Of a DNA stretch of 64,000 nucleotides, positions 1-64,000 are shown one piece after another. The DNA is from an uncultured Chloroflexia bacterium (lineage in GTDB: Bacteria; Chloroflexota; Dehalococcoidia; GIF9; UBA5629): the NCBI GenBank assembly GCA_963705905.1, contig OY970123.1, forward strand, positions 839,921 to 903,920, written 5' to 3'. The position numbers were made by a program, and so were the translations under genes. Within the stretch, counting starts at the first letter, position 1. Each line of letters starts with the position of its first letter. Under the pieces are notes generated by a model. That model had not been told where the DNA came from, searched no databases, and saw nothing but the letters and a program-made list of their open reading frames with translations.

Positions 1-4
1 GGCC

Positions 5-988
5 TCACGAGAACAACCGCCTTGGGTTATCGACCGTCATGATCTGTATTTGCCGGTCGCTAATACCGGCCTTCTTCAGGGCCGGGATTATGTTGCGGAA
101 AATATTAGTGAACGACCAATTGACGAACAATTTAACGTCCTCGGCCGGTATCGACCCACCGCGTCCGAACGCGCACGCGATGAAGTCCTGCGACATCAGG
201 ATGTGGTCTGCATATCCAGCCTGCAACAGGCTGATGAGGTTGGCCGTCCTGACTGAGTCCGGCAGAAAATATTCGATACCGAACCTATCGAAAGCAATGT
301 TGACGCCTTTTTTCAGCACTGATAGCTGATAGTCGAGGGAACGATTGCCGCACATATGGCCGCACTGTATTTTGTTGGGATCGGCCCCTTCGGAGAGCAA
401 TATATCCGTCTGCTCGGGTCCCATAGTTCCGTCCTCAGTGTGGGTGATGATTGGCACGCCCGTTTCTTTTTGCGCCCGGGCTGCAGCCTTCAAAGAAGCC
501 ATTTCGCAATCGCTTATTGCATCCAGTCCCGTAGCGACCTTAATGACGCCGGCCTTCACGCCGGAGTTGCCGATACCTTTGGTCAGCTCATGGAGATAGG
601 TGTCGTAAAGCTCAGTCGCCATATCGCCTATTCCGGCGCGCCGGCGCTGCTTTAAATACGCCCATTTGCCCATCTCTTCGGTATACATGCCGGTTGCACA
701 GATTATGTTAATCTGGAGCTTTTCCGATACCTCCTTCATCACCTCGACATCACGGTTCAGGTCATTGGGTGTTGCATCGACTATGGATTTAACTCCGAAC
801 TCCTTCACCGGCATTAATGCCTTGAGGCAAATATTTACGATTTTTTCACGGTTGTAAGGCCTGGAGAGCGCATCACATTCCCAGCCTGAATAGGCGGCGG
901 CAATATGCTCGTGCGCCAGTGTAAGCCCCAGGTCGTCGGGAGAGATCGGCCCCAGAACCGAATTGATTTTAGCCATGCGTTCCTCCAA
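5..988 (-). CDS. phosphotriesterase-family (PTE/Php-like) metal-dependent hydrolase
   Basis: 327-aa ORF; N-terminal HxH metal-binding motif (LAHEHI) and overall pattern of amidohydrolase/phosphotriesterase homology proteins. 84-nt overlap with the ORF called at 905 argues that the neighbour starts later. Confidence 0.6.
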   Translation of the reverse strand: MEERMAKINSVLGPISPDDLGLTLAHEHIAAAYSGWECDALSRPYNREKIVNICLKALMPVKEFGVKSIVDATPNDLNRDVEVMKEVSEKLQINIICATGMYTEEMGKWAYLKQRRRAGIGDMATELYDTYLHELTKGIGNSGVKAGVIKVATGLDAISDCEMASLKAAARAQKETGVPIITHTEDGTMGPEQTDILLSEGADPNKIQCGHMCGNRSLDYQLSVLKKGVNIAFDRFGIEYFLPDSVRTANLISLLQAGYADHILMSQDFIACAFGRGGSIPAEDVKLFVNWSFTNIFRNIIPALKKAGISDRQIQIMTVDNPRRLFS

Positions 989-1084
989 AGTGTTATTGGA
1001 CTCGTTATTATAGCATATGCTCCAGAGTCAGCCCTCTTGGTCGCAAGGGGTAATTCTGATAGACTATACCGCCGGGGACAGGAT

Positions 1085-1783
1085 ATGCCGGAGATTTTAG
1101 CGAGGGGAATCCAGTTCAACTATGAGGAATGGGGGGAGGGTTTCCCGTTAGTACTGCTTCATGGCCTGTCCGACGACCTCAATCTATGGACTCCGCTGGA
1201 GCCTGAATTCTCCGTCAGATACCGTACTATCGCCATAGATATGAGAGGGCACGGGCATTCCGGCAAGCCCGATATACCTTACTCCATTCACCAATTGTCA
1301 GAAGACCTTTTTGCCTTCCTCGAAGAAATGAACATTGCCCGGGCACACCTGATGGGTCTCTCCATGGGAGCTTGCGTAATTCAGCAGTTCGCCCTGGACC
1401 ATCCCGATAAAGCAGCTTCCATCGTACTGCTTTCCGCCTTCGATCATGCCGACCCGCAACTACAGGAAAAGCTGATGAACCTTCGAAACAGCCTTGTTGC
1501 GGGAGGCATACCGGCCTTCTACGACGAAGCGGTTAAACTGGTTGTTACGCCCGAGTTCATAGCTGCCAACGCGGCAGCGATTGCGGACTCGAAGAAATAT
1601 TCCGTCGGTATAAACTCCACCGCAGCCTTAATCCGGGCCGTCGACGCCTGCCTGGAATTCGATATTAGGGACAGGGTCTCGCAGATAAGGGCGCCCCTAC
1701 TCATTATTTCCGGGGCGGAGGACGTATTCAGCCCCAACAACCTAGCCGCGGAGATTCATTTTTCCATACAGGGTTCCACCTAG
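1085..1783 (+). CDS. alpha/beta-fold hydrolase, interrupted by in-frame TAG at 1781-1783; reading frame continues to 1882
   Basis: Starts at an internal ATG (1085) of the 905-1783 ORF to avoid overlap with the divergent gene. HG oxyanion motif (LVLLHGLSDD), nucleophile elbow GLSMG. After the TAG the same frame encodes IIMDGVGHNLITPENVPALTRTALDFLAAHSA, which carries the expected catalytic His. Confidence 0.6.
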   Translation: MPEILARGIQFNYEEWGEGFPLVLLHGLSDDLNLWTPLEPEFSVRYRTIAIDMRGHGHSGKPDIPYSIHQLSEDLFAFLEEMNIARAHLMGLSMGACVIQQFALDHPDKAASIVLLSAFDHADPQLQEKLMNLRNSLVAGGIPAFYDEAVKLVVTPEFIAANAAAIADSKKYSVGINSTAALIRAVDACLEFDIRDRVSQIRAPLLIISGAEDVFSPNNLAAEIHFSIQGST

Positions 1784-1936
1784 ATAATAATGGATGGCGT
1801 CGGGCATAACTTAATTACGCCTGAAAATGTGCCAGCATTGACACGCACAGCTCTGGATTTCCTGGCGGCACATTCAGCATAGGTACTACCCCAGCTATAT
1901 ACAGGCTATGCTTTAAAGCACTTATCCACTTCTCTA

Positions 1937-2845
1937 TCAACTTGATGAGCCAAGCATTGCCATGATTGCGTTTCCGATAAATTCATCCGCCTCAAGCAGG
2001 ATCGAGAGGTGGTTCGTATCTTTTATCGCTCGCACTGTCGATTTCTGCCTGATTTCTTTATCCGCCAGCTCCCCATATTGGAGAACTTTATCAACATCGA
2101 AGAGTTCATCGTTCTCCCCGACGAAAAGGGCAAAAGGCTTATCGATTTTCCTGAATTGCTCCTGAGGATTATCCGGCGTCAGAGCCATAGCCATGTTGCA
2201 GGTTATCGATTTAATCAATAAAGGCTGTGCCTCGAGGACATCTTCGGGATAGTTAAAAAAAACGGCCTGGGTATTGCCGTACTGGGCACCAAGCGAAGCC
2301 CCGTATTTCATGAATACCTCGATATCCACCCTGGCAAAAGGTGTTGTATTTCCCTGTCTTGCCGTGCCAGATTTGTAACCGAACTCAGGCGACACAAATA
2401 CATATCCGGCTATATCCGGGTTCTTTTTCCAGCTAATATAATTAAGGACAAGGCCCCCACCCGATGAGTGCCCTCCCAGGTACAGCGGCAATTGCGGAGC
2501 GTCAGCCTGCACGAAGTCGCAGAAGAGTTGTACATCTTTCCATACCTGGTCGACTGTGGGTGAATCTCCCCGCGGCCCGTCAGAATTCCCGTGCCCCCGT
2601 ATATCCAGCAGGTAAACCGATATGTTGTATTTTGCGCCCAGTCCCTTTGCCAGGTTCTGATAGCCTGCGCCGCTGTAAGCCCCACCTCCATGCAGGAAGA
2701 CCAGTGATGCAACAGGAGTACCCACCCTGGTTGCGTAATAAGCCAGGTTTATTCCATCCGACGCTTTGATAAAGGAGGGAGTCCCTATATCGATTTTTCC
2801 GACATTTGCGATTTCGTCAAAGGAAAATGAATCACCGTTTTTCAT
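1937..2845 (-). CDS. alpha/beta hydrolase (lysophospholipase / monoacylglycerol-lipase-like, S33 type)
   Basis: 302-aa ORF; FLHGGGAYSG oxyanion region, GHSSGGG nucleophile elbow, acidic and His residues in the C-terminal part. Confidence 0.65.
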   Translation of the reverse strand: MKNGDSFSFDEIANVGKIDIGTPSFIKASDGINLAYYATRVGTPVASLVFLHGGGAYSGAGYQNLAKGLGAKYNISVYLLDIRGHGNSDGPRGDSPTVDQVWKDVQLFCDFVQADAPQLPLYLGGHSSGGGLVLNYISWKKNPDIAGYVFVSPEFGYKSGTARQGNTTPFARVDIEVFMKYGASLGAQYGNTQAVFFNYPEDVLEAQPLLIKSITCNMAMALTPDNPQEQFRKIDKPFALFVGENDELFDVDKVLQYGELADKEIRQKSTVRAIKDTNHLSILLEADEFIGNAIMAMLGSSS

Positions 2846-3082
2846 ACTATCTTGTCAACTGACCTGACCATAATAACCTTAATAGAACAAGTTATCCAGT
2901 CCACTTAATCGTAGCCCGCATATTGGGTTAAAACACCATTAAAAGCAGGTTAAAATCCTATTAATTTTTATGTCCGCGGGCATTACAAATATATAAAATC
3001 GTTCAAATTGGTCCGGTCTGAAGCTGCACCAATTTTGACGCATGCTCAAAATTTTATCCATAATTCTAATAGAGGTCGCGGG

Positions 3083-3355
3083 ATGATCAACACACAGTTA
3101 TCTCAGAAATTCGAGGTGGGTCAGCGGGTGCGCATTTTTTCCGTCAAAGACGACCGGAGCAAACCCAAATATCCGGCATGGGAGCAACATGTCGATTTGC
3201 AGGGCATCGTAACCGGGGCCTACCATTCCCGCTACGGGCCCTTGATTGTGGATGGCTCCATAGGATGCGACTATGTCCGTTTTTATAATGTCGCTTTTGA
3301 CGGCAATTTCACTATCGGCGTACCCGAGGAAATGTTGGAAGCCGTACGAATTTAA
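3083..3355 (+). CDS. hypothetical small protein
   Basis: Internal ATG (MINTQLSQKF...) of ORF 3008-3355 in a moderately GC-rich intergenic stretch; no recognisable motif. Confidence 0.3.
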   Translation: MINTQLSQKFEVGQRVRIFSVKDDRSKPKYPAWEQHVDLQGIVTGAYHSRYGPLIVDGSIGCDYVRFYNVAFDGNFTIGVPEEMLEAVRI

Positions 3356-3373
3356 TTTGAAAGGGGTGCAATC

Positions 3374-3673
3374 GTGGCGAAACTATTGAAAGAGGACGCA
3401 AAAAAGTTTCTTGAAGATGTGCCTGGTGACTGCGTATTCCGCTGTCAGGACGGAAGCGTTTTTAGAAACATGAGAGAGCTGCGAGACGGCCTGTCTATCA
3501 TGTCGGAAGAGACTTATCTATTCCATGCCAATGCCGATAAGAACGACTTCAGTGCGTGGGTCATAGACATCATCACTGACCAGAAGCTGGCTCTTGATCT
3601 TCAGAAGGCGACTTCAGCGGATGATGCAACCAGGCGCGTGGGTACCAGATTTGCCGGTTTGAGAAGAAAGTAG
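3374..3673 (+). CDS. hypothetical protein
   Basis: 99-aa ORF with GTG start preceded by aaagggg RBS; no recognisable domain. Confidence 0.35.
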   Translation: MAKLLKEDAKKFLEDVPGDCVFRCQDGSVFRNMRELRDGLSIMSEETYLFHANADKNDFSAWVIDIITDQKLALDLQKATSADDATRRVGTRFAGLRRK

Positions 3674-3857
3674 CCGGACAATAGCCGTTTAATTGGTTAT
3701 GGTCCCGGATAGACCAGCAAGTCAGCGTATATCTAACTGTCATTTACCCTTGAACAAAGGCCAGCGCTCAAAACCAGGAAATTAAAAGTAAAATATTAAT
3801 AAGTTTTTAATAATTAACGAGTAAAATTTGTTCAAGTGATTTTCCAAGGAGAAATAC

Positions 3858-4379
3858 GTGGTCAAAAAAGTACCTGATTATATTTTTGTTTTTCTGGTAT
3901 CCCTAACACTGGTCATAGTTATTATAATGTCGGCAGGCTGTAGCACGGGTACCTCTCAGACGACCTCTCAACCGGCCTCGTCGGGAGCCACATCCAACCA
4001 GCCGCCTTCCGGACAGGCAAATCAGCAGGGTAGGACTGCAAGAAATCCCAATTTCATAAATAATCTTCTGGCAAAAGTAGCTGACAAGTTGGGAGTTTCA
4101 GTTGACGCCGTAACACAGGCATACCAGAGTGCACGAGCCACGACGATACCGCCATCTCCACCATCGGTACCTTCGCAGAATGGACAATCTGTTACACCGC
4201 CGGGACAGGGGTCTCCCGGGCACTCGTCAAGTTCAGAAAACAGGACAGCTTCCAGAGCTGCACTTTTTAACAAGATGTCCGTATCTCTCAACATTCCGGT
4301 GGATCAAATTTCGGCAGCCTGGCAGGCAGCAATGACGGAACTGAGGGCCAGCAACGGTAGTACAGGTTCCACACATTAG
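3858..4379 (+). CDS. lipoprotein with Ser/Thr/Pro/Gln-rich low-complexity region
   Basis: GTG start after ccaaggag RBS; signal peptide with lipobox (IIMSAGC); AT-rich promoter region upstream (3700-3850). Confidence 0.5.
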   Translation: MVKKVPDYIFVFLVSLTLVIVIIMSAGCSTGTSQTTSQPASSGATSNQPPSGQANQQGRTARNPNFINNLLAKVADKLGVSVDAVTQAYQSARATTIPPSPPSVPSQNGQSVTPPGQGSPGHSSSSENRTASRAALFNKMSVSLNIPVDQISAAWQAAMTELRASNGSTGSTH

Positions 4380-4393
4380 CATTTTCTGCGGCC

Positions 4394-4927
4394 TTATCCG
4401 GCTTTGTCTTCAAGGTCTACTTGCAGTGCAACCAGTATTCTGCTGACCATCCCGTAGTAGCCTATGGTAGTCGTCAATTCTACGATGGCATGATCGCTGA
4501 AGTATTGCTTGAGCGTCGCGAAGGTCTTATCTTTCACCTTTATATTTTGTGCAACCTCGTCCGTATATTGCAGTACGGCACGCTCTTTTTCATCGAACTC
4601 TTTTGAGCCGGACCATTTTGCCAGACCATCGATTTGCTTCTGCCTGACCCCGCATAACAACCCTATGGCAATATGCTGGTGTACCTCGTATTTAGACTGC
4701 GCCAGAAGGCCCGTGCGGATAATTGCCAGCTCTCTTATGGCGGCGGGAACTTCCTCTCCCGTAAGGATCGAATTACCCAGGCGCAAAAAATTCAGCCCGA
4801 TATGGGGACAATTTGCCATAACCTTAAACACGTTGAGGACGGTCTGACCCCGTCCCTCCATGTGCTGAAAGGCCTCTCTAATCTTTGGATCGGCCTGCTC
4901 TTTCTCTACATAACCTACTCTCGCCAT
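4394..4927 (-). CDS. carboxymuconolactone decarboxylase family protein (AhpD-like)
   Basis: 177-aa ORF with a CMD/AhpD-like all-helical pattern; assignment from memory of the family. Confidence 0.5.
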   Translation of the reverse strand: MARVGYVEKEQADPKIREAFQHMEGRGQTVLNVFKVMANCPHIGLNFLRLGNSILTGEEVPAAIRELAIIRTGLLAQSKYEVHQHIAIGLLCGVRQKQIDGLAKWSGSKEFDEKERAVLQYTDEVAQNIKVKDKTFATLKQYFSDHAIVELTTTIGYYGMVSRILVALQVDLEDKAG

Positions 4928-4966
4928 TGCTTCTCCTCCATTTAGTATAATCAGTTCCTTCGGGTC

Positions 4967-5725
4967 CTAAAATATCGACAGGCCTCCATCGACGGAAAGC
5001 GTCTGGCCCGTAACATATGCGGCCTCGTCGGATGCCAGGAATAATACTGCCCTGGCCACTTCCTCCGCCTTCCCATGCCGCTTCATCGGCACCCTCGTTT
5101 CAACGTTTTTAATACGGCGTTCGTTCATTACCGGCGCAACCATGGGAGTATCGATAAAACCGGGGGCCACGCAGTTTACCCTGATGTTGTCCTTTGCCAG
5201 GCTAACAGCCAGTGACTTGGTTAAAGCAACAACGCCAGCCTTGGAAACCGAGTATGCAAAGATAGGATGAGCAAAGAATGCTGCCATCGATGCGTTGTTA
5301 ACTATTGCTCCCCCGCCAACCTTTTTCATCTCGGGAGCAGCATACTTGGACATAAATAAGGCACTTTTGAGGTTTACACCCATAACTAAGTCCCACTCTG
5401 CCTCCGTTACCTTGAGGCCGGTGCCGCCTGAGCCAATGCCAACATTATTAAACAGGATGTCCAGTCTGCCATATTTAGCAATTGTGGATTCCACGGCTTT
5501 TTTCGCTTCCGCCTCCCTGGCAACATCGGCCTGTAAAGCTATACACTCTCCGCCGTTCTCCTCGATTATTCTGAAGGTTTCCTGCGCTGCGGCCAGATTC
5601 AGATCGACGGCAACTACCTTCGCTCCCTCTTTCGCAAACGCTATGGCCGCCGCTTTACCGTTTCCCATTCCAACTCTTATCGAACCAGCTCCGGAAACTA
5701 TAACTACCCTGTCTTTAAACCTCAT
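4967..5725 (-). CDS. short-chain dehydrogenase/reductase (3-oxoacyl-ACP reductase-like)
   Basis: 252 aa; Rossmann motif VVIVSGAGSIRVGMG, NNVG motif, catalytic YSVSK, PG motif. Confidence 0.8.
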   Translation of the reverse strand: MRFKDRVVIVSGAGSIRVGMGNGKAAAIAFAKEGAKVVAVDLNLAAAQETFRIIEENGGECIALQADVAREAEAKKAVESTIAKYGRLDILFNNVGIGSGGTGLKVTEAEWDLVMGVNLKSALFMSKYAAPEMKKVGGGAIVNNASMAAFFAHPIFAYSVSKAGVVALTKSLAVSLAKDNIRVNCVAPGFIDTPMVAPVMNERRIKNVETRVPMKRHGKAEEVARAVLFLASDEAAYVTGQTLSVDGGLSIF

Positions 5726-5984
5726 TTACGTGCTCCTGATTTTTATTTTCTGACAAACTAACGAAAGACGAAGTTATTTTTTCGTCCTGCACGCCAATTT
5801 GCAATGCAGTACGTATTATACAGGCCATCGCATAAAACCGCAGCTATCCAGGCCAGCAAAAATAAACTTATGCCTTAACGCCAAGAGACGGATCTGGTGG
5901 AGATAGATTCAAGCATCCACATTGCGCCGTCACGCTGATTATTATCCGCAGGCGCCAGGGGCTTATTGACACTCAGTTGAAGAG

Positions 5985-8222
<2,238 letters not shown>

Positions 8223-8359
8223 TTAATTAATTTTAACGGACTCCGATTGATTTTGGTAACAGTGGGAGACTACTTAAACTTTTCTGATAACTTTTCATAT
8301 AATCATCCCCCTCTTCACCTCCCCAAATGCTGATTCACAATCAACCCGATTTTTGATTT

Positions 8360-8435
8360 TGGTGGAGATAGGGGGATTCGAACCCCCGACCTCTGCGATG
8401 CGAACGCAGCGCTCTCCCAATTGAGCTATATCCCC
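8360..8435 (-). tRNA. tRNA-Ala (anticodon CGC)
   Basis: Reverse complement GGGGATATAGCTCAATTGGGAGAGCGCTGCGTTCGCATCGCAGAGGTCGGGGGTTCGAATCCCCCTATCTCCACCA; G3:U70 pair, anticodon loop TTCGCAT, TPsiC arm GGTTCGAATCC, encoded CCA. Confidence 0.85.
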
Positions 8436-8485
8436 GGAAAGGTTTTTATACTAACAAAGGCCTCTGGATAGTGTCAAGGTTTCTG

Positions 8486-8541
8486 CTATAAAAAAGCCCG
8501 CCGTTTTTATCGCCGAAACTTATAGACCGGACGATAAAACA
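8486..8541 (-). terminator. rho-independent terminator candidate downstream of RRM gene
   Basis: 12-bp stem gcccgccgtttt / aaaacagcgggc (1 mismatch) followed on the minus strand by a T-run (plus-strand aaaaaa at 8483-8488). Confidence 0.4.
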
Positions 8542-8579
8542 GCGGGCAATTCTATCGTTTTAATTTCAATTAAGCGACT

Positions 8580-8891
8580 TCAGCGTCTGCGCTGCGGCTT
8601 ACGTTTGCCGATAAACCTGCCGTCCGACCTTCCGCCGCCCCTGCTATCGGTACGGGGCCTGGCCTCGCTGATATCCAGCGTGCGCTCCTTGAGCATTTTA
8701 CCTTTCAGGCCGGTTATGGCCGCCTGACCTTCTTCTTTGTTGGCCATTTCCACAAAAGCAAAGCCCCTGGGCTGGCCGCTGAATTTATCCTTTATCAGGG
8801 CCACGGATGTCACTTCGCCGAAAGCAGCGAATTCAGCTTTCAGGTCTTCTTCAGTCACATCGCGTGCCAGATTTCCCACAAAAATATTCAT
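8580..8891 (-). CDS. RRM-type RNA-binding protein with Gly/Arg-rich tail
   Basis: MNIFVGNL (RNP2) and RGFAFVEM (RNP1) motifs; start moved to the internal ATG preceded by a ggagg RBS. Confidence 0.8.
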   Translation of the reverse strand: MNIFVGNLARDVTEEDLKAEFAAFGEVTSVALIKDKFSGQPRGFAFVEMANKEEGQAAITGLKGKMLKERTLDISEARPRTDSRGGGRSDGRFIGKRKPQRRR

Positions 8892-8992
8892 TTGTATTCC
8901 TCCAATAAGTAATGAAGACAAAGTAATACCGTCTGCCGGCATGCCTATTATTCGATACGGGCTCCGGCCCGTATCGAACAGTACGAAGGATT

Positions 8993-9289
8993 TTAGCGTG
9001 ATTTATTGGGACGGGTTTTGGCATAACAGGTCGCGCAGTAAACGGGCCTGTCATCGCGGGGCTCAAAGGGGACTTCAGTGGCCTGTCCGCATTCAGCGCA
9101 GACGGCCGCGGTCATTTTGCGGGGTCCTCGGCTGCTGCCGCCGTCCATGCGCCTGGCCTGGCGGCAGGTGGGGCAGCGTTTAGGTTCGTTGGTGTAACCC
9201 TTGGACGCGAAGAACTCCTGTTCCTTGGCAGTGAATGTAAAACTATTCCCGCATTCGGAGCATTTGATGTCTTTATCCTGGAAACTCAC
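8993..9289 (-). CDS. double zinc-ribbon protein
   Basis: Two CxxC...CxxC units (CSECG...CPTCR and CAECG...CATC); co-directional with the RRM gene. Confidence 0.5.
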   Translation of the reverse strand: MSFQDKDIKCSECGNSFTFTAKEQEFFASKGYTNEPKRCPTCRQARRMDGGSSRGPRKMTAAVCAECGQATEVPFEPRDDRPVYCATCYAKTRPNKSR

Positions 9290-9467
9290 CGGATAACCTC
9301 CTACGTGTTAGTTGGTTAGAGCTACGGTCATCCAGCGTTTGAGAAAATAGCGAATATTTTAACTTAATACCCGATAACCTTAAAACTTCAACCACCAGTT
9401 TCAAGTATACGGTAAAAAAAGCCCTTTGTAAAAAATTTGGCCTCTATTAACGCCTTTATGAAGGCGG

Positions 9468-10166
9468 TCAGGCAGCTTCGAGGATGATCCTGGCGTCGAC
9501 TGCCATCGCCCCGTCCTTGTAAGCAAATACGGGGTTGAGATCAAGCTCTTTAATCTCAGGGTTCTTCTCGACAAAGTCCGACACTTTCAGGATCAGGTTC
9601 TCGAGGAAAGGAATGTCGGCCGGCTCCTGCCCCCTGAAGCCTTTGAGGACGGGGAACCCTTTTATCTCGGTTATCATCTCTGCAGCGTCGCGCTTTTCCA
9701 GCGGTACAATACGGAAGGATACATCCTTCAATACCTCGACCAGGATGCCGCCCAGACCGAACATGATGACGGGTCCGAACTGTGCGTCCTTGGTCATGCC
9801 GATGATGATCTCCAGCCCCTGCCGGGCCATCTTCTGGACCGTGACACCGACTATCTTAGCTTTACGGTCGTGCTTCGTCACGTTGGCCAAAATCTCGCTG
9901 TAAGCCTTGCCAGCCTGCGTGGCATTCTGGATCCCCAGCTTGACCCCACCGACGTCGCTCTTATGGCTGATATCCGGTGAAACTATCTTCATGACGACGG
10001 GGAAACCCATCTTAGCCGCCAGCTCTACAGCCTCTTTTTTGGATGTCGCCAGCCTGGTCTCGACCACCGGGATTTTAGCTGCCTTTAATAAGTCTTTGGA
10101 TTCGATTTCGGTGAGCAGCGTCCGTTTCTCACGCCTGGCCGCTTGTATAATTTCGGCTTTTGACAT
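9468..10166 (-). CDS. ATP-grasp protein resembling acetate--CoA ligase (ADP-forming) beta subunit
   Basis: 232 aa; pattern TEIESKDLLKAAKIPVV ... FPVVMKIVSPDISHKSDVGGV ... LDLNPV typical of ACD-beta / succinyl-CoA-synthetase-beta ATP-grasp domains. Confidence 0.55.
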   Translation of the reverse strand: MSKAEIIQAARREKRTLLTEIESKDLLKAAKIPVVETRLATSKKEAVELAAKMGFPVVMKIVSPDISHKSDVGGVKLGIQNATQAGKAYSEILANVTKHDRKAKIVGVTVQKMARQGLEIIIGMTKDAQFGPVIMFGLGGILVEVLKDVSFRIVPLEKRDAAEMITEIKGFPVLKGFRGQEPADIPFLENLILKVSDFVEKNPEIKELDLNPVFAYKDGAMAVDARIILEAA

Positions 10167-10305
10167 AATACTTCTCCTTGTATATGGTGGTATGTATGAA
10201 TATGGAACCAGTGGAAATTTGCTACATTTTAGCCAATCTGTATACCGATTGCAAAATATCAGCGTTACATTATATCATTACTTGTTTTGATTAGAGGGTC
10301 AATCA

Positions 10306-10905
10306 ATGGTTGCCGATAAGGCTCAGAATATATCATTGCTCTGCATCGCAGGCAGCCCGCGCCGCGGGGGCAATACCGACAGGCTACTCGATGAAGCCGT
10401 GAAGGGCGCCGCCTCCAAAGGGGCACGTGTCAAACATATAACTCTTAACGACCTGGAGATAGCCGCCTGCCAGCACTGCGACGGCTGCATCCAGACCGGG
10501 GGTATCTGTGCCATAGCGGACGACATGCAGTGGCTGCTGGCCGACCTCAGGGAATTCGACCGTTTCATACTTGCCTCACCTGTATTCTTTATGGGGGTTA
10601 CCGCTCAAACCAAGGCCATGATCGACCGCTGCCAGGCGCTCTGGGTCATCAAATACCTCCTTAAATTGCCTGTCGGCCTGAAAAAGGATGTGGAGCGCAA
10701 AGGAGCATTCATTTCGGTGGGCGGACGCAGTCACGATAACCTGTTCGACGGTTCCATCGCCACGGTGAAAAGCTGGTACAACGTGCTCGACGCCGAATAT
10801 AGCGGAGAGTTGCTGGTCAGGGGCATAGACCATTTCAACGACATAGAAGCCAATCCCGCTGCGATCAGGGAGGCATACGCCCTGGGGCAACGGATCGTAA
10901 GCTAA
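10306..10905 (+). CDS. iron-sulfur flavoprotein / NADPH-dependent FMN reductase family
   Basis: Flavodoxin-like start LLCIAGSPRRGGNT plus compact Cys cluster CQHCDGCIQTGGIC, as in Isf-type proteins. Confidence 0.55.
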   Translation: MVADKAQNISLLCIAGSPRRGGNTDRLLDEAVKGAASKGARVKHITLNDLEIAACQHCDGCIQTGGICAIADDMQWLLADLREFDRFILASPVFFMGVTAQTKAMIDRCQALWVIKYLLKLPVGLKKDVERKGAFISVGGRSHDNLFDGSIATVKSWYNVLDAEYSGELLVRGIDHFNDIEANPAAIREAYALGQRIVS

Positions 10906-10928
10906 ATATAGTCCTCAAGGAGGGACCG

Positions 10929-12072
10929 ATGGATTTCTATCTGAGTGAAGAACAGAAAATGTTCCAGGCGATGGTGCGCGATTTCGCTAACAACGTGGTC
11001 AAGCCCGAGGCCAACAAAATCGACGAGGAAGGCAAGTTCCCGGCGGAGATATTTAAAAAAGCGGCCGAACTGGGGATTTTCGGCATAACCATCGACGAGA
11101 AATACGGCGGCAGCGGCGGGGACTATCTTTCCATGACCATATGCTGCGAAGAGCTTTCCCGCGCCTCGGCGGCCATGGGCACAATCTTCCTGGCCGATCT
11201 CTCACTGGCCTGTTACCCGATCTACAAGTTCGGCAATGACGAACAGAAAAAGAAATTCGTAACGCCGGTAGCCAAAGGCGAGAAACTCTGCTGCTTCGCT
11301 CTGACCGAGCCGGGCGCCGGCAGCGACGCAGCCGCCCTGCAGACTACGGCTACACGCGAAGGCGACTATTTCGTACTTAACGGAAACAAGATTTTTATTA
11401 CCAACGGGGACGAAGCTGCCGTCACAGTGGTTTTTGCGACTGAGGATAAATCTAAAGGCCACAAAGGGCATTTCGGCCTTCATAGTGGAAAAAGGAACAC
11501 CCGGATACTCCGTCGGCAAGCTGGAACATAAGATGGGCATACACGGCTCCTCGACAGCCGAGCTGGTCTTTGAAAACTGCAAAATACCCAAGTCAAACCT
11601 GCTGGGTGAACCCGGCAAAGGAATACGGTATGCGCTGGAATCGATCGATTCCAGCCGCGTCACGGTGGCCGCCCAGGCGCTGGGCATCGCCCAGGCCGCT
11701 TTCGACGATGCTCTGGCTTATGCGCAGACCCGCGTCCAGTTCGGCAAGCCCCTCTGTCAGCACCAGGCCATCCAGTGGATGCTGGCCGATATGGCGACAC
11801 AGATAGATGCTGCCCGCATGATGGTTTACCGCGCCGCCTGGCTTAAGGACAGGGGAGTGCATTTCATGAAGGAAGCCGCCATGGCCAAGCTCTTCGCCGG
11901 CGAGGTTTCGTCTTTCGTGACCAATAAGGCCGTTCAGATACACGGCGGCTACGGCTACTGCAGGGACTATCCAGTGGAACGCTACCTGCGGGACGCCAAG
12001 ATAACCGAGATCTACGAAGGGACTTCCGAAATGCAGCGCATGACCATTGCCAGGGCGCTGACCAGCCAGTAG
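10929..12072 (+). CDS. acyl-CoA dehydrogenase, apparent +1 frameshift in a GGG run near 11466
   Basis: ORFs 10929-11531 and 11434-12072 together cover a complete ACAD. The junction reads KSKGHKG / [23 protein letters not shown] in two frames; one extra g in aaagggcat explains it. Confidence 0.8.
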
Positions 12073-12087
12073 ATAGTAGAGGCTGGA

Positions 12088-13014
12088 CTACTTCCTGGCC
12101 GCGCCGCGCAGGTCGCCGATCCTGGCTACGCCCTCTGCCGCCATGAAACTTTGGATATCCTCGATGATGATGTTGAGGACCGACTGCGGATCGGTAAAAG
12201 TGGCTGTGCCAACTTCAACTGCCGTTGCCCCCGCCATGATAAATTCCAGGGCATGCCGGCCGCTGATGATCCCGCCGCAACCGATCACAGGTATGCCGAC
12301 TGAACCCACCACCCTGTAGACCATCTGCAGCGCTACCGGCCTGACGGCCGGTCCGGAAAGCCCTCCCATCAGATTGCCCAGCATCGGCTCCCGCTTGTCG
12401 ATATCGATGGCCATCCCGCTGAGGGTATTGATCAGCGATACTGCATCGGCGCCAGCCTTTTCCACAGCCATAGCTATAACCGTTATATCGGTTACGTTAG
12501 GGCTCAGCTTTACGATCAGTGGGAGCGAGGTGGCCGCTCTGACCGCCTTAGTTACTTCTGCGGCCATGCCCGGGTCGGTGCCGAACTGCATCCCGCCGCA
12601 TTTTACGTTGGGGCAACTGATATTTACTTCAACCCCGCTTACGCCCTTTACCCCTTCCAATTTCGAGGCTACTTTGGCGTACTCTTCGACAGTATCTCCG
12701 GCTATATTGACGATTACGGGCACCTTCCAGCCCGCCCACACAGGCGCATGCTCCTTGATCAGCGCTTCGACCCCGATGTTCTGCAACCCTATCGAATTTA
12801 AGATACCGGCCGTTACTTCGATAATCCGGGGCTGGGCATTGCCGTCACGGGGCTCCAGCGTTGTTCCCTTGCAAATGATGGCGCCCAGCTTCTGTATATC
12901 CACCAGGTCGCCATATTCGTTTCCGTATCCGAAAGTGCCGGAAGCCGTCATTACGGGATTAATCAACGTCAGACCGGGTGTTAACCGCACGCTGAGATCG
13001 ATATTGCCCGTCAT
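12088..13014 (-). CDS. pyrD: dihydroorotate dehydrogenase catalytic subunit (class 1)
   Basis: 308 aa; NPVMTASGTFGYG, catalytic Cys in NISCPN, GGIISG FMN-binding motifs. Confidence 0.9.
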   Translation of the reverse strand: MTGNIDLSVRLTPGLTLINPVMTASGTFGYGNEYGDLVDIQKLGAIICKGTTLEPRDGNAQPRIIEVTAGILNSIGLQNIGVEALIKEHAPVWAGWKVPVIVNIAGDTVEEYAKVASKLEGVKGVSGVEVNISCPNVKCGGMQFGTDPGMAAEVTKAVRAATSLPLIVKLSPNVTDITVIAMAVEKAGADAVSLINTLSGMAIDIDKREPMLGNLMGGLSGPAVRPVALQMVYRVVGSVGIPVIGCGGIISGRHALEFIMAGATAVEVGTATFTDPQSVLNIIIEDIQSFMAAEGVARIGDLRGAARK

Positions 13015-13337
13015 ATCCTCGTTTCCGGCTTTCTTTTCACTACGGACTTAATTTTCCCTTCCATGGTCAAACGTTTATCCAGGCGGTCATCGATCTTCAG
13101 AGTGGTTACAACGCGCAATGCCCCTTTTAGAAAGGGCACGTTATGCATTTCACGGGCCGCTTCCAGTATCTCCGATAGCGGGCCCTGCAGTATGGTGCCC
13201 ATAGGGGTAAGGCGGTAGCTTACCTTTTTCCTCTTTTCCAGGACATCGATGCAGGCTGCCACGAATTCACTGACGCCAGCGCTGCCGGTCCCGACGGGGA
13301 CCACCGATATCTCGGCCACGACTACTCTCTCTTTCAT
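13011..13337 (-). CDS. MTH1187/YkoF family (thiamine-binding-like) protein
   Basis: 108 aa, VAEISVVPVGTG start typical of the DUF77/MTH1187 fold; 4-nt overlap with pyrD. Confidence 0.6.
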   Translation of the reverse strand: MKERVVVAEISVVPVGTGSAGVSEFVAACIDVLEKRKKVSYRLTPMGTILQGPLSEILEAAREMHNVPFLKGALRVVTTLKIDDRLDKRLTMEGKIKSVVKRKPETRI

Positions 13338-13463
13338 ACTGCCGCCAGTTTATTAGCTTCTTATAGTATATACGAGGGGAGGCATAAATTACAGGTATGT
13401 GCAGACACGCAAGCACGCTAAATATGATAAAATTTTTTAGCTTATTCTTTTTTGATTATATAC

Positions 13464-14135
13464 ATGGAAGACAGCAAAACTTACCGTATCCGGGATATGA
13501 GGGATGAAGATATCGGCCAGGTGCTGGATATCGACCTTGACGCATTCCCCACACAGTGGCCACATCCCACTTTTACATCCTATCACCACGAGCTGCGCAA
13601 CAAGCTGGCGCACTATATGGTAATTTACAGGGTGAACGACCCGCAGCCCCCCGCGGTACAGGATACTCCGGCGGAAAGGCCGCCCGGGGTGCTATCATTT
13701 ATTAAGGGGCTGTTTAATCACGGCGGCTTCCTCGGCCTGGGAAGGCCCGCGCAACCCAGGGAATACCTGGCGGGCATGGCAGGCATCTGGATGATGGTTG
13801 ATGAGGCGCACATAGTTACAATAGCCGTCAGGAAGGTACATAAGAACCAGGGGCTGGGGGAATGGCTGCTGATTTCCATCATCGGCCTGGCCACGCGGCT
13901 GAACGCAAAGGTTGTTACACTGGAAGTCAGGGTATCCAATACCATTGCACAAAGGCTCTATGAAAAATACGGATTTACCAAAGCCGGGACGCGAAAAAAA
14001 TATTATTCCGATAATGGGGAGGATGCGCTTATAATGACTACGGGCGACCTCACTTCGCCGGAGTACAGACTCAGACTGGAGCAGCTATCCAGGGCGCACC
14101 GTGAGCGTTACAGTTGCTGCTATACCGGCGCCTGA
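13464..14135 (+). CDS. GNAT family N-acetyltransferase (RimI-like)
   Basis: Acetyl-CoA binding motif RKVHKNQGLGEWLL and motif A/B spacing of GNAT enzymes. Confidence 0.7.
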   Translation: MEDSKTYRIRDMRDEDIGQVLDIDLDAFPTQWPHPTFTSYHHELRNKLAHYMVIYRVNDPQPPAVQDTPAERPPGVLSFIKGLFNHGGFLGLGRPAQPREYLAGMAGIWMMVDEAHIVTIAVRKVHKNQGLGEWLLISIIGLATRLNAKVVTLEVRVSNTIAQRLYEKYGFTKAGTRKKYYSDNGEDALIMTTGDLTSPEYRLRLEQLSRAHRERYSCCYTGA

Positions 14136-14157
14136 TTTTACCTTTGGAGGATTGAAC

Positions 14158-14745
14158 ATGGGAGAAATGAAAAGCGCATGGCAGATCGCCATGGAAAAAG
14201 CCGATAAACTGGGCAAAGTCAGCCCCGACGAGCTTAACAGCATAAAATACGTGCCGGAGGGCAACAGGTTAGCCTCGCAGTATCTCATGGACGCTAAAAG
14301 CGATCTGGCAGCCGAACTGGCGAAATTCCCGGCCGAGGACACAGCTAAATTCGTAAGAAAAGGCATCGAAGAAATACTGCTGCGCAATATTACTCTACCG
14401 CATAACGATGAGGACACGCGCAGGACCCGGAGGTCCATGGAAGGACTGCGCATTGTAAAAGAAAATAAAAAGCAGCTCGAGTCGGTCTTCGGCCTGATCA
14501 ACAACCTGGTCAACCAGTACAACATGGCGCTGCAGCAGACGTATGCCGAGTTTAAGAAAAAGGCCGAGTCCATGATCCAGCAGTCAGCGGGCGCCATACG
14601 GGGGCAAAGGGGAGACCAGATGTCTGTGGAACAGAAGCTGCAGCTTCAATTGCAGGAAGAATGGCGGCAGATACACAGCGAGCTGGATTCCCAGTATGAA
14701 AAGGCACTGGAAGAACACAAGCAGAAAATAAAGGAGATAGGCTAA
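14158..14745 (+). CDS. hypothetical coiled-coil protein
   Basis: Start moved to the ATG after a ggagg RBS; charged, heptad-rich sequence; no enzymatic motif. Confidence 0.4.
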   Translation: MGEMKSAWQIAMEKADKLGKVSPDELNSIKYVPEGNRLASQYLMDAKSDLAAELAKFPAEDTAKFVRKGIEEILLRNITLPHNDEDTRRTRRSMEGLRIVKENKKQLESVFGLINNLVNQYNMALQQTYAEFKKKAESMIQQSAGAIRGQRGDQMSVEQKLQLQLQEEWRQIHSELDSQYEKALEEHKQKIKEIG

Positions 14746-14756
14746 ACCGGGCCCGT

Positions 14757-15623
14757 TTATTCGCGGTAGTCCCCGGGTTTCCACCAGGGATAAAAAGCGG
14801 GCATATCCCTGCTGATTTTCATAGGGAATTTAGGCGGCCTTTTTTCCAGGAACGACATCACGCCTTCATGTGCGTCGGGCTGGCCGTACAGCCAGTTCAG
14901 ATACTTCGATTCAAGCATATGCGCCTCCATGGGATGGTCGGCGCCCAGCATTTTCCACATCATCTGCCGGCACAGCGCCACCGCGATGGAGGAAGTTTTA
15001 GTGGTAATGTCCAGGGCAATCTGCCTGGCATGCGGTAACAGGTCCCCCGGTTCCACCAGTTCGTTAACAAGCCCCTTTTGGTAGGCTTCCTGCGCAGTAA
15101 AGACGCGGCCGCTGTAGACCCATTCTGAGGCAACGCCCATACCCACCAGACGCGGCAGGAACCAGGTTGCACAGGCATCGAGTCCTATTCCCCGCCTGGC
15201 AAATACAAATCCCATTTTGGCATTCATGGAGGCGATGCGGATATCCATGGGAAGCGTCAGCGTTGAACCAAACCCTACGGCAGCGCCGTTAATGGCGGCA
15301 ATAACGGGTTTCTTCATATCATAGATCCGCAGGGCAACCATGCCGCCTTCGTCCCTGTGCGAAACCTTTTCGTCCTTGCCTGTAAACCTGTCCAAAAATG
15401 ATTGCGAACCCACCGCGGCAGACAAATCGGCGCCGGCACAAAAGGCCTTGCCGGCTCCTGTTACAATCAAGGCCTTTATCTCATCATCCTTATCGGCATT
15501 GTCAAAAGCGGTAATGAGCTCGGCGCAGGACTCAGCCGTCTGCGCATTCAAATGTTCAGGCCGGTTGAGCGTAAGCAGGAGGATATTATCCGTAATTTCG
15601 TATTTTAAATATTTATAGTCCAC
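14757..15623 (-). CDS. enoyl-CoA hydratase/isomerase family protein
   Basis: Crotonase fold motifs ITGAGKAFCAGADL and oxyanion-hole region; 288 aa. Confidence 0.8.
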   Translation of the reverse strand: MDYKYLKYEITDNILLLTLNRPEHLNAQTAESCAELITAFDNADKDDEIKALIVTGAGKAFCAGADLSAAVGSQSFLDRFTGKDEKVSHRDEGGMVALRIYDMKKPVIAAINGAAVGFGSTLTLPMDIRIASMNAKMGFVFARRGIGLDACATWFLPRLVGMGVASEWVYSGRVFTAQEAYQKGLVNELVEPGDLLPHARQIALDITTKTSSIAVALCRQMMWKMLGADHPMEAHMLESKYLNWLYGQPDAHEGVMSFLEKRPPKFPMKISRDMPAFYPWWKPGDYRE

Positions 15624-15656
15624 AGCCTGCTCCCTTGCGGATGCAGATTACTACTG

Positions 15657-16634
15657 TCAGTCTACCAGTTCAAATGTCTGGCCTATTTGTTTCCAGGTCT
15701 CCAAGCGGGTGGCAGCATAGGCCTCGGTACTGACGGCCCCGAAGAATATGTAGCGGCTGCCCTTCTTGAATCCGAACGTGTAAAATTCATACGAGGGAGA
15801 GGCAGCCGACTCTGAATCGTAGATGTATTCTGAGGCGGGAGTTACCCCATCCGCCAGCGTGGTGGTGTTATCTGTGGAAACCAGCTTGGGATTCGGCCGT
15901 CCGCCGGCTACACGTACAGCACTTTTGGCAAATTCCAGCACAACATCTGTCGGGTCTATACCATAAGAACTTGCGATGGCGACCATGATCATATCGTAAG
16001 TGGTGTTGCCCGTAGAAGAGACAGCGACAAAGTCGGCGCCATTGACCGGCAACTGCTTGACCTGGTAGACCTGGGGATACTTGAGCACAAAATGGTAAGT
16101 ATCGTTTTTGTACTCGGTATACGCCCAGGGCGGGAGCGGGGTCGCTTTCTTAACCGGGCCGCCGTTGGCGGTTGTAGATACGGGGGCAGGTTTTACTACA
16201 ATGGTAACCTTTACAGTCTGCGGGGACTGGTCGGCCCCGGCCCCCTCAACATTTATATTTCCGGTGTATGTGCCTGCCTTTAAAGTTGAAGCTGAAATAT
16301 GCACTTTAACGGTGGACATGGTAAGCCTTTCCAATGAGCCGCTGGTATCTTCCATCCACATCCATGGATAAGTGGCAGTAGCGGCCCAGATCATTATCCC
16401 TCCACCTTCATTGTGAACATTGACTGTCTCATCGCGGGTCATGGTATCCCCTTCTGTGAATTGTTCATCTATGGTTGGGGGATCGACTGTGAGCAACGGC
16501 GCCGTACTTGAGGTATCCTGAGCCACGGGCGCTGGTGCGGCGGCGGGGGACGAGCAAGCGGCAATTGCAGCCGGTATCAAAATAAGGAGAGAAAAGACAA
16601 TAGCCTTTAATAATGAACTTCGGTTTTGCATCAT
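15657..16634 (-). CDS. secreted lipoprotein, hypothetical
   Basis: Signal peptide with lipobox (AIAACS), Ala/Pro-rich linker, beta-rich body. Confidence 0.5.
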   Translation of the reverse strand: MMQNRSSLLKAIVFSLLILIPAAIAACSSPAAAPAPVAQDTSSTAPLLTVDPPTIDEQFTEGDTMTRDETVNVHNEGGGIMIWAATATYPWMWMEDTSGSLERLTMSTVKVHISASTLKAGTYTGNINVEGAGADQSPQTVKVTIVVKPAPVSTTANGGPVKKATPLPPWAYTEYKNDTYHFVLKYPQVYQVKQLPVNGADFVAVSSTGNTTYDMIMVAIASSYGIDPTDVVLEFAKSAVRVAGGRPNPKLVSTDNTTTLADGVTPASEYIYDSESAASPSYEFYTFGFKKGSRYIFFGAVSTEAYAATRLETWKQIGQTFELVD

Positions 16635-16704
16635 AATAATTTCACCTGATTTATACTATTATAACAACTGAAACGTCAAATTCTTCAATAAAGTTGCGCG
16701 GTAT

Positions 16705-16740
16705 GAGTAGCGTTGCCCCCGGGGGAATTCGAAACCCTCA
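16705..16740 (-). repeat. degenerate tRNA 3-prime-end-like fragment (possible distal att remnant)
   Basis: tgcccccgggggaattcgaaaccct matches the 3-prime end of the tRNA-Glu at 23341 (tgcccccaagggaattcgaatccct) at 22/25 positions in the same orientation, but the T-stem cannot pair and there is no CCA. Confidence 0.3.
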
Positions 16741-16782
16741 AATACCCGGTAGCCCTGGTAGAGCCTCCAAATAGACTTAAAC

Positions 16783-18363
16783 TCAATATTCCGCGTCCGA
16801 ACGGTTGTTGTGGGTCCAGTGCCAGCGCGTGGTTGTGGCGTCGGCCAGGGGCTTGATATAACGGGCATCGCTGAGCTGCTGCAGAGTATCTTGTACGAGC
16901 TTTGGCTGTGCACCGGTCTGCCGTGTAATCCGTTCGGCCAGGACCTGCACGCTTGAATCGCCATTGTTAAAAACGCCATGACGCTCGATGAGATCGGTGC
17001 TCAGAAGTTTGAAGACCAGTTGCATGCGGTTGTGGCCGGCCACGTGCAGGCCTTCGTAATCGGTACATGTTCCTTCTTCATACCTTTTGACCTTGCAGTC
17101 CCAACGATCGCGCTCCCTGGCGTCATGTTTCTTCATGAAATCGGCCACATAGGTTTCGCTCATGCGGGAAGTCCGTACGATGGGGACATTGGCATCATAG
17201 AGGTCCCAGTCGTCCGTGAGGATCTCGATATCGTATTTTTCCTTCTCCTCCCTTACGGTCGTCCCGGGAAATGGCGCCAGGAGGTGAAAACCATAGTCGA
17301 TGCCGAGTCCTTCGGCAAAGGTATAGCTGTCAGCTATGGTCTCCGGGCTCTCGCCGGGCAGGCCGATCATGAACGAGGCAAATGCATCGACACCGCTTTC
17401 TTTGCAGGCTTGCACCGCTTTGACAGCCTGTTCCATGGTGATTCCTTTTTTCACGCGTTTGAGCATCTCGGCGTTGCCGGACTCGATCCCGAAGCTCACC
17501 GTGTCGCAGCCAGCCTCGCGCATAATAGCGAGTATCTCGGCATCCACTGTGTTCACACGGGCGAAGGCGCTCCATGTAATCTTGATGCCGCGGCGTTTGA
17601 GCTCATCGCAGAAGTCCCGGACGCGGTCCTTATTTGAGGTGAAGAGGTCGTCGGCGATGTTGATGCGCGTGAACCCGTAGGAGACGATGTCCTCGATCTC
17701 ATTCACGATAAGTCGCGGGGTGCGGTAGCGGACCTTATGGCCCACCATGCGCCGGCCCAGGCAGAAGATGCACTGGTTGGGGCAGCCTCGCGACGTGATG
17801 ATGCTGACCGGAAATCCCAGGGCCAGGTAACGGGATATGGGCAGCAGGTGGCGCGCCGGTACCGGCAGTGTATCAAGATCCTCGATAAAGGCGCGCACAC
17901 CGGTGAAATGTGCCTGTCCGTTCTTGCGGAAGGCAATCCCCTTGACCATATCCCATGCTGCCCGCTCCCGGATGACCGGCAGAAGTTCACGCAGGGTCTC
18001 TTCGCCTTCGCCCACGACGATTAAATCGATTTCCGGGTAATTTTTCAAGGTATCGGCCCAATCGTAGGAGACATGCGGCCCGCCCATCATGGTGATGATA
18101 GCGGGGTTGTGGCGCTTGACGTCCTGGATGATGGCCGCAGCGCCTTTGAAGTTCATTGTTACCGAGGTGGCGCCTACCACATCCGGTGCGAATTCGTCGA
18201 GTTCGGCTGCGAGCTTTTCCTTCGTGTAGCGACGCACGATATAATCGAATATCCTGACCTCGCAGCCGGCCTGCTCACAGGCGGCAGCGACATATGTGAC
18301 GCCCAGTGGTGGCGATGGGGCTTCTTCGAGGGGATAGGGCGGAGCGATGATGGAGATCTTCAT
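16783..18363 (-). CDS. B12-binding radical SAM protein
   Basis: N-terminal cobalamin-binding-like domain, CxxxCxxC cluster SRGCPNQCIFC; 526 aa. Confidence 0.8.
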   Translation of the reverse strand: MKISIIAPPYPLEEAPSPPLGVTYVAAACEQAGCEVRIFDYIVRRYTKEKLAAELDEFAPDVVGATSVTMNFKGAAAIIQDVKRHNPAIITMMGGPHVSYDWADTLKNYPEIDLIVVGEGEETLRELLPVIRERAAWDMVKGIAFRKNGQAHFTGVRAFIEDLDTLPVPARHLLPISRYLALGFPVSIITSRGCPNQCIFCLGRRMVGHKVRYRTPRLIVNEIEDIVSYGFTRINIADDLFTSNKDRVRDFCDELKRRGIKITWSAFARVNTVDAEILAIMREAGCDTVSFGIESGNAEMLKRVKKGITMEQAVKAVQACKESGVDAFASFMIGLPGESPETIADSYTFAEGLGIDYGFHLLAPFPGTTVREEKEKYDIEILTDDWDLYDANVPIVRTSRMSETYVADFMKKHDARERDRWDCKVKRYEEGTCTDYEGLHVAGHNRMQLVFKLLSTDLIERHGVFNNGDSSVQVLAERITRQTGAQPKLVQDTLQQLSDARYIKPLADATTTRWHWTHNNRSDAEY

Positions 18364-18530
18364 ATTCAGTCGCCTGCGGCCGTTAAATAGCCTGAACGAG
18401 TCAAGACGGGTAAAGTATACGCCTTGATCAGACGGCTATCCAGTTCTCGGTGGGATCGGCTGGCTGACCGAATACAACCCACAGCCGAATCAACATATAT
18501 GGGAATATAGGTTTTTGGGGCATCAAGGCG

Positions 18531-18752
18531 ATGCTCGACCAGTTAGGTGTCGAGACAGGCTTAACCTGTAACCCTCACACCTTTAGGCGCAAGTTTGCGG
18601 TGCTGTTAAGGAAGGCCGGTGTAGATACCATGACTATCAAAGAATTCGGTCGATGGGAGAGCTTGGAAATGGTACAGCGATATACCAGATCATTCAGCTT
18701 CCAGGATAGTATGAAGTTTTATAAGTCGCCTTTAGAAACATTACTTGATTAA
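18531..18752 (+). pseudogene. tyrosine recombinase/integrase C-terminal fragment
   Basis: 73 codons ending with HTFRRKFAVLL...GRWESLEMVQRYTR, the box II/catalytic Tyr region of phage integrases. The N-terminal ~300 codons are absent (only 167 nt separate it from the radical SAM start). Confidence 0.6.
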
Positions 18753-19076
18753 TATACTGGGTCTTGATACATCAAAATTGTTCAGGGCATTCTAATGGAG
18801 ACCACCCACAAGTCTTTGAAGAGTAAAAAGGCCGGCTTGAGTAGGTCTCTTCCTTATTCGCTTTGCCAGATTTAAGTTTAGATTTTGAGACAAACTGGAA
18901 TTGAGTCTCTTGTTTCATGGGATAATTTGAACATGGATTTATATTACCGTAGAGCCATAACCAGTAACATATATTCTGTTTATCACACAATAGTAATCAA
19001 CCTCCCATCATTAACCGCATGTATTATACACCTATGCACAACCGATGGGAATAGGGTTTCGACATATCCCTATTCT

Positions 19077-19150
19077 TGGAAATGGTACAGAGGTATACTC
19101 GTTCTTTCAGCTTTCAGGATAGTATGAGATTTTACAGATCACCGCTTTAA
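19077..19150 (+). repeat. second, diverged copy of an integrase 3-prime end
   Basis: About 75% nt identity to 18664-18745; encodes EMVQRYTRSFSFQDSMRFYRSPL-stop. Preceded by a perfect 8-bp-stem hairpin gaataggg-tttcgacata-ccctattc at 19050-19075. Confidence 0.5.
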
Positions 19151-19261
19151 CGTATGTCATTCTCACAACGCTGTGAATAGCATTTCTGGGACGTAAAGCT
19201 TGGCAGGTGGGTGAATCCAGTGTTATTGTCATTACAGTTAGCGTTATATATGGTAGGGCAT

Positions 19262-19540
19262 ATGGGGGATATGATGCCGGAGTTGAATAACTACTGTCCA
19301 GAATGCTATCAGAATATCCAGTACGGCATACAGAAATGCCCATATTGTGGATGTCCGATTAATTGGGGGATACCGCCGCAAGAGATAGTCCAACCACCGG
19401 TGCATATATCGCAGCAACAGGCAGCTGCATCGAAAAGAACCGGAGGGGGTATCATATGTGTTCATTGTGGCAATTCAATAATACCTGTAAAAAGCAATTT
19501 TGGTTGTGTTTTTTTAATTTGTTCGGCATCGTTTACTTAA
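19262..19540 (+). CDS. small zinc-ribbon protein, possibly continued by ORF 19363-19602 through a T7 frameshift
   Basis: CPECY...CPYCGCP ribbon, then CVHCG. A second frame encodes a TM helix and CPVCKKK; the frames meet at a t7 run near 19483. Confidence 0.3.
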   Translation: MGDMMPELNNYCPECYQNIQYGIQKCPYCGCPINWGIPPQEIVQPPVHISQQQAAASKRTGGGIICVHCGNSIIPVKSNFGCVFLICSASFT

Positions 19541-19847
19541 TTTACTATGCCATCAAAAAAGCCGATATTTGCCCTGTATGTAAGAAGAAGGCCTACAAAT
19601 AGCCCTGGGGAAAAACCTTTGTTTAGCCAACCATATAAACAGTGGCAACTGGCACAAAGGTAAGGGTAGATTGGAAATATGCCAAGAAAAACAATCTCCG
19701 CTATATGCAAATATTGAGCTATTTTATGAGAGCTTATCTCAAATTGCTTCTGTCTGGGGTTTGGTGATTACATTGGGGAAGGCAATATGTCGATTTCAAT
19801 GTGAGCGGTAAAATGGGGAATTCATTCCGGACTTGATAGCGTCTGGT

Positions 19848-20852
19848 TTATCTATATGGGTTAAGGTCTACTTTGTATACAGCATCGGTAATCTCAGAAA
19901 GCTTTTGCTCAAACTCAGCGGCTGTCGGCTCTTTCAAATCTATGTGCTTCAAATCCTTCAGTAGTTCTGGCTTTTCACAGTCATCCACTAATATGGGTAT
20001 GACTGTGAATTTCTCGTTTAAGGCTTTTGCAAGTGCTGTGTTCATCTCTTTGGTGCACCAATCTGATGAACTGTAACGGCTCTCAAGAAGTATCAAGCAA
20101 GCATCACATTCCTTAAAGCCTTCTCCTATTTTGCCCACCACTGAATCGCCAGCTTTAATCTCCCATTTATCGAACCACACTTCCATCCCCTGCTCTGACA
20201 ATCGCTGTGCAATAGTATCTGCTACTTGCTCCGCTTTGCTCAACTTCTTGTAAGATAGAAAAACTTTGTGGCCTCTAGGTCTTTGGCCTGGCTGACCACT
20301 TATAGCCCTTATCCTATTTGCTAAGTCTTCCCATGCTTGCTTCTTGACCCAGGAAGCAATATTACTCACAACAAGCTGCTGCGACCGAGATAAGGAATCC
20401 CACGATATGTCTACTTGACTTATCTGACCTGGTGCCGCTTGAAAGGCATAACGGATGCTCAGTTGACTGGGCATTCCTATAGGTGGCTTAGTCAAATAAT
20501 GAACTAAGATTTCATCAATGGTAGGCACAATTTTTAGAGACTCGCGGTTGTCCACATCTATCTCGTACGATCGTAAGAGCGGAGCAACCACTTTCTCCAA
20601 AGTCCCCAACTTTTGGCAAATTTCAAGCGGCAATTGTGTCCAGTCAGCCAACCTGATGCGCCCAGATAATTGAACAACGTCAAAGAAATTCCCATCATCT
20701 TCCTGGGTTAGCGGAGTATAAAATATGTTTAGCTCATTCTGTCGCCCAGCCCAACTTCTTATATAGAAATTGTACCCAAATTCCAGGTCTAAGATTCTCC
20801 TAGACGAAGCAGCCTTCCTACTCTCCACCGAGCCTGAACTTCCTGAACTCAT
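19848..20852 (-). CDS. TIR-domain protein with uncharacterised ~190-aa N-terminal domain
   Basis: C-terminal KVFLSYKK ... DACLILLESRYSSSDWCTKEMNTALA ... IPILVDD matches the TIR beta-A, catalytic-Glu and beta-D regions; N-terminal half has no motif I can assign. Confidence 0.75.
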   Translation of the reverse strand: MSSGSSGSVESRKAASSRRILDLEFGYNFYIRSWAGRQNELNIFYTPLTQEDDGNFFDVVQLSGRIRLADWTQLPLEICQKLGTLEKVVAPLLRSYEIDVDNRESLKIVPTIDEILVHYLTKPPIGMPSQLSIRYAFQAAPGQISQVDISWDSLSRSQQLVVSNIASWVKKQAWEDLANRIRAISGQPGQRPRGHKVFLSYKKLSKAEQVADTIAQRLSEQGMEVWFDKWEIKAGDSVVGKIGEGFKECDACLILLESRYSSSDWCTKEMNTALAKALNEKFTVIPILVDDCEKPELLKDLKHIDLKEPTAAEFEQKLSEITDAVYKVDLNPYR

Positions 20853-21070
20853 CTTTCAAAGTTCCCGTTATATAGCTACATCATGCAGATCGTGCTTTAA
20901 AACTTCCTGTATTATACTGCTGCTAATGTTGTGTTATCCATTAAACTATCCGTCAATTTATATAATTGTTAGGGTAACTTAATATAGAGAATGTGATATT
21001 TACCCATTTTAACTGAGGATAGATCGTTATTCCTTATTAGGGTGGTCCATATAACTAAGCAGGATTATTG

Positions 21071-21625
21071 CTATCTATTAAGCCACGGGCAACTATTGAT
21101 GGGCAACTGATCATAGAATTCTGCAAATGACGGGCTGTTGTTTTTTATATGGCCTGCTCTACATTTAACCAGGAGATCAACACCATCTGTTGTCTCATGA
21201 TACATTCGCAAATGTTTCTTAATGACAGTTTTGCCTTTACGACCTTCATAACTAATTGTTATTTCCTTCACTTTATATTCACACTGGTTAACAATTTCTC
21301 TGTCAGCTAAAATCCAGTTCTCGATCGTCCGGTCAGTCACTCCAATGATGATAGTATCTACTATTCCCAGTTGCTCCAGTAGAGAATGGAGCGAAGAGGA
21401 TATTTCCTGTGATGTTTCTCGCCGATCCTCCCTGTCAATTACAACGATAATTGGATAGTATCTGTTATTAAAAAGTCTGCAATGGGTCTCAATACGTTCT
21501 GCAATTGCCGATAGCGACACATTGTGGCCATTACACTCAAGTCTTTGCACAGGACGGCCAGGACACGATTTTTGAATAAACTTCTGTTCAAGGTGTCCGT
21601 CGACGAGAAATGCCGCTTTATTCAT
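21071..21625 (-). CDS. Toprim-like small protein (DUF4276/RloB/AriB-type partner)
   Basis: 184 aa; LVDGHLEQKF (h-x-EG-x-x-E) and IVVIDREDRRE acidic motifs as in OLD-family Toprim domains. Start overlaps the upstream ATPase stop by 8 nt. Confidence 0.55.
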   Translation of the reverse strand: MNKAAFLVDGHLEQKFIQKSCPGRPVQRLECNGHNVSLSAIAERIETHCRLFNNRYYPIIVVIDREDRRETSQEISSSLHSLLEQLGIVDTIIIGVTDRTIENWILADREIVNQCEYKVKEITISYEGRKGKTVIKKHLRMYHETTDGVDLLVKCRAGHIKNNSPSFAEFYDQLPINSCPWLNR

Positions 21626-22973
21626 TGTTCAAGCTACCAGATAGATAGTAATAGCCTAATCCAAAACCAGTTTTCTGTATCTCTTTAGTTAGGGCTGCGG
21701 CATTAGAAACGCGTTTAGCTGTCGTTTTTCCATTAGCACAAGAGATAACGATGATTTCCTTTGGTACCGCATTATTTAGTAAGGTCTCACTATGCGTGGA
21801 CATAAGGATGAATCTATCTTTTTTCATGTGCTCCCGCATAATCAATATTATTTCAGATAGCATATGTGGATGAAGATAATTCTCGGGTTCCTCAATAGCG
21901 AACATATTTTGATTTGTTAAAATGATTGTTATCAATGCTATCCATTTCACTGTACCATCCGACATGGAAGAAAGAGGGAGTATAGTGGGCTTACCGGTAC
22001 CTTTTAGAGTAACTCGAACCTGCAATTGCTGGTCAAATGGATTGTTCGAAACAACGATATTAGATATCCATTCGTTTGCAAGCTGCGTGTATCGCAAAAT
22101 ATTTGCTGTAGAAGCATCACTTCTGGGGATTGCATGCCGATAGGTTGGCAGATACCTATAGGTTGGCAGATAATCGTACTTTTGCCGGTTGACGCCCTCG
22201 TATTTTTGTATCGCGTACAATGTCGAATATAAACCAGAGCCATCTTTACTGACACCTGCTTTTTTAGCACTATCATCTGGCATCTTTGCTTTAGATGGTT
22301 CAATGTTATAGACTTCACCACCTCTGATGTCATTATTAATGGGATAATAGAAGTCACGAATAATCATACTCAAGACAGTAATGACGCTTTGGTCTGGATC
22401 CAGGTTGTCGAGATATTGTATTATCCTTCTTTTAATATCCGCTTTACCATATTTACGTCTCGCATCATAAGGATTATTTAATTCCTTTATTTTTTCGTTG
22501 ATAGCGGAGATTGTAGGCTTGGATTTTGAATTATCATCTACATTTAACGCAATTGCTAAATCGTAATCGCTACTTCGTATCTTGTTTATAGAGTCGACTG
22601 CTCTTAGTTTTAACGATAACTTTTGTTCCGAATAAATTATTGGCTCTCCAGATACGCGTAAAAGTATTCTGAACGAATATTGATAGTATAAATACTTTCT
22701 AGCCTCAAGTTTCACCGTGCCAGTTATCGTTGCACTGATGTTATCCTGATATTCTTTTTCTCCTATTTTCCGAAATATAGTACCTGCACCTCCAGATTTA
22801 CTGATGGCATCTGAAATATGCATATACTGGAGATAACCGAGGAATTCGAAAAAAGAAATAATATTTGTCTTGCCTGATCCATTGGGTCCAACAAGGATAT
22901 TTAGACCCGATTTCAGATCCATTTCGAATTTATGAAGAGTCTTGAAACCGTTTACTTTAATATGTTTAATCAT
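21618..22973 (-). CDS. split ABC-type ATPase (AAA_21/AAA_15 family; OLD/AbiLi/AriA-like)
   Basis: Walker A GPNGSGKT near the N-terminus, long insert, then IEEPENYLHPHM and H-loop LMSTHSE at the C-terminus; 451 aa. Confidence 0.8.
   Translation of the reverse strand: MIKHIKVNGFKTLHKFEMDLKSGLNILVGPNGSGKTNIISFFEFLGYLQYMHISDAISKSGGAGTIFRKIGEKEYQDNISATITGTVKLEARKYLYYQYSFRILLRVSGEPIIYSEQKLSLKLRAVDSINKIRSSDYDLAIALNVDDNSKSKPTISAINEKIKELNNPYDARRKYGKADIKRRIIQYLDNLDPDQSVITVLSMIIRDFYYPINNDIRGGEVYNIEPSKAKMPDDSAKKAGVSKDGSGLYSTLYAIQKYEGVNRQKYDYLPTYRYLPTYRHAIPRSDASTANILRYTQLANEWISNIVVSNNPFDQQLQVRVTLKGTGKPTILPLSSMSDGTVKWIALITIILTNQNMFAIEEPENYLHPHMLSEIILIMREHMKKDRFILMSTHSETLLNNAVPKEIIVISCANGKTTAKRVSNAAALTKEIQKTGFGLGYYYLSGSLNNE
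22139..22174 (-). repeat. in-frame 18-bp tandem duplication inside the ATPase gene
   Basis: tatctgccaacctatagg / tatctgccaacctatcgg encodes YLPTYR YLPTYR. Confidence 0.6.
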
Positions 22974-23340
22974 TTAAAATTCCCGAAGAACCTATATTCG
23001 TGTGCATAATTACCATAATATTCGATATTATATCACTGTGTCATTGCGGATTACAGTGTATATTTTATCATTTGTAGTCATAGATTCGAATCAGGTTTAA
23101 CCTTACTAAGCTGCTCAAGCACTACTAATATCCTTATAGAAACCTGATTCCTTCAAGGCTAAGGCAATATTAAGGGTAAGAAGCCGGGGCATGACTGGGC
23201 AGTCCTTAGCTTAGATTATGAAAGGAAAAGGAAGCCAAAGAAGACTATAAAATAGTTAAGCAAATAATTACGATGGGGATGAAGCTAAAGTGTTAAGCAA
23301 ATCAGGAAAACTCAGCAATCAACGCAATCGTGGATTGAAG

Positions 23341-23416
23341 TGGTGCCCCCAAGGGAATTCGAATCCCTGTGTCCAGCTTGAAAGGCTGGTGTCCTAGGCC
23401 TCTAGACGATGGGGGC
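23341..23416 (-). tRNA. tRNA-Glu (anticodon TTC)
   Basis: Reverse complement GCCCCCATCGTCTAGAGGCCTAGGACACCAGCCTTTCAAGCTGGACACAGGGATTCGAATTCCCTTGGGGGCACCA; anticodon loop CTTTCAA, acceptor GCCCCCA/TGGGGGC, encoded CCA. Confidence 0.9.
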
Positions 23417-23422
23417 ATTGAA

Positions 23423-24436
23423 TTAAGGATAGATGGGCAGGGCTTCAAGGCCCGCCGTCTCGGGAAAACCAAACATTATATTCATATTTTGAATAGCTTG
23501 TCCAGCCGCGCCCTTGACCAGGTTATCGATACAGCTTATAACTACCACGCGGCCTGTCTTCTGGTGCATAGCAGGGTATATCAGGCACAGGTTGCTGCCC
23601 CATGTCTGCTTTGTTTCAGGGGGCTGCTGCACCATGCGGGTGAAAGGCTCCTTGCGGTAGTAGTCGGCGAAGACCTTATCCAGCTCTTCTTTCCCGCCGC
23701 TGAGCTTCCCCATTTTGGCCCTGGCATAACACGTGCTCAAAATCCCGCGCGTCATGGGAACAGTGTGCGGAACGAAGGTCACCGATACGCTGCCCGAAGG
23801 GAAGAGGTTATCCAGCTCCTGTAGCATTTCCGGCTGATGCCTGTGGCCGCTCAAACTATAGGCACGCACGTTATCGCTGGCTTCGGAGAAATGCGTGGGC
23901 AGGGTCAGCGTCCGTCCCGAGCCTGAGATGCCCGACTTGCTATCGACAATCAAATCCGGCTCCACAAGGTCGAGAGCGACCAGGGGAGCGAGGGCAAGTA
24001 TGGCCGAGGTCGGATAACAGCCGGGATTGGCCACCAGGCTAGCTCCCGCTATCTTGCTGCGGTGCAATTCGGGAAGACCGTAGACAGCGGACTGCAGCAG
24101 CTCGGGCGCCGGATGAGTGAATTCATACCATTCGGGATAGCGGGCAGGGTCCTTCAGACGGAAATCGGCGCTAATATCTACTACGCGGATACCTTTCTTT
24201 AGCAGGGGCATCACCACTTCGGCGCTGGCCTTATGAGTCATGGCCGAGAAGGCCACATCCACCTTGCCCTCCATTTCCGCGGTTATAGTAAGCCCTGTGC
24301 ATTCCAGGTGGGGGAAAACCTCGCCCAGTTTTTGCCGGCGGCGCTGCGGCCTGTGACCGATACCAGCTCCACCTGAGGGTGCTGCCACAATATACGCGCC
24401 AGCTCCACGCCTGCGTATCCCGTCACATTAATAATG
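23423..24436 (-). CDS. argC: N-acetyl-gamma-glutamyl-phosphate reductase, apparent frameshift in an A5/T5 run near 24330
   Basis: GCYPTSAILALAPL active-site motif in the main ORF. The true N-terminus MNKIKAGIINVTGYAGVELAR...TGRSAAGK is upstream in another frame; one missing A in aaaaa restores KKLGEVFPHL. Confidence 0.8.
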
Positions 24437-24480
24437 CCAGCTTTTATTTTATTCATAGCCTTTTCCCACCGCCTTAGACT

Positions 24481-25077
24481 CTATATTAATCCATCAAGGT
24501 GGCATGTGTCATTAATAATCAGAGCCGAAGGCATGCCTCCCCTTATCTCGAAAAGATTGATAGCCCCGGGGTCCTGAGCAATCTGCCGGTAATGCTTCTT
24601 TTGCATATTCAAAAAATGCAATATCATGATGACCGAAAGCGCCCTGTGCGAAACGACGGCCACGGTCTCCTTTCTATGGCCTGCGGCCAGGCTATCCAGG
24701 ACCGCCGCTACCTTCTGCTGCAGATTGTCCATATTTTCGAAGGGTAACCTGTAATCAGCGCGGGTTCGGGAACAGTCATCCATGTCCGCAGCTTCTTCGG
24801 GCTTGAGCCCCTTCCAGCGGTCCAGGCCTGCCCCCTCCAGTCCGGGCATATTTACGGTTTTCAGCCCCAGGCTAGCGGCAATGATGTCAGACGTCTCCAA
24901 AGCACCGGGCACCGGGCAGGCGTATACGGCAATTACCTGGTAGTCGGCCAACCTTTTAGCGGCAGCCTCCGCCCACCGGCTTGCGGGGGCCTCCAGGTCT
25001 TTGCTTCCCGCCGAAGGATACAGACCGTGTCTTTCGAACTCGGTCGGACCAGTATTGACTATAAGTATCCTGCCCAC
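24481..25077 (-). CDS. histidine phosphatase family protein (phosphoglycerate-mutase-like)
   Basis: RHG catalytic motif (TEFERHGLYPSAG), second His region VVSHRAL. N-terminal boundary uncertain; the ORF as called overlaps the thiolase 3-prime end. Confidence 0.5.
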   Translation of the reverse strand: MGRILIVNTGPTEFERHGLYPSAGSKDLEAPASRWAEAAAKRLADYQVIAVYACPVPGALETSDIIAASLGLKTVNMPGLEGAGLDRWKGLKPEEAADMDDCSRTRADYRLPFENMDNLQQKVAAVLDSLAAGHRKETVAVVSHRALSVIMILHFLNMQKKHYRQIAQDPGAINLFEIRGGMPSALIINDTCHLDGLI

Positions 25078-25100
25078 TCTACAGTTACCGCCTAACGGTT

Positions 25101-26389
25101 CTAGCGCTCCACTACCATGGCAATGCCCATGCCGCCGCCGATGCACATGGTCGCCAGGCCGTGTTTAAGGTTGCGGCGCTCCATCTCATGCACCAGCGTT
25201 ACCAGCACACGCGCGCCGGTGGCGCCGATGGGGTGCCCCAGTGAAATGCCGCTGCCGTGTACGTTGGTCTTATCCAGGTCAAAACCCAGCTCTTTAACAC
25301 ATCCAAGGGCCTGTGATGCAAAAGCCTCGTTGAGTTCGACGACGTCGAGGTCTTTGACCGACAATTTGGCCTTCTCCAGGGCCTTTTGACAGCCGGGACA
25401 ACGCCCAGTCCCATGTAGGCAGGGTCCACGCCGCCGGACGCATACGACTTGATCTTTGCCATGGGCTTCAAGCCCATCTCAGCGGCTTTTTTAGCCGACA
25501 TCAATAATACCGCGCCTGCGCCATCGTTGATGCCGGATGCATTGCCGGCCGTTACGGTCCCGTCTTTCTTGAAAGCCGGCGCCAGCCTGGCCATCTTCTC
25601 CAGCGTGGTCTCCATCGGCCGTTCATCCGTATCGAAAACGACCGGGTCACCTTTCTTTTGCGGCGAGACCACCGGGACGATCTCCTGTTTGAAGGTGCCG
25701 TCTTTACAGGCAGCCAAGGCCCGCTGGTGGCTCATCAGTCCCAGCTTGTCCTGCTCTTCACGCGTGATGCCATATTTGGCAGCGATATTTTCAGCCGTCA
25801 CGCCCATGTGATAGCCGTAGTAAAGTTCCCATAGCCCGTCATAGACCATCAGGTCGAAAACTTCACCTTTGCCCGTCAGGTCCATGCGGTAGCCCCACCT
25901 GGCACGCGTCATGGCATAGGGAGCGTTGCTCATGCTCTCCATACCGCCTGCGACCACGACCTCGGCGTCGCCCAGTAAAATGCTCTGAACCCCGGTAACT
26001 ATCGCTTTGAGTCCGGAGCCGCAAATCTTGTTGACCGTGAAGCCGGGCGTTTCCTTGGGCAGCCCGGCATAGATCATGGCCTGCCTGCCCGGGTTCTGTC
26101 CCTGTGCTGCCTGCAGCACGTTGCCCATGATAACCTCGTCCACCTGGACCTCTTTAAGGTTATCCGGCCAATCATAGTATTTCTGCTCAAGCTCGCAGAG
26201 CCCACCGCCCGCCAGCGCTTTCGGGCCATATTCGGCCAGCCTGGCTCCCGTTTTAGGCCTTAAGCCAGCCCTTTTCAACACATCTTTGATAACGATTGAG
26301 CCCAGTTTGGTGGCAACGACATCCTTAAGCCCGCCGCCGAACGTACCGATAGCGGTCCTTACTCCGTTTACTATGACAACTTCGGACAT
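25101..26389 (-). CDS. acetyl-CoA C-acetyltransferase (thiolase), apparent frameshift in an A4 run near 25395
   Basis: N-terminal 396-aa ORF has catalytic Cys (NKICGSG). The C-terminal part with [15 protein letters not shown] and CIGGGMG is in ORF 25101-25364 in another frame. Confidence 0.85.
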
Positions 26390-26416
26390 TTAACCCTCCT
26401 TAGTGGAATAAATATT

Positions 26417-27190
26417 TCATTTAGCGATCAGCCGCCCGGCGATTTCGGGCGCCATCTCATGCACAAATTCAGTATTATATTCGCTGCGGACGAAGCGGAG
26501 CGGCGTAATCGATACCCGTTTATGCTCCAGCGCCCACAAATCGGTGCCGCTGGCCGGGGTATCCGTGCTGCGGTGCAATATCCAGTAGAATGTATGCTTG
26601 CCGTCAAATCCCTTTTCCACGCCTGCGGAATACTTCTTCTCGCCCAGACGCGTAACGTCTATACCTCGTATCTGCTTTAAAGGCAGGCTGGGCACATTCA
26701 CGTTCAAAAGCATCTTGCCCTTCATTTTCTTCCGTTTAATGTACCCGGCAACCTCCTTTGCAATCAGGGCCGCAGATTCAAACATGGGGTCCTCGAAAGA
26801 GTTCATCGAAACGGCTATGGACGGTATGTCATAAAAGAAGCCCTGCAATGCTGCGCCAACCGTACCTGAGAGAAATACGTCGTAGCTGCAATTGGGTCCC
26901 TGGTTTATGCCCGAGACCAACAGGTCGATGCCGCCGGGCATAATGACTTTCATGGCCATCAGGACGCAATCGGCGGGCGTGCCTTCCACCGAATATGTAT
27001 CGATACCGGCTATTTTCTCGTGTATCTTGGCCAGGCGCACCGGGTTATGCAGGCTCATCGAGGTGCCTACCCCGCTCTGCTCACGGTCGGGAGCGACAAC
27101 GGTAACTTTGCCCACCTCTTTCAGTTCTGAGACCAGAGACCATAAGCCATCGGCATTGATGCCGTCGTCATTGGTAACTAATATCTTCAA
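26417..27190 (-). CDS. surE: 5-prime/3-prime-nucleotidase SurE
   Basis: MKILVTNDDGINADGL N-terminus is diagnostic; 257 aa. Confidence 0.9.
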   Translation of the reverse strand: MKILVTNDDGINADGLWSLVSELKEVGKVTVVAPDREQSGVGTSMSLHNPVRLAKIHEKIAGIDTYSVEGTPADCVLMAMKVIMPGGIDLLVSGINQGPNCSYDVFLSGTVGAALQGFFYDIPSIAVSMNSFEDPMFESAALIAKEVAGYIKRKKMKGKMLLNVNVPSLPLKQIRGIDVTRLGEKKYSAGVEKGFDGKHTFYWILHRSTDTPASGTDLWALEHKRVSITPLRFVRSEYNTEFVHEMAPEIAGRLIAK

Positions 27191-27395
27191 TAAAAACTCC
27201 GTCGGGGAAACCGCATAATTTTAACATAGAGGGGCATACGTTATAAATTGGCCGGCGCGATATGATTGAGGATGAGTAAGCCTGTAGCGGACCTGGAACC
27301 GGACCCCAAGTTCGAAGAAAGCAAAGCACATACTATATTGCGATTTCAATTGGATACCGTCCTGTGGTACAGTAAGTTGTTAAAGGAGGCGTGGA

Positions 27396-29762
27396 ATGCT
27401 TAAAAGCGGGACGACGGCGGTGGGGCAGCCGGACTCAGCAAGGTTCGCCCGCATAAAGAAAGAGCTGCTCTCCGCCGGCGTTTATCTCTGCCCCGAGCGG
27501 GCCTGCCTGGTAACCGACTTCTTCAGGCGGCATGACGACCCGCGCAAACCGGTGACCGTGCGCAGGGCCGAAGCCCTCAGCTACATCCTGAGCAACAAGT
27601 CGGTGCGCATTTACCCCGACGAGCTTATTGCAGGCAATATCGGCAGCCGCCGCATATCGGCGCTGGTCCAGCCGGAGTTGGCCGGCGTCTTCATGGGCAC
27701 AGAGCTGCTAAGCATAGACCGCCGCAAGACGACACCGCTCCAGTGCTCCTGGCGGGACCGATTGAAGCTGCTGTTGGACGTATTCCCCTACTGGCTCACG
27801 CGCAATATGGCTTTCAGGGCCTTCATGCCGGACATCGGCCGGTTGCTGCGCTACGTGACCGACCAGCTCGACGCCCGTTATTACCTGATAAATGAGGCCG
27901 GCGGCATAGGGCATTTTCTCCCCAACTATGAGAGGATGCTCAATCTCGGTGTCAAAGGATATCTTGACCTTTTCTCTGATAAGGTTGGCCCGGTCTATGA
28001 TGCCGCCCGCATCGCCTGCGAGGGCGTGGTGCGCTATGCAGCAAGGCTGGCGGACGAGGCGGAGCGCCTGGCCGGTGAAGAGAAAGACCCTCACAGGTAC
28101 CTGGAACTCAAGGAGATCGCTCGTATATGTTGTAAGGTGCCTCAGGAACCCGCCCGTACCTTCCACGAGGCGCTGCAGTCCTTGTGGCTGACACATATGG
28201 CGGTCTGCCTGGAAAGCTTGAATTCGGCCATTTCTTTCGGCAGGATCGACCAGTATTTGTATCCTTTCTATGAGCGTGACCTCGCAGAAGGCATACTTAC
28301 ACGGGAAGGGGCGCTTGAACTGCTGCTGTGCTTCACGGCCAAGTGTGCCGAGCACGTATTCCTCATGTCCGAGAATCTGAGCCAGTATCACGGGGGCTAC
28401 CTGGTTGTACAGGCGGCAGTCGTCGGCGGCATGGACCGCGACGGCAACGATGCAGTCAACGACCTGTCATATCTCTTCCTGGACGTTATGGAGCAGGCCG
28501 GGCTGCGGGACCCTAATTACCAGGCACGCCTGCATCGAGGTTCGCCCGAGCCGTTCCTGAGGCGCGCCTGCGATGTGGTCAAGAAGGGCCATGGAGTTCC
28601 CGCCCTGTTCGGTGACGAGGCATGCGTGAAGTCACTGATTGCGCATGGCTACCCGGAGGAAGAGGCTCGCAACTACGGAGTGGTCGGCTGCGTGGAGCTG
28701 GCCCTGCCGGGAAAGAGCTTCTTCTCAACAGATGCGGGGCTGTTCAATCTGCCCATGTGCCTCGAGCTGGTATTAAACAGGGGCCGGAGGATGAAGGGAG
28801 GGCGCCGCGTCGGCGCGGATACGCCCGACCCGGAATGCTTCGAGAATATCGGGCAAGTGATCGAGGCTTTCAGAACGCAGGTCGGTTTTATGCTGGATCT
28901 CATGATCGAGAATTTGCAGGTTATGGAAAAGGGCAATGCGCTGTACCACCCCACTCCATTTTCCTCAATGCTGGTGGACGGTTGTCTGGAAACAGGCAGG
29001 GACGTCAGCGATGGTGGAGCGCTATACAACTCCAGCGGCATACAGGGTGTGGGCGTGGCAGACGTAGCCGACTCCCTGTCAGCTCTTGAGACGGTGGTCT
29101 TTGTGCAGCACCGGTACTCAATGTCCCAGGTCTTGAAGGCACTCAAAAACAATTTCGACGGATACGCTGTCATGCGCGCCGAACTGAATCGTGCACCCAA
29201 GTACGGCAACAATGAGCCTCTGCCGGATGGTCACGCCGGCATCGTGGCAGGCATTTTTCATGCCGCTCTGGCCGGACACCGCAATACCAGGGGCGGCCCC
29301 TATGTGCCGGGCTACTACACCGTCACCTGCCATATAGCCTTCGGCAGGCATACTGCGGCACTGCCCAGCGGCAGGTGGGCGGGCGACCCCTTTGCTCCCG
29401 GCCTGGGTCCATGCAACGGGTGCGACCACCTCGGCCCCACGGCAGTGATGAACTCTACGGCAAGTGTGGACGCCAGCTTATCGCCCAACGGTTACGCCCT
29501 GAACCTGCGTTTCGATCCGGCGACCGTGGCCGGGGAGCGTGGCACCGACATGCTCATGGCACTGACTCAGGGTTTCTTCGAATCGGGCGGGATGGAGGTG
29601 CAGTTTAACGTGCTGGATCCACAGATGCTTGAGGACGCCCGGCGGCATCCCGGGAAGTACCCGGGCCTTGTCGTGAGGGTGTCCGGCTACTGCGCCTACT
29701 TCGATGATTTGCCGGATGCAGCCAAGGGCGAGATCATCGCACGTACACGCTTCACGCCGTAG
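27396..29762 (+). CDS. glycyl radical enzyme (PFL2/glycerol-dehydratase-like clade)
   Basis: 788 aa; C-terminal glycyl radical motif RVSGYCAYF, single-Cys thiyl loop VGCVE; aaaggagg RBS. Confidence 0.85.
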   Translation: MLKSGTTAVGQPDSARFARIKKELLSAGVYLCPERACLVTDFFRRHDDPRKPVTVRRAEALSYILSNKSVRIYPDELIAGNIGSRRISALVQPELAGVFMGTELLSIDRRKTTPLQCSWRDRLKLLLDVFPYWLTRNMAFRAFMPDIGRLLRYVTDQLDARYYLINEAGGIGHFLPNYERMLNLGVKGYLDLFSDKVGPVYDAARIACEGVVRYAARLADEAERLAGEEKDPHRYLELKEIARICCKVPQEPARTFHEALQSLWLTHMAVCLESLNSAISFGRIDQYLYPFYERDLAEGILTREGALELLLCFTAKCAEHVFLMSENLSQYHGGYLVVQAAVVGGMDRDGNDAVNDLSYLFLDVMEQAGLRDPNYQARLHRGSPEPFLRRACDVVKKGHGVPALFGDEACVKSLIAHGYPEEEARNYGVVGCVELALPGKSFFSTDAGLFNLPMCLELVLNRGRRMKGGRRVGADTPDPECFENIGQVIEAFRTQVGFMLDLMIENLQVMEKGNALYHPTPFSSMLVDGCLETGRDVSDGGALYNSSGIQGVGVADVADSLSALETVVFVQHRYSMSQVLKALKNNFDGYAVMRAELNRAPKYGNNEPLPDGHAGIVAGIFHAALAGHRNTRGGPYVPGYYTVTCHIAFGRHTAALPSGRWAGDPFAPGLGPCNGCDHLGPTAVMNSTASVDASLSPNGYALNLRFDPATVAGERGTDMLMALTQGFFESGGMEVQFNVLDPQMLEDARRHPGKYPGLVVRVSGYCAYFDDLPDAAKGEIIARTRFTP

Positions 29763-29816
29763 ATGACACCCCCCGCAACATATGTTTGCCATATCTTTTA
29801 TATTATATTTTAATGC

Positions 29817-29845
29817 TTGTCCCCTTCGATGCATGGTGATATAAT
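29817..29845 (+). promoter_or_regulatory. sigma70-type promoter candidate for hdrA
   Basis: -35 ttgtcc (29817-29822), 17-nt spacer, extended -10 tgatataat (tataat at 29840-29845); about 90 nt upstream of the hdrA start. Confidence 0.4.
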
Positions 29846-29932
29846 CATGCGGAAGTCTAAATACCTGAAATTGTTCTATCTTCGGGCTTCTACTGATAGC
29901 CAGTAATTAAAATCGGTCCTTCCAAGGAGGTC

Positions 29933-31897
29933 ATGATGGAACCCAAGATCGGTGTTTATATCTGTCACTGCGGCAGCAACATTGCCGGTACCGTTGACGT
30001 CGAGAAGGTCTCTGAATACGCCAAAACTCTGCCTGCGGTCGCAGTTTCCCGTGACTATAAGTTCATGTGCTCCGACCCCGGCCAGGACCTGATCAAAAAA
30101 GATATTAAAGAGCTGGGCGTCAACCGCGTGGTGGTCGCCTCGTGTTCTCCTCAAATGCACGAGCCCACCTTCCGCAGGGCCGTGCAGGACGCCGGTTTGA
30201 ACCCATACTATTTCGAGATGGCCAATATCCGTGAGCACTGCTCGTGGGTGACGGAATCACGCAAGGAAGCTACCGATAAGGCCAAAGCTCTCGTGAGCGC
30301 GGCAGTCAGAAGGGTCTTCTATCACCAGCCGCTGGAAAACAAGGAAGTACCCGTCCACCCCGACACGCTTATCGTCGGCGGCGGCATCGCAGGCATCCAG
30401 GCCGCCCTTGAAATCGCCAATTCGGGCCATAAAGTCTACCTGGTGGAAAGGGAGCCCAGCATCGGCGGACACATGATGCAGCTCGATAAGACCTTCCCCA
30501 CCCTGGACTGCTCGGCCTGCATTCTTACGCCCAAGATGAGCATGGTTGGCGCACACCCCCAGATCGAACTGCTGACCTATTGCGAAGTCGACAATGTTGC
30601 AGGCTATGTGGGCAACTTCAGGGTCAAGATCAGGAAAAAGGCCCGCTACGTGGATACCACCAGGTGCAACGGCTGCGGCACCTGCATGACCAAATGCCCG
30701 GTCAAGGTCGACAGCGAATTCGACGAGAAGCTTTCCAAACGCAAGGCCATCTATACTCCTTTTGCGCAGGCGGTCCCCAACGTAACCACCATCGACAGGG
30801 AGCACTGCACCTATTTCCTCAAGGGCAAATGCCGCGCCTGCGAGAAATTCTGCGAAAGGGATGCCATTAATTTCGAGCAGGAAGACGAGGTCATGGACAT
30901 CGAGGTCGGCAACGTCATCCTGACGACCGGCTATAAAATATTCGACCCTTCCGTTATTAAGGAGTACGGCTACGGAAAGCTGGACAATGTACTCACCAGC
31001 CTTGAGTTCGAGCGCATGGTGAACTCGGCAGGCCCCACCATGGGCCATATCCAGCTCAAGAACGGCCAGGAACCCAAAAGCATCGCCATCATACACTGCG
31101 TCGGCAGCCGCGACGAAAAATACCACGAGTACTGCTCTCGTGTATGCTGCATGTACGCTATGAAATTCTCCCATCTGCTGCTGGAGCACGTACACGGCTG
31201 TACGGTCTATGAGTTCTATATCGATGTCCGCAGCTTCGGCAAAGGCTACGAGGAGTTCTATAACCGGGTGCAGAAAGAAGGCACCGTTTTCTTCAGGGGC
31301 AGGCCCGGCGAAGTCACGGACGTGGCCCAGACACCCGAGGAGAAAGGCAAATTAATAGTGCAGTTCGAAGATACGCTGGTCGGCAAGCAGCGCAGGCAGC
31401 CCGTCGACATGGTCATCCTGTGCAGCGGCATCGAGGCCCAGTCCGATGCGGCCGATGTTGCCCATAAATTCAACATCTCCCTCGGCAAAGAGAATTTTTT
31501 CACTGAGAAGCATCCCAAGCTCGACCCGGTTGCCACCATGACCGACGGCATCTTCATAGCCGGCTGCTGCCAGGGACCCAGGGACATACCCGACACGGTA
31601 GCGCAGGCATCCGCCGCCGCCGCCAGGGTGCTGGCATTGATCAATAAGGGCAAGGTCGAAATAGAAGCCGATACGGCCTTCATCGACGAATCCAAGTGCT
31701 CGGGCTGCAGGGTCTGCAACCTGATGTGTCCCTACAATGCCATCTCCTTCCTGGAGAAGGAAAAGGTCTCACGCATCAACGAAGCCCTGTGCAAAGGATG
31801 CGGCACCTGTGTGGCAGCCTGCCCCAGCGCCGCCATAACGCACAAACATTTTACCAACGACGAGATAAATGCCGAGCTGGAAGGCATACTGGCTTAG
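29933..31897 (+). CDS. hdrA: heterodisulfide reductase subunit A-like flavoprotein
   Basis: 654 aa; N-terminal Cys cluster CHCGSNIAG, FAD motif GGGIAGIQAALEIA, two ferredoxin CxxCxxCxxxCP motifs. Confidence 0.85.
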   Translation: MMEPKIGVYICHCGSNIAGTVDVEKVSEYAKTLPAVAVSRDYKFMCSDPGQDLIKKDIKELGVNRVVVASCSPQMHEPTFRRAVQDAGLNPYYFEMANIREHCSWVTESRKEATDKAKALVSAAVRRVFYHQPLENKEVPVHPDTLIVGGGIAGIQAALEIANSGHKVYLVEREPSIGGHMMQLDKTFPTLDCSACILTPKMSMVGAHPQIELLTYCEVDNVAGYVGNFRVKIRKKARYVDTTRCNGCGTCMTKCPVKVDSEFDEKLSKRKAIYTPFAQAVPNVTTIDREHCTYFLKGKCRACEKFCERDAINFEQEDEVMDIEVGNVILTTGYKIFDPSVIKEYGYGKLDNVLTSLEFERMVNSAGPTMGHIQLKNGQEPKSIAIIHCVGSRDEKYHEYCSRVCCMYAMKFSHLLLEHVHGCTVYEFYIDVRSFGKGYEEFYNRVQKEGTVFFRGRPGEVTDVAQTPEEKGKLIVQFEDTLVGKQRRQPVDMVILCSGIEAQSDAADVAHKFNISLGKENFFTEKHPKLDPVATMTDGIFIAGCCQGPRDIPDTVAQASAAAARVLALINKGKVEIEADTAFIDESKCSGCRVCNLMCPYNAISFLEKEKVSRINEALCKGCGTCVAACPSAAITHKHFTNDEINAELEGILA

Positions 31898-31942
31898 CCG
31901 CAGGGCAGCGAACCCTGAAATTATAGAAGGAGATTTCTAAAA

Positions 31943-32497
31943 ATGGGCGATACCGCAGATACTACTTTTATGGATGAAGTCGCCGCCTTGCCGGCATGCG
32001 ACAAGATAAGACAGTGCATTCAATGCGGAGTCTGCAGCGGCTCCTGCACTACGGCCGCTCACTGGGAATATCCGCCCAGGAAGGTAATCGCCATGGTCAG
32101 GTCCGGCCTCAAGGACGAGCTACTCAAAAGCAACTCCATCTGGTTCTGCGTGTCGTGCTACCTGTGCACCGTCCGCTGTCCACTGGATATTAAGCCGGCC
32201 AGCATCGTGCACGGGCTGGAGTCGATAGCCCTCAAAGAAGGCTACAAACCGCCGACAAAGACCACGACCATGTACAGGACGTTCTCAGAATCGATTGTAG
32301 ACTACGGCCGCATTTATGAATTCGGCTTTATGTTCAAGTACTACCTGCAGACCAACCCGCTGGCCGCTCTGAAAATGCTGCCCACGGCTTTGCAATTGCT
32401 GGTCCACAGGCGCCTGCCGTTAACGCCTAAACCGGTCAAGGGCAAATCTGATTTGCGCATAATAATCGACAAAATGTCGGCAGGAGACGGCAAATGA
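31943..32497 (+). CDS. hdrC: heterodisulfide reductase subunit C-like (2x[4Fe-4S])
   Basis: CIQCGVCSGSC and CVSCYLCTVRCP motifs; 184 aa. Confidence 0.75.
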   Translation: MGDTADTTFMDEVAALPACDKIRQCIQCGVCSGSCTTAAHWEYPPRKVIAMVRSGLKDELLKSNSIWFCVSCYLCTVRCPLDIKPASIVHGLESIALKEGYKPPTKTTTMYRTFSESIVDYGRIYEFGFMFKYYLQTNPLAALKMLPTALQLLVHRRLPLTPKPVKGKSDLRIIIDKMSAGDGK

Positions 32498-33405
32498 GAT
32501 ATTACGCTTACTATCCCGGCTGCTCCATGGAAGCCACCGGCCTCCCTGTTGAGAAATCGATAAAGGCCATAGCCAAACCCCTGGAACTGGAATTCATCGA
32601 GCTGGAAGACTGGACCTGCTGCGGGTCATCGCCTTTTGCCGGCGTCGATAAGGCCAAGGCCATCGGCATAACTGCCCGCACCCTGGCCCAGGCAGAGAAA
32701 AGCGGCCTGGACCTGGTTACGCCGTGCAGCTCGTGCTATACGATACTACAGGAGGCCAACGACCTCTTGAAAGAAGACCACAAGCTGGCCGAAAAGGTCG
32801 GCGAAGCCCTCTCCGCCGTCGGCCTTTCCTACAACGGCACTGTAAAGGTACGCCACATCGTGGAGGTGCTGTTCAACGACGTCGGCCCGGCCGGCCTGGC
32901 CGCCAAAGTGGTCCGTCCCCTGACCGGCCTCAAGGTTGCCTGCTATGCCGGCTGCCAGCAGGTGCGTCCCTCCTATGGCTTTGATGACTCCGAGTACCCC
33001 GACTGGCTGGACCAGCTGGCCAAAAGCATGGGTGCCGAACCGGTCAATTTCCCCCTGAAGGCACGCTGCTGCGGAAGCTCGCTGGTTATATCAGAATCGG
33101 ACGTTGCGCTGGACTTGATCCACAGACTGCTGGAAAATGCGCAGGAAAACGGCGCACAATGCATGGTAACTACGACCTGCCCCCTGTGTTTCACAGCCCT
33201 GGATGTCTACCAGGCTACGGTAAACAGCCAATTCAAAAAGAAGTTTAATTTACCCGTGCTGGCCATAACGCAGATGATTGCCGTTGCCCTCGGACTCGAT
33301 TTTAATAAGTCAGCCCTCGGCGGCAATGTAGTTTCGCCCCAAAAGCTGCTTAAGCCCTATTTCACTTCCAAACCGCAGGCTGACAAGGCCGAAACACCCG
33401 CCTGA
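32494..33405 (+). CDS. hdrB: heterodisulfide reductase subunit B-like (two CCG domains)
   Basis: WTCCGSSPF and CCGSSLV Cys-rich CCG motifs; overlaps hdrC stop. Confidence 0.8.
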   Translation: MRYYAYYPGCSMEATGLPVEKSIKAIAKPLELEFIELEDWTCCGSSPFAGVDKAKAIGITARTLAQAEKSGLDLVTPCSSCYTILQEANDLLKEDHKLAEKVGEALSAVGLSYNGTVKVRHIVEVLFNDVGPAGLAAKVVRPLTGLKVACYAGCQQVRPSYGFDDSEYPDWLDQLAKSMGAEPVNFPLKARCCGSSLVISESDVALDLIHRLLENAQENGAQCMVTTTCPLCFTALDVYQATVNSQFKKKFNLPVLAITQMIAVALGLDFNKSALGGNVVSPQKLLKPYFTSKPQADKAETPA

Positions 33406-33869
33406 TGAGAAAGCTTGTCCTGGGCATAGGCAATCCCATCATCGGCGACGACGGCGTGGGCTTTAAAGTTATCGAGGCTTTAGAGGCAGACCCCCCTCCC
33501 GGCGACATCACTCTCTCCGCCTGCGACGTTTCAGGCCTGGCAATTATGGACCTTGTCATCGATTTCGACGAGGTGGTGATCGTGGACGCCATCCAGACCG
33601 TCAACGGCAAGCCCGGCGATATTTACCGCCTGAAAGTCGATGATTTCCGCGTAAGCAAGCATGCAGTCTCACCGCACGATACCGACCTGCCCACCGCGCT
33701 GGAGATAGGCAAACTATTAAAGGTTAAGATCCCCGACAAAATAAGCATCGTCGCCATTGAAATTCCAGATGCCTTTGAGTTCAGCAACGAGCTTACGCCG
33801 CCTGTGGCTAAAGCCGTCCCCGAAGCCGTTCAGATGGTAAAAGACATTCTTAAAGAGCGGCCCGACTAG
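33405..33869 (+). CDS. hydrogenase maturation protease (HycI/FrhD-like)
   Basis: LVLGIGNPIIGDDGVGFKV metal-binding start, conserved Asp and His positions; TGATG overlap with hdrB. Confidence 0.7.
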   Translation: MRKLVLGIGNPIIGDDGVGFKVIEALEADPPPGDITLSACDVSGLAIMDLVIDFDEVVIVDAIQTVNGKPGDIYRLKVDDFRVSKHAVSPHDTDLPTALEIGKLLKVKIPDKISIVAIEIPDAFEFSNELTPPVAKAVPEAVQMVKDILKERPD

Positions 33870-33949
33870 CCGTTACGACCCTTCAAACATTGTTTGTACC
33901 TTATGTAATTTGTATAATATCCTACTAATTTCTTGTACTGGAAGATACG

Positions 33950-34837
33950 ATGACAGCCAGGATAATCAGCGGCACCGAGATTGCCGCGGCCATACGCAGC
34001 GAACTTAAGCTCAGGGTAGCCCGGCTTAAAGAGCATGGGAAAGTCCCCTACCTGGGCGTGATCCTGGTGGGCGACGATCCCGCATCTTTATCTTATGTAA
34101 AATCCAAAGAGAAAGGGGCGCAGGAGATCGGCCTGCGTGAGGTAACCTTGAGGATGCCGGCCGAAACCCCCGAGTCCAGGGTCATACAGTCCATCGACGA
34201 TCTCAACAACGACGCCGAGGTGGACGGCATTCTCGTGCAGACTCCCCTGCCCGGACATATCGACACCGAAAAAGTGCTCTACCATATCTCTCCCGAAAAA
34301 GACGTGGACGGCTTCCATCCTGTAAACCTGGGTAAACTACTGCGGGGCCAGCCCTGCTTCCTCCCCTGCACCCCCCACGGCATACAGCAAATACTTGTGA
34401 GAAGCGGCTACGATCCGGCGGGCAAACATGTGGTGATCTGCGGACGCAGCAACCTGGTGGGCAAGCCGCTGGCCGCCATTCTCTTTCAGAAGAAGACAGG
34501 CGCCAACGCCACGGTTACGGTGGTGCATACCGGCACCAGCCACATACCCAATTTCACGCGGCAGGCGGACATACTGGTCGCCGCCATGGGCAGCCCGCTC
34601 TTCGTTAAGGCCGACATGGTCAAGGAAGGCGCCGTGATCATCGACGTCGGCGTGAACCGCGTCGAAGACAGGAGCCGCGAGAAAGGCTACCGCCTGGTGG
34701 GCGACGTCGATTTCGAGGCAGTTAAAGAGAAGGCGGCCGCCATCACCCCGGTCCCCGGCGGAGTGGGCCCCATGACCGTTACCATGCTGCTGCAGAACAC
34801 TATAGAGTCGGCCGAGCTGAAAGCGGGAATCAAATAG
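33950..34837 (+). CDS. folD: bifunctional methylene-THF dehydrogenase / methenyl-THF cyclohydrolase
   Basis: [20 protein letters not shown] and GRSNLVGKP motifs; 295 aa. Confidence 0.9.
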
Positions 34838-34853
34838 TCCGGAGATATTAAGA

Positions 34854-36617
34854 ATGCCTTATAACCCCTTGAAAATGAGCGACTGGCAGATAGCCGAAGA
34901 GGCCGAGAAAAACATGCCCGAGCCGCTCGACTGGATAAAAAAGCTCAACCTGGAGAAAGGCGAGATCATCCCTTACGGGAAAGTTGCCAGGCTCGACTAT
35001 GCCAGGATCATGCGGCGGCTGGAAAACAAGCCGGACGGCAAATATATACAGGTCACGGGCATCACGCCCACACCCCTGGGAGAGGGCAAAAGCACCACCA
35101 CCTGCGGACTGCTGGAAGGCATGGGCAAGCGCAAATTGAACGTGGGCGGCTGCATCAGACAGCCCTCGGGCGGACCCACCATGAACATCAAGGGCACGGC
35201 CGCCGGCGGCGGCAATGCCCTGCTCATACCCATGACCGAGTTCTCCATGGGGCTGACCGGCGATATCAACGATATTACCAACGCCCACAACCTGGCCATG
35301 GTAGCAGTCACGGCGCGTATGCAGCACGAGCGGAACTACGATGACCGCAAGCTGATGACGCTTTCCAATATGAAAAGGCTCGACATCGACCCAACACGAA
35401 TCGAGATGGGCTGGGTGATGGACTTCTGCGCGCAGAGCCTGCGCAACATCGTCATCGGCATCGGCGGCAAGATGGACGGCTACACTATGCAGTCCAAGTT
35501 CCAGATCGCGGTCAGCTCCGAGCTGATGGCTCTGCTGGCCATCGTCAAAGACCTGGCCGACCTGCGCCACCGTATGGACCGCATCACGGTAGCCTACAGC
35601 AAGCACGGCGACCCCATCACCACGGGGGACCTGCAGGTGGGCGGCGCCATGACGGCTCTGATGCGTAATACGATCAACCCCACCCTTTGCTGCACGGCGG
35701 AATACCAGCCCCTCATGGTGCATACCGGCCCCTTCGCCAACATCGCCCTGGGGCAATCGTCCATCATCGCCGACCGTATAGGCCTCAAGATGTTCGACTA
35801 TCACGTCACCGAGAGCGGCTTTGCCGCCGATATCGGCTTCGAGAAATTCTGCAACGTGAAATGCAGGCTGAGCGATCTCAAGCCGCATGCCTCGGTGCTG
35901 GTAGCAACCGTGCGCGCCCTCAAGATGCACGGCGGCGGCCCGGTCATTGTGCCCGGACTGCCCATGCCCGGGGAATATTTGAAGGAAGACCTGGGCCTGC
36001 TGGAGAAAGGCATCCCCAACATGCTCCACCATATTAAGATCATTAAGGAGGCCGGGGTCTGCCCGGTGGTCTGCATCAACGTTTTCCATTCCGATACCAA
36101 AGCCGAGATAGCTATGGTCAAGAAGGCCGCCGAGCTGGCGGGGGCGCGCTGCGCCGTTTCGCGGCACTGGGAGTTCGGAGGTGAAGGCGCCCTGGAGTTG
36201 GCGGACGTAGTTAAAGAAGCCTGCAACGACGATAATGAGTTCAAATTCCTCTACCCGCCCGAGATGAAGCTGCGTGACAGGGTAGATAAGATCGCCCGCG
36301 AAGTCTACGGAGCGGATGGGACATCCTGGTCGCTGGCTGCCGAAACCAGGGCCAAGGCTTTGGAAGCCGATCCTGAGTACGACGACTATGCCACTATCAT
36401 GGTCAAGACCCCGCTCAGCCTGAGCCACGATCCTGCGCTCAAAGGCGTGCCCAAGGGCTGGATACTGCCTATCCGGGATATTATGGTCTATTCAGGCGCC
36501 AGGTTCCTCTGCTTCTTCGCCGGAGAGGTCAACCTTATGCCCGGCACGGGCTCCAACCCGGCCTTCCGCCGCATCGACATCGACCCCCATACCGGCAAAG
36601 TGCACGGGATATTCTAA
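34854..36617 (+). CDS. fhs: formate--tetrahydrofolate ligase
   Basis: 587 aa; [14 protein letters not shown]-loop and overall FTHFS pattern. Confidence 0.95.
36558..36617 (+). repeat. direct repeat copy 1 (native fhs 3-prime end)
   Basis: ccggccttccgccgcatcgacatcgacccccataccggcaaagtgcacgggatattctaa; re-occurs at 39936-39995 with 3 mismatches. Confidence 0.8.
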
Positions 36618-38047
36618 GAAGTTGCTAAAGCATAAAATTTGACGTCCTGCTTTAGCAACGGTAATTCAGAGGGAAATAATAATCCATCATCCCTTGAACC
36701 ATTGATGCCCTCCATAAGCTCTTCATTGAACAGAGTGAAAAAATTGTTGATCAGTTCCCGGTCCTGCTTGCTGTCACTGAGGTTCAAGCTAAAGGTGATG
36801 GTATCGTTGAAGGTGCTGAACCCCATCTGAAAATGCGCAGGGTATTTTATCGAGCCGGTCATGAAGGCATCGGCCACCGGCGTACCGCCGAATACCAGAA
36901 GGTTTTTGTCGATCCTGTCTAAATTTGTCATAGCGAAGAGCGGGTAATGCATGTTCTCACGGATTAATTTTTTGGCCCTGGCATAGGGGAACAATTGGAA
37001 TACCAGAGGCAAGGTCATCAGGCCGCCGAGCCCGGGGAAATGCCTCTTCCTTGCTTCCATTACCTCATGCACCCGCCCAGCGGTATCGTCGAATGCCTCA
37101 GCCTCGCCGGGTATGATATCGCACAAAATGAACGAGGAGAGGTTACAGATCGCCTGAGCCTTTTTGCCGGGCAGGTAGCGCCTGAGGTCGACCGTGCACG
37201 AGATGTTCAGCGGAACATCCCGCTTAATCTCCAGCAGACGGTAGAGAGCGCGGTAATAGGCGGCCAGCACCACGTCGTTGACGGTGAAATGCTTATCCGC
37301 ACAATATTTTTTCAGCAATAAATAACCGGGCCGCTCCAGCCTGCAAAGCTGCATATAGGGCCGCAGTCCGCCTTCCTCATTTCCTCCATCCCTTAATACA
37401 TATCCGCTGTCTTTCATATTGCCGGGCAAAAATAACAGCCTGGCCCTATCTATGAGATTGAGCTGATTAAAAATCTGGCAGACGCTGCGGGAACCGCCGA
37501 CACTGGATGCAGGACGGTAATGAGGGTCTCTCATCAGGCTGGTATAAGTTGAAGCCAGCAGGTACATATATTGCTTAAACCCGGCTGCATCGCTGACCAT
37601 GTGGTTGATGACCACGTTCAGCACGTCGTGTTGCGGGCCACGCGCCAGGGTTACCTGCACCTGGGGGCCTTCCAGGGCCGCTGTCCTGGAGACCAGCAGC
37701 CGCTTCAGGTTCTCATCTATATCATCGCTCTCGATAAAGGAGAACGCCTTATCATGATCAGCCCTGTCGATGCACTGCCAGTACGGACGGCGGCTGTCTT
37801 CCACGAAGCGGCAGCCCAGTATTGGCACGTCCTCCATTGTCAGCAACACGGCCTTTTTCAGCACATCACGGTCCAGCTTTCCGTCTAAGCTGACCACGCA
37901 GTGTACCTGGTGGTCATTGTACCTGTATTCCTCGAGCAGAAACTGCAGCTTATCGAACGATTCCGCCTTGAAACGCTTTTCGCTACCGCCGCCCGTTTTA
38001 TTTAACGCGGTTTTTTCTTCCATGAGGTCTTTTTTCATCTTCAACAC
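36614..38047 (-). CDS. condensation-domain / WS-DGAT superfamily acyltransferase-like protein
   Basis: 477 aa; HxxxD motif in [11 protein letters not shown] at the typical position; no further assignment possible. Confidence 0.4.
36621..36659. terminator. bidirectional hairpin between convergent fhs and acyltransferase-like gene
   Basis: Perfect 12-bp inverted repeat gttgctaaagca ... tgctttagcaac with a 15-nt loop. Confidence 0.4.
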
Positions 38048-38351
38048 TCCTTTAATAATTTGCGCGCTGTTTTACGCTTACACCAGGATTTTACTATTTT
38101 CGTTTTAATAATGCAAATCAGTAATTATTATATTGCTTTTTAAACTTATTATAATTATAATATTAAATATCAGTGGGCTCCTGTCGGCCATTATGCATAA
38201 GTGCTACCTGCTGATAATAACAGGCGCACACAAGCGGGTGCAGGCATGCCGGAAGCCGCTTGATTAATGCAGCAACAATAATGAGAGATTTTGTTTAATT
38301 TATTGATTTTTCCAAGAAATAGACTAATATATCGGGTAACAGGAGGATGCT

Positions 38352-38774
38352 ATGCAGAAACTATTCAGCCAGTGCCCTGCTTGCGGTGGCCAGCTTGTCG
38401 TTACAGAGTGCAAATGTACCAACTGCCAGCTACAAATGCGTGGTGAATTCAGGTCAGGGCCGCTGGCCGCGCTCACCGATGATGAGATGACCTTTACAAA
38501 GGTCTTCCTGTCCACCCGCGGCAATCTCAGTGAAGTTGAGAGGATCCTGGGTATTTCTTATCCCACCATCCGCAACAAGCTGGATGAAATTAACAATGCC
38601 ATCAATCGTATCGACGTGGCTTCAGTGTCCCGGCGGGCAAAAGGTGAGGCTGCGCCGGACGTAAGTCCCGATGCTGCTGCAGACATCCGGAAGGACATTT
38701 TGCAGAAGGTTGCGGACGGCCAACTATCGCCGGCGGAAGCGGTGCAGAAGCTGCGGGAAACCGGAGAAGACTGA
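38352..38774 (+). CDS. DUF2089-type zinc-ribbon/HTH protein
   Basis: CPACGGQLVVTECKCTNCQLQMRGEF zinc ribbon then helix-turn-helix-like segment (LGISYPTIRNKL). Confidence 0.55.
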   Translation: MQKLFSQCPACGGQLVVTECKCTNCQLQMRGEFRSGPLAALTDDEMTFTKVFLSTRGNLSEVERILGISYPTIRNKLDEINNAINRIDVASVSRRAKGEAAPDVSPDAAADIRKDILQKVADGQLSPAEAVQKLRETGED

Positions 38775-39907
38775 TGTCCGGCACGGAACGCACATGGACG
38801 GCTGACGCTTTCGACGCGGTCGCCGTCAGGGCACGTGACTGCAAGGTTGAGATCGAGGGGACCGAGGATGACGATGTCCGCCTCGAGGCCGACCACGGGC
38901 CGGATTTCAGTTTGGAGATAACCGGCCGCCGGCTGCAGCTCGGCACATCCATGCAAAAGGGCGAAGCAAAGTTCACCCTGCATCTGCCAAAGCATAAAGC
39001 CTGGGCAGTGGACCTGTTTTCAGGGCAGACGCAATTCAAAGCCGTGAATATCAGGGCACGCCTGAACTTAATGCCCGGCAAGGGTGAAATCCAGGTCGAG
39101 AACTGCAGCGGGGCCCTTTCTGTTATATCCGGCAAGGTGAATATCCGGTTGAAGCTTTTCAGCGAAACTGAAATACCGGAATTGCCACTTCTTGCCGCGG
39201 AATGGCCGTTGATCAACCTTGGAGACCGTGAAAGCTGGCCGGACTGGTGGACGGGTTATTGGGACCAGATGGGCGGGGAGTTCGATGAAAGGATCTTAAA
39301 ACGGTTTTTCAGTCAAGCTAAAAATAAAAAGAGAATTTCCGGTATTAACCTCCAGGCAGGCAAGGGTGACCTGCAACTGGAAGATATAACGGTCAGTGAA
39401 TTTATCGTCAGGTGCGGTAAGGGCGATGTGAAGCTGAAGGGGGGACGTGTGGCGGACTTCGACCTTGACCTGCTTAAAGGCAATTTTGAATGTGAATCAT
39501 GTATGCCTGAGGGTGATTGGAATATCAGTGTAAACCGCGGCGACATCCACCTTTCCCTGCCTGCTGATACAAGGGCACGCCTGGACGTCGCCACGCGGCA
39601 GGGTGACATCCAGTCCACCACGCCGATGGTACGCGTCACACGCCAGGGTCCCGAGGCCTGGCATGGCGGAAGGATGGTTGGCACAATGGGTACTAACCCT
39701 GAGGGAAAGATGCCCGGGGTCCACCTGGCCACTCTGCATGGAGATATTAAAATCGAGACCCGGCGTCCGCCGGGTCGCCGGGATGAGGATCAGCGGGTCG
39801 GGAACGCAGATTCATATTATACGCCGCTGTCTATTTTAAAAGCTTTAAGCGAAGGACGGATCAGCGTTGACGAAGCCGAACGGCTGTTGCATAGTTTAGA
39901 TTCTTAG
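38774..39907 (+). CDS. DUF4097-type beta-helical repeat protein (putative adhesin-like, YvlB-like)
   Basis: Repetitive G-x-V/I-x-I/L beta-strand ladder; start overlaps the DUF2089 stop (TGATG). Confidence 0.5.
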   Translation: MSGTERTWTADAFDAVAVRARDCKVEIEGTEDDDVRLEADHGPDFSLEITGRRLQLGTSMQKGEAKFTLHLPKHKAWAVDLFSGQTQFKAVNIRARLNLMPGKGEIQVENCSGALSVISGKVNIRLKLFSETEIPELPLLAAEWPLINLGDRESWPDWWTGYWDQMGGEFDERILKRFFSQAKNKKRISGINLQAGKGDLQLEDITVSEFIVRCGKGDVKLKGGRVADFDLDLLKGNFECESCMPEGDWNISVNRGDIHLSLPADTRARLDVATRQGDIQSTTPMVRVTRQGPEAWHGGRMVGTMGTNPEGKMPGVHLATLHGDIKIETRRPPGRRDEDQRVGNADSYYTPLSILKALSEGRISVDEAERLLHSLDS

Positions 39908-39935
39908 CAATATGTGATCTTACCCTGTATTTAAC

Positions 39936-39995
39936 GCGGCCTTCCGCCGCATCGACATCGACCCGCATACCGGCAAAGTACACGGGATATTCTAA
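39936..39995 (+). repeat. direct repeat copy 2 (orphan copy of fhs 3-prime end)
   Basis: gcggccttccgccgcatcgacatcgacccgcataccggcaaagtacacgggatattctaa; 57/60 identical to 36558-36617, same orientation, not attached to an ORF. Confidence 0.8.
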
Positions 39996-40028
39996 TATTG
40001 CCCTGCCCAAATGGTATCTAGCATGTTT

Positions 40029-42605
40029 TTAGACTTTAAAGGTCAGGTTCAGGCTATGGGCAAGCTCTACGCTGTCTCCATTCTCAATCGTATGTTTGCC
40101 GCTGCCCTTGATTTGTGATCCGTTTAGCGTGGTGCCATTTGTGCTTCCGAGGTCCTGTATATAGTACAGGCCGTTTTCATAAGTGACCAGGATATGCTGC
40201 CGGGAGATTGTGTCGGTCTTGTCCGGTGACATCAGCGGGCGGAAATCTTTCCGGCCCAACGGCCTGCCGGCAACCGGCATAGTAATCCCTGCCGACGATA
40301 CAAATTTGGCCGGAAGCCCGATTTCAACGATTGTTGTCATTGGCGTCAGTGTAGCCGGTTGTGTAGCCGGGATGGTGGTGGCTGAGGTAAAGTAGCCTGT
40401 GTTTGTGCCGGTGCCCGACGCATGGGCCACAGGAGGTTTTTTCACGATCAGGGCGGTTATGACCACAGACGCAACAGCGGCCAATCCGGTTAGCAGCAGG
40501 TACAGCGGCCACAGGTTGACGGCCGTAGCTTTGCTGTTGCCGGTTCCATTGGCATTCAAGACGTTCCCGATACTGTTAATGAGCTGGCTGGCATCTAACG
40601 TGCCGCCGGATGAAGTTCCGGAATTATCCGTGTCTACATTTACGCCGGTGCTAACGGCGTATGCAGGAGGAGTGTAGGAAGCTACGCTAGGCGCAACGGT
40701 GACAGTAGTGCTGGCGCTAATTGTGCCCGCGCCGTTGTAGGCCGACACAGTATATGTAGTTGTGGAGGCAGGAGTCACATCGACTGAGCCGGTATTGGCG
40801 ACTGATCCCACCACCGGGGATATAGTGACCGTATCCGCGTTATTTACAGTCCAGGACAATGTAACTGACTGGCCGGGCTGAACGTAATTGGGGTTGGCCG
40901 TGAAGGAACTGATCACCGACGCCCCATACGTTTCACCATAGCTGCTGAGGTACGGTGCGACCGTTACAATTGTGCTGGCATTTACCGCACCCTGGCTGTT
41001 GTAGGCGTACAGTGTATATGTGGTCGTGTAAGCAGGCGTTACGGCTAACGAGCCGGTGTTGTCGACCGATCCCACTGTTGGAGATATCGTGACAGCGCTT
41101 GCGCCGCTCACATTCCATAACAATGTGGCTGCTTGCCCCGATTGAATGTAATCGGGGCTGGCCGTGAATGAACCGATCACCGGCGCATATGTGGACAGCG
41201 TATAATCAGGACCATACGGATAAGTGGGGTAGGTTGGGTTATCCTGTGGGGGGTAGGTCGGATTAGTCTGCGGGGGCCAGGTCGGATTAGTCTGCGGGGT
41301 CCAGTTATGGGGTGTAAATGGCCCATGACGGCCCGTACTATTATCCGAGGGTGTCGGGAAAGGCGGGAAATGCGTAGTGCTGTTATCCCAGGACGGGAAA
41401 TGCGGAAAATTCACCGTGCTGTTATCCCAGGATGGTGGAAAATGTGGAAAATTCACTGTTCCATTATCCGAGGGCGCCGGGAAAGGCGGAAGATGCGCCG
41501 TTCCGTTATCCCAGGACGGGGGGAAATGGTGCCGCGATGGATCGGTGCCGGCTGCGGCCGGAGCCGGGAGAATTCCAGCTGCCTGAGCTATCGGCGGTAA
41601 AACGTCGGAAACCGTCGGTGAGGTTGAAGTGGTAACCGCGAGAACAGGATCCGTCGACAAACCTGTTGTAGAGCTTACTTCAGGAGTAGCTGGCACCGCT
41701 AGAGCGGGTGCAGTTACTACTGTCGCCGAAGCAAGGGGTGGTGGAGGAGGAGCCGGCGGCTCAGTAGTCGTCAACTGTGCGGTCTGATTATCCGAAAGCT
41801 GACCGGCGGCCGCTTGACCCGGCAGAGCATCCGGCGCAGCGGTTGTGCTTGTAGCTGTCGTTATCGCCGGTACTGGAGCAGGTGTGTCTGCGACTACCGT
41901 TGTTGGAGTGGTAGCTGTCGTCGCCGTTACGGGTGCCAGAGCGGGCGTATCTGCAACTACCGTTGTTGAAGCGGTAGCCGTCGTCTCAGTTGCGGGCGCC
42001 GGAGCGGGTGTATCTGCGACTACCGTTGTTGGAACGGTATCTGTCGTCGCCGGTGCGGGCGCCGTAGCGGGTGTGTCTGCGACTACCGTTGTTGGAGGGG
42101 TAGCTGTTGTCGCAGTTGCCGGCACTGGAGCCGGTGTGTCTGCGACTACCGTTGTTGGAACGGTAGCTGTTGTCGCAGTTGCGGGCATTGGAGCGGGTGT
42201 ATCTGCAACTGCCGTTGTTGGAGAGGTGGCTGCGGTCGCCGTTGCGGGCGCTGGAGCGGGTGTGTCTGCGACTACCGCTGTCGGAGCGGTATCTGTCGCC
42301 GCCGGTGCCGGCGCTGGAGCGGGTGTGTCTGCGACTGCCGTTGTTGGAGAGGTGGCTGCGGTCGCCGTTGCGGGCGCCGGAGCGGGTGTGTCTGCGACTG
42401 CCGCTGTTGGAGCAGTATCTGTCGCCGCCGGTGCCGGCGCCGGAGTGACTGCATCCGTTGTCGCTACGGTCTGATTATCCGAAAGCTGATTTACGGCCGC
42501 TTGACCGGGTATCAAATCCGCCATGGCATACGCCGGTGCCAGAGGGACCAGCAGCAAGCAGCCGACCAATAATGCCGCTGCCATGAAGAGCAATGCTTTT
42601 TTCAT
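40029..42605 (-). CDS. large single-pass membrane protein: signal peptide, Ala/Thr/Pro tandem repeats, two Ig-like domains, TM helix, cytoplasmic C-terminal FHA domain
   Basis: N-terminal MKKALLFMAAALLVGCLLL; ~21-aa ADTPAPAPATATAATSPTTAV repeats; NSTVNFPHFPPSWD repeats; two ~90-aa paralogous beta domains; TM LWPLYLLLTGLAAVASVVITALIV; C-terminal FHA-like domain (GRPLGR...ISRQHILV...YIQDLGSTNGTTLNG). Confidence 0.75.
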   Translation of the reverse strand: MKKALLFMAAALLVGCLLLVPLAPAYAMADLIPGQAAVNQLSDNQTVATTDAVTPAPAPAATDTAPTAAVADTPAPAPATATAATSPTTAVADTPAPAPAPAATDTAPTAVVADTPAPAPATATAATSPTTAVADTPAPMPATATTATVPTTVVADTPAPVPATATTATPPTTVVADTPATAPAPATTDTVPTTVVADTPAPAPATETTATASTTVVADTPALAPVTATTATTPTTVVADTPAPVPAITTATSTTAAPDALPGQAAAGQLSDNQTAQLTTTEPPAPPPPPLASATVVTAPALAVPATPEVSSTTGLSTDPVLAVTTSTSPTVSDVLPPIAQAAGILPAPAAAGTDPSRHHFPPSWDNGTAHLPPFPAPSDNGTVNFPHFPPSWDNSTVNFPHFPSWDNSTTHFPPFPTPSDNSTGRHGPFTPHNWTPQTNPTWPPQTNPTYPPQDNPTYPTYPYGPDYTLSTYAPVIGSFTASPDYIQSGQAATLLWNVSGASAVTISPTVGSVDNTGSLAVTPAYTTTYTLYAYNSQGAVNASTIVTVAPYLSSYGETYGASVISSFTANPNYVQPGQSVTLSWTVNNADTVTISPVVGSVANTGSVDVTPASTTTYTVSAYNGAGTISASTTVTVAPSVASYTPPAYAVSTGVNVDTDNSGTSSGGTLDASQLINSIGNVLNANGTGNSKATAVNLWPLYLLLTGLAAVASVVITALIVKKPPVAHASGTGTNTGYFTSATTIPATQPATLTPMTTIVEIGLPAKFVSSAGITMPVAGRPLGRKDFRPLMSPDKTDTISRQHILVTYENGLYYIQDLGSTNGTTLNGSQIKGSGKHTIENGDSVELAHSLNLTFKV
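41835..42480. repeat. ~63-bp tandem repeat array (about 10 units) inside the FHA-protein gene
   Basis: Recurrent gctgtcgt.gccg.t.c.ggagc.ggtgtgtctgcgactaccgttgttgga..ggta units; also generates the spurious 209-aa plus-strand ORF 41845-42474. Confidence 0.75.
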
Positions 42606-42908
42606 TTCTTATTTGCCTGCTAATAATAATCTAGTACAAGAATGTTAACTAAAGATTTTTCCGTCTATCTTTAATTGAACATCCTTTATAATTAAATCTA
42701 CTCCGGTCTGCACTGTCATGCTTGACTTCAGTCTGACAATCAATTGACAGTTAACTGACAAAAATACCGGAGCTGGCAGGATAATAAGAAAGAAAATGCG
42801 GACTCAGCGGCAAACTGCCGGGAGATAAAGAGAGAAGAGGTTAGACCCCCAAGATGGAAAGGCGCATTGCTTTGACTTCTCCGAATAGGTAAAAATCGCA
42901 CCTAAAGG

Positions 42909-43367
42909 TTACTGAATCAAACCTGTTCTGGGATCACCCCACGTGCTGAAATCCATTACTGCATCGGAGCCATCCGTAAACCAGCCTTTAATTATGTAAG
43001 TGTCATCCGTCTTGACAATAGGATGCCCGAACCACGTGGCCGTGTTCTCGACGGTTGTGCTGTTCGGGAGCAGGACCGAGTATATAAACGCATCTGCCGA
43101 ATTCGGATCGAAACCTGCCGTTGCCCACTGCCGCATGTAATCCATCCTGTCGGCAGTGTCGGACTGGCTCGAAAGGAAGGTCTGATTGATATACCCGTTA
43201 GTATATATATCCGCTACATACCTCAGTGCCTGGTTCTCGGTGACGGCCATATTTGACTTCAGCGCATATACCGTAATAGCAGCCGGCCCCTGCGCCGAAA
43301 CAATTGAAGGTGTAACAAACAGGATCAACAACAGTGCCAGGTTAAGCAGGACAACCAATTTTTTCAT
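42909..43367 (-). CDS. small secreted protein, hypothetical
   Basis: Signal peptide MKKLVVLLNLALLLILFVTPSIVSAQG; 152 aa. Confidence 0.45.
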   Translation of the reverse strand: MKKLVVLLNLALLLILFVTPSIVSAQGPAAITVYALKSNMAVTENQALRYVADIYTNGYINQTFLSSQSDTADRMDYMRQWATAGFDPNSADAFIYSVLLPNSTTVENTATWFGHPIVKTDDTYIIKGWFTDGSDAVMDFSTWGDPRTGLIQ

Positions 43368-43718
43368 TTTATCTACCTCCGTTATGTAATGTATGTAATC
43401 TTCGGGGAAGTCAAAGCCAAACTTAAACGATTTTTTTAGTGCATTACGGGCACTATCAGGAATTATCCACTTACCTTATTTGAATAGGCCCTTTTTAAAA
43501 TATAGAACGCTAAGCAGGGCTTTTTAGTTTAGGGGTTTGATAACCGGCATCAATGTGCAAATAACAGATGGAAAAGCAATTGATTACAATAAGTTCTAAA
43601 TGTATAATCATCGCTGTCCATGCTTGACCGTTTCTCAAATAGAAAATCCACGAAGGCAGTCACGATTCAGTTGAATACTGCCATTGCGGGGCTCGATTTA
43701 TGATTGGAGGATAGCAAT

Positions 43719-44507
43719 ATGCAGTTTAAAACTTTACTCTTTGACATAGCCGACAGTGTCGCCACGATCACTCTGAACCGTCCCGAAGCCAACCACGCCA
43801 TCGACCTGCAAATGGCCAAAGACCTGTGTTACGCCGCTATGCACTGCAGCGAGAACTCTGCCGTACGGGCAATTCTGATCACTGCAACCGGCCCCGTATT
43901 TTGTGCAGGCGGAGATTTAAAGGCCATGGCCGGTGAAGTCGAAAAAACTCCCGGTCTTCTCAAGGAAATGTCCAGCTACCTCCACCTTGCCATCTCACGC
44001 CTGACACGCGGGGCGCCGCCGGTCGTCATTGCAGTCAACGGTATTGCTATGGGCGCCGGCATGAGCCTTGCCTGTGCGGGCGATATAGCAGTGGCCGCCC
44101 AGTCTGCCACTTTTGCGGTAGCCTATACGCAGGTCGGACTCACGCCGGACGGGGGCCTCACATATTTCCTTCCGCGCCTGGTCGGGCTAAGGCGGGCCTC
44201 AGAGCTCGTTCTGACCAACCGGCGTTTGTCCGCCAAAGAAGCGCTGGATCTCGGTCTCGTCACCGAAGTGGTGCCTGATGCTGAGCTGATGAACCGTGCA
44301 CGGACGATCACCGGGCAACTGGCTGCGGGTGCAACCCGGGCTTACGGCGCCGCCCGCAAGCTTATCCATGGCGGCCTCTCATCAACGCTGGAAACGCAGA
44401 TGGAGTTTGAAAGCCAGTCCATCGTGGATATGGCGCGTACGGCAGACGCTCATGAAGCATTCACCGCTTTCGCCGAGAAGCGCAAGCCGAAATTCCAGGG
44501 TAAGTGA
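43719..44507 (+). CDS. enoyl-CoA hydratase/isomerase family protein
   Basis: Start at the ATG after a ggagg RBS; crotonase motifs TGPVFCAGGDL. Confidence 0.8.
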   Translation: MQFKTLLFDIADSVATITLNRPEANHAIDLQMAKDLCYAAMHCSENSAVRAILITATGPVFCAGGDLKAMAGEVEKTPGLLKEMSSYLHLAISRLTRGAPPVVIAVNGIAMGAGMSLACAGDIAVAAQSATFAVAYTQVGLTPDGGLTYFLPRLVGLRRASELVLTNRRLSAKEALDLGLVTEVVPDAELMNRARTITGQLAAGATRAYGAARKLIHGGLSSTLETQMEFESQSIVDMARTADAHEAFTAFAEKRKPKFQGK

Positions 44508-44616
44508 TAAGATCGCCGGTGAGGTTTACAGACCAGGACGGGGCGTAATAACCATTTTCGCTATTACGCCGCATCCGAAATGTCAATTTAGGGGTGTGAC
44601 AGACCCCGCCTTCCTT

Positions 44617-45789
44617 TTATAGAGCGATTGCCCCTTTTTTCAGCATCTTAGTGGGCTCGAACCACTTTATTCCTGTCTTCTTGGCTATGGCCTCGCATCT
44701 CTCGGCCACCTTGTCCCAACCCATTTTCTGTCCCAGCGCGAACGGGCCCGCAGCTCGGCCGCTGCCGTACACCATGGCCATATCTATCTCGGCAGCACTC
44801 TTGGCTACACCCTGCTCCAGCAGCTTGGTGCCTTCGTTCACCTGGATGGCCACCATGTCGGCCAGGTCGAAGTTAGGCTCGGTCTTGGTCAGGTCGATGT
44901 TGGGCCTGTTACCGCCCGGCCACTCGAAGTTGCCTTTGCCGGTTTTCTTGCCCAACTCGCCGGCCTCGACCTTCTTGGCCAGCCAGGGCCGCGGAGCGAA
45001 GTCCTTGGTGAGAGTGGCTGCATAGTATTTGGCGCCGTTAAACGATATATCTAGCCCGGAGTAGTCCATCGTCTCGAACGGGCCCATCGGCGCTCCCGTC
45101 GACCTTACCTTGGCGTCCACGCCCTCAGGGTCAACCATGCCCTTCTCCCTCAGCCATGAGAGGTACATGCCGGAAGGTGCGTTCATGCGGTTGAAGATGA
45201 AGCCCGGCGTATCTTTCTCAACTCTGACAACCACCATCGGGCCCCTGAAGTTCTTCCAGCCTTTTACCAGGTCGTAGGCCACGTTCATGGTCTCGTCGGA
45301 GGTCTTGTCGCCGCGGATAACCTCGACCAGGGCCATCATGGCCGGCGGATTGAAAAAGTGCACGCCGCACACTTTGTCCTGGCGTTTGGTGGCCGAACCG
45401 ATCTTGGTAATGCTCATAGTGGAAGTATTGGAGGCCAGTATGGCATGCTTGGGAGCCGCCTCGTCCATTTCTTTAAATGTCTTTTGTTTAAGGTCCAATA
45501 TTTCGGGGGCCGCCTCGATGGCGAAGTCCGCGTCTTTCACGGAGTCCTTGAGCACAATGAAGCCCTTGATACTGCCCATGATCTTGTCCATGGCTTCCTG
45601 CGTCATCTTCTGCTTGGAGACCTGCTTGCCCAGGCTGTCCTTGATCTTCCCGATACCCTTATCCACAAATTCCTGCTTGATATCATAGAGGTTAACCTTG
45701 TATCCGGCCATGGCCGCCAGTTCGCCTATCCCATGGCCCATGTCGCCGGCGCCGATCATGGCGACCGTCTTGACTTCTTCAATCTTCAT
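44617..45789 (-). CDS. 3-hydroxyacyl-CoA dehydrogenase (long form)
   Basis: VAMIGAGDMGHGIGE NAD-binding motif, HFFNPP motif; 390 aa. Confidence 0.85.
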   Translation of the reverse strand: MKIEEVKTVAMIGAGDMGHGIGELAAMAGYKVNLYDIKQEFVDKGIGKIKDSLGKQVSKQKMTQEAMDKIMGSIKGFIVLKDSVKDADFAIEAAPEILDLKQKTFKEMDEAAPKHAILASNTSTMSITKIGSATKRQDKVCGVHFFNPPAMMALVEVIRGDKTSDETMNVAYDLVKGWKNFRGPMVVVRVEKDTPGFIFNRMNAPSGMYLSWLREKGMVDPEGVDAKVRSTGAPMGPFETMDYSGLDISFNGAKYYAATLTKDFAPRPWLAKKVEAGELGKKTGKGNFEWPGGNRPNIDLTKTEPNFDLADMVAIQVNEGTKLLEQGVAKSAAEIDMAMVYGSGRAAGPFALGQKMGWDKVAERCEAIAKKTGIKWFEPTKMLKKGAIAL

Positions 45790-45876
45790 TTGATCAACTC
45801 TCCTTTAAAGTTTTTCTTTGCTCCAGCGAAGCATTATAGCAGGGAACGGCGCTCTGTTGAAGAAGCAGGTCAAAGA

Positions 45877-45914
45877 TATAGCTTTGCCCTCCTCTGTCCC
45901 TTAAGCTAAAATCA
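45877..45914 (+). repeat. direct repeat A flanking AT-rich insertion
   Basis: tatagctttgccctcc-tctgtcc-cttaagctaaaatc; matches 48922-48957 (tatagctttgccctcc-ccacctc-cttaagctaaaatc). Confidence 0.55.
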
Positions 45915-45995
45915 CAATTTTTGTCTTACACATAGATTTACCGAGCATCCGCCTCTGTCTACTAAATGAAGCAATTTAGCGTAATGCTAATAATG

Positions 45996-47365
45996 CTATT
46001 GTTTTGGCTGAAAGGCTTCTATCTTTAAATGACTAATTTTAATCAATTGAAGGACTGCATAATCCTTTTGCATATCAAAATAAAAATCCCCACGAAATGG
46101 AGGATCGATAGAATGATCGATTATTTCATGGCAAGTTGCCATCATAAATGGAATTAACTCATTACAGATACGACAAGGTAGTCCAATTACTTGACCATCC
46201 GGATGCTGCTCCATTACATGTATATAGTAATCACGAATCTCCCCACTAGCGATTAACTCACCACAACTGCATTTCAGTCGACTATTTTTGTCAGCAACGG
46301 TGGCTTCGTTAAGATAATTTGGACCATACCTAAAATCCCATAGCGAAGCCAGTTTGGATTCAGTCTGCCCAGACGTTAGTTGGTAACTCCAATTGCCACG
46401 AGATAAACTCATGCGAAGCGATTTCCAAATGTTCCATGCATTCGGTTTCAAATTTTGTCCAGCCACTTTAGCAGTAAAAATACGTGCGGCAATACCAGCA
46501 GCAAGATCAGCTATCTGGATACCAATCGAACTAGCGGATATTTCTTCAGAACACGCAATAAAATTATGCATCGGCGATGGCGATCTGGATAAAAATTCAT
46601 AAGTAAAATCTAGTATTTCGCCAAATTGGGTGTCCTGATCTCTTATTAATCGAGCCTTTAAATTGTGTGATCCGAGAGCAGAATCCAGAAAAATCAATGA
46701 GGGGAAAAATGCAGTAACCTGACAATTGGACAAATGTATATTTTTAGGAGCGCCTTCTAAACGCTCTCCAAAACGGTAAATATCATCCAACCCAGACATA
46801 ATGACATGGGCTATATGAACGACGCGTTGATCTGGATGCAAACTTAATTGTCTACTAAGAATAAGGCCAATACGTTTAAGCTCGGGAACATCATCGGAAT
46901 GACACGCCCGTAAAAACCTTGTCAATAATTCGCTGGAAATTGATGAATAGATAACATTATGGAAAAAACGCCTGAACTCTATAGACATCATATACCTATC
47001 TACCTTCGGGTTGTGATCGGGATCTAAATAGGTTGAGGCAATCCGGACACAAATCTCAAATTTTTTCTCAACAATACTTATATAGATAGTGGTTCCAGCT
47101 TCATATACTAGCTGCATGATCTTTGACCAACGTCTCCTTCCTCTGGAAGATTGCCATAACTTAACAGAACTCAATTCGTAGGATAGTGGAAGACATTCTT
47201 TCTCCAAAAAAGAGATAGCTGGGATGCAAGTAGAGTTTCTTGATTCTTCGTTAACAACACCCAGGCATATACGAAAAATAAATCAGTTTTAGAGAGTAAA
47301 TCGGAGCCGGTATTGCCGGATTCATCGCAATAGATTGTTGCTATCTCAGCAGTTATAGGCCTCAT
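45996..47365 (-). CDS. DUF3800-family protein with Cys-rich C-terminal extension; apparent frameshift in a T6 run near 47195
   Basis: N-terminal IYCDESGNTG motif in ORF 47171-47365, QIADLAAGIA motif in ORF 45996-47207. Adding one T to tctcttttttgg merges the frames. AT-rich. Confidence 0.5.
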
Positions 47366-47395
47366 ATACAGCGCAAAGTATTAGATGCAAAATAA

Positions 47396-48004
47396 TTACG
47401 ATTTTTGATCATTCGATATGGACTCTAAAAAGCTGGCTAAACTAAGTGCGAGATCCACATAACTGGCAGCTTGTTCCCAAGATATATTGAATTGAGCCTC
47501 ATGAACAGCCTGATTCCGCAGTTTCCGAAGACGATCATACAAGTCTCCAGTTCCATACGGAAGTTCGCCTGATAATGTTAGTTTATGCAATACATCGTGT
47601 TCTGCCTGCATACCCTTCGATGGTATTTCATATTTCAACGCCAATTTCCCTAAAGCATTTTCTACCGAGCGCCAAGCCTCAGCTACTGCGGCTCTAGGAT
47701 AATCATAGGCAAGATCAATTAGATTCTGGGATGGAGAAACAGAGATTTCGATTGGCTGCCTAGCAGATGGCGTTGGAGGCAATTTCAATGCCTTTGCCTT
47801 ATCCTCGGCGAATCTGAGATCACGGCGAAATTTGATTCCCAAATCCTTATAACGCAATTCCTCAATAGCTGCAATAGCTTGGGCAAGTGGTTTCCTAAAA
47901 ATCAATACTATTGTCAGGACTGTCAAAGGCCAAGCTAGTACCGACACGAAATTCAAAATTAAATGTGCAATTCCCATATTAAATCCACAACTTAATAGAT
48001 TCAA
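47396..48004 (-). CDS. membrane-anchored DUF4145 (HEPN-like) protein
   Basis: N-terminal TM helix, C-terminal LRKLRNQAVHEAQFNISWEQA matching the DUF4145 R-x4-H signature. Confidence 0.45.
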   Translation of the reverse strand: MNLLSCGFNMGIAHLILNFVSVLAWPLTVLTIVLIFRKPLAQAIAAIEELRYKDLGIKFRRDLRFAEDKAKALKLPPTPSARQPIEISVSPSQNLIDLAYDYPRAAVAEAWRSVENALGKLALKYEIPSKGMQAEHDVLHKLTLSGELPYGTGDLYDRLRKLRNQAVHEAQFNISWEQAASYVDLALSLASFLESISNDQKS

Positions 48005-48029
48005 ATAATATGACCCGGTAGGTTAAGAT

Positions 48030-48842
48030 TTATATGTTCTCAATTTGATTCGCTGCTTTCGCTAGCTTGTCCTTGGTCTGGCCAAGGTTAACTACGGATT
48101 TTAGATGATTCTGCCTTTTCTCACGAGCGATATACCAGTCTTCAAATAATCTTTCAATCAGACCAATTAGCAATTCCGCTTCATTGGGTTCAATATCTAT
48201 AATAATATCTACCTTTTTTGCCATATGAGCGCCAATATTACCTACCTTGCGAACCGCATCTATCGCATCCCACGTAAGCGGATCCACTTTATCCTGGATC
48301 GCCTCTATTTCTTTTTTTAGAGATGGACGTTCCAGTCCCCAATAATCACGTATCATGCCTTGCAAGCAGCGCCGTGCCAAAGTTGCTGACGATTTCGGGC
48401 TCAATTCTTTGATAAGACATGCCTCCCGATAATCAGCCAAAATAGGGGTGGGTATATAATCAGGAAAAATTTTTGCCCCAGAAGGTGGGACCAATTGCCA
48501 TGTATGCAACTCTTCTCCACTATGAGGTCTTGATCCGCTATAGCGCTCCACCTTAGAAAGACGAATTGTTAAAGTGAACCTCCTACAATCAGGATTTGGG
48601 CAAACGACAAACGCCCAATTTAAACATCGCTCTCCATCGGAATTCTCAATGTCTAAAAATACCTCACCTGTGGTCCTATCTTCATGTGTAACCGTTGTAG
48701 GTCTATTGCAATAAGGACAGGTCCAAGGGAACTTTCTGGTTGCAGGCGGAGGTATCAGGAACCCATTCATAGTTGAATTATACACCATGCGATAATCGAC
48801 AAAAAGATAAAGAATGAATAAAATCAGGATGCTGATAGCCAT
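48030..48842 (-). CDS. zinc-ribbon + DUF4145 (HEPN-like) protein
   Basis: CPYCNRPT...CPNPDCRRF ribbon; DUF4145 core LARRCLQGMIRDY ... AIDAVRKVGNIGAHM. Confidence 0.5.
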   Translation of the reverse strand: MAISILILFILYLFVDYRMVYNSTMNGFLIPPPATRKFPWTCPYCNRPTTVTHEDRTTGEVFLDIENSDGERCLNWAFVVCPNPDCRRFTLTIRLSKVERYSGSRPHSGEELHTWQLVPPSGAKIFPDYIPTPILADYREACLIKELSPKSSATLARRCLQGMIRDYWGLERPSLKKEIEAIQDKVDPLTWDAIDAVRKVGNIGAHMAKKVDIIIDIEPNEAELLIGLIERLFEDWYIAREKRQNHLKSVVNLGQTKDKLAKAANQIENI

Positions 48843-48921
48843 AAATTTACTATGTTTTAATTTGATTCAATATACAAAAATCAAATCCAAATACCGATTG
48901 TTCAGACTAAGTTCATCTAGC

Positions 48922-48957
48922 TATAGCTTTGCCCTCCCCACCTCCTTAAGCTAAAAT
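48922..48957 (+). repeat. direct repeat B flanking AT-rich insertion
   Basis: See repeat A; the two copies bound a ~3.0-kb low-GC segment. Confidence 0.55.
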
Positions 48958-48963
48958 CTTGCT

Positions 48964-49194
48964 GTGGATTTAGCAGGCCTGGGCAAAATAATCCTGATCT
49001 TCGGCGGTGTTATCATCGTGGTCGGGCTGCTGTTCATCTTTGCACAGCAAATCCCCTTCTTCGGCAAGCTGCCGGGAGATATATTCATCAAGAAGGACAA
49101 TTTCTCCTTTTATTTCCCCATAGTTACCTTCATCATTATCAGCATAGTGCTCACCATCGTGATCAACGTTATCCTACATTTCCTCAACAAATAA
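48964..49194 (+). CDS. DUF2905-like small membrane protein
   Basis: 76 aa, two TM helices, GTG start; precedes queA as in many bacteria. Confidence 0.45.
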   Translation: MDLAGLGKIILIFGGVIIVVGLLFIFAQQIPFFGKLPGDIFIKKDNFSFYFPIVTFIIISIVLTIVINVILHFLNK

Positions 49195-49198
49195 CCGC

Positions 49199-50206
49199 AT
49201 GAAGCTCTCCGATTTCGACTACGACCTGCCACCCGCATTCATCGCACAACATCCCCTGGAGCAAAGGGACCATTCCAGGCTGATGGTCGTGGACCGTAAA
49301 TCACATACCATCGAGCACCGTCATTTCTACGATCTCGTAGATTATGTCAACAGCGGCGATACGCTGGTCTTCAACAACAGCCGGGTCATCCCGGCCCGCC
49401 TCAAAGGTATCATTTCCGGCAGCCAGAGACAGGCAGAAATACTCCTGCTGAAACAGCTGTCCCCCGATACATGGGAAGCTCTGGTGAGGCCAGGACGCAA
49501 ATTGTTTCCGGGCTTCAGAATCCTGTTCACAGGCGATCAGTTCGCAGCGATTATAGAAAAAAGAGAAGCAGGGATCAGGATCGTAAGGTTCTCCGACCCC
49601 GAAGGACTGGACAAGCTGGGCGAGATGCCCCTGCCGCCCTATATCAAAGCCAAGCTTCAGGATAAGGAACGCTACCAGACGGTCTACTCGTCCGTTAAAG
49701 GCAGCGCCGCCGCGCCTACCGCCGGGCTGCATTTCACCCCCGAGCTGCTGGACAAGCTGCGCACTAAAGGCGTCAACCTGGCCTTTGTCACCCTGCACAT
49801 CGGGCTGGATACCTTCCAACCTGTCCGCGCCGAAGACCCGTCGCACCATAAAATCCACACTGAGTTCGGCTACGTCGACGAGGAGACCGCGCTGCTGCTG
49901 ATCAGGACCAGGAAAGCGGGAAAACGCGTCATCGCAGTCGGGACCACCTCCGTGCGCTTGATCGAAGCTGCCTCCCAGGCGGGAGAGGTATTGCCGTTCT
50001 GCGGCCAGGTCGGACTTTTCATACTGCCCGGCTACCGCTTCATAACCACCGACGCTATCATTACCAACTTTCACTTACCGAAATCGACGTTGCTGATGAT
50101 GCTCTCGGCCTTTGCAGGACGCGAATTCCTGCGGGATTGCTACGAAAAAGCCAAAGAAACTGGCTACCGCTTCTACAGTTTCGGCGATGCCATGCTGGTA
50201 AAATAG
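49199..50206 (+). CDS. queA: S-adenosylmethionine:tRNA ribosyltransferase-isomerase
   Basis: MKLSDFDYDLP N-terminus and overall QueA pattern; 335 aa. Confidence 0.9.
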   Translation: MKLSDFDYDLPPAFIAQHPLEQRDHSRLMVVDRKSHTIEHRHFYDLVDYVNSGDTLVFNNSRVIPARLKGIISGSQRQAEILLLKQLSPDTWEALVRPGRKLFPGFRILFTGDQFAAIIEKREAGIRIVRFSDPEGLDKLGEMPLPPYIKAKLQDKERYQTVYSSVKGSAAAPTAGLHFTPELLDKLRTKGVNLAFVTLHIGLDTFQPVRAEDPSHHKIHTEFGYVDEETALLLIRTRKAGKRVIAVGTTSVRLIEAASQAGEVLPFCGQVGLFILPGYRFITTDAIITNFHLPKSTLLMMLSAFAGREFLRDCYEKAKETGYRFYSFGDAMLVK

Positions 50207-50260
50207 TAAAACGCCGCCGCTTTGACAATCATATCCGCAAATTCGTAAAATTCCGTATCT

Positions 50261-50698
50261 ATGAGCGCCCTCAATAAAGTCCTGCTGGCGGTACTTTCGG
50301 CTGCTATCCTGGTTACCCTGGGCCTCATTATCTACCTTCAACTAACCCCGGTGCCTTCCGACAGGTTCACCGAATTTTACCTGCTGAACGCTGAGGGAAA
50401 GGCCGCCGATTACCCATCCGAGGCCCATGCCGGCATGCCGGTAACCGTTACGCTGGGAGTGATAAACCATGAGGGCAATACGGAAACTTACAGCATAAAC
50501 GTGGTCTCGAACGGAACAGCAATCCAATCCGTCAGCGTACCCGCCCTGGCACAGGACCAGAAATGGGAAGGGAAAACCAGTTTTACGCTGAGTACAGCGG
50601 GCGATAACCAAACGGTGCAGTTCTATCTATTTATGAATAACGATGCGAAGCCGCATATCAATGACCCCTTGCTTCTCAGGCTAAATGTTACCAAGTAG
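50261..50698 (+). CDS. hypothetical membrane-anchored protein
   Basis: N-terminal TM helix then beta-rich domain; 145 aa. Confidence 0.4.
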   Translation: MSALNKVLLAVLSAAILVTLGLIIYLQLTPVPSDRFTEFYLLNAEGKAADYPSEAHAGMPVTVTLGVINHEGNTETYSINVVSNGTAIQSVSVPALAQDQKWEGKTSFTLSTAGDNQTVQFYLFMNNDAKPHINDPLLLRLNVTK

Positions 50699-50781
50699 AG
50701 AATGTAGATTTTCAATAAGCGGTTAAACAGGCATATACTAGTGATATTGATTGAATTAACAGAATCCGGGTTATAAAAAAC

Positions 50782-52560
50782 ATGTGCGGAATTATCGGCT
50801 ACTGCGGCAACAACGGTAAGGCTTCATCCATCATCTTCGAGGGGCTGAAACGCATGGAATACCGCGGCTATGATTCCTCGGGTATAGCCATGATTTCCAG
50901 TGACGGCCTGGCGGTTAAAAAGGGCGTGGGCACGCTGGAAGAGGTAAACAAGAAATACAAGCTGGATAAAATGCCGGGCTATATGGGCCTGGGCCACACC
51001 CGCTGGGCTACGCATGGAGGCGTAACCAGGATCAATACCCATCCGCACTGCGACTGCAAAAACCAGATAGCCGTCATCCATAACGGCATAGTGGACAACT
51101 ACCAGGAACTAAGGGATGAATTGCTTAAAAAGGGACATCATCTTATATCGGAAACCGACACGGAAGTGATCCCCCACCAGCTCGAAGAGGAGATGAAAAA
51201 AGGCCGCTCGCTCGAGGAAGCCGTGTTGCATGTGGCGCCCAGGCTGCACGGCTCATATGCCTTCCTGGCCATCTCCACCAAGGAGCCCAACAAAATCGTC
51301 GGCACACGCAAGGGCAGCCCGCTGGTGGTCGGTACGGGCGACCACAAAGCTTTTGCCGCCAGCGATTCGCTGGCGCTCACCGGACTGATCGATCATCTCT
51401 ATTTGCTGGGAGATGGTGAAACGGCCGTTTTAACGCCAAAGAAAACAAGATTTTACGACCACACGGGACGCGAGATACGAAAAAAGTCCATTAAGCCGGA
51501 TGTTATGTGGGGAGAAAGCAAGAAGGGCAACTACGACTATTTCATGCTGAAGGAGATCATGGAGCAGCCCAAAACTCTGATTGCCGCGGCCGACCAGGAC
51601 AAGGAGAATTTCACCAGCATTGCGTTGGATATACTCAGGGCCGACCAGGTGATCATAACGGCCTGCGGTTCATCCCGTTATGCCGCCCTGGTGGGCAGGT
51701 ACTTGTTTTCCAGCGTGGGCAAGAAATTCGCCGAAGTCGTCATGGCTTCGGAGTTCCAGTACTTTGCCGATTCTGTAAGCAAGAACACCCTGGTGCTGGC
51801 CATATCCCAGAGCGGTGAGACGCTGGACGTCGTAGACGGCGTGCAACTGGCGCGCAAGGCCGGGGCCAAGATCGTATCCATCATCAACAGGCCGCAATCG
51901 CTGCTGGGCGAGCTCAGCCACAAGGTTATCTATTTGAATTGCGGTCCTGAGATCGGCGTCTGCGCCACCAAGTCATTCCTGAACCAGGTGGCCGTCTTCT
52001 ACCTGCTGGCTTTCTCCATGGTCCATGGTTTCGACCAGGCGCTCGAGGACATCCGTAAGGTGGGCAAGCAGGTATCGAAGGTGATTGAGTGGAACAAGGA
52101 TGAGATCAACCGTATATGTGAGCGTTACTACAAAAATAACGATTTTTACTATATTGCGCGCGGTATCAATTTTGCCATCGCTTCCGAAGGCGCCCTCAAA
52201 CTGAAGGAAATTTCTTATATTCACGCCGAGGGCATGCCCGCCGGCGAGCTAAAACATGGCACACTCTCGCTTATTGAAGAGGGCACGCCGGTCCTGGCTA
52301 TTTGCCCGGCCGATTACACATACGCTGAGACTTTGAGCAACGCCATAGAAGCTAAGTCCAGGGGCGCCAAAATCATCGCTGTTTCAGACAAGGACAACGA
52401 GATCTACGACCACTGGATCAGGCTTCCAAAGGTGCACGAGCTGCTTTATCCCATCGTGGCTGTGGTCCCTTTGCAGCTGCTGGCCTATCACATGGCTATC
52501 AAACGCGGGCACAATCCCGATATGCCGCGCAACCTGGCCAAGTCGGTTACTGTTAAATAG
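50782..52560 (+). CDS. glmS: glutamine--fructose-6-phosphate aminotransferase
   Basis: MCGIIGY N-terminal nucleophile, two SIS domains; 592 aa. Confidence 0.95.
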   Translation: MCGIIGYCGNNGKASSIIFEGLKRMEYRGYDSSGIAMISSDGLAVKKGVGTLEEVNKKYKLDKMPGYMGLGHTRWATHGGVTRINTHPHCDCKNQIAVIHNGIVDNYQELRDELLKKGHHLISETDTEVIPHQLEEEMKKGRSLEEAVLHVAPRLHGSYAFLAISTKEPNKIVGTRKGSPLVVGTGDHKAFAASDSLALTGLIDHLYLLGDGETAVLTPKKTRFYDHTGREIRKKSIKPDVMWGESKKGNYDYFMLKEIMEQPKTLIAAADQDKENFTSIALDILRADQVIITACGSSRYAALVGRYLFSSVGKKFAEVVMASEFQYFADSVSKNTLVLAISQSGETLDVVDGVQLARKAGAKIVSIINRPQSLLGELSHKVIYLNCGPEIGVCATKSFLNQVAVFYLLAFSMVHGFDQALEDIRKVGKQVSKVIEWNKDEINRICERYYKNNDFYYIARGINFAIASEGALKLKEISYIHAEGMPAGELKHGTLSLIEEGTPVLAICPADYTYAETLSNAIEAKSRGAKIIAVSDKDNEIYDHWIRLPKVHELLYPIVAVVPLQLLAYHMAIKRGHNPDMPRNLAKSVTVK

Positions 52561-52595
52561 GCAGGGATTTATCCCTCACCCCCTGCGAGTTCCTT

Positions 52596-53140
52596 AACCC
52601 GTCATTGCGAGCGAAGCGAAGCAATCCTTTGTACGAAGGCAAAAGGCCGGTAGCAATGACAAAAGATTGCCACGTCAGCCCCCTGCGGGGGAAATTCCAA
52701 ATTCCAAATTCCAATGGACCACGTCATTGCGAGCGAAGCGAAGCAATCCTTTGTGCGAAGGCGCGAGGCTTGCAGCAATGACAAAAGATTGCCACGTCGC
52801 CCTGTGGGGCTCCTCGCAATGACGTGCCAATATAAAGCAGAAGGAACAGGTTCCCTCTTCAACGCCTTCTTTTTTGTGAAAATGTAGGGACGGGTCTTGA
52901 GACCTGTCCGAAAAGGCGGGCGCACCTGAAGGTACGCCCCTACACTACATGCGAGGGCGGGCACCTTAACCCGTCATTGCGAGCGAAGCGAAGCAATCCT
53001 TTGTGCGAAGGCGCGAGGCTTGCAGCAATGACAAAAGATTGCCACGTCAGCCCCCTGCGGGGGAAATTCTAAATTCCAAGCTCCAAATTCCAACTGACCA
53101 CGTCATTGCGAAGGTGAACTCCTAACCCGTCATTAAAAGC
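52596..53140. repeat. cluster of structured ~100-bp dispersed-repeat units
   Basis: Three full copies of cgtcattgcgagcgaagcgaagcaatcctttgt.cgaaggc...caatgacaaaagattgccacgtc (52600, 52727, 52973) plus partial copies. Each is followed by a ccccctgcggggg hairpin and aaattcca x3 in two cases. Confidence 0.65.
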
Positions 53141-53588
53141 CCAATCGAAGGAACCAAGCACCTGCGTCCAGAGGGCGTTGAAGAGGGGCTGCAAAGCCCC
53201 TCTTAGAAAACCACCCCTCTCCCTTTAAAGGGGGTTCTCTTATATCTCTATTGATACTCATATTATCGACCTGCTATGATTAATACATAGGGAGTTATCT
53301 ATGGATAAGTATGAAGATAATATTGAAACCGAGGCAATGAAAGAAGCTGCCAAACGAGAAAAACGGCTCAAAATATCCAATGTTGAAAATGAAGTAAACA
53401 AAGCTGCAAAAGCCAACGCACTCAATAATTTACTTCTTAATGAGCTAGATAGTGCGATTGAGCGTAGGCATTTCAAAGGCAAGAAGAAGTAAATTGATTT
53501 ACAAGGCTTATTTATGAAGCGAGATATTATTGTAGGTGTAATTGCTATAGCATTCCTCGCCTTGTTGCAATTGCTACATGTTATTGAT

Positions 53589-53933
53589 TTAGTTGGAATT
53601 ATCACGTTTATCTTGCACCCCGATGTCAATACGCTGGCTGACTTTACCAAATCCCTGCTTGTGGGCTTGGTTATTGTCATAATTATTGGAGCCTTCATAA
53701 AGCTTATCGTAGATATCTCTCATGGGAATAGAAGTCGAAGAGGCCATTGATTTCTTAATTTCTCTGACTCGATATAACAGGTATAAATCTATCATAATCA
53801 CTGAAGCACATAACCATCCCAATTGCCAGACAATTATTCCTGTAATTAGCATTGAGAAGATTATCATGTAACTCACGATATGTTGAGTACGATATGATAA
53901 TTTCGAAGCTTTGCTAGCAATATAGTCAAACAT
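53589..53933 (-). CDS. small membrane protein, hypothetical (coupled to transposase)
   Basis: Starts 1 nt after the transposase stop, gagg RBS, two predicted TM helices. Competing plus-strand ORFs 53301-53492 and 53514-53750 cannot be excluded. Confidence 0.35.
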   Translation of the reverse strand: MFDYIASKASKLSYRTQHIVSYMIIFSMLITGIIVWQLGWLCASVIMIDLYLLYRVREIKKSMASSTSIPMRDIYDKLYEGSNNYDNNQAHKQGFGKVSQRIDIGVQDKRDNSN

Positions 53934-53934
53934 G

Positions 53935-54993
53935 CTATTTGTAAAACCTCAATGATTTAATCTCTTGAATTATTGGCTGTGGCCTTCGCCCGCCACCCTT
54001 GCTCTTTGGGACATGCTTAATGCCAGTGCGTCTTTCCGTTAAGAGCCTACGCTTGTGTAATCTTGAATCAGCCTGTTTCCTTTCCCTATCTGTAAACCTG
54101 ACATATGGCAAAGGTGAAACATCAAACGAAGCTCTTGGCAATGTCAATTTAGCCATTTCGGGAGTGCATCTTATCAATACTTCCCAATCTTTATATGGGA
54201 ATTGTATTTGAGCCTTATTTGCAGGCGTAGTGCCGATCGTTTCATGTGGTCGGAAATAGTTATAATTTACTAGGAAGCCGTCAAGTAGCAACTGCGCCGA
54301 TTCAGGGCTTTTAAGGTCTCTCATGACTTTTGTGCGTTCTTTGATAGTGCCCTGCATCCGCTCGATGATGTTGTTGTTCGGCCTAGCTGTGAATTTCTTG
54401 ACTTGCAAATGCTTTGCTTTGTCTCCAAAGGTATGCCGGATGCCGTAGACATATGCTTCCATATGGTCGGTCATAATAACTTTAGGTATACGACCAGTTC
54501 GAGCATAGGCTTCCTTCATAACCTCGTGGACATCTTCTACTCTGCGAGTCAGAGATAAAAACGAAGCTATCAAGAACCTCGTCTTGACATCAATCACATC
54601 AAGAAGCCAATATTGTTTCCCTGCTACATTTATTACGGTCTCATCGGCTAACCAAACATAACCTACTTCTGGCTTATATCGATTGGTTATATTGACCGCA
54701 TCTTTGGTAAACCTTTCTACCCAGTTATAGATTGCAAAATCGGATAGGTCTAAACCATATATTTGTTTTAGTTCTTGCTTAATGTCATTGACCGACATGC
54801 CCTTGTAAAACATCGAGACCGCCGCCGAGACCGCACTGGCGGGCGTTTTCATGTGGATTAACGCATCTTTAAGATTGAACCTGCGCTTGCAGGATCGGCA
54901 CAGGTAGTATTGCTCACCTACGTTAGTGCCATCCTTCACGATGTCATCTGAATTGCAGTATTTGCAGGCAATCTCGCTCACGAGAAATTCCAT
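53935..54993 (-). CDS. DDE transposase, IS6/IS26-like with N-terminal zinc ribbon
   Basis: CKYCNSDDIVKDG...YLCRSCKRRF ribbon; DDE region WLADETVINVAGKQYWLLDVIDVKTRFLIASFLSLTRR ... VIMTDHMEAY ... NNIIERMQGTIKER. Confidence 0.7.
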   Translation of the reverse strand: MEFLVSEIACKYCNSDDIVKDGTNVGEQYYLCRSCKRRFNLKDALIHMKTPASAVSAAVSMFYKGMSVNDIKQELKQIYGLDLSDFAIYNWVERFTKDAVNITNRYKPEVGYVWLADETVINVAGKQYWLLDVIDVKTRFLIASFLSLTRRVEDVHEVMKEAYARTGRIPKVIMTDHMEAYVYGIRHTFGDKAKHLQVKKFTARPNNNIIERMQGTIKERTKVMRDLKSPESAQLLLDGFLVNYNYFRPHETIGTTPANKAQIQFPYKDWEVLIRCTPEMAKLTLPRASFDVSPLPYVRFTDRERKQADSRLHKRRLLTERRTGIKHVPKSKGGGRRPQPIIQEIKSLRFYK

Positions 54994-55092
54994 CCTTCAA
55001 TTCTATTAAATGAGATACCACATTTGTAAGGGTTATAAATCAATCTGTCATATATATCTGATATAATACGCATGACGTTGCGGAGGTGTGAG

Positions 55093-55443
55093 ATGCCAGC
55101 GGAAAGAAGATGGTACAAATTCACTCGTGAGAATGTCGAAAAACTTCCCAAAGGTAAAATCGGCGTATACGTATTGGCTAATGAGAACAAGAAACCAATG
55201 CGTACCGGAAGCAGTACGAGCGAAAATGTTGGCATTCGTGGCCGTCTAATTTCGCACATAATTCATAATACCTGTCCAGAAGCTAAATACTTTAGATTTG
55301 CCTATGCCAATTCTCCCCAAGAAGCACTTAATATGGAGGCTAATGCGTATAATCATTACATTCGACAAAATCCTGTCGAAATGTCAAAACATACCAAACG
55401 CATCCCTCGCAAACGTGAAATAGATGACTTCTGGTTATTTTAG
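55093..55443 (+). CDS. GIY-YIG-like small protein (passenger in IS-like element)
   Basis: ggagg RBS 8 nt upstream of the ATG; GVYVL ... RTGSS ... RGRLISH spacing resembles the GIY-(10-11 aa)-YIG-R-H pattern. Confidence 0.35.
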   Translation: MPAERRWYKFTRENVEKLPKGKIGVYVLANENKKPMRTGSSTSENVGIRGRLISHIIHNTCPEAKYFRFAYANSPQEALNMEANAYNHYIRQNPVEMSKHTKRIPRKREIDDFWLF

Positions 55444-55771
55444 TTCTTTATTTTGGTAATCTTGACATTGCTTCGGAATAATGGCTTTGCCATCTTTGCA
55501 TGGCGATCACAGAAAGGCAAACCCGCCATTATAATTGTTGCTGGCTTTTGACACGTGTGCCCGTTGCCAAGTTCCATCTGACATTTTTTCATTTTCCCTC
55601 TCCTTTTAGTTTTTATTTATCGAGAGATTCTACTTATACTCTTATCAATAGAGATATAAGAGAACCTTAAAGGGAGAGGGCAGGGTGAGGGTAGAAAGCT
55701 TGAAGCAATGACGTGTCAGCATAGCCGGTTATATTGACTAAGCATCATATTCCAGATACTCTTTTAAACAA

Positions 55772-56482
55772 ATGAATCATAATAATCATTCTCCCACAAT
55801 CATTGCTGTAATCCCCTGCCTGAATGAAGAAAGGTTTATCGGCGGCGTTGTAGCCAGGGCCGTAAAATACGTAAACCGGGTGATAGTCGTGGATGATGGC
55901 TCCAGCGATCAAACTTCGCAAGAAGCTATTAAGGCCGGAGCCGAGGTCATCCGGCACCCGGCCAGCCGGGGCGCCGGAGCTGCGACCAAAACAGGACTGG
56001 AAGCTGCGCTCAAGAGCGGCGCAGACATTATCGTCACTTTGGACGGCGATAACCAGCATGACCCCGATGAAATCCCTAACGTTCTCAAGCCTTTTGCCAA
56101 CGGTGAAGCTGACCTCGTCATAGGGTCACGCTTTCTTAAAGAGGCCTGCGTGCCCTTTTTCCGCAAGCTCGGAATCGATTTAATCACCGGGCTTTATAAC
56201 GCCGGACACAAAGAGAAGATCGTGGACGGGCAGAGTGGTTTCCGCGCCTATAACAGGAGGGCGGCAGAGGCCATGAACATCACCTACCCTGGCTTCGGAT
56301 TCAGCATCCAGACCCTGGTACAGGCACGCAAAAAAGGGCTGAAAATTACAGAGGCGCCCATATCCTGCATTTATCACGATGCAGGTTCGACCGAACACCC
56401 GTTTGTACATGGCCTGACCGTTGCGCTGGCCGTTATTAAAATCAGAATGAGGGAAGAATTCTTCAAAACAGGTAAAAGCTGA
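55772..56482 (+). CDS. family 2 glycosyltransferase (polyprenol-phosphate sugar transferase-like)
   Basis: IIAVIPCLNEE ... VIVVDDGSSD ... DGD pattern. Confidence 0.8.
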   Translation: MNHNNHSPTIIAVIPCLNEERFIGGVVARAVKYVNRVIVVDDGSSDQTSQEAIKAGAEVIRHPASRGAGAATKTGLEAALKSGADIIVTLDGDNQHDPDEIPNVLKPFANGEADLVIGSRFLKEACVPFFRKLGIDLITGLYNAGHKEKIVDGQSGFRAYNRRAAEAMNITYPGFGFSIQTLVQARKKGLKITEAPISCIYHDAGSTEHPFVHGLTVALAVIKIRMREEFFKTGKS

Positions 56483-56487
56483 AGCAA

Positions 56488-57618
56488 ATGAAAGTCCTGT
56501 TCGTGCTGGAAAATTATTTTCCTTTCATCGGCGGGGCCGAGGTGCTGTTCAAGAACCTGTGCGAAGGCCTCGTAGCGAAAGGTTACGAGGTCACGGTGAT
56601 AACCAGCAGCCTTCCGCAAGCCCCTTACAATGAGATGGTAAACGGGGTCCAGGTGCTGCGAGTTCAAACACCACGCAAAGGATCGCGCTACTGGTTCACG
56701 TTCATGGCCATCCCGCAGGCTCTCAAACGGGTAAAAAAGTTCGACATAGTCCAGACTACGACTTATAACGGCGCTTTCCCCGCCTGGCTGGCAGCCGGGC
56801 TGGCCGGTAAAAAATGCATTATCACGGTGCATGAAATCATCGGCTCCGGTTGGAAAGATATGCAGGGCATGAACACGCTGACGGCCTGGCTGCACAGGTT
56901 TTTGGAATGGGTCATCGTTGCACTGCCTTTCAACCGCTACATGACGGTATCACAATATACTGCCAAACAGCTGGAAAAATACCATATCAGCCCTAAAAAG
57001 ATATCAACATCTTACAACGGCATCGACTACGATTTTTTTAATATCGCCAAGGCGGACAGGCCGGCCATCAGGGAAATGCTCGGGCTGAAGGACAATTTCG
57101 TTTATATGTATTTCGGCAGGCCGGGCATCTCAAAGGGAGTAGAATACCTGGTTGCGGCAGTGCCCCTCATATCCAGGGAGATCCCCGATGCCAGGCTACT
57201 CCTTTTAATGGGTAAGGAACCGGCGGAAGGCTTTAAAAAAATACTGGCGTTGGTCAAGGAAATGCAGATAGAAGCCCGGGTCTTAGTACATGATCCTGTG
57301 CCGCGTATAGAGTTGCCCGGCTACATCGCCTCCGCAGACTGTGTCGTAGTCCCTTCTATTACAGAGGGATTCGGGTTCACCGCTGCCGAAGCCTGCGCCA
57401 TGGACAGGCCGGTGGTGGTCTCGAATGTCGGATCGCTGCCCGAGATAGTGTCCGGGACATACGTCATGGTGGAGCCCAGGGACGCTGCTGCCATAGCTAA
57501 TGGCGTAATCAGGATTCATCGTGGAGAAGCGATCACCAGTGAGAAGAAACATTTTTACTGGGCCAGTTGTATCGACAACTATGATAAAATTTACCGGCAG
57601 GAAACGGGTAATTCCTGA
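56488..57618 (+). CDS. family 4 glycosyltransferase
   Basis: GT-B fold; GGAEV motif near the N-terminus, C-terminal EGFGFTAAEACAMDRPVV. Confidence 0.8.
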   Translation: MKVLFVLENYFPFIGGAEVLFKNLCEGLVAKGYEVTVITSSLPQAPYNEMVNGVQVLRVQTPRKGSRYWFTFMAIPQALKRVKKFDIVQTTTYNGAFPAWLAAGLAGKKCIITVHEIIGSGWKDMQGMNTLTAWLHRFLEWVIVALPFNRYMTVSQYTAKQLEKYHISPKKISTSYNGIDYDFFNIAKADRPAIREMLGLKDNFVYMYFGRPGISKGVEYLVAAVPLISREIPDARLLLLMGKEPAEGFKKILALVKEMQIEARVLVHDPVPRIELPGYIASADCVVVPSITEGFGFTAAEACAMDRPVVVSNVGSLPEIVSGTYVMVEPRDAAAIANGVIRIHRGEAITSEKKHFYWASCIDNYDKIYRQETGNS

Positions 57619-57632
57619 AAAGGAGAGGTAAA

Positions 57633-58856
57633 GTGAGTTTTAAAAACAAGAATGTACTCATTACGGGCATCAGCGGCTTCGTCGGCTCTTACCTGGCCGA
57701 CCATCTCATAAAACAGGGCGCTAATGTTTTCGGCCTCTTCCGCAGGCGCGCCGACGGCATATGTCCCTATAACCTTAAATGCCTGGGAATTCATGACGAT
57801 GTCGATTTAGTAGAGAGCGACCTGCTGGATATATCCAGCATAGCTTCGGCACTCGATAAGGCCAGGCCCGACTTTATCTTTCACCTGGGAGCACAATCCT
57901 TCGTGCACCGGTCCTTCGTCAGTCCCAGCGAGACTATGGACATCAACTGTGCCGGCACCAGCAACCTCCTGGAAGCAGTGCGGAACAAGGCCATCAGCCC
58001 TGTCATCGTCTTTGCCGGCAGCAGCGAAGAATACGGGCTGGTTATTTACTCGGAAGCACAGTACAAGGAGGCTAAAAAGAAATACGGGGTCATATTCCCC
58101 GAACCGGTCAAAATTCCCGAGGTACCCATCACCGAGGAAAACCCCTTGCGCCCGATGTCTCCCTACGCCGTCACCAAACTCTACGGCGACTTCCTGATGA
58201 GGAATTACCATGCCAGCTACGGGTTGAAAACTATAGTTTCAAGGGGCTTCAACCACGAGGGCGCGGGCAGGGGAATCATGTTCGTTACTTCCAACATCAC
58301 CCAGCAGGTAATGAAGCTGAAGAGGGGAGAGACCGACAAGATAGTTATCGGCAACGTCAATTCCTTCCGGGACTGGTCACACGTGACCGACATTGTCAAG
58401 GGTTACTGCCTGCTGGCCCAGAAAGGTACGTACGGTGACGTCTATAACCAGGGCTCGCAGCGCACCAACTCGGTTATCACTTACCTGCTGCTCAGCCTGG
58501 AATGCGCCGGCTATAAAGTTGAAAAAATCCAGTCTATCAAGGGCAAAAAAGTAGTCTCCAGCCCCACTGCCGCGGACAGGACCAAGTTCTCCGGGCTCAG
58601 CTTCGAAAAAACTAAAATCGACCGGATGCTGCTGGACGGCGAGATCGAGTTCAAGGCCGAAGACGGCGGGCTGAACGTCTTTACCGGCAAGGGTAAGATC
58701 AGCGTCGTCTTCGATGCGGACCGCTTCAGGCCGGCGGAAGTGCCGATACTCCTGGCCTGCACGGCCAAGATAGATAAACTGGGCTTTAAAACGGCTTACA
58801 GCCTGAGGGACATTATTACCGACCAGTTGAATTATTACCTCGACCCTTCGCGGTAG
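57633..58856 (+). CDS. NAD-dependent epimerase/dehydratase (GDP-mannose-4,6-dehydratase-like) with C-terminal extension
   Basis: VLITGISGFVGSYLADHL Rossmann motif, catalytic YAVTK; 407 aa. Confidence 0.75.
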   Translation: MSFKNKNVLITGISGFVGSYLADHLIKQGANVFGLFRRRADGICPYNLKCLGIHDDVDLVESDLLDISSIASALDKARPDFIFHLGAQSFVHRSFVSPSETMDINCAGTSNLLEAVRNKAISPVIVFAGSSEEYGLVIYSEAQYKEAKKKYGVIFPEPVKIPEVPITEENPLRPMSPYAVTKLYGDFLMRNYHASYGLKTIVSRGFNHEGAGRGIMFVTSNITQQVMKLKRGETDKIVIGNVNSFRDWSHVTDIVKGYCLLAQKGTYGDVYNQGSQRTNSVITYLLLSLECAGYKVEKIQSIKGKKVVSSPTAADRTKFSGLSFEKTKIDRMLLDGEIEFKAEDGGLNVFTGKGKISVVFDADRFRPAEVPILLACTAKIDKLGFKTAYSLRDIITDQLNYYLDPSR

Positions 58857-58898
58857 TGTCCGGAGGAGAGTCACTATTCCGGCTTGCAGGAATTTTCA

Positions 58899-59981
58899 AT
58901 GAAAATAGCTTTGCTAACGCCCACTTTTTCCTGCTTCAGCGGCATCGACAGGGTGGTCGACTGGCAGGCACGCAAGCTGATAGAAAGGGGCGACACGCTA
59001 GACATATTCGCCTTTGATTCCGATATGCAGCCTTCTTCGCAGGCCACGCTCCATATCCTGGGTATGCCAAAACTCCCCTTCTGGCAGCGCCTGTACAGGC
59101 TTCTTCTGCCCCTGGACCTCATTAAAAACGGGCGGACCGTCTCGAAGCTCGGCAAATACGATGTCGTCTACAGCCACCAGTACCCGATGAACTGGCTGGC
59201 ATACCTGGCCAAAAGGAAATTCGGACTGAAATATATTTACTATGACTATGGAATCGCTCCTCCCGGGGCCTTCGGAAACTGCGCGGAGAAGGCCTATATT
59301 TCTATTTTCACCATGTTTGCCAACCTGACGGCAAGAAAGGCCGACGGAGCTGTCTCCATCAGCCGCTACCTGCAGGAAAGGCTGAAGCAGGATACCGGGT
59401 TGACCAGCGAGGTAGTATATCCGAGGATAGATGCGGGCAGGTTCCATGAGGGCATCGATGGGGTGTCCATCAGGCAGAAATACGGGCTGGGAAGCGGTCC
59501 GGTGGTCCTTTACGTGGGCAGGGTTTCACCGCATAAGGGCATCCACCTGCTTATGGATGCATTCAGGCAGGTTAAAAGCAGCTTGCCAGGGGCGCACCTG
59601 CTCATCGTGGGAAAACATACATTCGATAGCTACTCGCGCCGCCTCCAAGCCGGGCAGGATGACAGCGTGATTTTTACCGGCTATGTGCCGGATGATGAGA
59701 TGCCCCAATACTACGCAGCCTGCGATATCTACGCTACGGCTACGTTATGGGAAGGCTTCGACCTTCCCCTGGCTGAAGCGGGGGCCTGCGGCAAGCCGGC
59801 GGTAGCATTCGCGATCGGGCCCCATCCCGAGATAACGGTAGACGGCAAAACGGGGTTCCTGGTACAACCCGGGGATTCGGATGCGATGGCAAATGCCATC
59901 AGGCAGCTGATAAATGACGAAAACCTGCGGCGGGAGATGGGCGGTCAGGCAGCTAAATTCATCCGGGAGAATTTTACTTAA
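58899..59981 (+). CDS. family 4 glycosyltransferase
   Basis: Start at the MKIALLTP ATG; C-terminal EGFDLPLAEAGACGKPAVA. Confidence 0.8.
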   Translation: MKIALLTPTFSCFSGIDRVVDWQARKLIERGDTLDIFAFDSDMQPSSQATLHILGMPKLPFWQRLYRLLLPLDLIKNGRTVSKLGKYDVVYSHQYPMNWLAYLAKRKFGLKYIYYDYGIAPPGAFGNCAEKAYISIFTMFANLTARKADGAVSISRYLQERLKQDTGLTSEVVYPRIDAGRFHEGIDGVSIRQKYGLGSGPVVLYVGRVSPHKGIHLLMDAFRQVKSSLPGAHLLIVGKHTFDSYSRRLQAGQDDSVIFTGYVPDDEMPQYYAACDIYATATLWEGFDLPLAEAGACGKPAVAFAIGPHPEITVDGKTGFLVQPGDSDAMANAIRQLINDENLRREMGGQAAKFIRENFT

Positions 59982-62306
59982 ATGTACTGGCCGAACGACT
60001 GGCGGCTGAGGGATTGCCTGTGGGCCTGCGGAGGGCTGACCCTTCTCCAGATAATTCTGGTCGTCCTGTCACAATTCGGGATTGATATACCCGTAATCCG
60101 CCAAGTCAGCGGATTTCTCTTTCTTACCTTCGTACCGGGAATACTTCTCCTGCGGATATTGGGGATCCGCAATGTTAACGCAGTCGAAAGCGTCGTCTAC
60201 TCGGCAGGGTTGAGCCTGGCACTGCTCATGTTTACCGGCGCAGTAACGAACATCGCCTTTCCTCTCATTGGAATCCGCCAACCCCTCCTGATAATGCCGG
60301 TCACAATCTGCCTGGCTGCTCTCAGCGCAATATTGCTGCTGCTGGCCTGGTTGAGGGAAAGGCGCACAACGCTGCTTGAGTCTCCCATAGCAAGCTTGCG
60401 ACCGGGGCTGCACTCTATTCTTGTCCTGGCACTCATGCTGCTGCTGGTTATACTCGGGGTAAAGGTCAGCGACCTGACGGGAAACAACCTCGTAATCATC
60501 TTCATCCTGTTGTGCATAGCCGCGATTTTCGGCCTGGGCGTTTATAAAAAGTTTTTTAAGCCCCCTATTTATCCTCTGGTAATCTTCATCGTCAGCCTCT
60601 GCCTTTTGTATCAGACTTCCCTGATGACTCCCTACATGGTCGGCACGGACATATATCCCGAATACCAGTTCTTCAGGATAGCAGCCTCCAGCGGCGTCTG
60701 GAACTACGCTATACCCAGCACTATTAATTCGTGCCTCAGCATAGTAATACTGGCGCCCTATTACTCGAGTATGATGGGTATCAGCGGCATATGGGTTTTT
60801 AAGGCCGTGTATCCATTAGTCTTCTCACTCATGCCGCTCGCCATGTACCGTTTTTTCCGTATACAGGTAGGTGAAACCCGTTCATTTATAGCCACCTTCT
60901 TCTTTTTGGCTGTGCCCACCTTCTCTTTAGAGTTGGTCAGCCTGTGCCGCCAACAGGTGGCCGAGCTTTTTATGGCACTGTTAATCCTTCTGCTGGTCGA
61001 CAGGAAAATAGCCGGATGGCCGAAGCTGGCCATGCTGATGCTTTTTTCTGCGGGCCTTGTCGTTTCGCACTACTCGCTCGGGTTTATTGTTTTGATTTAT
61101 ATGGGGCTGTTGCTGGTCTTAATCCTGCTTATGAAGCGCAGTTTTTTTCCGGCGGCATGGGCATGGTTGACCCGGAGGTCCGGCGGCCTGCCCGATTACA
61201 TGAGGAAGCCCGGCTCGGGCAGCCTGCCGCTGATGCTGCTCGCTTCAGTCGCGGTCTTTTACTTTGTTTTCGCCTTCGCCTGGTACGGTCTTACGTCCTC
61301 GGGCATAAATTTCGGTATGCTTGCCTACGAGTGGTCACGCCAGACAGGTTCAGCTATTCAGATGGCAATCAATGCATTTACGCATTTGGGCGGAAACGTC
61401 GCCCTTACTCCCGCTGTGGCGCAATCCGATTCCCTGGTTAAAACAGCCCTGGGCCTGGATTTCTGGCGGGTATCATGGCAGGGAATGGCATTCAGGCTGC
61501 TGCAATATATAACGGAGCTATTCCTCGTGGCAGGATTATTGAGGCTTTTACTCAGGCCCAGGGGGCTTAAGTTCAGGCTTGAGTACATTGCCTTGAGCGT
61601 CACAAGTGTTCTCCTGCTGATCGCCTGTGTACTTTTGCCGTATTTCGCAACGGTTTTCAATGCGTCGCGCTGGTACCATATATTGCTTATTACGCTTGCT
61701 CCTTTTGTCGTGCTGGGCGGGGAAGGCATAGTCCTTTCGGCAATATACTTATGGCGAAAAATAATCGGATCTTTATCAACCGTAAACTGGGAATCGGTTA
61801 GTGTAAAGGCGCTGCCGTTGATAGCTGTTATAGTCTTCATTCCCTACTTCATATTTACATCCGGCATAGTATATGAGGTGACCGGGCAGAAGATTACAGA
61901 CAGGATCGATGACCCGTATTCGCTGGCACTCAGCAACCACCGCCTGAATCTTGCTGGAGTCTTTAACCGGCAGGACGAGGCGGCGGCTGAGTGGCTGTGC
62001 GGAGAGTCAGCCGGCAAACCATTAAACGTATTCACCGATGCCGATTCATATAAAATGCTGCTTTTGCCTGACTGTTTCATGAATTGGAGCTATATCCCGC
62101 TTCAAGGTATGCTGCCAACGGCATCCTACTTATATCTGACTTCCTGGAATACCCAAAAAGACAGCATAGCCTTCTCGCAAACTGGGAAACCGGGGCTGAG
62201 GACCATTCAAAACCTGGCCGATGTTGCCGCAACGGCATACGCCGAGAATCACGGTGACAAAATCTACTTGAACGGCGGTTCCGCAATATTGCTGGGGACT
62301 AAATAA
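59982..62306 (+). CDS. giant polytopic membrane protein (GT-C-like / polymerase-like), hypothetical
   Basis: 774 aa, more than 12 predicted TM helices then a C-terminal soluble domain; start abuts the preceding GT4 stop. Confidence 0.5.
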   Translation: MYWPNDWRLRDCLWACGGLTLLQIILVVLSQFGIDIPVIRQVSGFLFLTFVPGILLLRILGIRNVNAVESVVYSAGLSLALLMFTGAVTNIAFPLIGIRQPLLIMPVTICLAALSAILLLLAWLRERRTTLLESPIASLRPGLHSILVLALMLLLVILGVKVSDLTGNNLVIIFILLCIAAIFGLGVYKKFFKPPIYPLVIFIVSLCLLYQTSLMTPYMVGTDIYPEYQFFRIAASSGVWNYAIPSTINSCLSIVILAPYYSSMMGISGIWVFKAVYPLVFSLMPLAMYRFFRIQVGETRSFIATFFFLAVPTFSLELVSLCRQQVAELFMALLILLLVDRKIAGWPKLAMLMLFSAGLVVSHYSLGFIVLIYMGLLLVLILLMKRSFFPAAWAWLTRRSGGLPDYMRKPGSGSLPLMLLASVAVFYFVFAFAWYGLTSSGINFGMLAYEWSRQTGSAIQMAINAFTHLGGNVALTPAVAQSDSLVKTALGLDFWRVSWQGMAFRLLQYITELFLVAGLLRLLLRPRGLKFRLEYIALSVTSVLLLIACVLLPYFATVFNASRWYHILLITLAPFVVLGGEGIVLSAIYLWRKIIGSLSTVNWESVSVKALPLIAVIVFIPYFIFTSGIVYEVTGQKITDRIDDPYSLALSNHRLNLAGVFNRQDEAAAEWLCGESAGKPLNVFTDADSYKMLLLPDCFMNWSYIPLQGMLPTASYLYLTSWNTQKDSIAFSQTGKPGLRTIQNLADVAATAYAENHGDKIYLNGGSAILLGTK

Positions 62307-62624
62307 ATACTACTTAGCTTAGCCGGGTCCTTAGAGTTTCTCTTGCCTGTCGAATAAAAGCCACATCTCTTCCTGCAAGTTTGAACTTCCTGCATCCAGG
62401 AACAGGAAGCCCGAGTTATCGCACAGTCTGGTATGCTCAAAGTCGATCTACTGCCGCATCCGATGTCTACTATTGCCGCGTCGAGAGGCAATCCCAGCGC
62501 CGTCAGTATTTTTCTTAAAGTCTTTATTCGCGCTTTATGTAATTGACGGCCCAGGAAATTCGGCGCCTAATACTTGTTCCTAATTTCATTCCAGCCGGTC
62601 ACAACCTCGTTATTGCGTGCCATC

Positions 62625-63788
62625 CTAAATTATCCGTGGGCGGCCTGTTCCAAAACGGTCAATACCGAACGCGCTCGTTCTCTGCCATGAGAATAGACGA
62701 GCTCTTTCCAGCCCTTTGCTGCTCATGGTTTCTCGGAGCCCGGGTTCTGAGATTACCCTATACATGGCGCCAGCGATTTCCTGGACGTCATAAGGATTGA
62801 CCAGCAGCCCGGCATCCCCTACAACTTCCGGCAAAGAAGAGGTATTGGAGGTGATAACCGGCGTTCCACAGGCCATCGCTTCCAGCGCAGGAATGCCGAA
62901 CCCTTCATGCAGGGAAGGAAAAACAAACATGTCGGCCCCATTCATCAATGCCGGGACTTCCGTACTCATGATATATCCTGCGAATACGATATCGGAGCTG
63001 AAAGGCGATGACCGTATCCGGGAGAATATATTCTCATCCTGCCAGGCCCTTTTCCCTGCTATCACCAGCTTATGCTTTATGGCAAACTCGGTCTTCAAAT
63101 GCTCGAATGCTTCAATTATCCGCAAAATATTTTTCTTGGCATGCAACATACCCACAAATAGTATATACGGGCTTTGAAGTCCGTACCTGGTCCTCAAACG
63201 GTCTACTTCTTCTTTTTCGATTTCCGGTTTGAATAACCGGTTATCGAAGCCTGGATAAGCCACAGCCACCTTCTCCGGCGCTATTTTAAAATGCGTGATG
63301 ATGTCTTTTTTGGCATCCTCCGAAATCGTGATGACCTTGCGGGCATTTAAGACTGCGTGCCTAGTCTGCCACCTGTACCTTATAAGGAAATGCCGGGGGA
63401 ACATGTTCCCGAAAAGGAGGGGGGTAAGATCATAGACAATGCATACCGGCGGACATTTTTTATAGAACGGAATGTCAAAATCCAGAGATAAAAACACATC
63501 GGGTTTCATCGCTGCCAGCAGACAGCTAAAGCCGCTGTAATACCAGGCATACCAAACTATCCACTCACATATTATGGGCAGGCGCTGAATTAAGCCGGGC
63601 AGAGGCTTGACCTTGAATTTGCCACCCGTAACCAGGCTATCATCCGGGCGAAATGTAAAGACTGTATAGCTGTTCGAGTCATCGAGCTTTTGCAGCGCGC
63701 TCAGTAAGTTGGCCGCGTATGTAGCAATGCCGGCTTTTTCCTGCTCGTTAGCCACGCTTGCATCAATTGCAATGTGAATACTATTCAA
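62625..63788 (-). CDS. family 4 glycosyltransferase
   Basis: [21 protein letters not shown] motif; 387 aa. Confidence 0.8.
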
Positions 63789-64000
63789 TGTCTGTTAATC
63801 CCCGGTATGAATATGAAATTGCGCACATACATGGGAGACTCGAGTTCATTGAAGTACGGCAACTGGTCCATCTCGTAAGAAAAATCAGCGTACGGGCGCA
63901 ATTTTCTGCCGCTGCGGAAAAAGGCGTTATATCCGTACGATCTTAGCAGCTCGAACACATTATCCATAGGAAAACTCAAGTGCCTCTGTTCGATCTCAAT
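63785..64000 (-). CDS. C-terminal part of a gene running off the window end, hypothetical
   Basis: Open frame to the window edge; 4-nt overlap with the downstream GT4 gene. Confidence 0.3.
   Translation of the reverse strand: MEIEQRHLSFPMDNVFELLRSYGYNAFFRSGRKLRPYADFSYEMDQLPYFNELESPMYVRNFIFIPGINRH

Follow-up and report, generated by a model that had tools for sequence, protein, structure and literature searches.

A receptor-like FHA-domain membrane protein encoded away from its kinase cluster in Dehalococcoidia: a candidate ectodomain-bearing partner or substrate of a sensor-less Hanks kinase

Introduction

What does a large membrane protein with a repeat-rich ectodomain and a C-terminal FHA domain do when no kinase is encoded beside it? 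This question is raised by one gene in a 64-kb stretch of Dehalococcoidia DNA (the window, meaning the whole stretch analysed), in which no kinase, PP2C or other FHA gene, including any FHA-winged-helix (FHA-wHTH) gene, was found. Peptides of the form pT-x-x-[hydrophobic or acidic] are ligands of FHA domains, which also dock onto Hanks kinases that have autophosphorylated. Dehalococcoidia are widespread, hard to culture and known chiefly from metagenomes. Much is known of FHA/Hanks-kinase signalling in Actinobacteria and secretion systems; the literature searched contained no description of it in Dehalococcoidia, including the seven-gene cluster reported below.

Results

The gene lies on the minus strand at 40029..42605 and is a complete coding sequence with an ATG start, encoding an 858-aa protein that the ORF list, its orthologues and an NJ tree identify as a predicted type-I (N-out, C-in) membrane FHA protein of the T paralogue type. 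The open reading frame is thus real, as an earlier sequence-only reading had proposed, and the parts listed in that reading were all found: a signal peptide, 63-bp and 42-bp repeat units, a Pro-rich spacer, two Ig-like domains, one transmembrane (TM) helix and an FHA domain. The full-length orthologues of the protein are 623-777 aa. Public gene calls for the window gene and its relatives are much shorter (348, 364 and 83 aa), which would fit a gene whose N-terminal 470 codons are untranslated and whose real product is the 348-364-aa call. We consider this highly improbable. Under the 348-aa call the DNA matches the window at 100% identity and has no frameshift, the short calls begin within Ig domain 1, and the whole frame is open, with a conserved signal peptide, in the window gene, in its relative L006 and in P0001-P0006. 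All length differences seen in the comparison with L006 and the other orthologues are whole codons or whole units, and the short-read contigs L003-L005, which are 100% identical to the window, merely stop within the 63-bp array. With public calls that stretch to only 83-364 aa and short-read assemblies that stop inside the repeat array, current databases conceal how the family is really built; relatives are usually annotated there as 'FHA domain-containing protein [Dehalococcoidia bacterium]'.

The protein begins with a signal peptide (aa 1-27, 42525..42605, minus strand as for all parts of the gene), recognised by hydropathy, an AF2 helix at aa 3-18 and conservation in orthologues; it consists of MKK, a hydrophobic core and AYA followed by M. 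A lipobox was considered and rejected, the LVGC look-alike in the signal peptide not being conserved and orthologues having Ser at that position. Next comes a disordered T/P/A-rich array of about ten 21-aa (63-bp) units (aa 50-259, 41829..42458, pLDDT <50), bracketed by motif A (LIPGQAAVNQLSDNQT, aa 31-46, 42468..42515), which is present in orthologues, and motif B (LPGQAAAGQLSDNQT, aa 261-275, 41781..41825), found by direct-repeat search and orthologue comparison; an 85-nt direct repeat pair of 71% identity flanks the array. A disordered poly-Pro and S/T/A-rich spacer follows (aa 276-355, 41541..41780), in which almost all residues have pLDDT <50, the value climbing briefly around the poly-Pro stretch (aa 282-291). 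The second repeat type, likewise anticipated from the sequence together with the spacer, consists of 14-aa (42-bp) units, each with a D-N-[GS]-T sequon and an FPxFP motif (aa 359-424, 41334..41531; TRF, 4.1 copies at 41356-41522, 73% matches), and L006 has one unit more. A third array, absent from the earlier list, is built of 8-aa (24-bp) PQTNPT[WY]P units (aa 436-460, 41226..41300; 41226-41304 by TRF), of which L006 has one fewer.

As to the 63-bp array, TRF reported 9.1 copies at 41875-42445 with 83% matches, and nine clean ADTP-anchored units plus degenerate end units give about 10.6 units in total, in agreement with the roughly ten first counted. These repeats had been called perfect, which they are not: identity between neighbouring units is 73-90%, units 2 and 4, which form the best pair, agree at 61 of 63 positions, and exact direct repeats reach 44 nt at most. 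The near-identical tandem units expected of a slippage VNTR were thus not found in the array. Copy number, checked across relatives as had been suggested, was 10.6 units in the window and 6.5 in L006, a close relative (about 93% nucleotide identity in the 3' part of the gene outside the repeats), and 1.5-7.2 in the other orthologues, always in frame and with intact ORFs. The proposed hypervariable length therefore stands as in-frame differences among orthologues (1.5-10.6 units), while the proposed slippage does not, the units being too diverged; from this divergence, unequal recombination seems the more likely route of length change.

The same array carries an antisense ORF of 209 aa on the plus strand (41845..42474), which was rightly dismissed as spurious. 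It exists as a by-product of codon composition: 81% of the sense codons of the array have C at position 2, 80% of the antisense codons have G at position 1, and codons beginning with G cannot be stops, so that the frame stays open. Across the L006 array no antisense ORF of at least 100 aa was found.

Following the repeats, two beta-sandwich domains were modelled by AF2 with pLDDT >90, Ig-like domain 1 at aa 476-550 (40956..41180) and Ig-like domain 2 at aa 564-637 (40695..40916). Two Ig-like domains had been expected, correctly, although at about 90 aa each; they are about 75 aa. In Foldseek, the tandem matched titin Z1Z2 and RPTP sigma Ig1-2 with E values of 5e-7 to 1e-5 and probability 1.00. 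No Pfam profile reached threshold for these domains, the only hit being Ig_ADGRF3 with E = 0.72; precomputed PF07679 hits exist for relatives with many Ig copies. According to the homologue consensus, domain 2 is the Ig module conserved throughout the family and repeated up to 47 times in giant proteins, while many members have only one Ig-like domain, domain 1 being the additional one. The repeats had been pictured as a stalk, and this geometry does not hold. They lie on the N-terminal, membrane-distal side of the Ig domains, and a separate 61-aa disordered spacer (aa 638-698, 40512..40694; mostly low pLDDT, <50 at aa 649-695) joins the Ig domains to the membrane. The ~450-residue acidic, almost Lys/Arg-free T/P/A-rich repeat tail may form an extended, possibly glycosylated brush that would lengthen or shorten as units are gained or lost.

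The TM helix (aa 699-721, 40443..40511), defined by hydropathy and an AF2 helix, is followed by KKP in the window protein and by R/K-R/K-P in 106 homologues, the Pro being invariant. Lys and Arg number 3 in the ~670-aa ectodomain versus 10 in the tail. The signal peptide, the single TM helix, the R/K-R/K-P motif and this bias together support a bitopic, N-out/C-in protein with its FHA domain predicted to lie inside the cell, as originally supposed.

Between helix and FHA domain lies a disordered Thr-rich linker (aa 722-766, 40308..40442, pLDDT <50), in which T743, T748 and T757 are near-invariant by column counts over 106 homologues. T757, in the motif P-x-T757-T-[PI]-[VLI], is Thr in 104 of the 106, with V, L or I at +3 in 95. 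The FHA domain itself (aa 767-857, 40035..40307; AF2 pLDDT >90) was confirmed by the HMM check, PF00498 matching aa 798-848 with 48.5 bits against a gathering cutoff of 20.7, and by Foldseek, with a TM-score of 0.71 to 3poa (the Rv0020c FHA domain). Residues G784, R785, S801, R802, H804, N823, G824 and T825 (the GR, SRxH and NGT motifs) are invariant across the 106 homologues, and the domain looks competent for phosphothreonine binding. Since T757 lies just 10 residues before the first FHA strand, binding in trans would be more plausible than a GarA-like fold-back.

A place in a secretion machine, as a basal component of the YscD/EscD-like T3SS or TagH/Fha-like T6SS kind, was suggested by weak matches over the FHA region (PF16697, 18.8 bits; TIGR03354, 31.3 bits), and a role in secretion had been raised before. 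These YscD and TagH scores are far under the cutoffs of 33.2 and 120.25 bits, respectively, the orientation is the reverse of YscD, where FHA is N-terminal, and neither the window nor any related locus yielded secretion-system genes; there is hardly any probability left for this idea, and the earlier suggestion is not borne out.

The ectodomain could also be the functional part, with the protein acting as a structural surface protein or adhesin whose glycosylated repeat brush and Ig domains form a coat or make cell-cell or cell-mineral contact, the FHA domain only anchoring or clustering it. About 450 aa are disordered, acidic and T/P-rich, the ectodomain has 11 N-x-S/T sequons, unit number varies among relatives as for many surface proteins, and a glycosyltransferase cluster lies 13 kb from the gene. 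The most conserved parts, however, are cytoplasmic: linker and FHA domain are 96-100% identical to L006 (100% for the FHA domain), whereas in the ectodomain the repeat arrays differ by complete units. Many family members, with a core of about 280-400 aa, can dispense with the low-complexity region, and the family shares a cluster and an operator-like element with a kinase and a phosphatase (see below). An adhesin is accordingly an unlikely reading in our judgement.

The window protein is one of a Dehalococcoidia family in which the gene typically stands last in a conserved seven-gene cluster, in the order FHA-wHTH regulator (divergent), Zn-ribbon-FHA protein, PP2C, Hanks kinase, F373, F517 and T. 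Among loci whose contig takes in both T and the flank upstream of it, the complete order ending in T was seen in L007, L008, L009, L012, L015, L094-L096, L171 and L174. The cluster is present in L013, L014 and L098, where the contig ends before the T position; only F517 followed by T is visible in L092 and L097, and L172 and L173 are cluster fragments. Pfam assignments for the L009 cluster were Trans_reg_C+FHA, DZR+FHA, PP2C, Pkinase and three FHA proteins. F373, F517 and T share one layout, from a signal peptide through a single TM helix to a C-terminal FHA domain. The kinase, of which more than 200 orthologues were found, has only an N-terminal TM segment and no ectodomain; its K, E, HRD..N and DFG residues and an activation-loop Thr are invariant in 10 sequences.

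In the NJ tree, which carries no support values, the window protein falls within the T clade beside the cluster-embedded T of L008, and it is 50-56% identical to cluster T proteins versus 39% to F517. On these comparisons the window gene is a T-type member located away from the cluster, and it does not lie downstream of F517. Other solo copies behave likewise: no kinase, PP2C or other FHA gene, FHA-wHTH included, was found within 3.5-10 kb in L001, L002, L006 and L011. The link to an unseen Ser/Thr kinase that had been postulated from the FHA domain thus gains its support from outside the window, where T-type relatives close a PP2C/Hanks-kinase/multi-FHA cluster.

Upstream of the window gene, ~110-155 nt before its ATG, lies an operator-like element (42718..42763, minus strand) of four direct repeats spaced 11 bp apart (TGTCAG, TGTCAA, TGTCAG and AGTCAAGCA). 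Using a PWM built from 15 other loci, it scored 53.6 bits and was the sole match in the window, with none expected in window shuffles; 1.73 Mb of unrelated loci gave 3 weak matches, the best of 12.9 bits. The element also precedes the solo T genes of L001, L002 and L006; in 13 cluster loci it precedes F517, and 4 loci have it in the divergent promoter region of the regulator. Its distances from the start codons are roughly constant. The solo copy L011 had no such element at the PWM threshold used, and in the four closest loci the entire 200 nt upstream of the gene are conserved, not this element alone. OmpR/PhoB-type winged helices bind direct repeats 10-11 bp apart, and the FHA-winged-helix regulator is a candidate binder of the four-fold TGTCAG repeats. 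From the retained element, the window gene would be expected to be still co-regulated with the cluster.

Discussion

The Dehalococcoidia cluster resembles several known phosphothreonine systems in part. In Mycobacterium and Corynebacterium, FHA genes likewise stand beside PP2C and Hanks kinase genes (fhaA-fhaB-pstP-rodA-pbpA-pknA-pknB). The Dehalococcoidia cluster differs in having no rodA or pbpA and a kinase without PASTA or other ectodomain, and the window protein differs from FhaB/FipA in its ~670-aa ectodomain with Ig-like domains. An FhaB/FipA identity was rejected, the Rv0019c equivalog model NF049868 giving 27.2 bits against a cutoff of 125 and pknA/pknB-rodA-pbpA neighbours being absent, and so was OdhI/GarA (NF041660, 18.5 bits against 200), since the window protein is an 858-aa membrane protein and not a small soluble one. 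GarA and OdhI are FHA regulators in which phosphorylation at an ETTS motif near the N-terminus acts as the switch. The window protein is similar in having a Thr-Thr motif with a hydrophobic residue at +3 in a disordered segment before the FHA domain, which also gave weak GarA matches in a PDB sequence search; unlike them it is membrane-bound, has no link to 2-oxoglutarate metabolism and carries its motif 10 residues from the FHA strand, which makes self-binding in cis doubtful.

Other comparisons concern single components. The T6SS threonine-phosphorylation pathway, in which the PpkA kinase, the PppA PP2C and Fha1/TagH control the membrane complex, shares the kinase/PP2C/FHA trio, and T3SS YscD/EscD share the FHA domain on a bitopic membrane protein; the C-terminal FHA and the absence of secretion genes set the window protein apart from both. 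Sulfolobus ArnA/ArnB, with the ArnC/ArnD kinases, are comparable in that a Zn-ribbon-FHA protein, the second gene of our cluster, is encoded with a Ser/Thr kinase and a phosphatase, and ArnA (5a8i) was among the PDB sequence matches to the window FHA domain. The vWA-STK-FHA-PP2C operons, e.g. Deinococcus DRA0331-0334, hold a comparable kinase/FHA/PP2C gene set. Unlike the Arn and Deinococcus systems, the Dehalococcoidia cluster has no vWA partner and no archaellum or DNA-damage context, and adds three membrane FHA proteins with ectodomains. The best PDB sequence match was a plant FHA domain (1uht, E = 0.0013). Plant KAPP combines a membrane-tethered FHA (kinase-interaction) domain with a PP2C and docks on phosphorylated receptor kinases; the likeness is at the FHA-domain level only, and KAPP lacks a large ectodomain and has a phosphatase of its own. 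The divergent regulator of the cluster, which lies outside the window, joins FHA and Trans_reg_C winged-helix domains as does EmbR of M. tuberculosis, in which a winged-helix DNA-binding domain and FHA are combined and which is phosphorylated by PknH (in part after a table in PMC6213207). It differs from EmbR in its reversed order, with FHA N-terminal, and in having no BTAD domain.

The actinobacterial precedents FhaA and FhaB/FipA are kinase substrates that recruit phosphoproteins, with a role in cell-wall synthesis and division (PMC3989709). By analogy, the window protein could be a membrane-tethered FHA adaptor that is phosphorylated and recruits phosphoproteins to envelope, surface-layer or division sites, its ectodomain serving only to position it. 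The TM plus C-terminal FHA layout, the best NCBIfam similarities, which are weak and point to FhaB/FipA and TagH, the conserved Thr-rich linker typical of kinase substrates, and the Ig module common to giant surface proteins, which are possible envelope docking partners, all agree with such a scaffold. On the other side, the cluster is free of cell-wall and division genes, unlike the rodA-pbpA-containing actinobacterial cluster, and has its own transcription-factor output and operator. Because the kinase lacks an ectodomain and its three membrane paralogues carry them, a sensory division of labour fits better, and we hold the scaffold to be a possible but less probable reading, with roughly one chance in four.

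The reading that we prefer, with about an even chance of being correct, is that the window gene encodes a displaced T-type, receptor-like FHA protein that has kept its operator and is an ectodomain-bearing partner or substrate of the sensor-less kinase. The kinase would have no sensor of its own, and F373, F517 and T would supply ectodomains. Their FHA domains might bind phosphothreonines, either in the kinase or in the linkers of one another; the conserved linker threonines, with T757-x-x-V as the prime candidate, would be phosphorylated by the kinase, and PP2C would reset the system. The soluble FHA proteins, among them the FHA-winged-helix regulator, would carry the output. In the window lineage the T gene would have moved out of the cluster with its operator kept, and its product would act with a cluster presumed to lie elsewhere in the genome. 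Both the phosphorylation of T757 and the way in which information flows, with the protein as sensor or as substrate, are inferred.

A wider proposal is more tentative, and we put it clearly below even: that Dehalococcoidia may possess a 'split receptor kinase', in which one sensor-less anchored Hanks kinase serves three interchangeable ectodomain FHA proteins and is read out by the FHA-wHTH regulator through the TGTCAG operator, which would also control displaced members such as the window gene. If this is true, ectodomain and kinase activity would sit on separate proteins joined by phosphothreonine-FHA contacts, an unusual receptor design, and with so well defined a candidate operator the regulon of the cluster would be predictable from sequence alone.

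Reading frame and repeat arrays of the window gene

The minus-strand ORF at 40029-42605 encodes 858 residues, and three arrays were located in it by Tandem Repeats Finder: a 63-bp array at 41875-42445 (9.1 copies, 83% matches), a 42-bp array at 41356-41522 (4.1 copies, 73% matches) and a 24-bp array at 41226-41304. Translated, the 63-bp array yields nine 21-residue units anchored by ADTP, with degenerate units at its ends and a copy of the duplicated LPGQAAxxQLSDNQT motif on either side. The sequence-only reading had called these repeats perfect. The repeats are real but not perfect, since neighbouring units are 73-90% identical, the best pair agrees at 61/63 positions, and exact direct repeats reach 44 nt at most. 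The spurious 209-codon antisense ORF it had described does exist, because 81% of the sense codons beneath it carry C at position 2, so that 80% of the antisense codons begin with G. No antisense ORF of at least 100 aa was found across the array in L006, the locus of the nearest relative.

Public gene calls for this gene and its relatives give only 348 or 364 residues, as would be seen if the long frame were an annotation artefact. However, the 348-aa call lies on DNA with 100% identity to the window, in contigs that end within the 63-bp array, the short public calls start within Ig domain 1, the L006 frame is intact over 777 codons (~93% nucleotide identity to the window over the non-repeat 3' part of the gene), and six further orthologues span the full length and carry this signal peptide too. 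These results show that the long 858-residue frame is the real one, and an artefact is hardly credible. Proteins of the same family, the T-type membrane FHA proteins, are cut to 83-364 aa by public gene callers and then start in an Ig domain (L003-L006, L171, P0009, P0010), and short-read contigs of T-family loci break within the 63-bp array; database entries thus hide the true architecture of the family.

The repeat region had also been expected to vary in length. The window and L006 share 100% identity in the FHA domain and 96% in the linker, and the 21-residue array has 10.6 units in the window versus 6.5 in L006 and 1.5-7.2 in other orthologues. The 14-residue array of L006 has one unit more and its 8-residue array one unit fewer, always in frame. 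Length variation between lineages is therefore real.

Domains, fold and topology

The FHA assignment was upheld by profile search, with a Pfam score of 48.5 bits against a cutoff of 20.7. The YscD, TagH, FhaB/FipA and OdhI models scored far under their cutoffs on the window protein; given the YscD and TagH scores, a component of a secretion machine is a very improbable role for this FHA protein. In an AlphaFold2 model built from an alignment of 62 sequences, two Ig-like sandwiches (residues 476-550 and 564-637) and the FHA domain (residues 767-857) had pLDDT >90, the TM helix (residues 699-721) about 61-87 as block means, and the linkers (residues about 650-695 and 727-762) <50. The sandwiches matched the tandem Ig domains of titin Z1Z2 and RPTP Ig1-2 (Foldseek, E about 5e-7), in agreement with the two Ig-like domains proposed earlier, and the C-terminus matched the Rv0020c FHA domain (TM-score 0.71). 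The Ig-like module (window 40695-41180) was not detected by Pfam at threshold in the window protein. It ranks with the most frequent repeat units of giant proteins, which are 1,000-5,400 aa long and contain up to 47 copies of it (P0128-P0268).

A hidden folded domain in the N-terminal 470 aa was considered and rejected: the full-length model had no secondary structure from the signal-peptide helix to residue 476, and residues 21-470 were almost all below pLDDT 50. The low-complexity repeats are membrane-distal and the Ig domains membrane-proximal, and the idea of an extracellular stalk made of repeats had to be dropped. A mainly structural surface role for the protein seems improbable.

The N-terminus (MKK, a hydrophobic core, then AYA) looks like a signal peptide. 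A lipoprotein N-terminus, suggested by an LVGC lipobox look-alike, was rejected, as orthologues carry Ser for Cys and the hydrophobic run extends beyond it. A single TM helix is followed by KKP, and Lys/Arg number 3 in the ~670-residue ectodomain versus 10 in the tail. Together with the signal-peptide-like N-terminus, these features place the FHA domain in the cytoplasm, as had been proposed; it would still be inside if the signal peptide were uncleaved.

A kinase cluster in relatives and the displaced window gene

With the C-terminal 391 residues as query, 554 proteins were retrieved; those that carry an annotation are mostly listed as Dehalococcoidia FHA domain-containing proteins. The core common to the family comprises one Ig-like domain, a TM helix, a linker and the FHA domain. 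Scans of genome and metagenome collections with the family alignment returned mostly generic FHA matches, with family members at only 5 and 9 loci. Neighbour joining on the C-terminal 165 residues resolved three paralogue clades (T, F517 and F373), and the window protein fell within the T clade with its counterparts from L006, L002, L001 and L011, adjoining the cluster-embedded T of L008.

Wherever the upstream flank is on the contig, T-type members close a fixed gene cluster as its last gene. Its Pfam-checked order is a divergent FHA+Trans_reg_C regulator, then Zn-ribbon+FHA, PP2C, Pkinase, FHA (~370 aa, F373), FHA (~517 aa, F517) and T. The full order including T was found in L007, L008, L009, L012, L015, L094-L096, L171 and L174; L171 and L174 are L008-like kinase contigs, each with a complete cluster and its own T. 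L013, L014 and L098 carry the cluster on contigs that stop short of the T position, of L092 and L097 just F517 and the T after it are visible, and L172 and L173, also L008-like, are cluster fragments ending before the T position. F373 and F517 are built like the window protein, with a signal peptide, an ectodomain, a single TM helix and FHA at the C-terminus. The cluster kinase has only an N-terminal TM anchor, without an ectodomain, and shows no variation in its catalytic Lys, Glu, HRD..N and DFG or in an activation-loop Thr.

F373 and F517 also share an unannotated ectodomain with the motifs GWLYIYEYYP, W.AYKWQL and G.W..GPF and no Pfam match (L007-L009, L012-L015, L094-L096, L171, L174), which may be a new cluster-specific extracellular sensor domain.

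In the 64-kb window, an HRDxKxxN regular expression, tblastn with the cluster proteins and Pfam on 29 further ORFs found no kinase, PP2C or second FHA gene. The predicted link to an unseen Ser/Thr kinase is supported from outside the window: a kinase/PP2C cluster exists in relatives' loci, but neither enzyme lies within the window. With its T-clade placement, this indicates that the window gene is a displaced T. It is surrounded by genes of beta-oxidation and C1 metabolism and by a DUF2089/DUF4097 pair.

Compared with the syntenic L002, an insertion of three genes separates the FHA gene from FTHFS (36614-39907): a Condensation/PapA5-like acyltransferase (weak matches only), a DUF2089 Zn-ribbon-HTH protein and a DUF4097 'toastrack' protein with weak LiaG similarity. 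The latter two suggest an envelope-stress module. PapA5 is a listed interactor of the mycobacterial FHA protein Rv0019c, and the nearby PapA5-like gene may be a coincidence. In L002 (1704-5332), the region a few kb upstream of the orthologue encodes a KaiC-like ATPase, two KaiB proteins and a PAS histidine kinase, which were not seen at the corresponding place in the window. Elsewhere, a low-GC stretch (18000-24000, 41-45% versus about 54%) carries a TIR-domain protein (19848-20852) and an AAA_21/AbiEii-like ATPase (21618-22973), adjoined by a tRNA-Glu (23341-23416), and looks like an anti-phage defence islet. A glycosylation cluster on the plus strand (55772-62306: GT2, GT4, GDP-mannose-dehydratase-like epimerase, GT1, 774-aa DUF2206 membrane protein) lies near a mobile element, a minus-strand IS240/rve-family DDE transposase (53935-54993). 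The products of this glycosylation cluster might act on surface proteins, among them the window protein, whose repeat brush could be a target. The DUF2206 protein, tried as an oligosaccharyltransferase relative, had no PDB or NCBIfam match.

A shared operator upstream of solo T genes and of F517

Upstream of the window gene, at 42718-42763, lie four direct repeats with 11-bp spacing, TGTCAG-N5-TGTCAA-N5-TGTCAG-N5-AGTCAAGCA; no such four-fold repeat is expected in shuffles of the window. The solo T genes of L001, L002 and L006 have this element as well, 155-156 nt away from their start codons. In 13 cluster loci it precedes F517, at a distance of 104-112 nt wherever the annotated or ATG start of F517 is clear, and in 4 loci it lies in the divergent promoter region beside the regulator gene. 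L011 has no recognisable copy. In a weight matrix made from 15 sites of other loci, with the window and L006 left out, the window site scored 53.6 bits and was the sole match above 8 bits in 64 kb; the best match in 1.73 Mb of unrelated loci was 12.9 bits. In the four closest loci, the entire 200 nt upstream of the gene is conserved, not the operator alone. Since the operator has been kept, the displaced gene appears to remain in the cluster's regulon.

OmpR/PhoB-type winged helices usually target direct repeats at 11-bp spacing, and the FHA+Trans_reg_C regulator is the only such protein in the cluster, which makes it the candidate operator binder. In the L008-like subgroup only, a MerR-family gene with an Rv1828-like C-terminal domain, between F373 and the F517 operator (L008 7506-8240, L173 3417-4160, L174 7351-7953), is an alternative candidate regulator; a small ferredoxin gene is likewise inserted there in L008 and L173.

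Directly upstream of the FHA gene lies a minus-strand 152-aa ORF with a signal peptide (42909-43367) and no Pfam or NCBIfam match, separated from it by a terminator-like hairpin. An identical copy occupies the same position in L006, and it is absent from L002.

Linker threonines and a possible signalling role

Of 106 homologues, 104 have Thr at linker position T757, 97 have Thr or Ser at the following position, and 95 have Val, Leu or Ile at +3; T743 and T748 are >85% conserved. The segment around T757 is predicted to be disordered. FHA domains commonly recognise ligands of the pT-x-x-hydrophobic pattern, and a comparable switch, ETTS, is known from GarA/OdhI. By this analogy, the T757 region may be phosphorylated, and it would more plausibly dock to an FHA domain in trans than fold back in cis, because only 10 residues separate T757 from the first FHA strand.

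Under the reading we favour, at roughly even confidence, the window protein would be the ectodomain-bearing FHA partner of the sensor-less membrane Hanks kinase. The PP2C would return the system to its start state, and output would pass through soluble FHA proteins including the winged-helix regulator, which could feed back on the operator. Architecture, conservation, clustering, paralogy and the operator are established by the data, and docking, phosphorylation sites, direction of signalling, the DNA-binding partner and glycosylation of the brush are inferred. A FipA/FhaA-like scaffold or substrate role would also accommodate a conserved linker threonine, and is possible but rather doubtful; the FipA paper PMC2797604 is marked retracted and was excluded.

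Known systems that come closest are the actinobacterial fhaA-fhaB-pstP-pknA/B cluster, GarA/OdhI, EmbR, the T6SS PpkA-PppA-Fha module and ArnA-type Zn-ribbon FHA proteins. The window protein fell under the membership cutoff of each named family with a testable threshold and has only the FHA logic in common with them. No treatment of FHA or Hanks-kinase signalling in Dehalococcoidia was found in the literature: exact-term searches gave nothing relevant, and broader ones only other organisms. The kinase cluster and the operator that were reached from the repeat protein are of more interest than that protein itself.

Follow-up and report, generated by a model that had tools for sequence, protein, structure and literature searches.

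RAZR (formerly PD-T7-4), a ring-activated zinc-finger RNase of E. coli, is a single-gene abortive-infection RNase with experimentally established anti-phage activity (Nature 2026, PMC13017515; PDB 9y9c). Membrane-associated HEPN domains carrying a strictly conserved WP signature have been described computationally, and such HEPN-TM proteins have been suggested to degrade RNA in response to a stimulus (Anantharaman et al., 2013, PMC3710099). DUF3800 proteins occur as accessory nucleases of retrons and CRISPR loci (PMC7736814, PMC10910872, PMC12669027), among them the retron type VII effectors and the TPR-DUF3800 proteins of Cas12a2/Cas12a3 and VI-F loci. Relatives of all three lie side by side in the window, by which we mean the whole stretch of 64,000 nucleotides that was analyzed.

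They occupy an islet of ~3.0 kb in the short divergent-promoter region between the gene for 3-hydroxyacyl-CoA dehydrogenase (3HCDH) and DUF2905-queA (Table 1). The GC content of the islet is ~0.40 (0.37–0.44 within the segment) against 0.52–0.60 in the adjoining genes, and the fall of about 15 points coincides exactly with the interval between two direct repeats. The ORF content consists of three genes, here called A, B, and C, which are co-oriented on the minus strand with operon-like tight spacing. The B–C gap is 30 nt; the A–B gap measures 52 nt if gene B starts at its homology-supported ATG (47977) and shrinks to 25 nt only if an upstream TTG is used. An earlier sequence-only reading of the window had proposed an insertion of low GC content and foreign composition, bounded by direct repeats and flanked by 3HCDH and DUF2905/queA. 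The GC and repeat comparisons agree with this description, and profile matches confirm the flanking genes. The same reading had counted three minus-strand genes with gaps of 25 and 30 nt; all three are present and the 30-nt gap stands, but gene C is split between two frames by a 1-nt deletion and the 25-nt gap holds only for the TTG start.

Table 1. Features of the islet and its flanks (positions within the window)
Feature	Position	Strand	Remarks
3HCDH, host flank	44617..45789	-	
Promoter-like site of 3HCDH (putative role)	45833..45860	-	TCAACA-16-TATAAT, TG-extended, 10/12 matches
Left direct repeat, putative copy of the DUF2905-queA promoter	45874..45913	+	TTGCCC-17-TAAAAT at 45884-45912
Gene C 3' part, 403-codon ORF	45996..47207	-	DUF3800 C-terminal half (Q284-x2-D287) and two C2H2-type zinc fingers
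A-run splitting gene C	47205..47210	-	A6 (T6 on the coding strand), one base short relative to seven assemblies
Gene C 5' part, 64-codon ORF	47171..47365	-	D14-E15 catalytic motif (IYCDESGNTG)
Gene B, WP-TM HEPN protein, 193 aa	47396..47977	-	TM helix, long helix and C-terminal DUF4145-like HEPN
Gene A, RAZR/PD-T7-4-like, probably 246 aa	48030..48770 (ORF to 48842)	-	Cys4 zinc ribbon and DUF4145 HEPN
Right direct repeat, putative promoter copy now ahead of DUF2905-queA	48919..48958	+	TTGCCC-17-TAAAAT at 48929-48957
DUF2905 and queA, host flank	48964..50206 (DUF2905 48964-49194; queA 49199-50206)	+	

Gene A probably begins at the ATG at 48770. Its homologues are 229–245 aa long, and their alignment starts at residue 26–40 of the 270-aa ORF. 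The protein matches Pfam DUF4145 (5.9e-11), PADLOC PD-T7-4 (4e-10; residues 33–245 of the ORF on profile positions 7–189, with the ribbon covered), and the RAZR structure 9y9c (2.7e-7 as a single sequence, 6e-10 as a profile). Its arginine and histidine fall on the catalytic R146 and H154 of RAZR (R-K-V-G-N-I-G-A-H on R-I-V-G-N-Q-A-V-H). At least 90% of 32 homologues keep the ribbon cysteines (C18, C21, C57, and C62 in the 246-aa numbering), and the Cys4 set and the R174-x7-H182 motif of the HEPN domain are nearly invariant in this group. Judged by these matches, gene A belongs, as a distant member, to PD-T7-4/RAZR, a described and mechanistically solved single-gene system. Both are single proteins of ~220–250 aa with an N-terminal Cys4 zinc ribbon, a linker, a C-terminal DUF4145 HEPN domain, and the same R-x7-H catalytic spacing, and both have relatives on prophage or viral contigs and on plasmids. 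The gene A ribbon is longer, however, with 35 residues between the knuckles, and RAZR works alone, whereas gene A is followed by a gene for a membrane-anchored HEPN protein in three loci. Identity to E. coli RAZR is ~31% over the linker and HEPN part, and direct alignment of the two ribbons gave no significant match; for these reasons the trigger specificity of gene A could differ from that of RAZR.

Gene B starts with a single TM helix (hydrophobic residues 5–27 are legible in the sequence), and its AF2 model has a long N-terminal helix at residues 3–63. W16-P17 is invariant in 53 sequences. The motif R151-x2-R154-N155-x3-H159 fits a C-terminal HEPN fold with R-x4-6-H; R154 is invariant across the 53 sequences, and N155 and H159 are each kept in at least 90% of them. 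The DUF4145-type HEPN domains of A and B align in register. Gene B alone falls under the Pfam threshold for DUF4145 (0.046), and 36 of the 53 relatives match it. By these features, gene B belongs to the family that combines a WP-transmembrane helix with a DUF4145-like HEPN domain, which has thousands of relatives (5,189 representatives). It shares with that family the N-terminal WP TM helix, a predicted cytoplasmic DUF4145-like HEPN domain, and R-N-x3-H. The family is known from computational description only, gene B itself scores below Pfam thresholds, and the 2013 paper does not mention the pairing with a RAZR-like gene seen here. No gene B relative was found on viral contigs or in phage genomes, and the extensions of longer B-family proteins contained no fusion to A-like or other domains. 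In one locus (L022), the gene B relative adjoins a DUF433/DUF5615 pair.

Gene C is intact, at 456 aa, in seven other assemblies (L002, L003, and five more), which carry A7 where the window has A6; the A7 was confirmed base by base in three of the seven. The 2.47-Mb contig of the window is presumably a long-read assembly, given its size. The intact relatives and this suggested origin together make the split probably a long-read or assembly error, which we favor over a programmed or phase-variable frameshift. In its intact form (P0001), the protein reaches 33.5 bits for Pfam DUF3800 (cut-off 21), and each of the two fragments in the window stays under that cut-off. Among 20 homologues, D14, E15, Q284, and D287 are invariant, as are the residues of both zinc fingers (C366, C368, H383, and H388; C398, C401, H413, and H418). 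The predicted fold is RNase H2-like, with RNase H2 and H3 as the best structural matches, and it carries a 150-residue helical insertion. As modeled, gene C is a member of a rare DUF3800 subfamily (about 22 full-length members) that joins an RNase H2/H3-like fold to two C2H2-type zinc fingers. The N-terminal DE, the C-terminal QxxD, and the RNase H2-like predicted fold are shared with the DUF3800 proteins of retron type VII and of the Cas12a2/Cas12a3 and VI-F loci. Unlike those proteins, gene C stands alone, with no RT, Cas, or TPR partner, and has the helical insertion and the two fingers.

No DUF3800-associated RNA motif was found near gene C: Rfam gave no match at E ≤ 1 in window positions 44000–50500 and none at E ≤ 0.1 in five C-family loci, a search that covers motifs DUF3800-I to -XI provided that Rfam 15 carries them. 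The sole Rfam match was an unrelated SRP RNA. Structured RNA motifs of the DUF3800 type, described by Weinberg in 2017, are reportedly not strictly required for the DUF3800 family. One marginal match to gene C was found on viral contigs. Neighborhoods of gene C relatives are of the defence kind and contain ThsB-TIR/HD/Mrr, type I R-M with Prok-E2/JAB/ThiF, and SIR2/HerA genes.

The sequence-only reading had anticipated much of this. The zinc ribbon and DUF4145 core of gene A, the TM segment and HEPN-like R-x4-H of gene B (at family level for DUF4145), and the DUF3800 domain with a Cys-rich tail in gene C were all correct calls, and its assignment of the genes to the defence-island type agrees with the gene A family and with the neighborhoods of relatives. 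It had also named PADLOC as a check, which returned PD-T7-4 for gene A; PADLOC and NCBIfam gave nothing meaningful for gene B or the intact gene C, apart from a weak PDC-M04A match (3.6e-4) for P0018 alone. Its remark that it could not name the arrangement as a described system needs correction for two of the genes, given the PD-T7-4 and 9y9c matches of gene A with the catalytic R and H aligned, and the publication of the gene B architecture in 2013. A literature search found no published defence test of a B or C family member.

The direct repeats are 40 nt long and identical at 34 of 40 positions (85%), among them one 16-mer and one 15-mer that match exactly in register. Shuffling the 6-kb region 200 times yielded 12-mer-seeded 40-nt pairs with at most 27/40 matches, and both repeat blocks are unique within the 64-kb window. 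Five of the six mismatches fall in a central 6-nt block, which corresponds to the spacer of a promoter-like sequence. The repeat is a putative duplicated σ70-like promoter of DUF2905-queA. The GTG start of DUF2905 lies 6 nt past the −10 box of the right copy, which suggests a leaderless transcript, and in two relatives (L026 and L028) the positions of the −35 and −10 hexamers and their 17-nt spacing are retained directly before the DUF2905 start. The left copy now points at the 3' end of gene C. The repeats had previously been reported as near-identical, at 45877–45914 and 48922–48957; they are real, but near-identity overstates 85% and those coordinates are 1–3 nt off. We read both copies as the putative promoter of the downstream operon rather than as anonymous att-like sequence.

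The insertion site was compared across relatives. Those with a 94–96% identical 3HCDH have none of genes A, B, or C there. L026 carries other cargo, 5 kb in length and AT-rich, that encodes an Mrr-STAND NTPase, two DUF488 proteins, and DuOB (PDC-M45A, 2e-42); its flank homology stops at window position 45868 and restarts at 48927, with a single copy of the repeat adjoining DUF2905. L028 has a rearranged glycyl-radical enzyme gene at the site and carries a HEPN/HEPN/NACHT islet on the opposite side of 3HCDH. On the 3HCDH side of the islet, L026 and L028 are homologous to the window between 45790 and about 45862–45868, and the promoter-like site of 3HCDH falls in a 79-nt stretch conserved among relatives. 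Cargo at this position varies within the lineage, which makes it a hotspot; two close relatives hold other cargo. No empty site (exact pattern of left flank, one repeat, and right flank) was found in the metagenome or genome contig collections, and there was no clean one among the protein-anchored relatives L026–L029, of which L027 is rearranged and L029 too short upstream. The search for an empty site, suggested by the sequence-only reading, instead turned up relatives with different cargo at this position. Insertion is argued from composition and from these relatives rather than from a before/after pair.

In their AT-rich defence cargo, which differs among close relatives within conserved flanks, the islet and its counterparts are like known defence islands and integration hotspots between core genes. 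Unlike the usual hotspots, the islet is tiny (3 kb), has no integrase or tRNA target, and is bordered by a putative duplicated promoter rather than by a gene 3' end. Set against integrase-mediated genomic islands with attL and attR, it has flanking direct repeats, but no empty site with one copy was recovered from relatives and no site-specific recombinase is encoded or adjacent; none of its three ORFs is a recombinase gene, and the nearest transposase (53935–54993) belongs to another low-GC patch at a distance of 5 kb. An integron cassette was rejected, as the 30–52-nt gaps hold no imperfect palindromes and there is no attC or IntI, and so was a prophage remnant, as the islet contains no phage genes.

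The A-B-C triad recurs in only one close relative, in the same order, in a different genomic context, and at 66–71% identity. Gene C is found with neither A nor B nearby in five other contexts beyond that relative. Gene A homologues occur without B in L127–L130 (60% identity) and on 8 viral contigs, and gene B relatives occur without A in L022–L024 (three copies of one context), in L025, and on 4 plasmids. The triad is thus not a conserved system; it combines a few defence genes of known kinds and does not make up a new three-gene system. Deeper conservation is limited to the A-B pair. A and B are adjacent, in the same order and orientation and with gaps of 33–52 nt, in three contexts (the window, the ERZ1426824 contig, and L131), among which gene A is as little as 55% and gene B as little as 43% identical and the third gene and all flanks differ. 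In L131, the third gene is a different, HEPN-like one; the order of A, B, and a third gene is kept there across 43–55% identity, which argues that at least A and B could depend on each other to some degree.

We interpret the locus as a horizontally acquired, co-oriented three-gene defence islet in a promoter hotspot, made of separable nuclease modules in which A and B recur as a pair and C is autonomous, and put the probability of this reading at roughly 0.62. The analysis shows the composition, the repeats, the domain and fold assignments, the conserved catalytic residues, and the gene contexts; from there on, all activities, the triggers, promoter function, and the integration route are inferred. 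Insertion would have parted DUF2905-queA from its promoter, and a second copy of ~40 nt at the other end of the islet would keep the operon expressed; that second copy would account for the direct repeats. The structure fits integration of the Campbell type, in which a circular intermediate enters at the promoter; the route is speculative because the islet has no integrase. By homology to RAZR, the zinc ribbon of gene A would dock on ring-shaped phage assemblies such as portals, and the curved oligomer that results would activate the HEPN RNase, so that cellular and phage RNA are cut and the infection is aborted. Gene B is predicted to be a membrane-tethered RNase that answers an envelope-level signal. 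Gene C would be a nuclease of RNase H2/H3 fold, with an intact acidic motif set, whose zinc fingers guide it to its target nucleic acid, possibly RNA:DNA hybrids or structured nucleic acid from phages. A and B may cooperate, and C would be an autonomous add-on.

Two alternatives tie the genes more closely together. A and B could form an obligate two-gene system, in which a RAZR-type sensor RNase acts with a membrane HEPN partner, for example through HEPN-HEPN hetero-oligomers or with the partner as a membrane-localized second effector, and C is an unrelated neighbor. Their adjacency in three contexts despite different third genes and flanks, and their HEPN domains aligned in register, point this way; yet both families are large, with more than 4,000 A-family proteins, and mostly occur without each other, E. 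coli RAZR acts alone (PMC13017515), no A-B fusion is seen among longer B-family proteins, and three loci are a small sample that may go back to one inherited mini-island. We hold an obligate pair to be unlikely; it is possible but doubtful, as a broader claim, that the RAZR-type proteins of Chloroflexi function together with a WP-TM HEPN protein as a conserved pair. To join all three genes in one integrated defence system, as the sequence-only reading had implied, is very improbable: the tight, co-oriented, operon-like spacing and the second triad are outweighed by the solitary C genes, the different third gene of L131, and the fact that every family is widespread or autonomous by itself.

Other readings reassign the function of the genes. 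On one, they act as RNases of the stress-response or toxin type, for dormancy induction or as addiction modules, or are simply decaying cargo. Stimulus-dependent RNA degradation as proposed for HEPN-TM proteins (PMC3710099), the L022 neighbors of gene B, and the frameshift in the window's assembly would suit this. The frameshift is absent from the seven other assemblies, though, catalytic residues are conserved in A, B, and C, relatives have many known defence genes in their neighborhoods, and the gene A family has direct experimental anti-phage evidence (PMC13017515), all of which leave a non-defence role improbable. We give scarcely any credence to the proposal that gene C is not, or not only, a defence nuclease but an RNase-H-fold zinc-finger recombinase or transposase, which would mobilize small cassettes with A and B as passengers and leave imperfect direct repeats of ~36–40 nt at cassette ends. 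It would explain why repeats bound both the window's islet and an unrelated cassette in L016, each with a C-family gene and neither with a classical integrase; in an all-against-all blastn of flanks, these two repeat pairs were the only conserved non-coding sequence beside C-family genes. But seven of the nine C-family loci have no flanking repeat above shuffles, the best structural matches of gene C are RNase H2/H3 and not integrases, and DUF3800 is known from accessory nucleases of retrons and CRISPR systems (PMC7736814, PMC10910872, PMC12669027). Promoter duplication accounts for the window's repeat, whose copies differ by a substitution block, unlike a fresh target-site duplication, and L026 has unrelated cargo at the same site without a C gene.

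A defence islet with separable modules, the reading that we prefer, does not overturn current understanding. This is an ordinary, well-formed defence islet whose modestly novel parts are the pairing of A with B and a DUF3800 protein with zinc fingers. Its gene A extends the range of RAZR-type sensor RNases to Dehalococcoidia. To our knowledge, phage-host biology is almost unexplored in the phylum to which these bacteria belong, and its members are uncultured or slow-growing. The candidates are cheap to clone: a recurrent pair of RAZR-like and membrane-HEPN genes, and a DUF3800 nuclease of a rare kind, which stands alone, bears two C2H2 zinc fingers, and could provide a first biochemical handle on a domain also present in retron type VII and Cas12a2/Cas12a3 loci. 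The locus also suggests that a small defence islet can enter a divergent promoter region without silencing the neighboring operon, since the promoter appears to have been duplicated.

The low-GC segment between the 3-hydroxyacyl-CoA dehydrogenase (3HCDH) gene and DUF2905-queA is a small acquired defence islet made of known kinds of parts: a distant homologue of the E. coli zinc-finger RNase RAZR (formerly PD-T7-4; gene A), a member of the WP-TM HEPN family (gene B) and a rare zinc-finger variant of DUF3800 (gene C). The activities of all three are putative, drawn from homology and predicted folds. The sequence-only reading had described direct repeats, low GC, three minus-strand genes and the flanking 3HCDH, DUF2905 and queA genes, and this observation was confirmed as a whole, except that a frameshift splitting gene C had been missed. 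The repeats are real (34/40 positions identical, with exact matches of 16 and 15 nt in register); both blocks occur nowhere else within the 64-kb window, and when the 6 kb around them was shuffled 200 times, the top seeded 40-nt pair reached 27/40. GC is 0.37–0.44 between the repeats versus 0.52–0.60 in 3HCDH and queA, and three minus-strand ORFs fill the segment. The interpretation was supported in part: the defence-type islet of acquired DNA stood, but gene A is of a known kind, the three genes are not a conserved triad and the repeats are read as a duplicated promoter. NCBI attributes the protein B cluster to a Dehalococcoidia bacterium MAG. The source gene caller for L001, an ENA contig (ERZ25039519 contig_1910, 2.47 Mb), recorded gene A as a product of only 85 aa and gene C as one of 331 aa; because its DNA is identical to that of the window, where the A ORF is intact, the source-record annotation of this AT-rich islet is unreliable.

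Both repeat copies contain TTGCCC-17 nt-TAAAAT, and five of their six mismatches fall in the spacer. Between the right copy and the DUF2905 GTG lie 5 nt, which puts 6 nt between the -10 hexamer and the start codon. Since relatives keep hexamers at these positions with the same spacing directly before DUF2905 (TTGCCC/TAAAAT in contig L026, TTGTAC/TAAAAT in contig L028), we read the repeat as a putative DUF2905-queA promoter that insertion duplicated. From the left copy it is ∼23 nt to a divergent promoter-like site of 3HCDH. The 3HCDH/DUF2905 site is a lineage-specific hotspot, because L026 and L028 (3HCDH 96% and 94% identical) hold other content there. In L026, flank homology ends at window position 45868 and resumes at 48927, around a 5-kb cargo (GC 0.35–0.41) encoding an Mrr_cat-nSTAND1 NTPase, two DUF488 proteins and a DuOB protein (PADLOC PDC-M45A, 2e-42). 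In L028, DUF2905 and 3HCDH are separated by a glycyl-radical enzyme gene with 87% identity to the copy in the window, which marks this position as a rearrangement breakpoint. DUF2905 of L026 is cut off after ∼17 codons, and KaiC/KaiB-like and histidine-kinase genes come next, reflecting either a rearrangement or a MAG mis-join.

An empty site in related genomes, which the sequence-only reading had suggested looking for, was not found by an exact-pattern scan of metagenome and genome collections. Because the islet is without a recombinase gene, we only infer that a circular intermediate would have integrated at the promoter. The RNase-H-fold zinc-finger protein of gene C might itself take part in mobility, an explanation to which we give a low probability. 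It stays alive because a second C-family locus, L016, is, like the window islet, bounded by direct repeats above shuffled controls: its C homologue (42% identity) stands by itself in a lower-GC cassette of 1.63 kb with a unique 36-nt repeat (31/36 identical). These were the only two such cases among nine C-family loci tested. Insertion with promoter duplication remains our preferred reading.

Coordinates of the islet, of compared loci and of other features
Sequence	Positions	Feature
Window	45600-49300	Region identical to L001
Window	45874-45913	Left direct repeat
Window	48919-48958	Right direct repeat
Window	45833-45860	Promoter-like site of 3HCDH
Window	47205-47210	A-run in gene C
Window	48771-48842	Hydrophobic 24-codon N-terminal extension of gene A ORF (MAISILILFILYLFVDYRMVYNST), absent from homologues
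Window	27396-29762	Glycyl-radical enzyme gene
Window	19848-22973	Second low-GC island (GC 0.37-0.43)
Window	23341-23416	tRNA-Glu
Window	53000-56000	Low-GC patch
Window	53935-54993	IS-type transposase ORF (DDE_Tnp_IS240/rve + InsA zinc ribbon)
Window	42909-43367	152-codon ORF in low-GC patch (∼0.40)
L001	6832-7089	Gene A product as called
L016	6840-8503	C-family cassette
L026	2913-7921	Cargo at hotspot
L028	5336-8000	Rearrangement breakpoint
L028	9171-13998	Islet (GC 0.33-0.42) between 3HCDH and enoyl-CoA hydratase genes; two HEPN-like genes, DUF4062-NACHT NTPase
L131	5742-7118	Two ORFs after the RAZR-like gene, omitted from public-record gene calls

Gene A matched Pfam DUF4145 as anticipated (E = 5.9e-11), and also phrog_1305. 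That no described system could be named did not hold for this gene, which matched PADLOC model PD-T7-4 (E = 4e-10, residues 33–245) and PDB 9y9c (E = 2.7e-7 as a single sequence, 6e-10 with a 32-sequence profile). The 24 chains of 9y9c, titled 'DUF4145 domain-containing protein', fit the 24-meric RAZR-Gp77 ring described in the available text of PMC13017515, where the PDB code does not appear. RKVGNIGAH of gene A aligns over RIVGNQAVH of RAZR, so that its R and H fall on catalytic R146 and H154, at which alanine substitutions abolish defence (PMC13017515). The four cysteines of the zinc ribbon and the R-x7-H motif are kept in at least 90% of homologues; the family (more than 4,366 matches, typically 229–245 aa) extends to viral contigs and plasmids. 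Over 137 aligned positions (counted by hand) gene A is only ∼31% identical to E. coli RAZR, and no significant alignment was obtained between the two zinc ribbons; this makes gene A a distant member, and its trigger may be unlike that of RAZR. Homologue lengths and alignment starts indicate translation from the ATG at 48770 (or 48788), not 48842. TATAAT lies 6 nt upstream of the ATG at 48770, and because the -10-to-start distance is the same at DUF2905, both transcripts may be leaderless.

Word-indexed search found only four relatives of gene B; an exhaustive search with a profile raised this to 5,189 cluster representatives, the best-scoring 150 being mostly full-length matches of 185–200 aa. 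The proposed DUF4145/HEPN assignment was borne out at family level only: gene B by itself is below threshold for DUF4145 (0.046) and HEPN_RiboL-PSP, but 53 members match DUF4145 (36/53, best 5.5e-9), HEPN_RiboL-PSP (19/53) and HEPN_Swt1 (13/53). W16, P17 and R154 are invariant, and N155 and H159 at least 90% conserved. The architecture matches exactly the membrane HEPN family of Anantharaman et al. (PMC3710099), proposed there to degrade RNA at the membrane inner face upon surface stimuli. Profiles of A and B align across their HEPN halves with motifs in register (hhalign E = 1.3e-4, probability 54%).

Gene C is present in the window as two ORFs (64 and 403 codons) in different frames. In a base-by-base three-way alignment the sole window indel relative to database loci L002 and L003 was in an A-run (A6 in the window, A7 in the others), and in blastn each of the seven short-read or NCBI assemblies of the islet locus showed this one gap against the window; a homopolymer error of the window assembly is the likeliest explanation. 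The A7 version encodes an intact 456-aa protein, P0001, which exceeds the Pfam DUF3800 gathering score (33.5 versus 21 bits), upholding that assignment. A search of 5.8 billion proteins gave only ∼22 full-length relatives, with identities as low as 42%. In twenty of these, D14-E15, Q284-x2-D287 and two C2H2-type sets (C366, C368, H383, H388; C398, C401, H413, H418) are invariant; gene C represents a rare DUF3800 subfamily with zinc fingers. These findings agree with DUF3800 as an RNase H2-like fold and retron type VII effector (PMC7736814); it is also an accessory of Cas12a2, Cas12a3 and VI-F loci (PMC10910872, PMC12669027, bioRxiv 2026.01.16.699850). Eleven structured RNA motifs lie close to DUF3800 genes (Weinberg et al., 2017); an Rfam search of the islet and five C-family loci matched no family.

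As one arrangement, A-B-C recurs only on a 34-kb contig (ERZ1426824; C 71%, B 66% identical), in the same order and adjoining SIR2_2 and DUF87/HerA genes. Gene C occurs alone in five other contexts, one beside ThsB-TIR, HD and Mrr genes, another beside type I R-M and Prok-E2/JAB/ThiF genes and three with mixed or housekeeping neighbours; HMM scans of every ORF in these loci found neither A nor B. Gene B occurs alone beside a DUF433/DUF5615 pair, beside a glutamate-kinase gene and on four plasmids, and gene A in four loci (L127–L130, 60% identity) and eight viral contigs. Because the genes mostly occur apart, the triad is not a conserved system and gene C is a module of its own. Three contexts share the A-B pair. 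In L131 (Chloroflexi RBG_13_50_10), an A homologue (55% identity) is directly followed by a B-family ORF (E = 1.7e-62, 43% identical); the third gene, of 252 codons with a sub-threshold DUF4145 match, differs from C, and all three lie within a 2.2-kb islet (GC 0.33–0.39). The WP-TM HEPN family (described computationally) and the RAZR/PD-T7-4 type were already known; the modest novelty is the recurrent RAZR-like and TM-HEPN pair and the candidate DUF3800-C2H2 protein.

Other low-GC patches were seen in the window. The island beside tRNA-Glu, with genes for a TIR_2-domain protein, a DUF4276 protein and an AAA_21/AAA_15 ATPase, is probably a further defence islet, located at a tRNA gene. The IS-type transposase, 5 kb from the A-B-C islet, showed no connection with it. 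The 152-codon ORF between the FHA-domain and enoyl-CoA hydratase genes has no Pfam match and is conserved in other assemblies of the islet locus.
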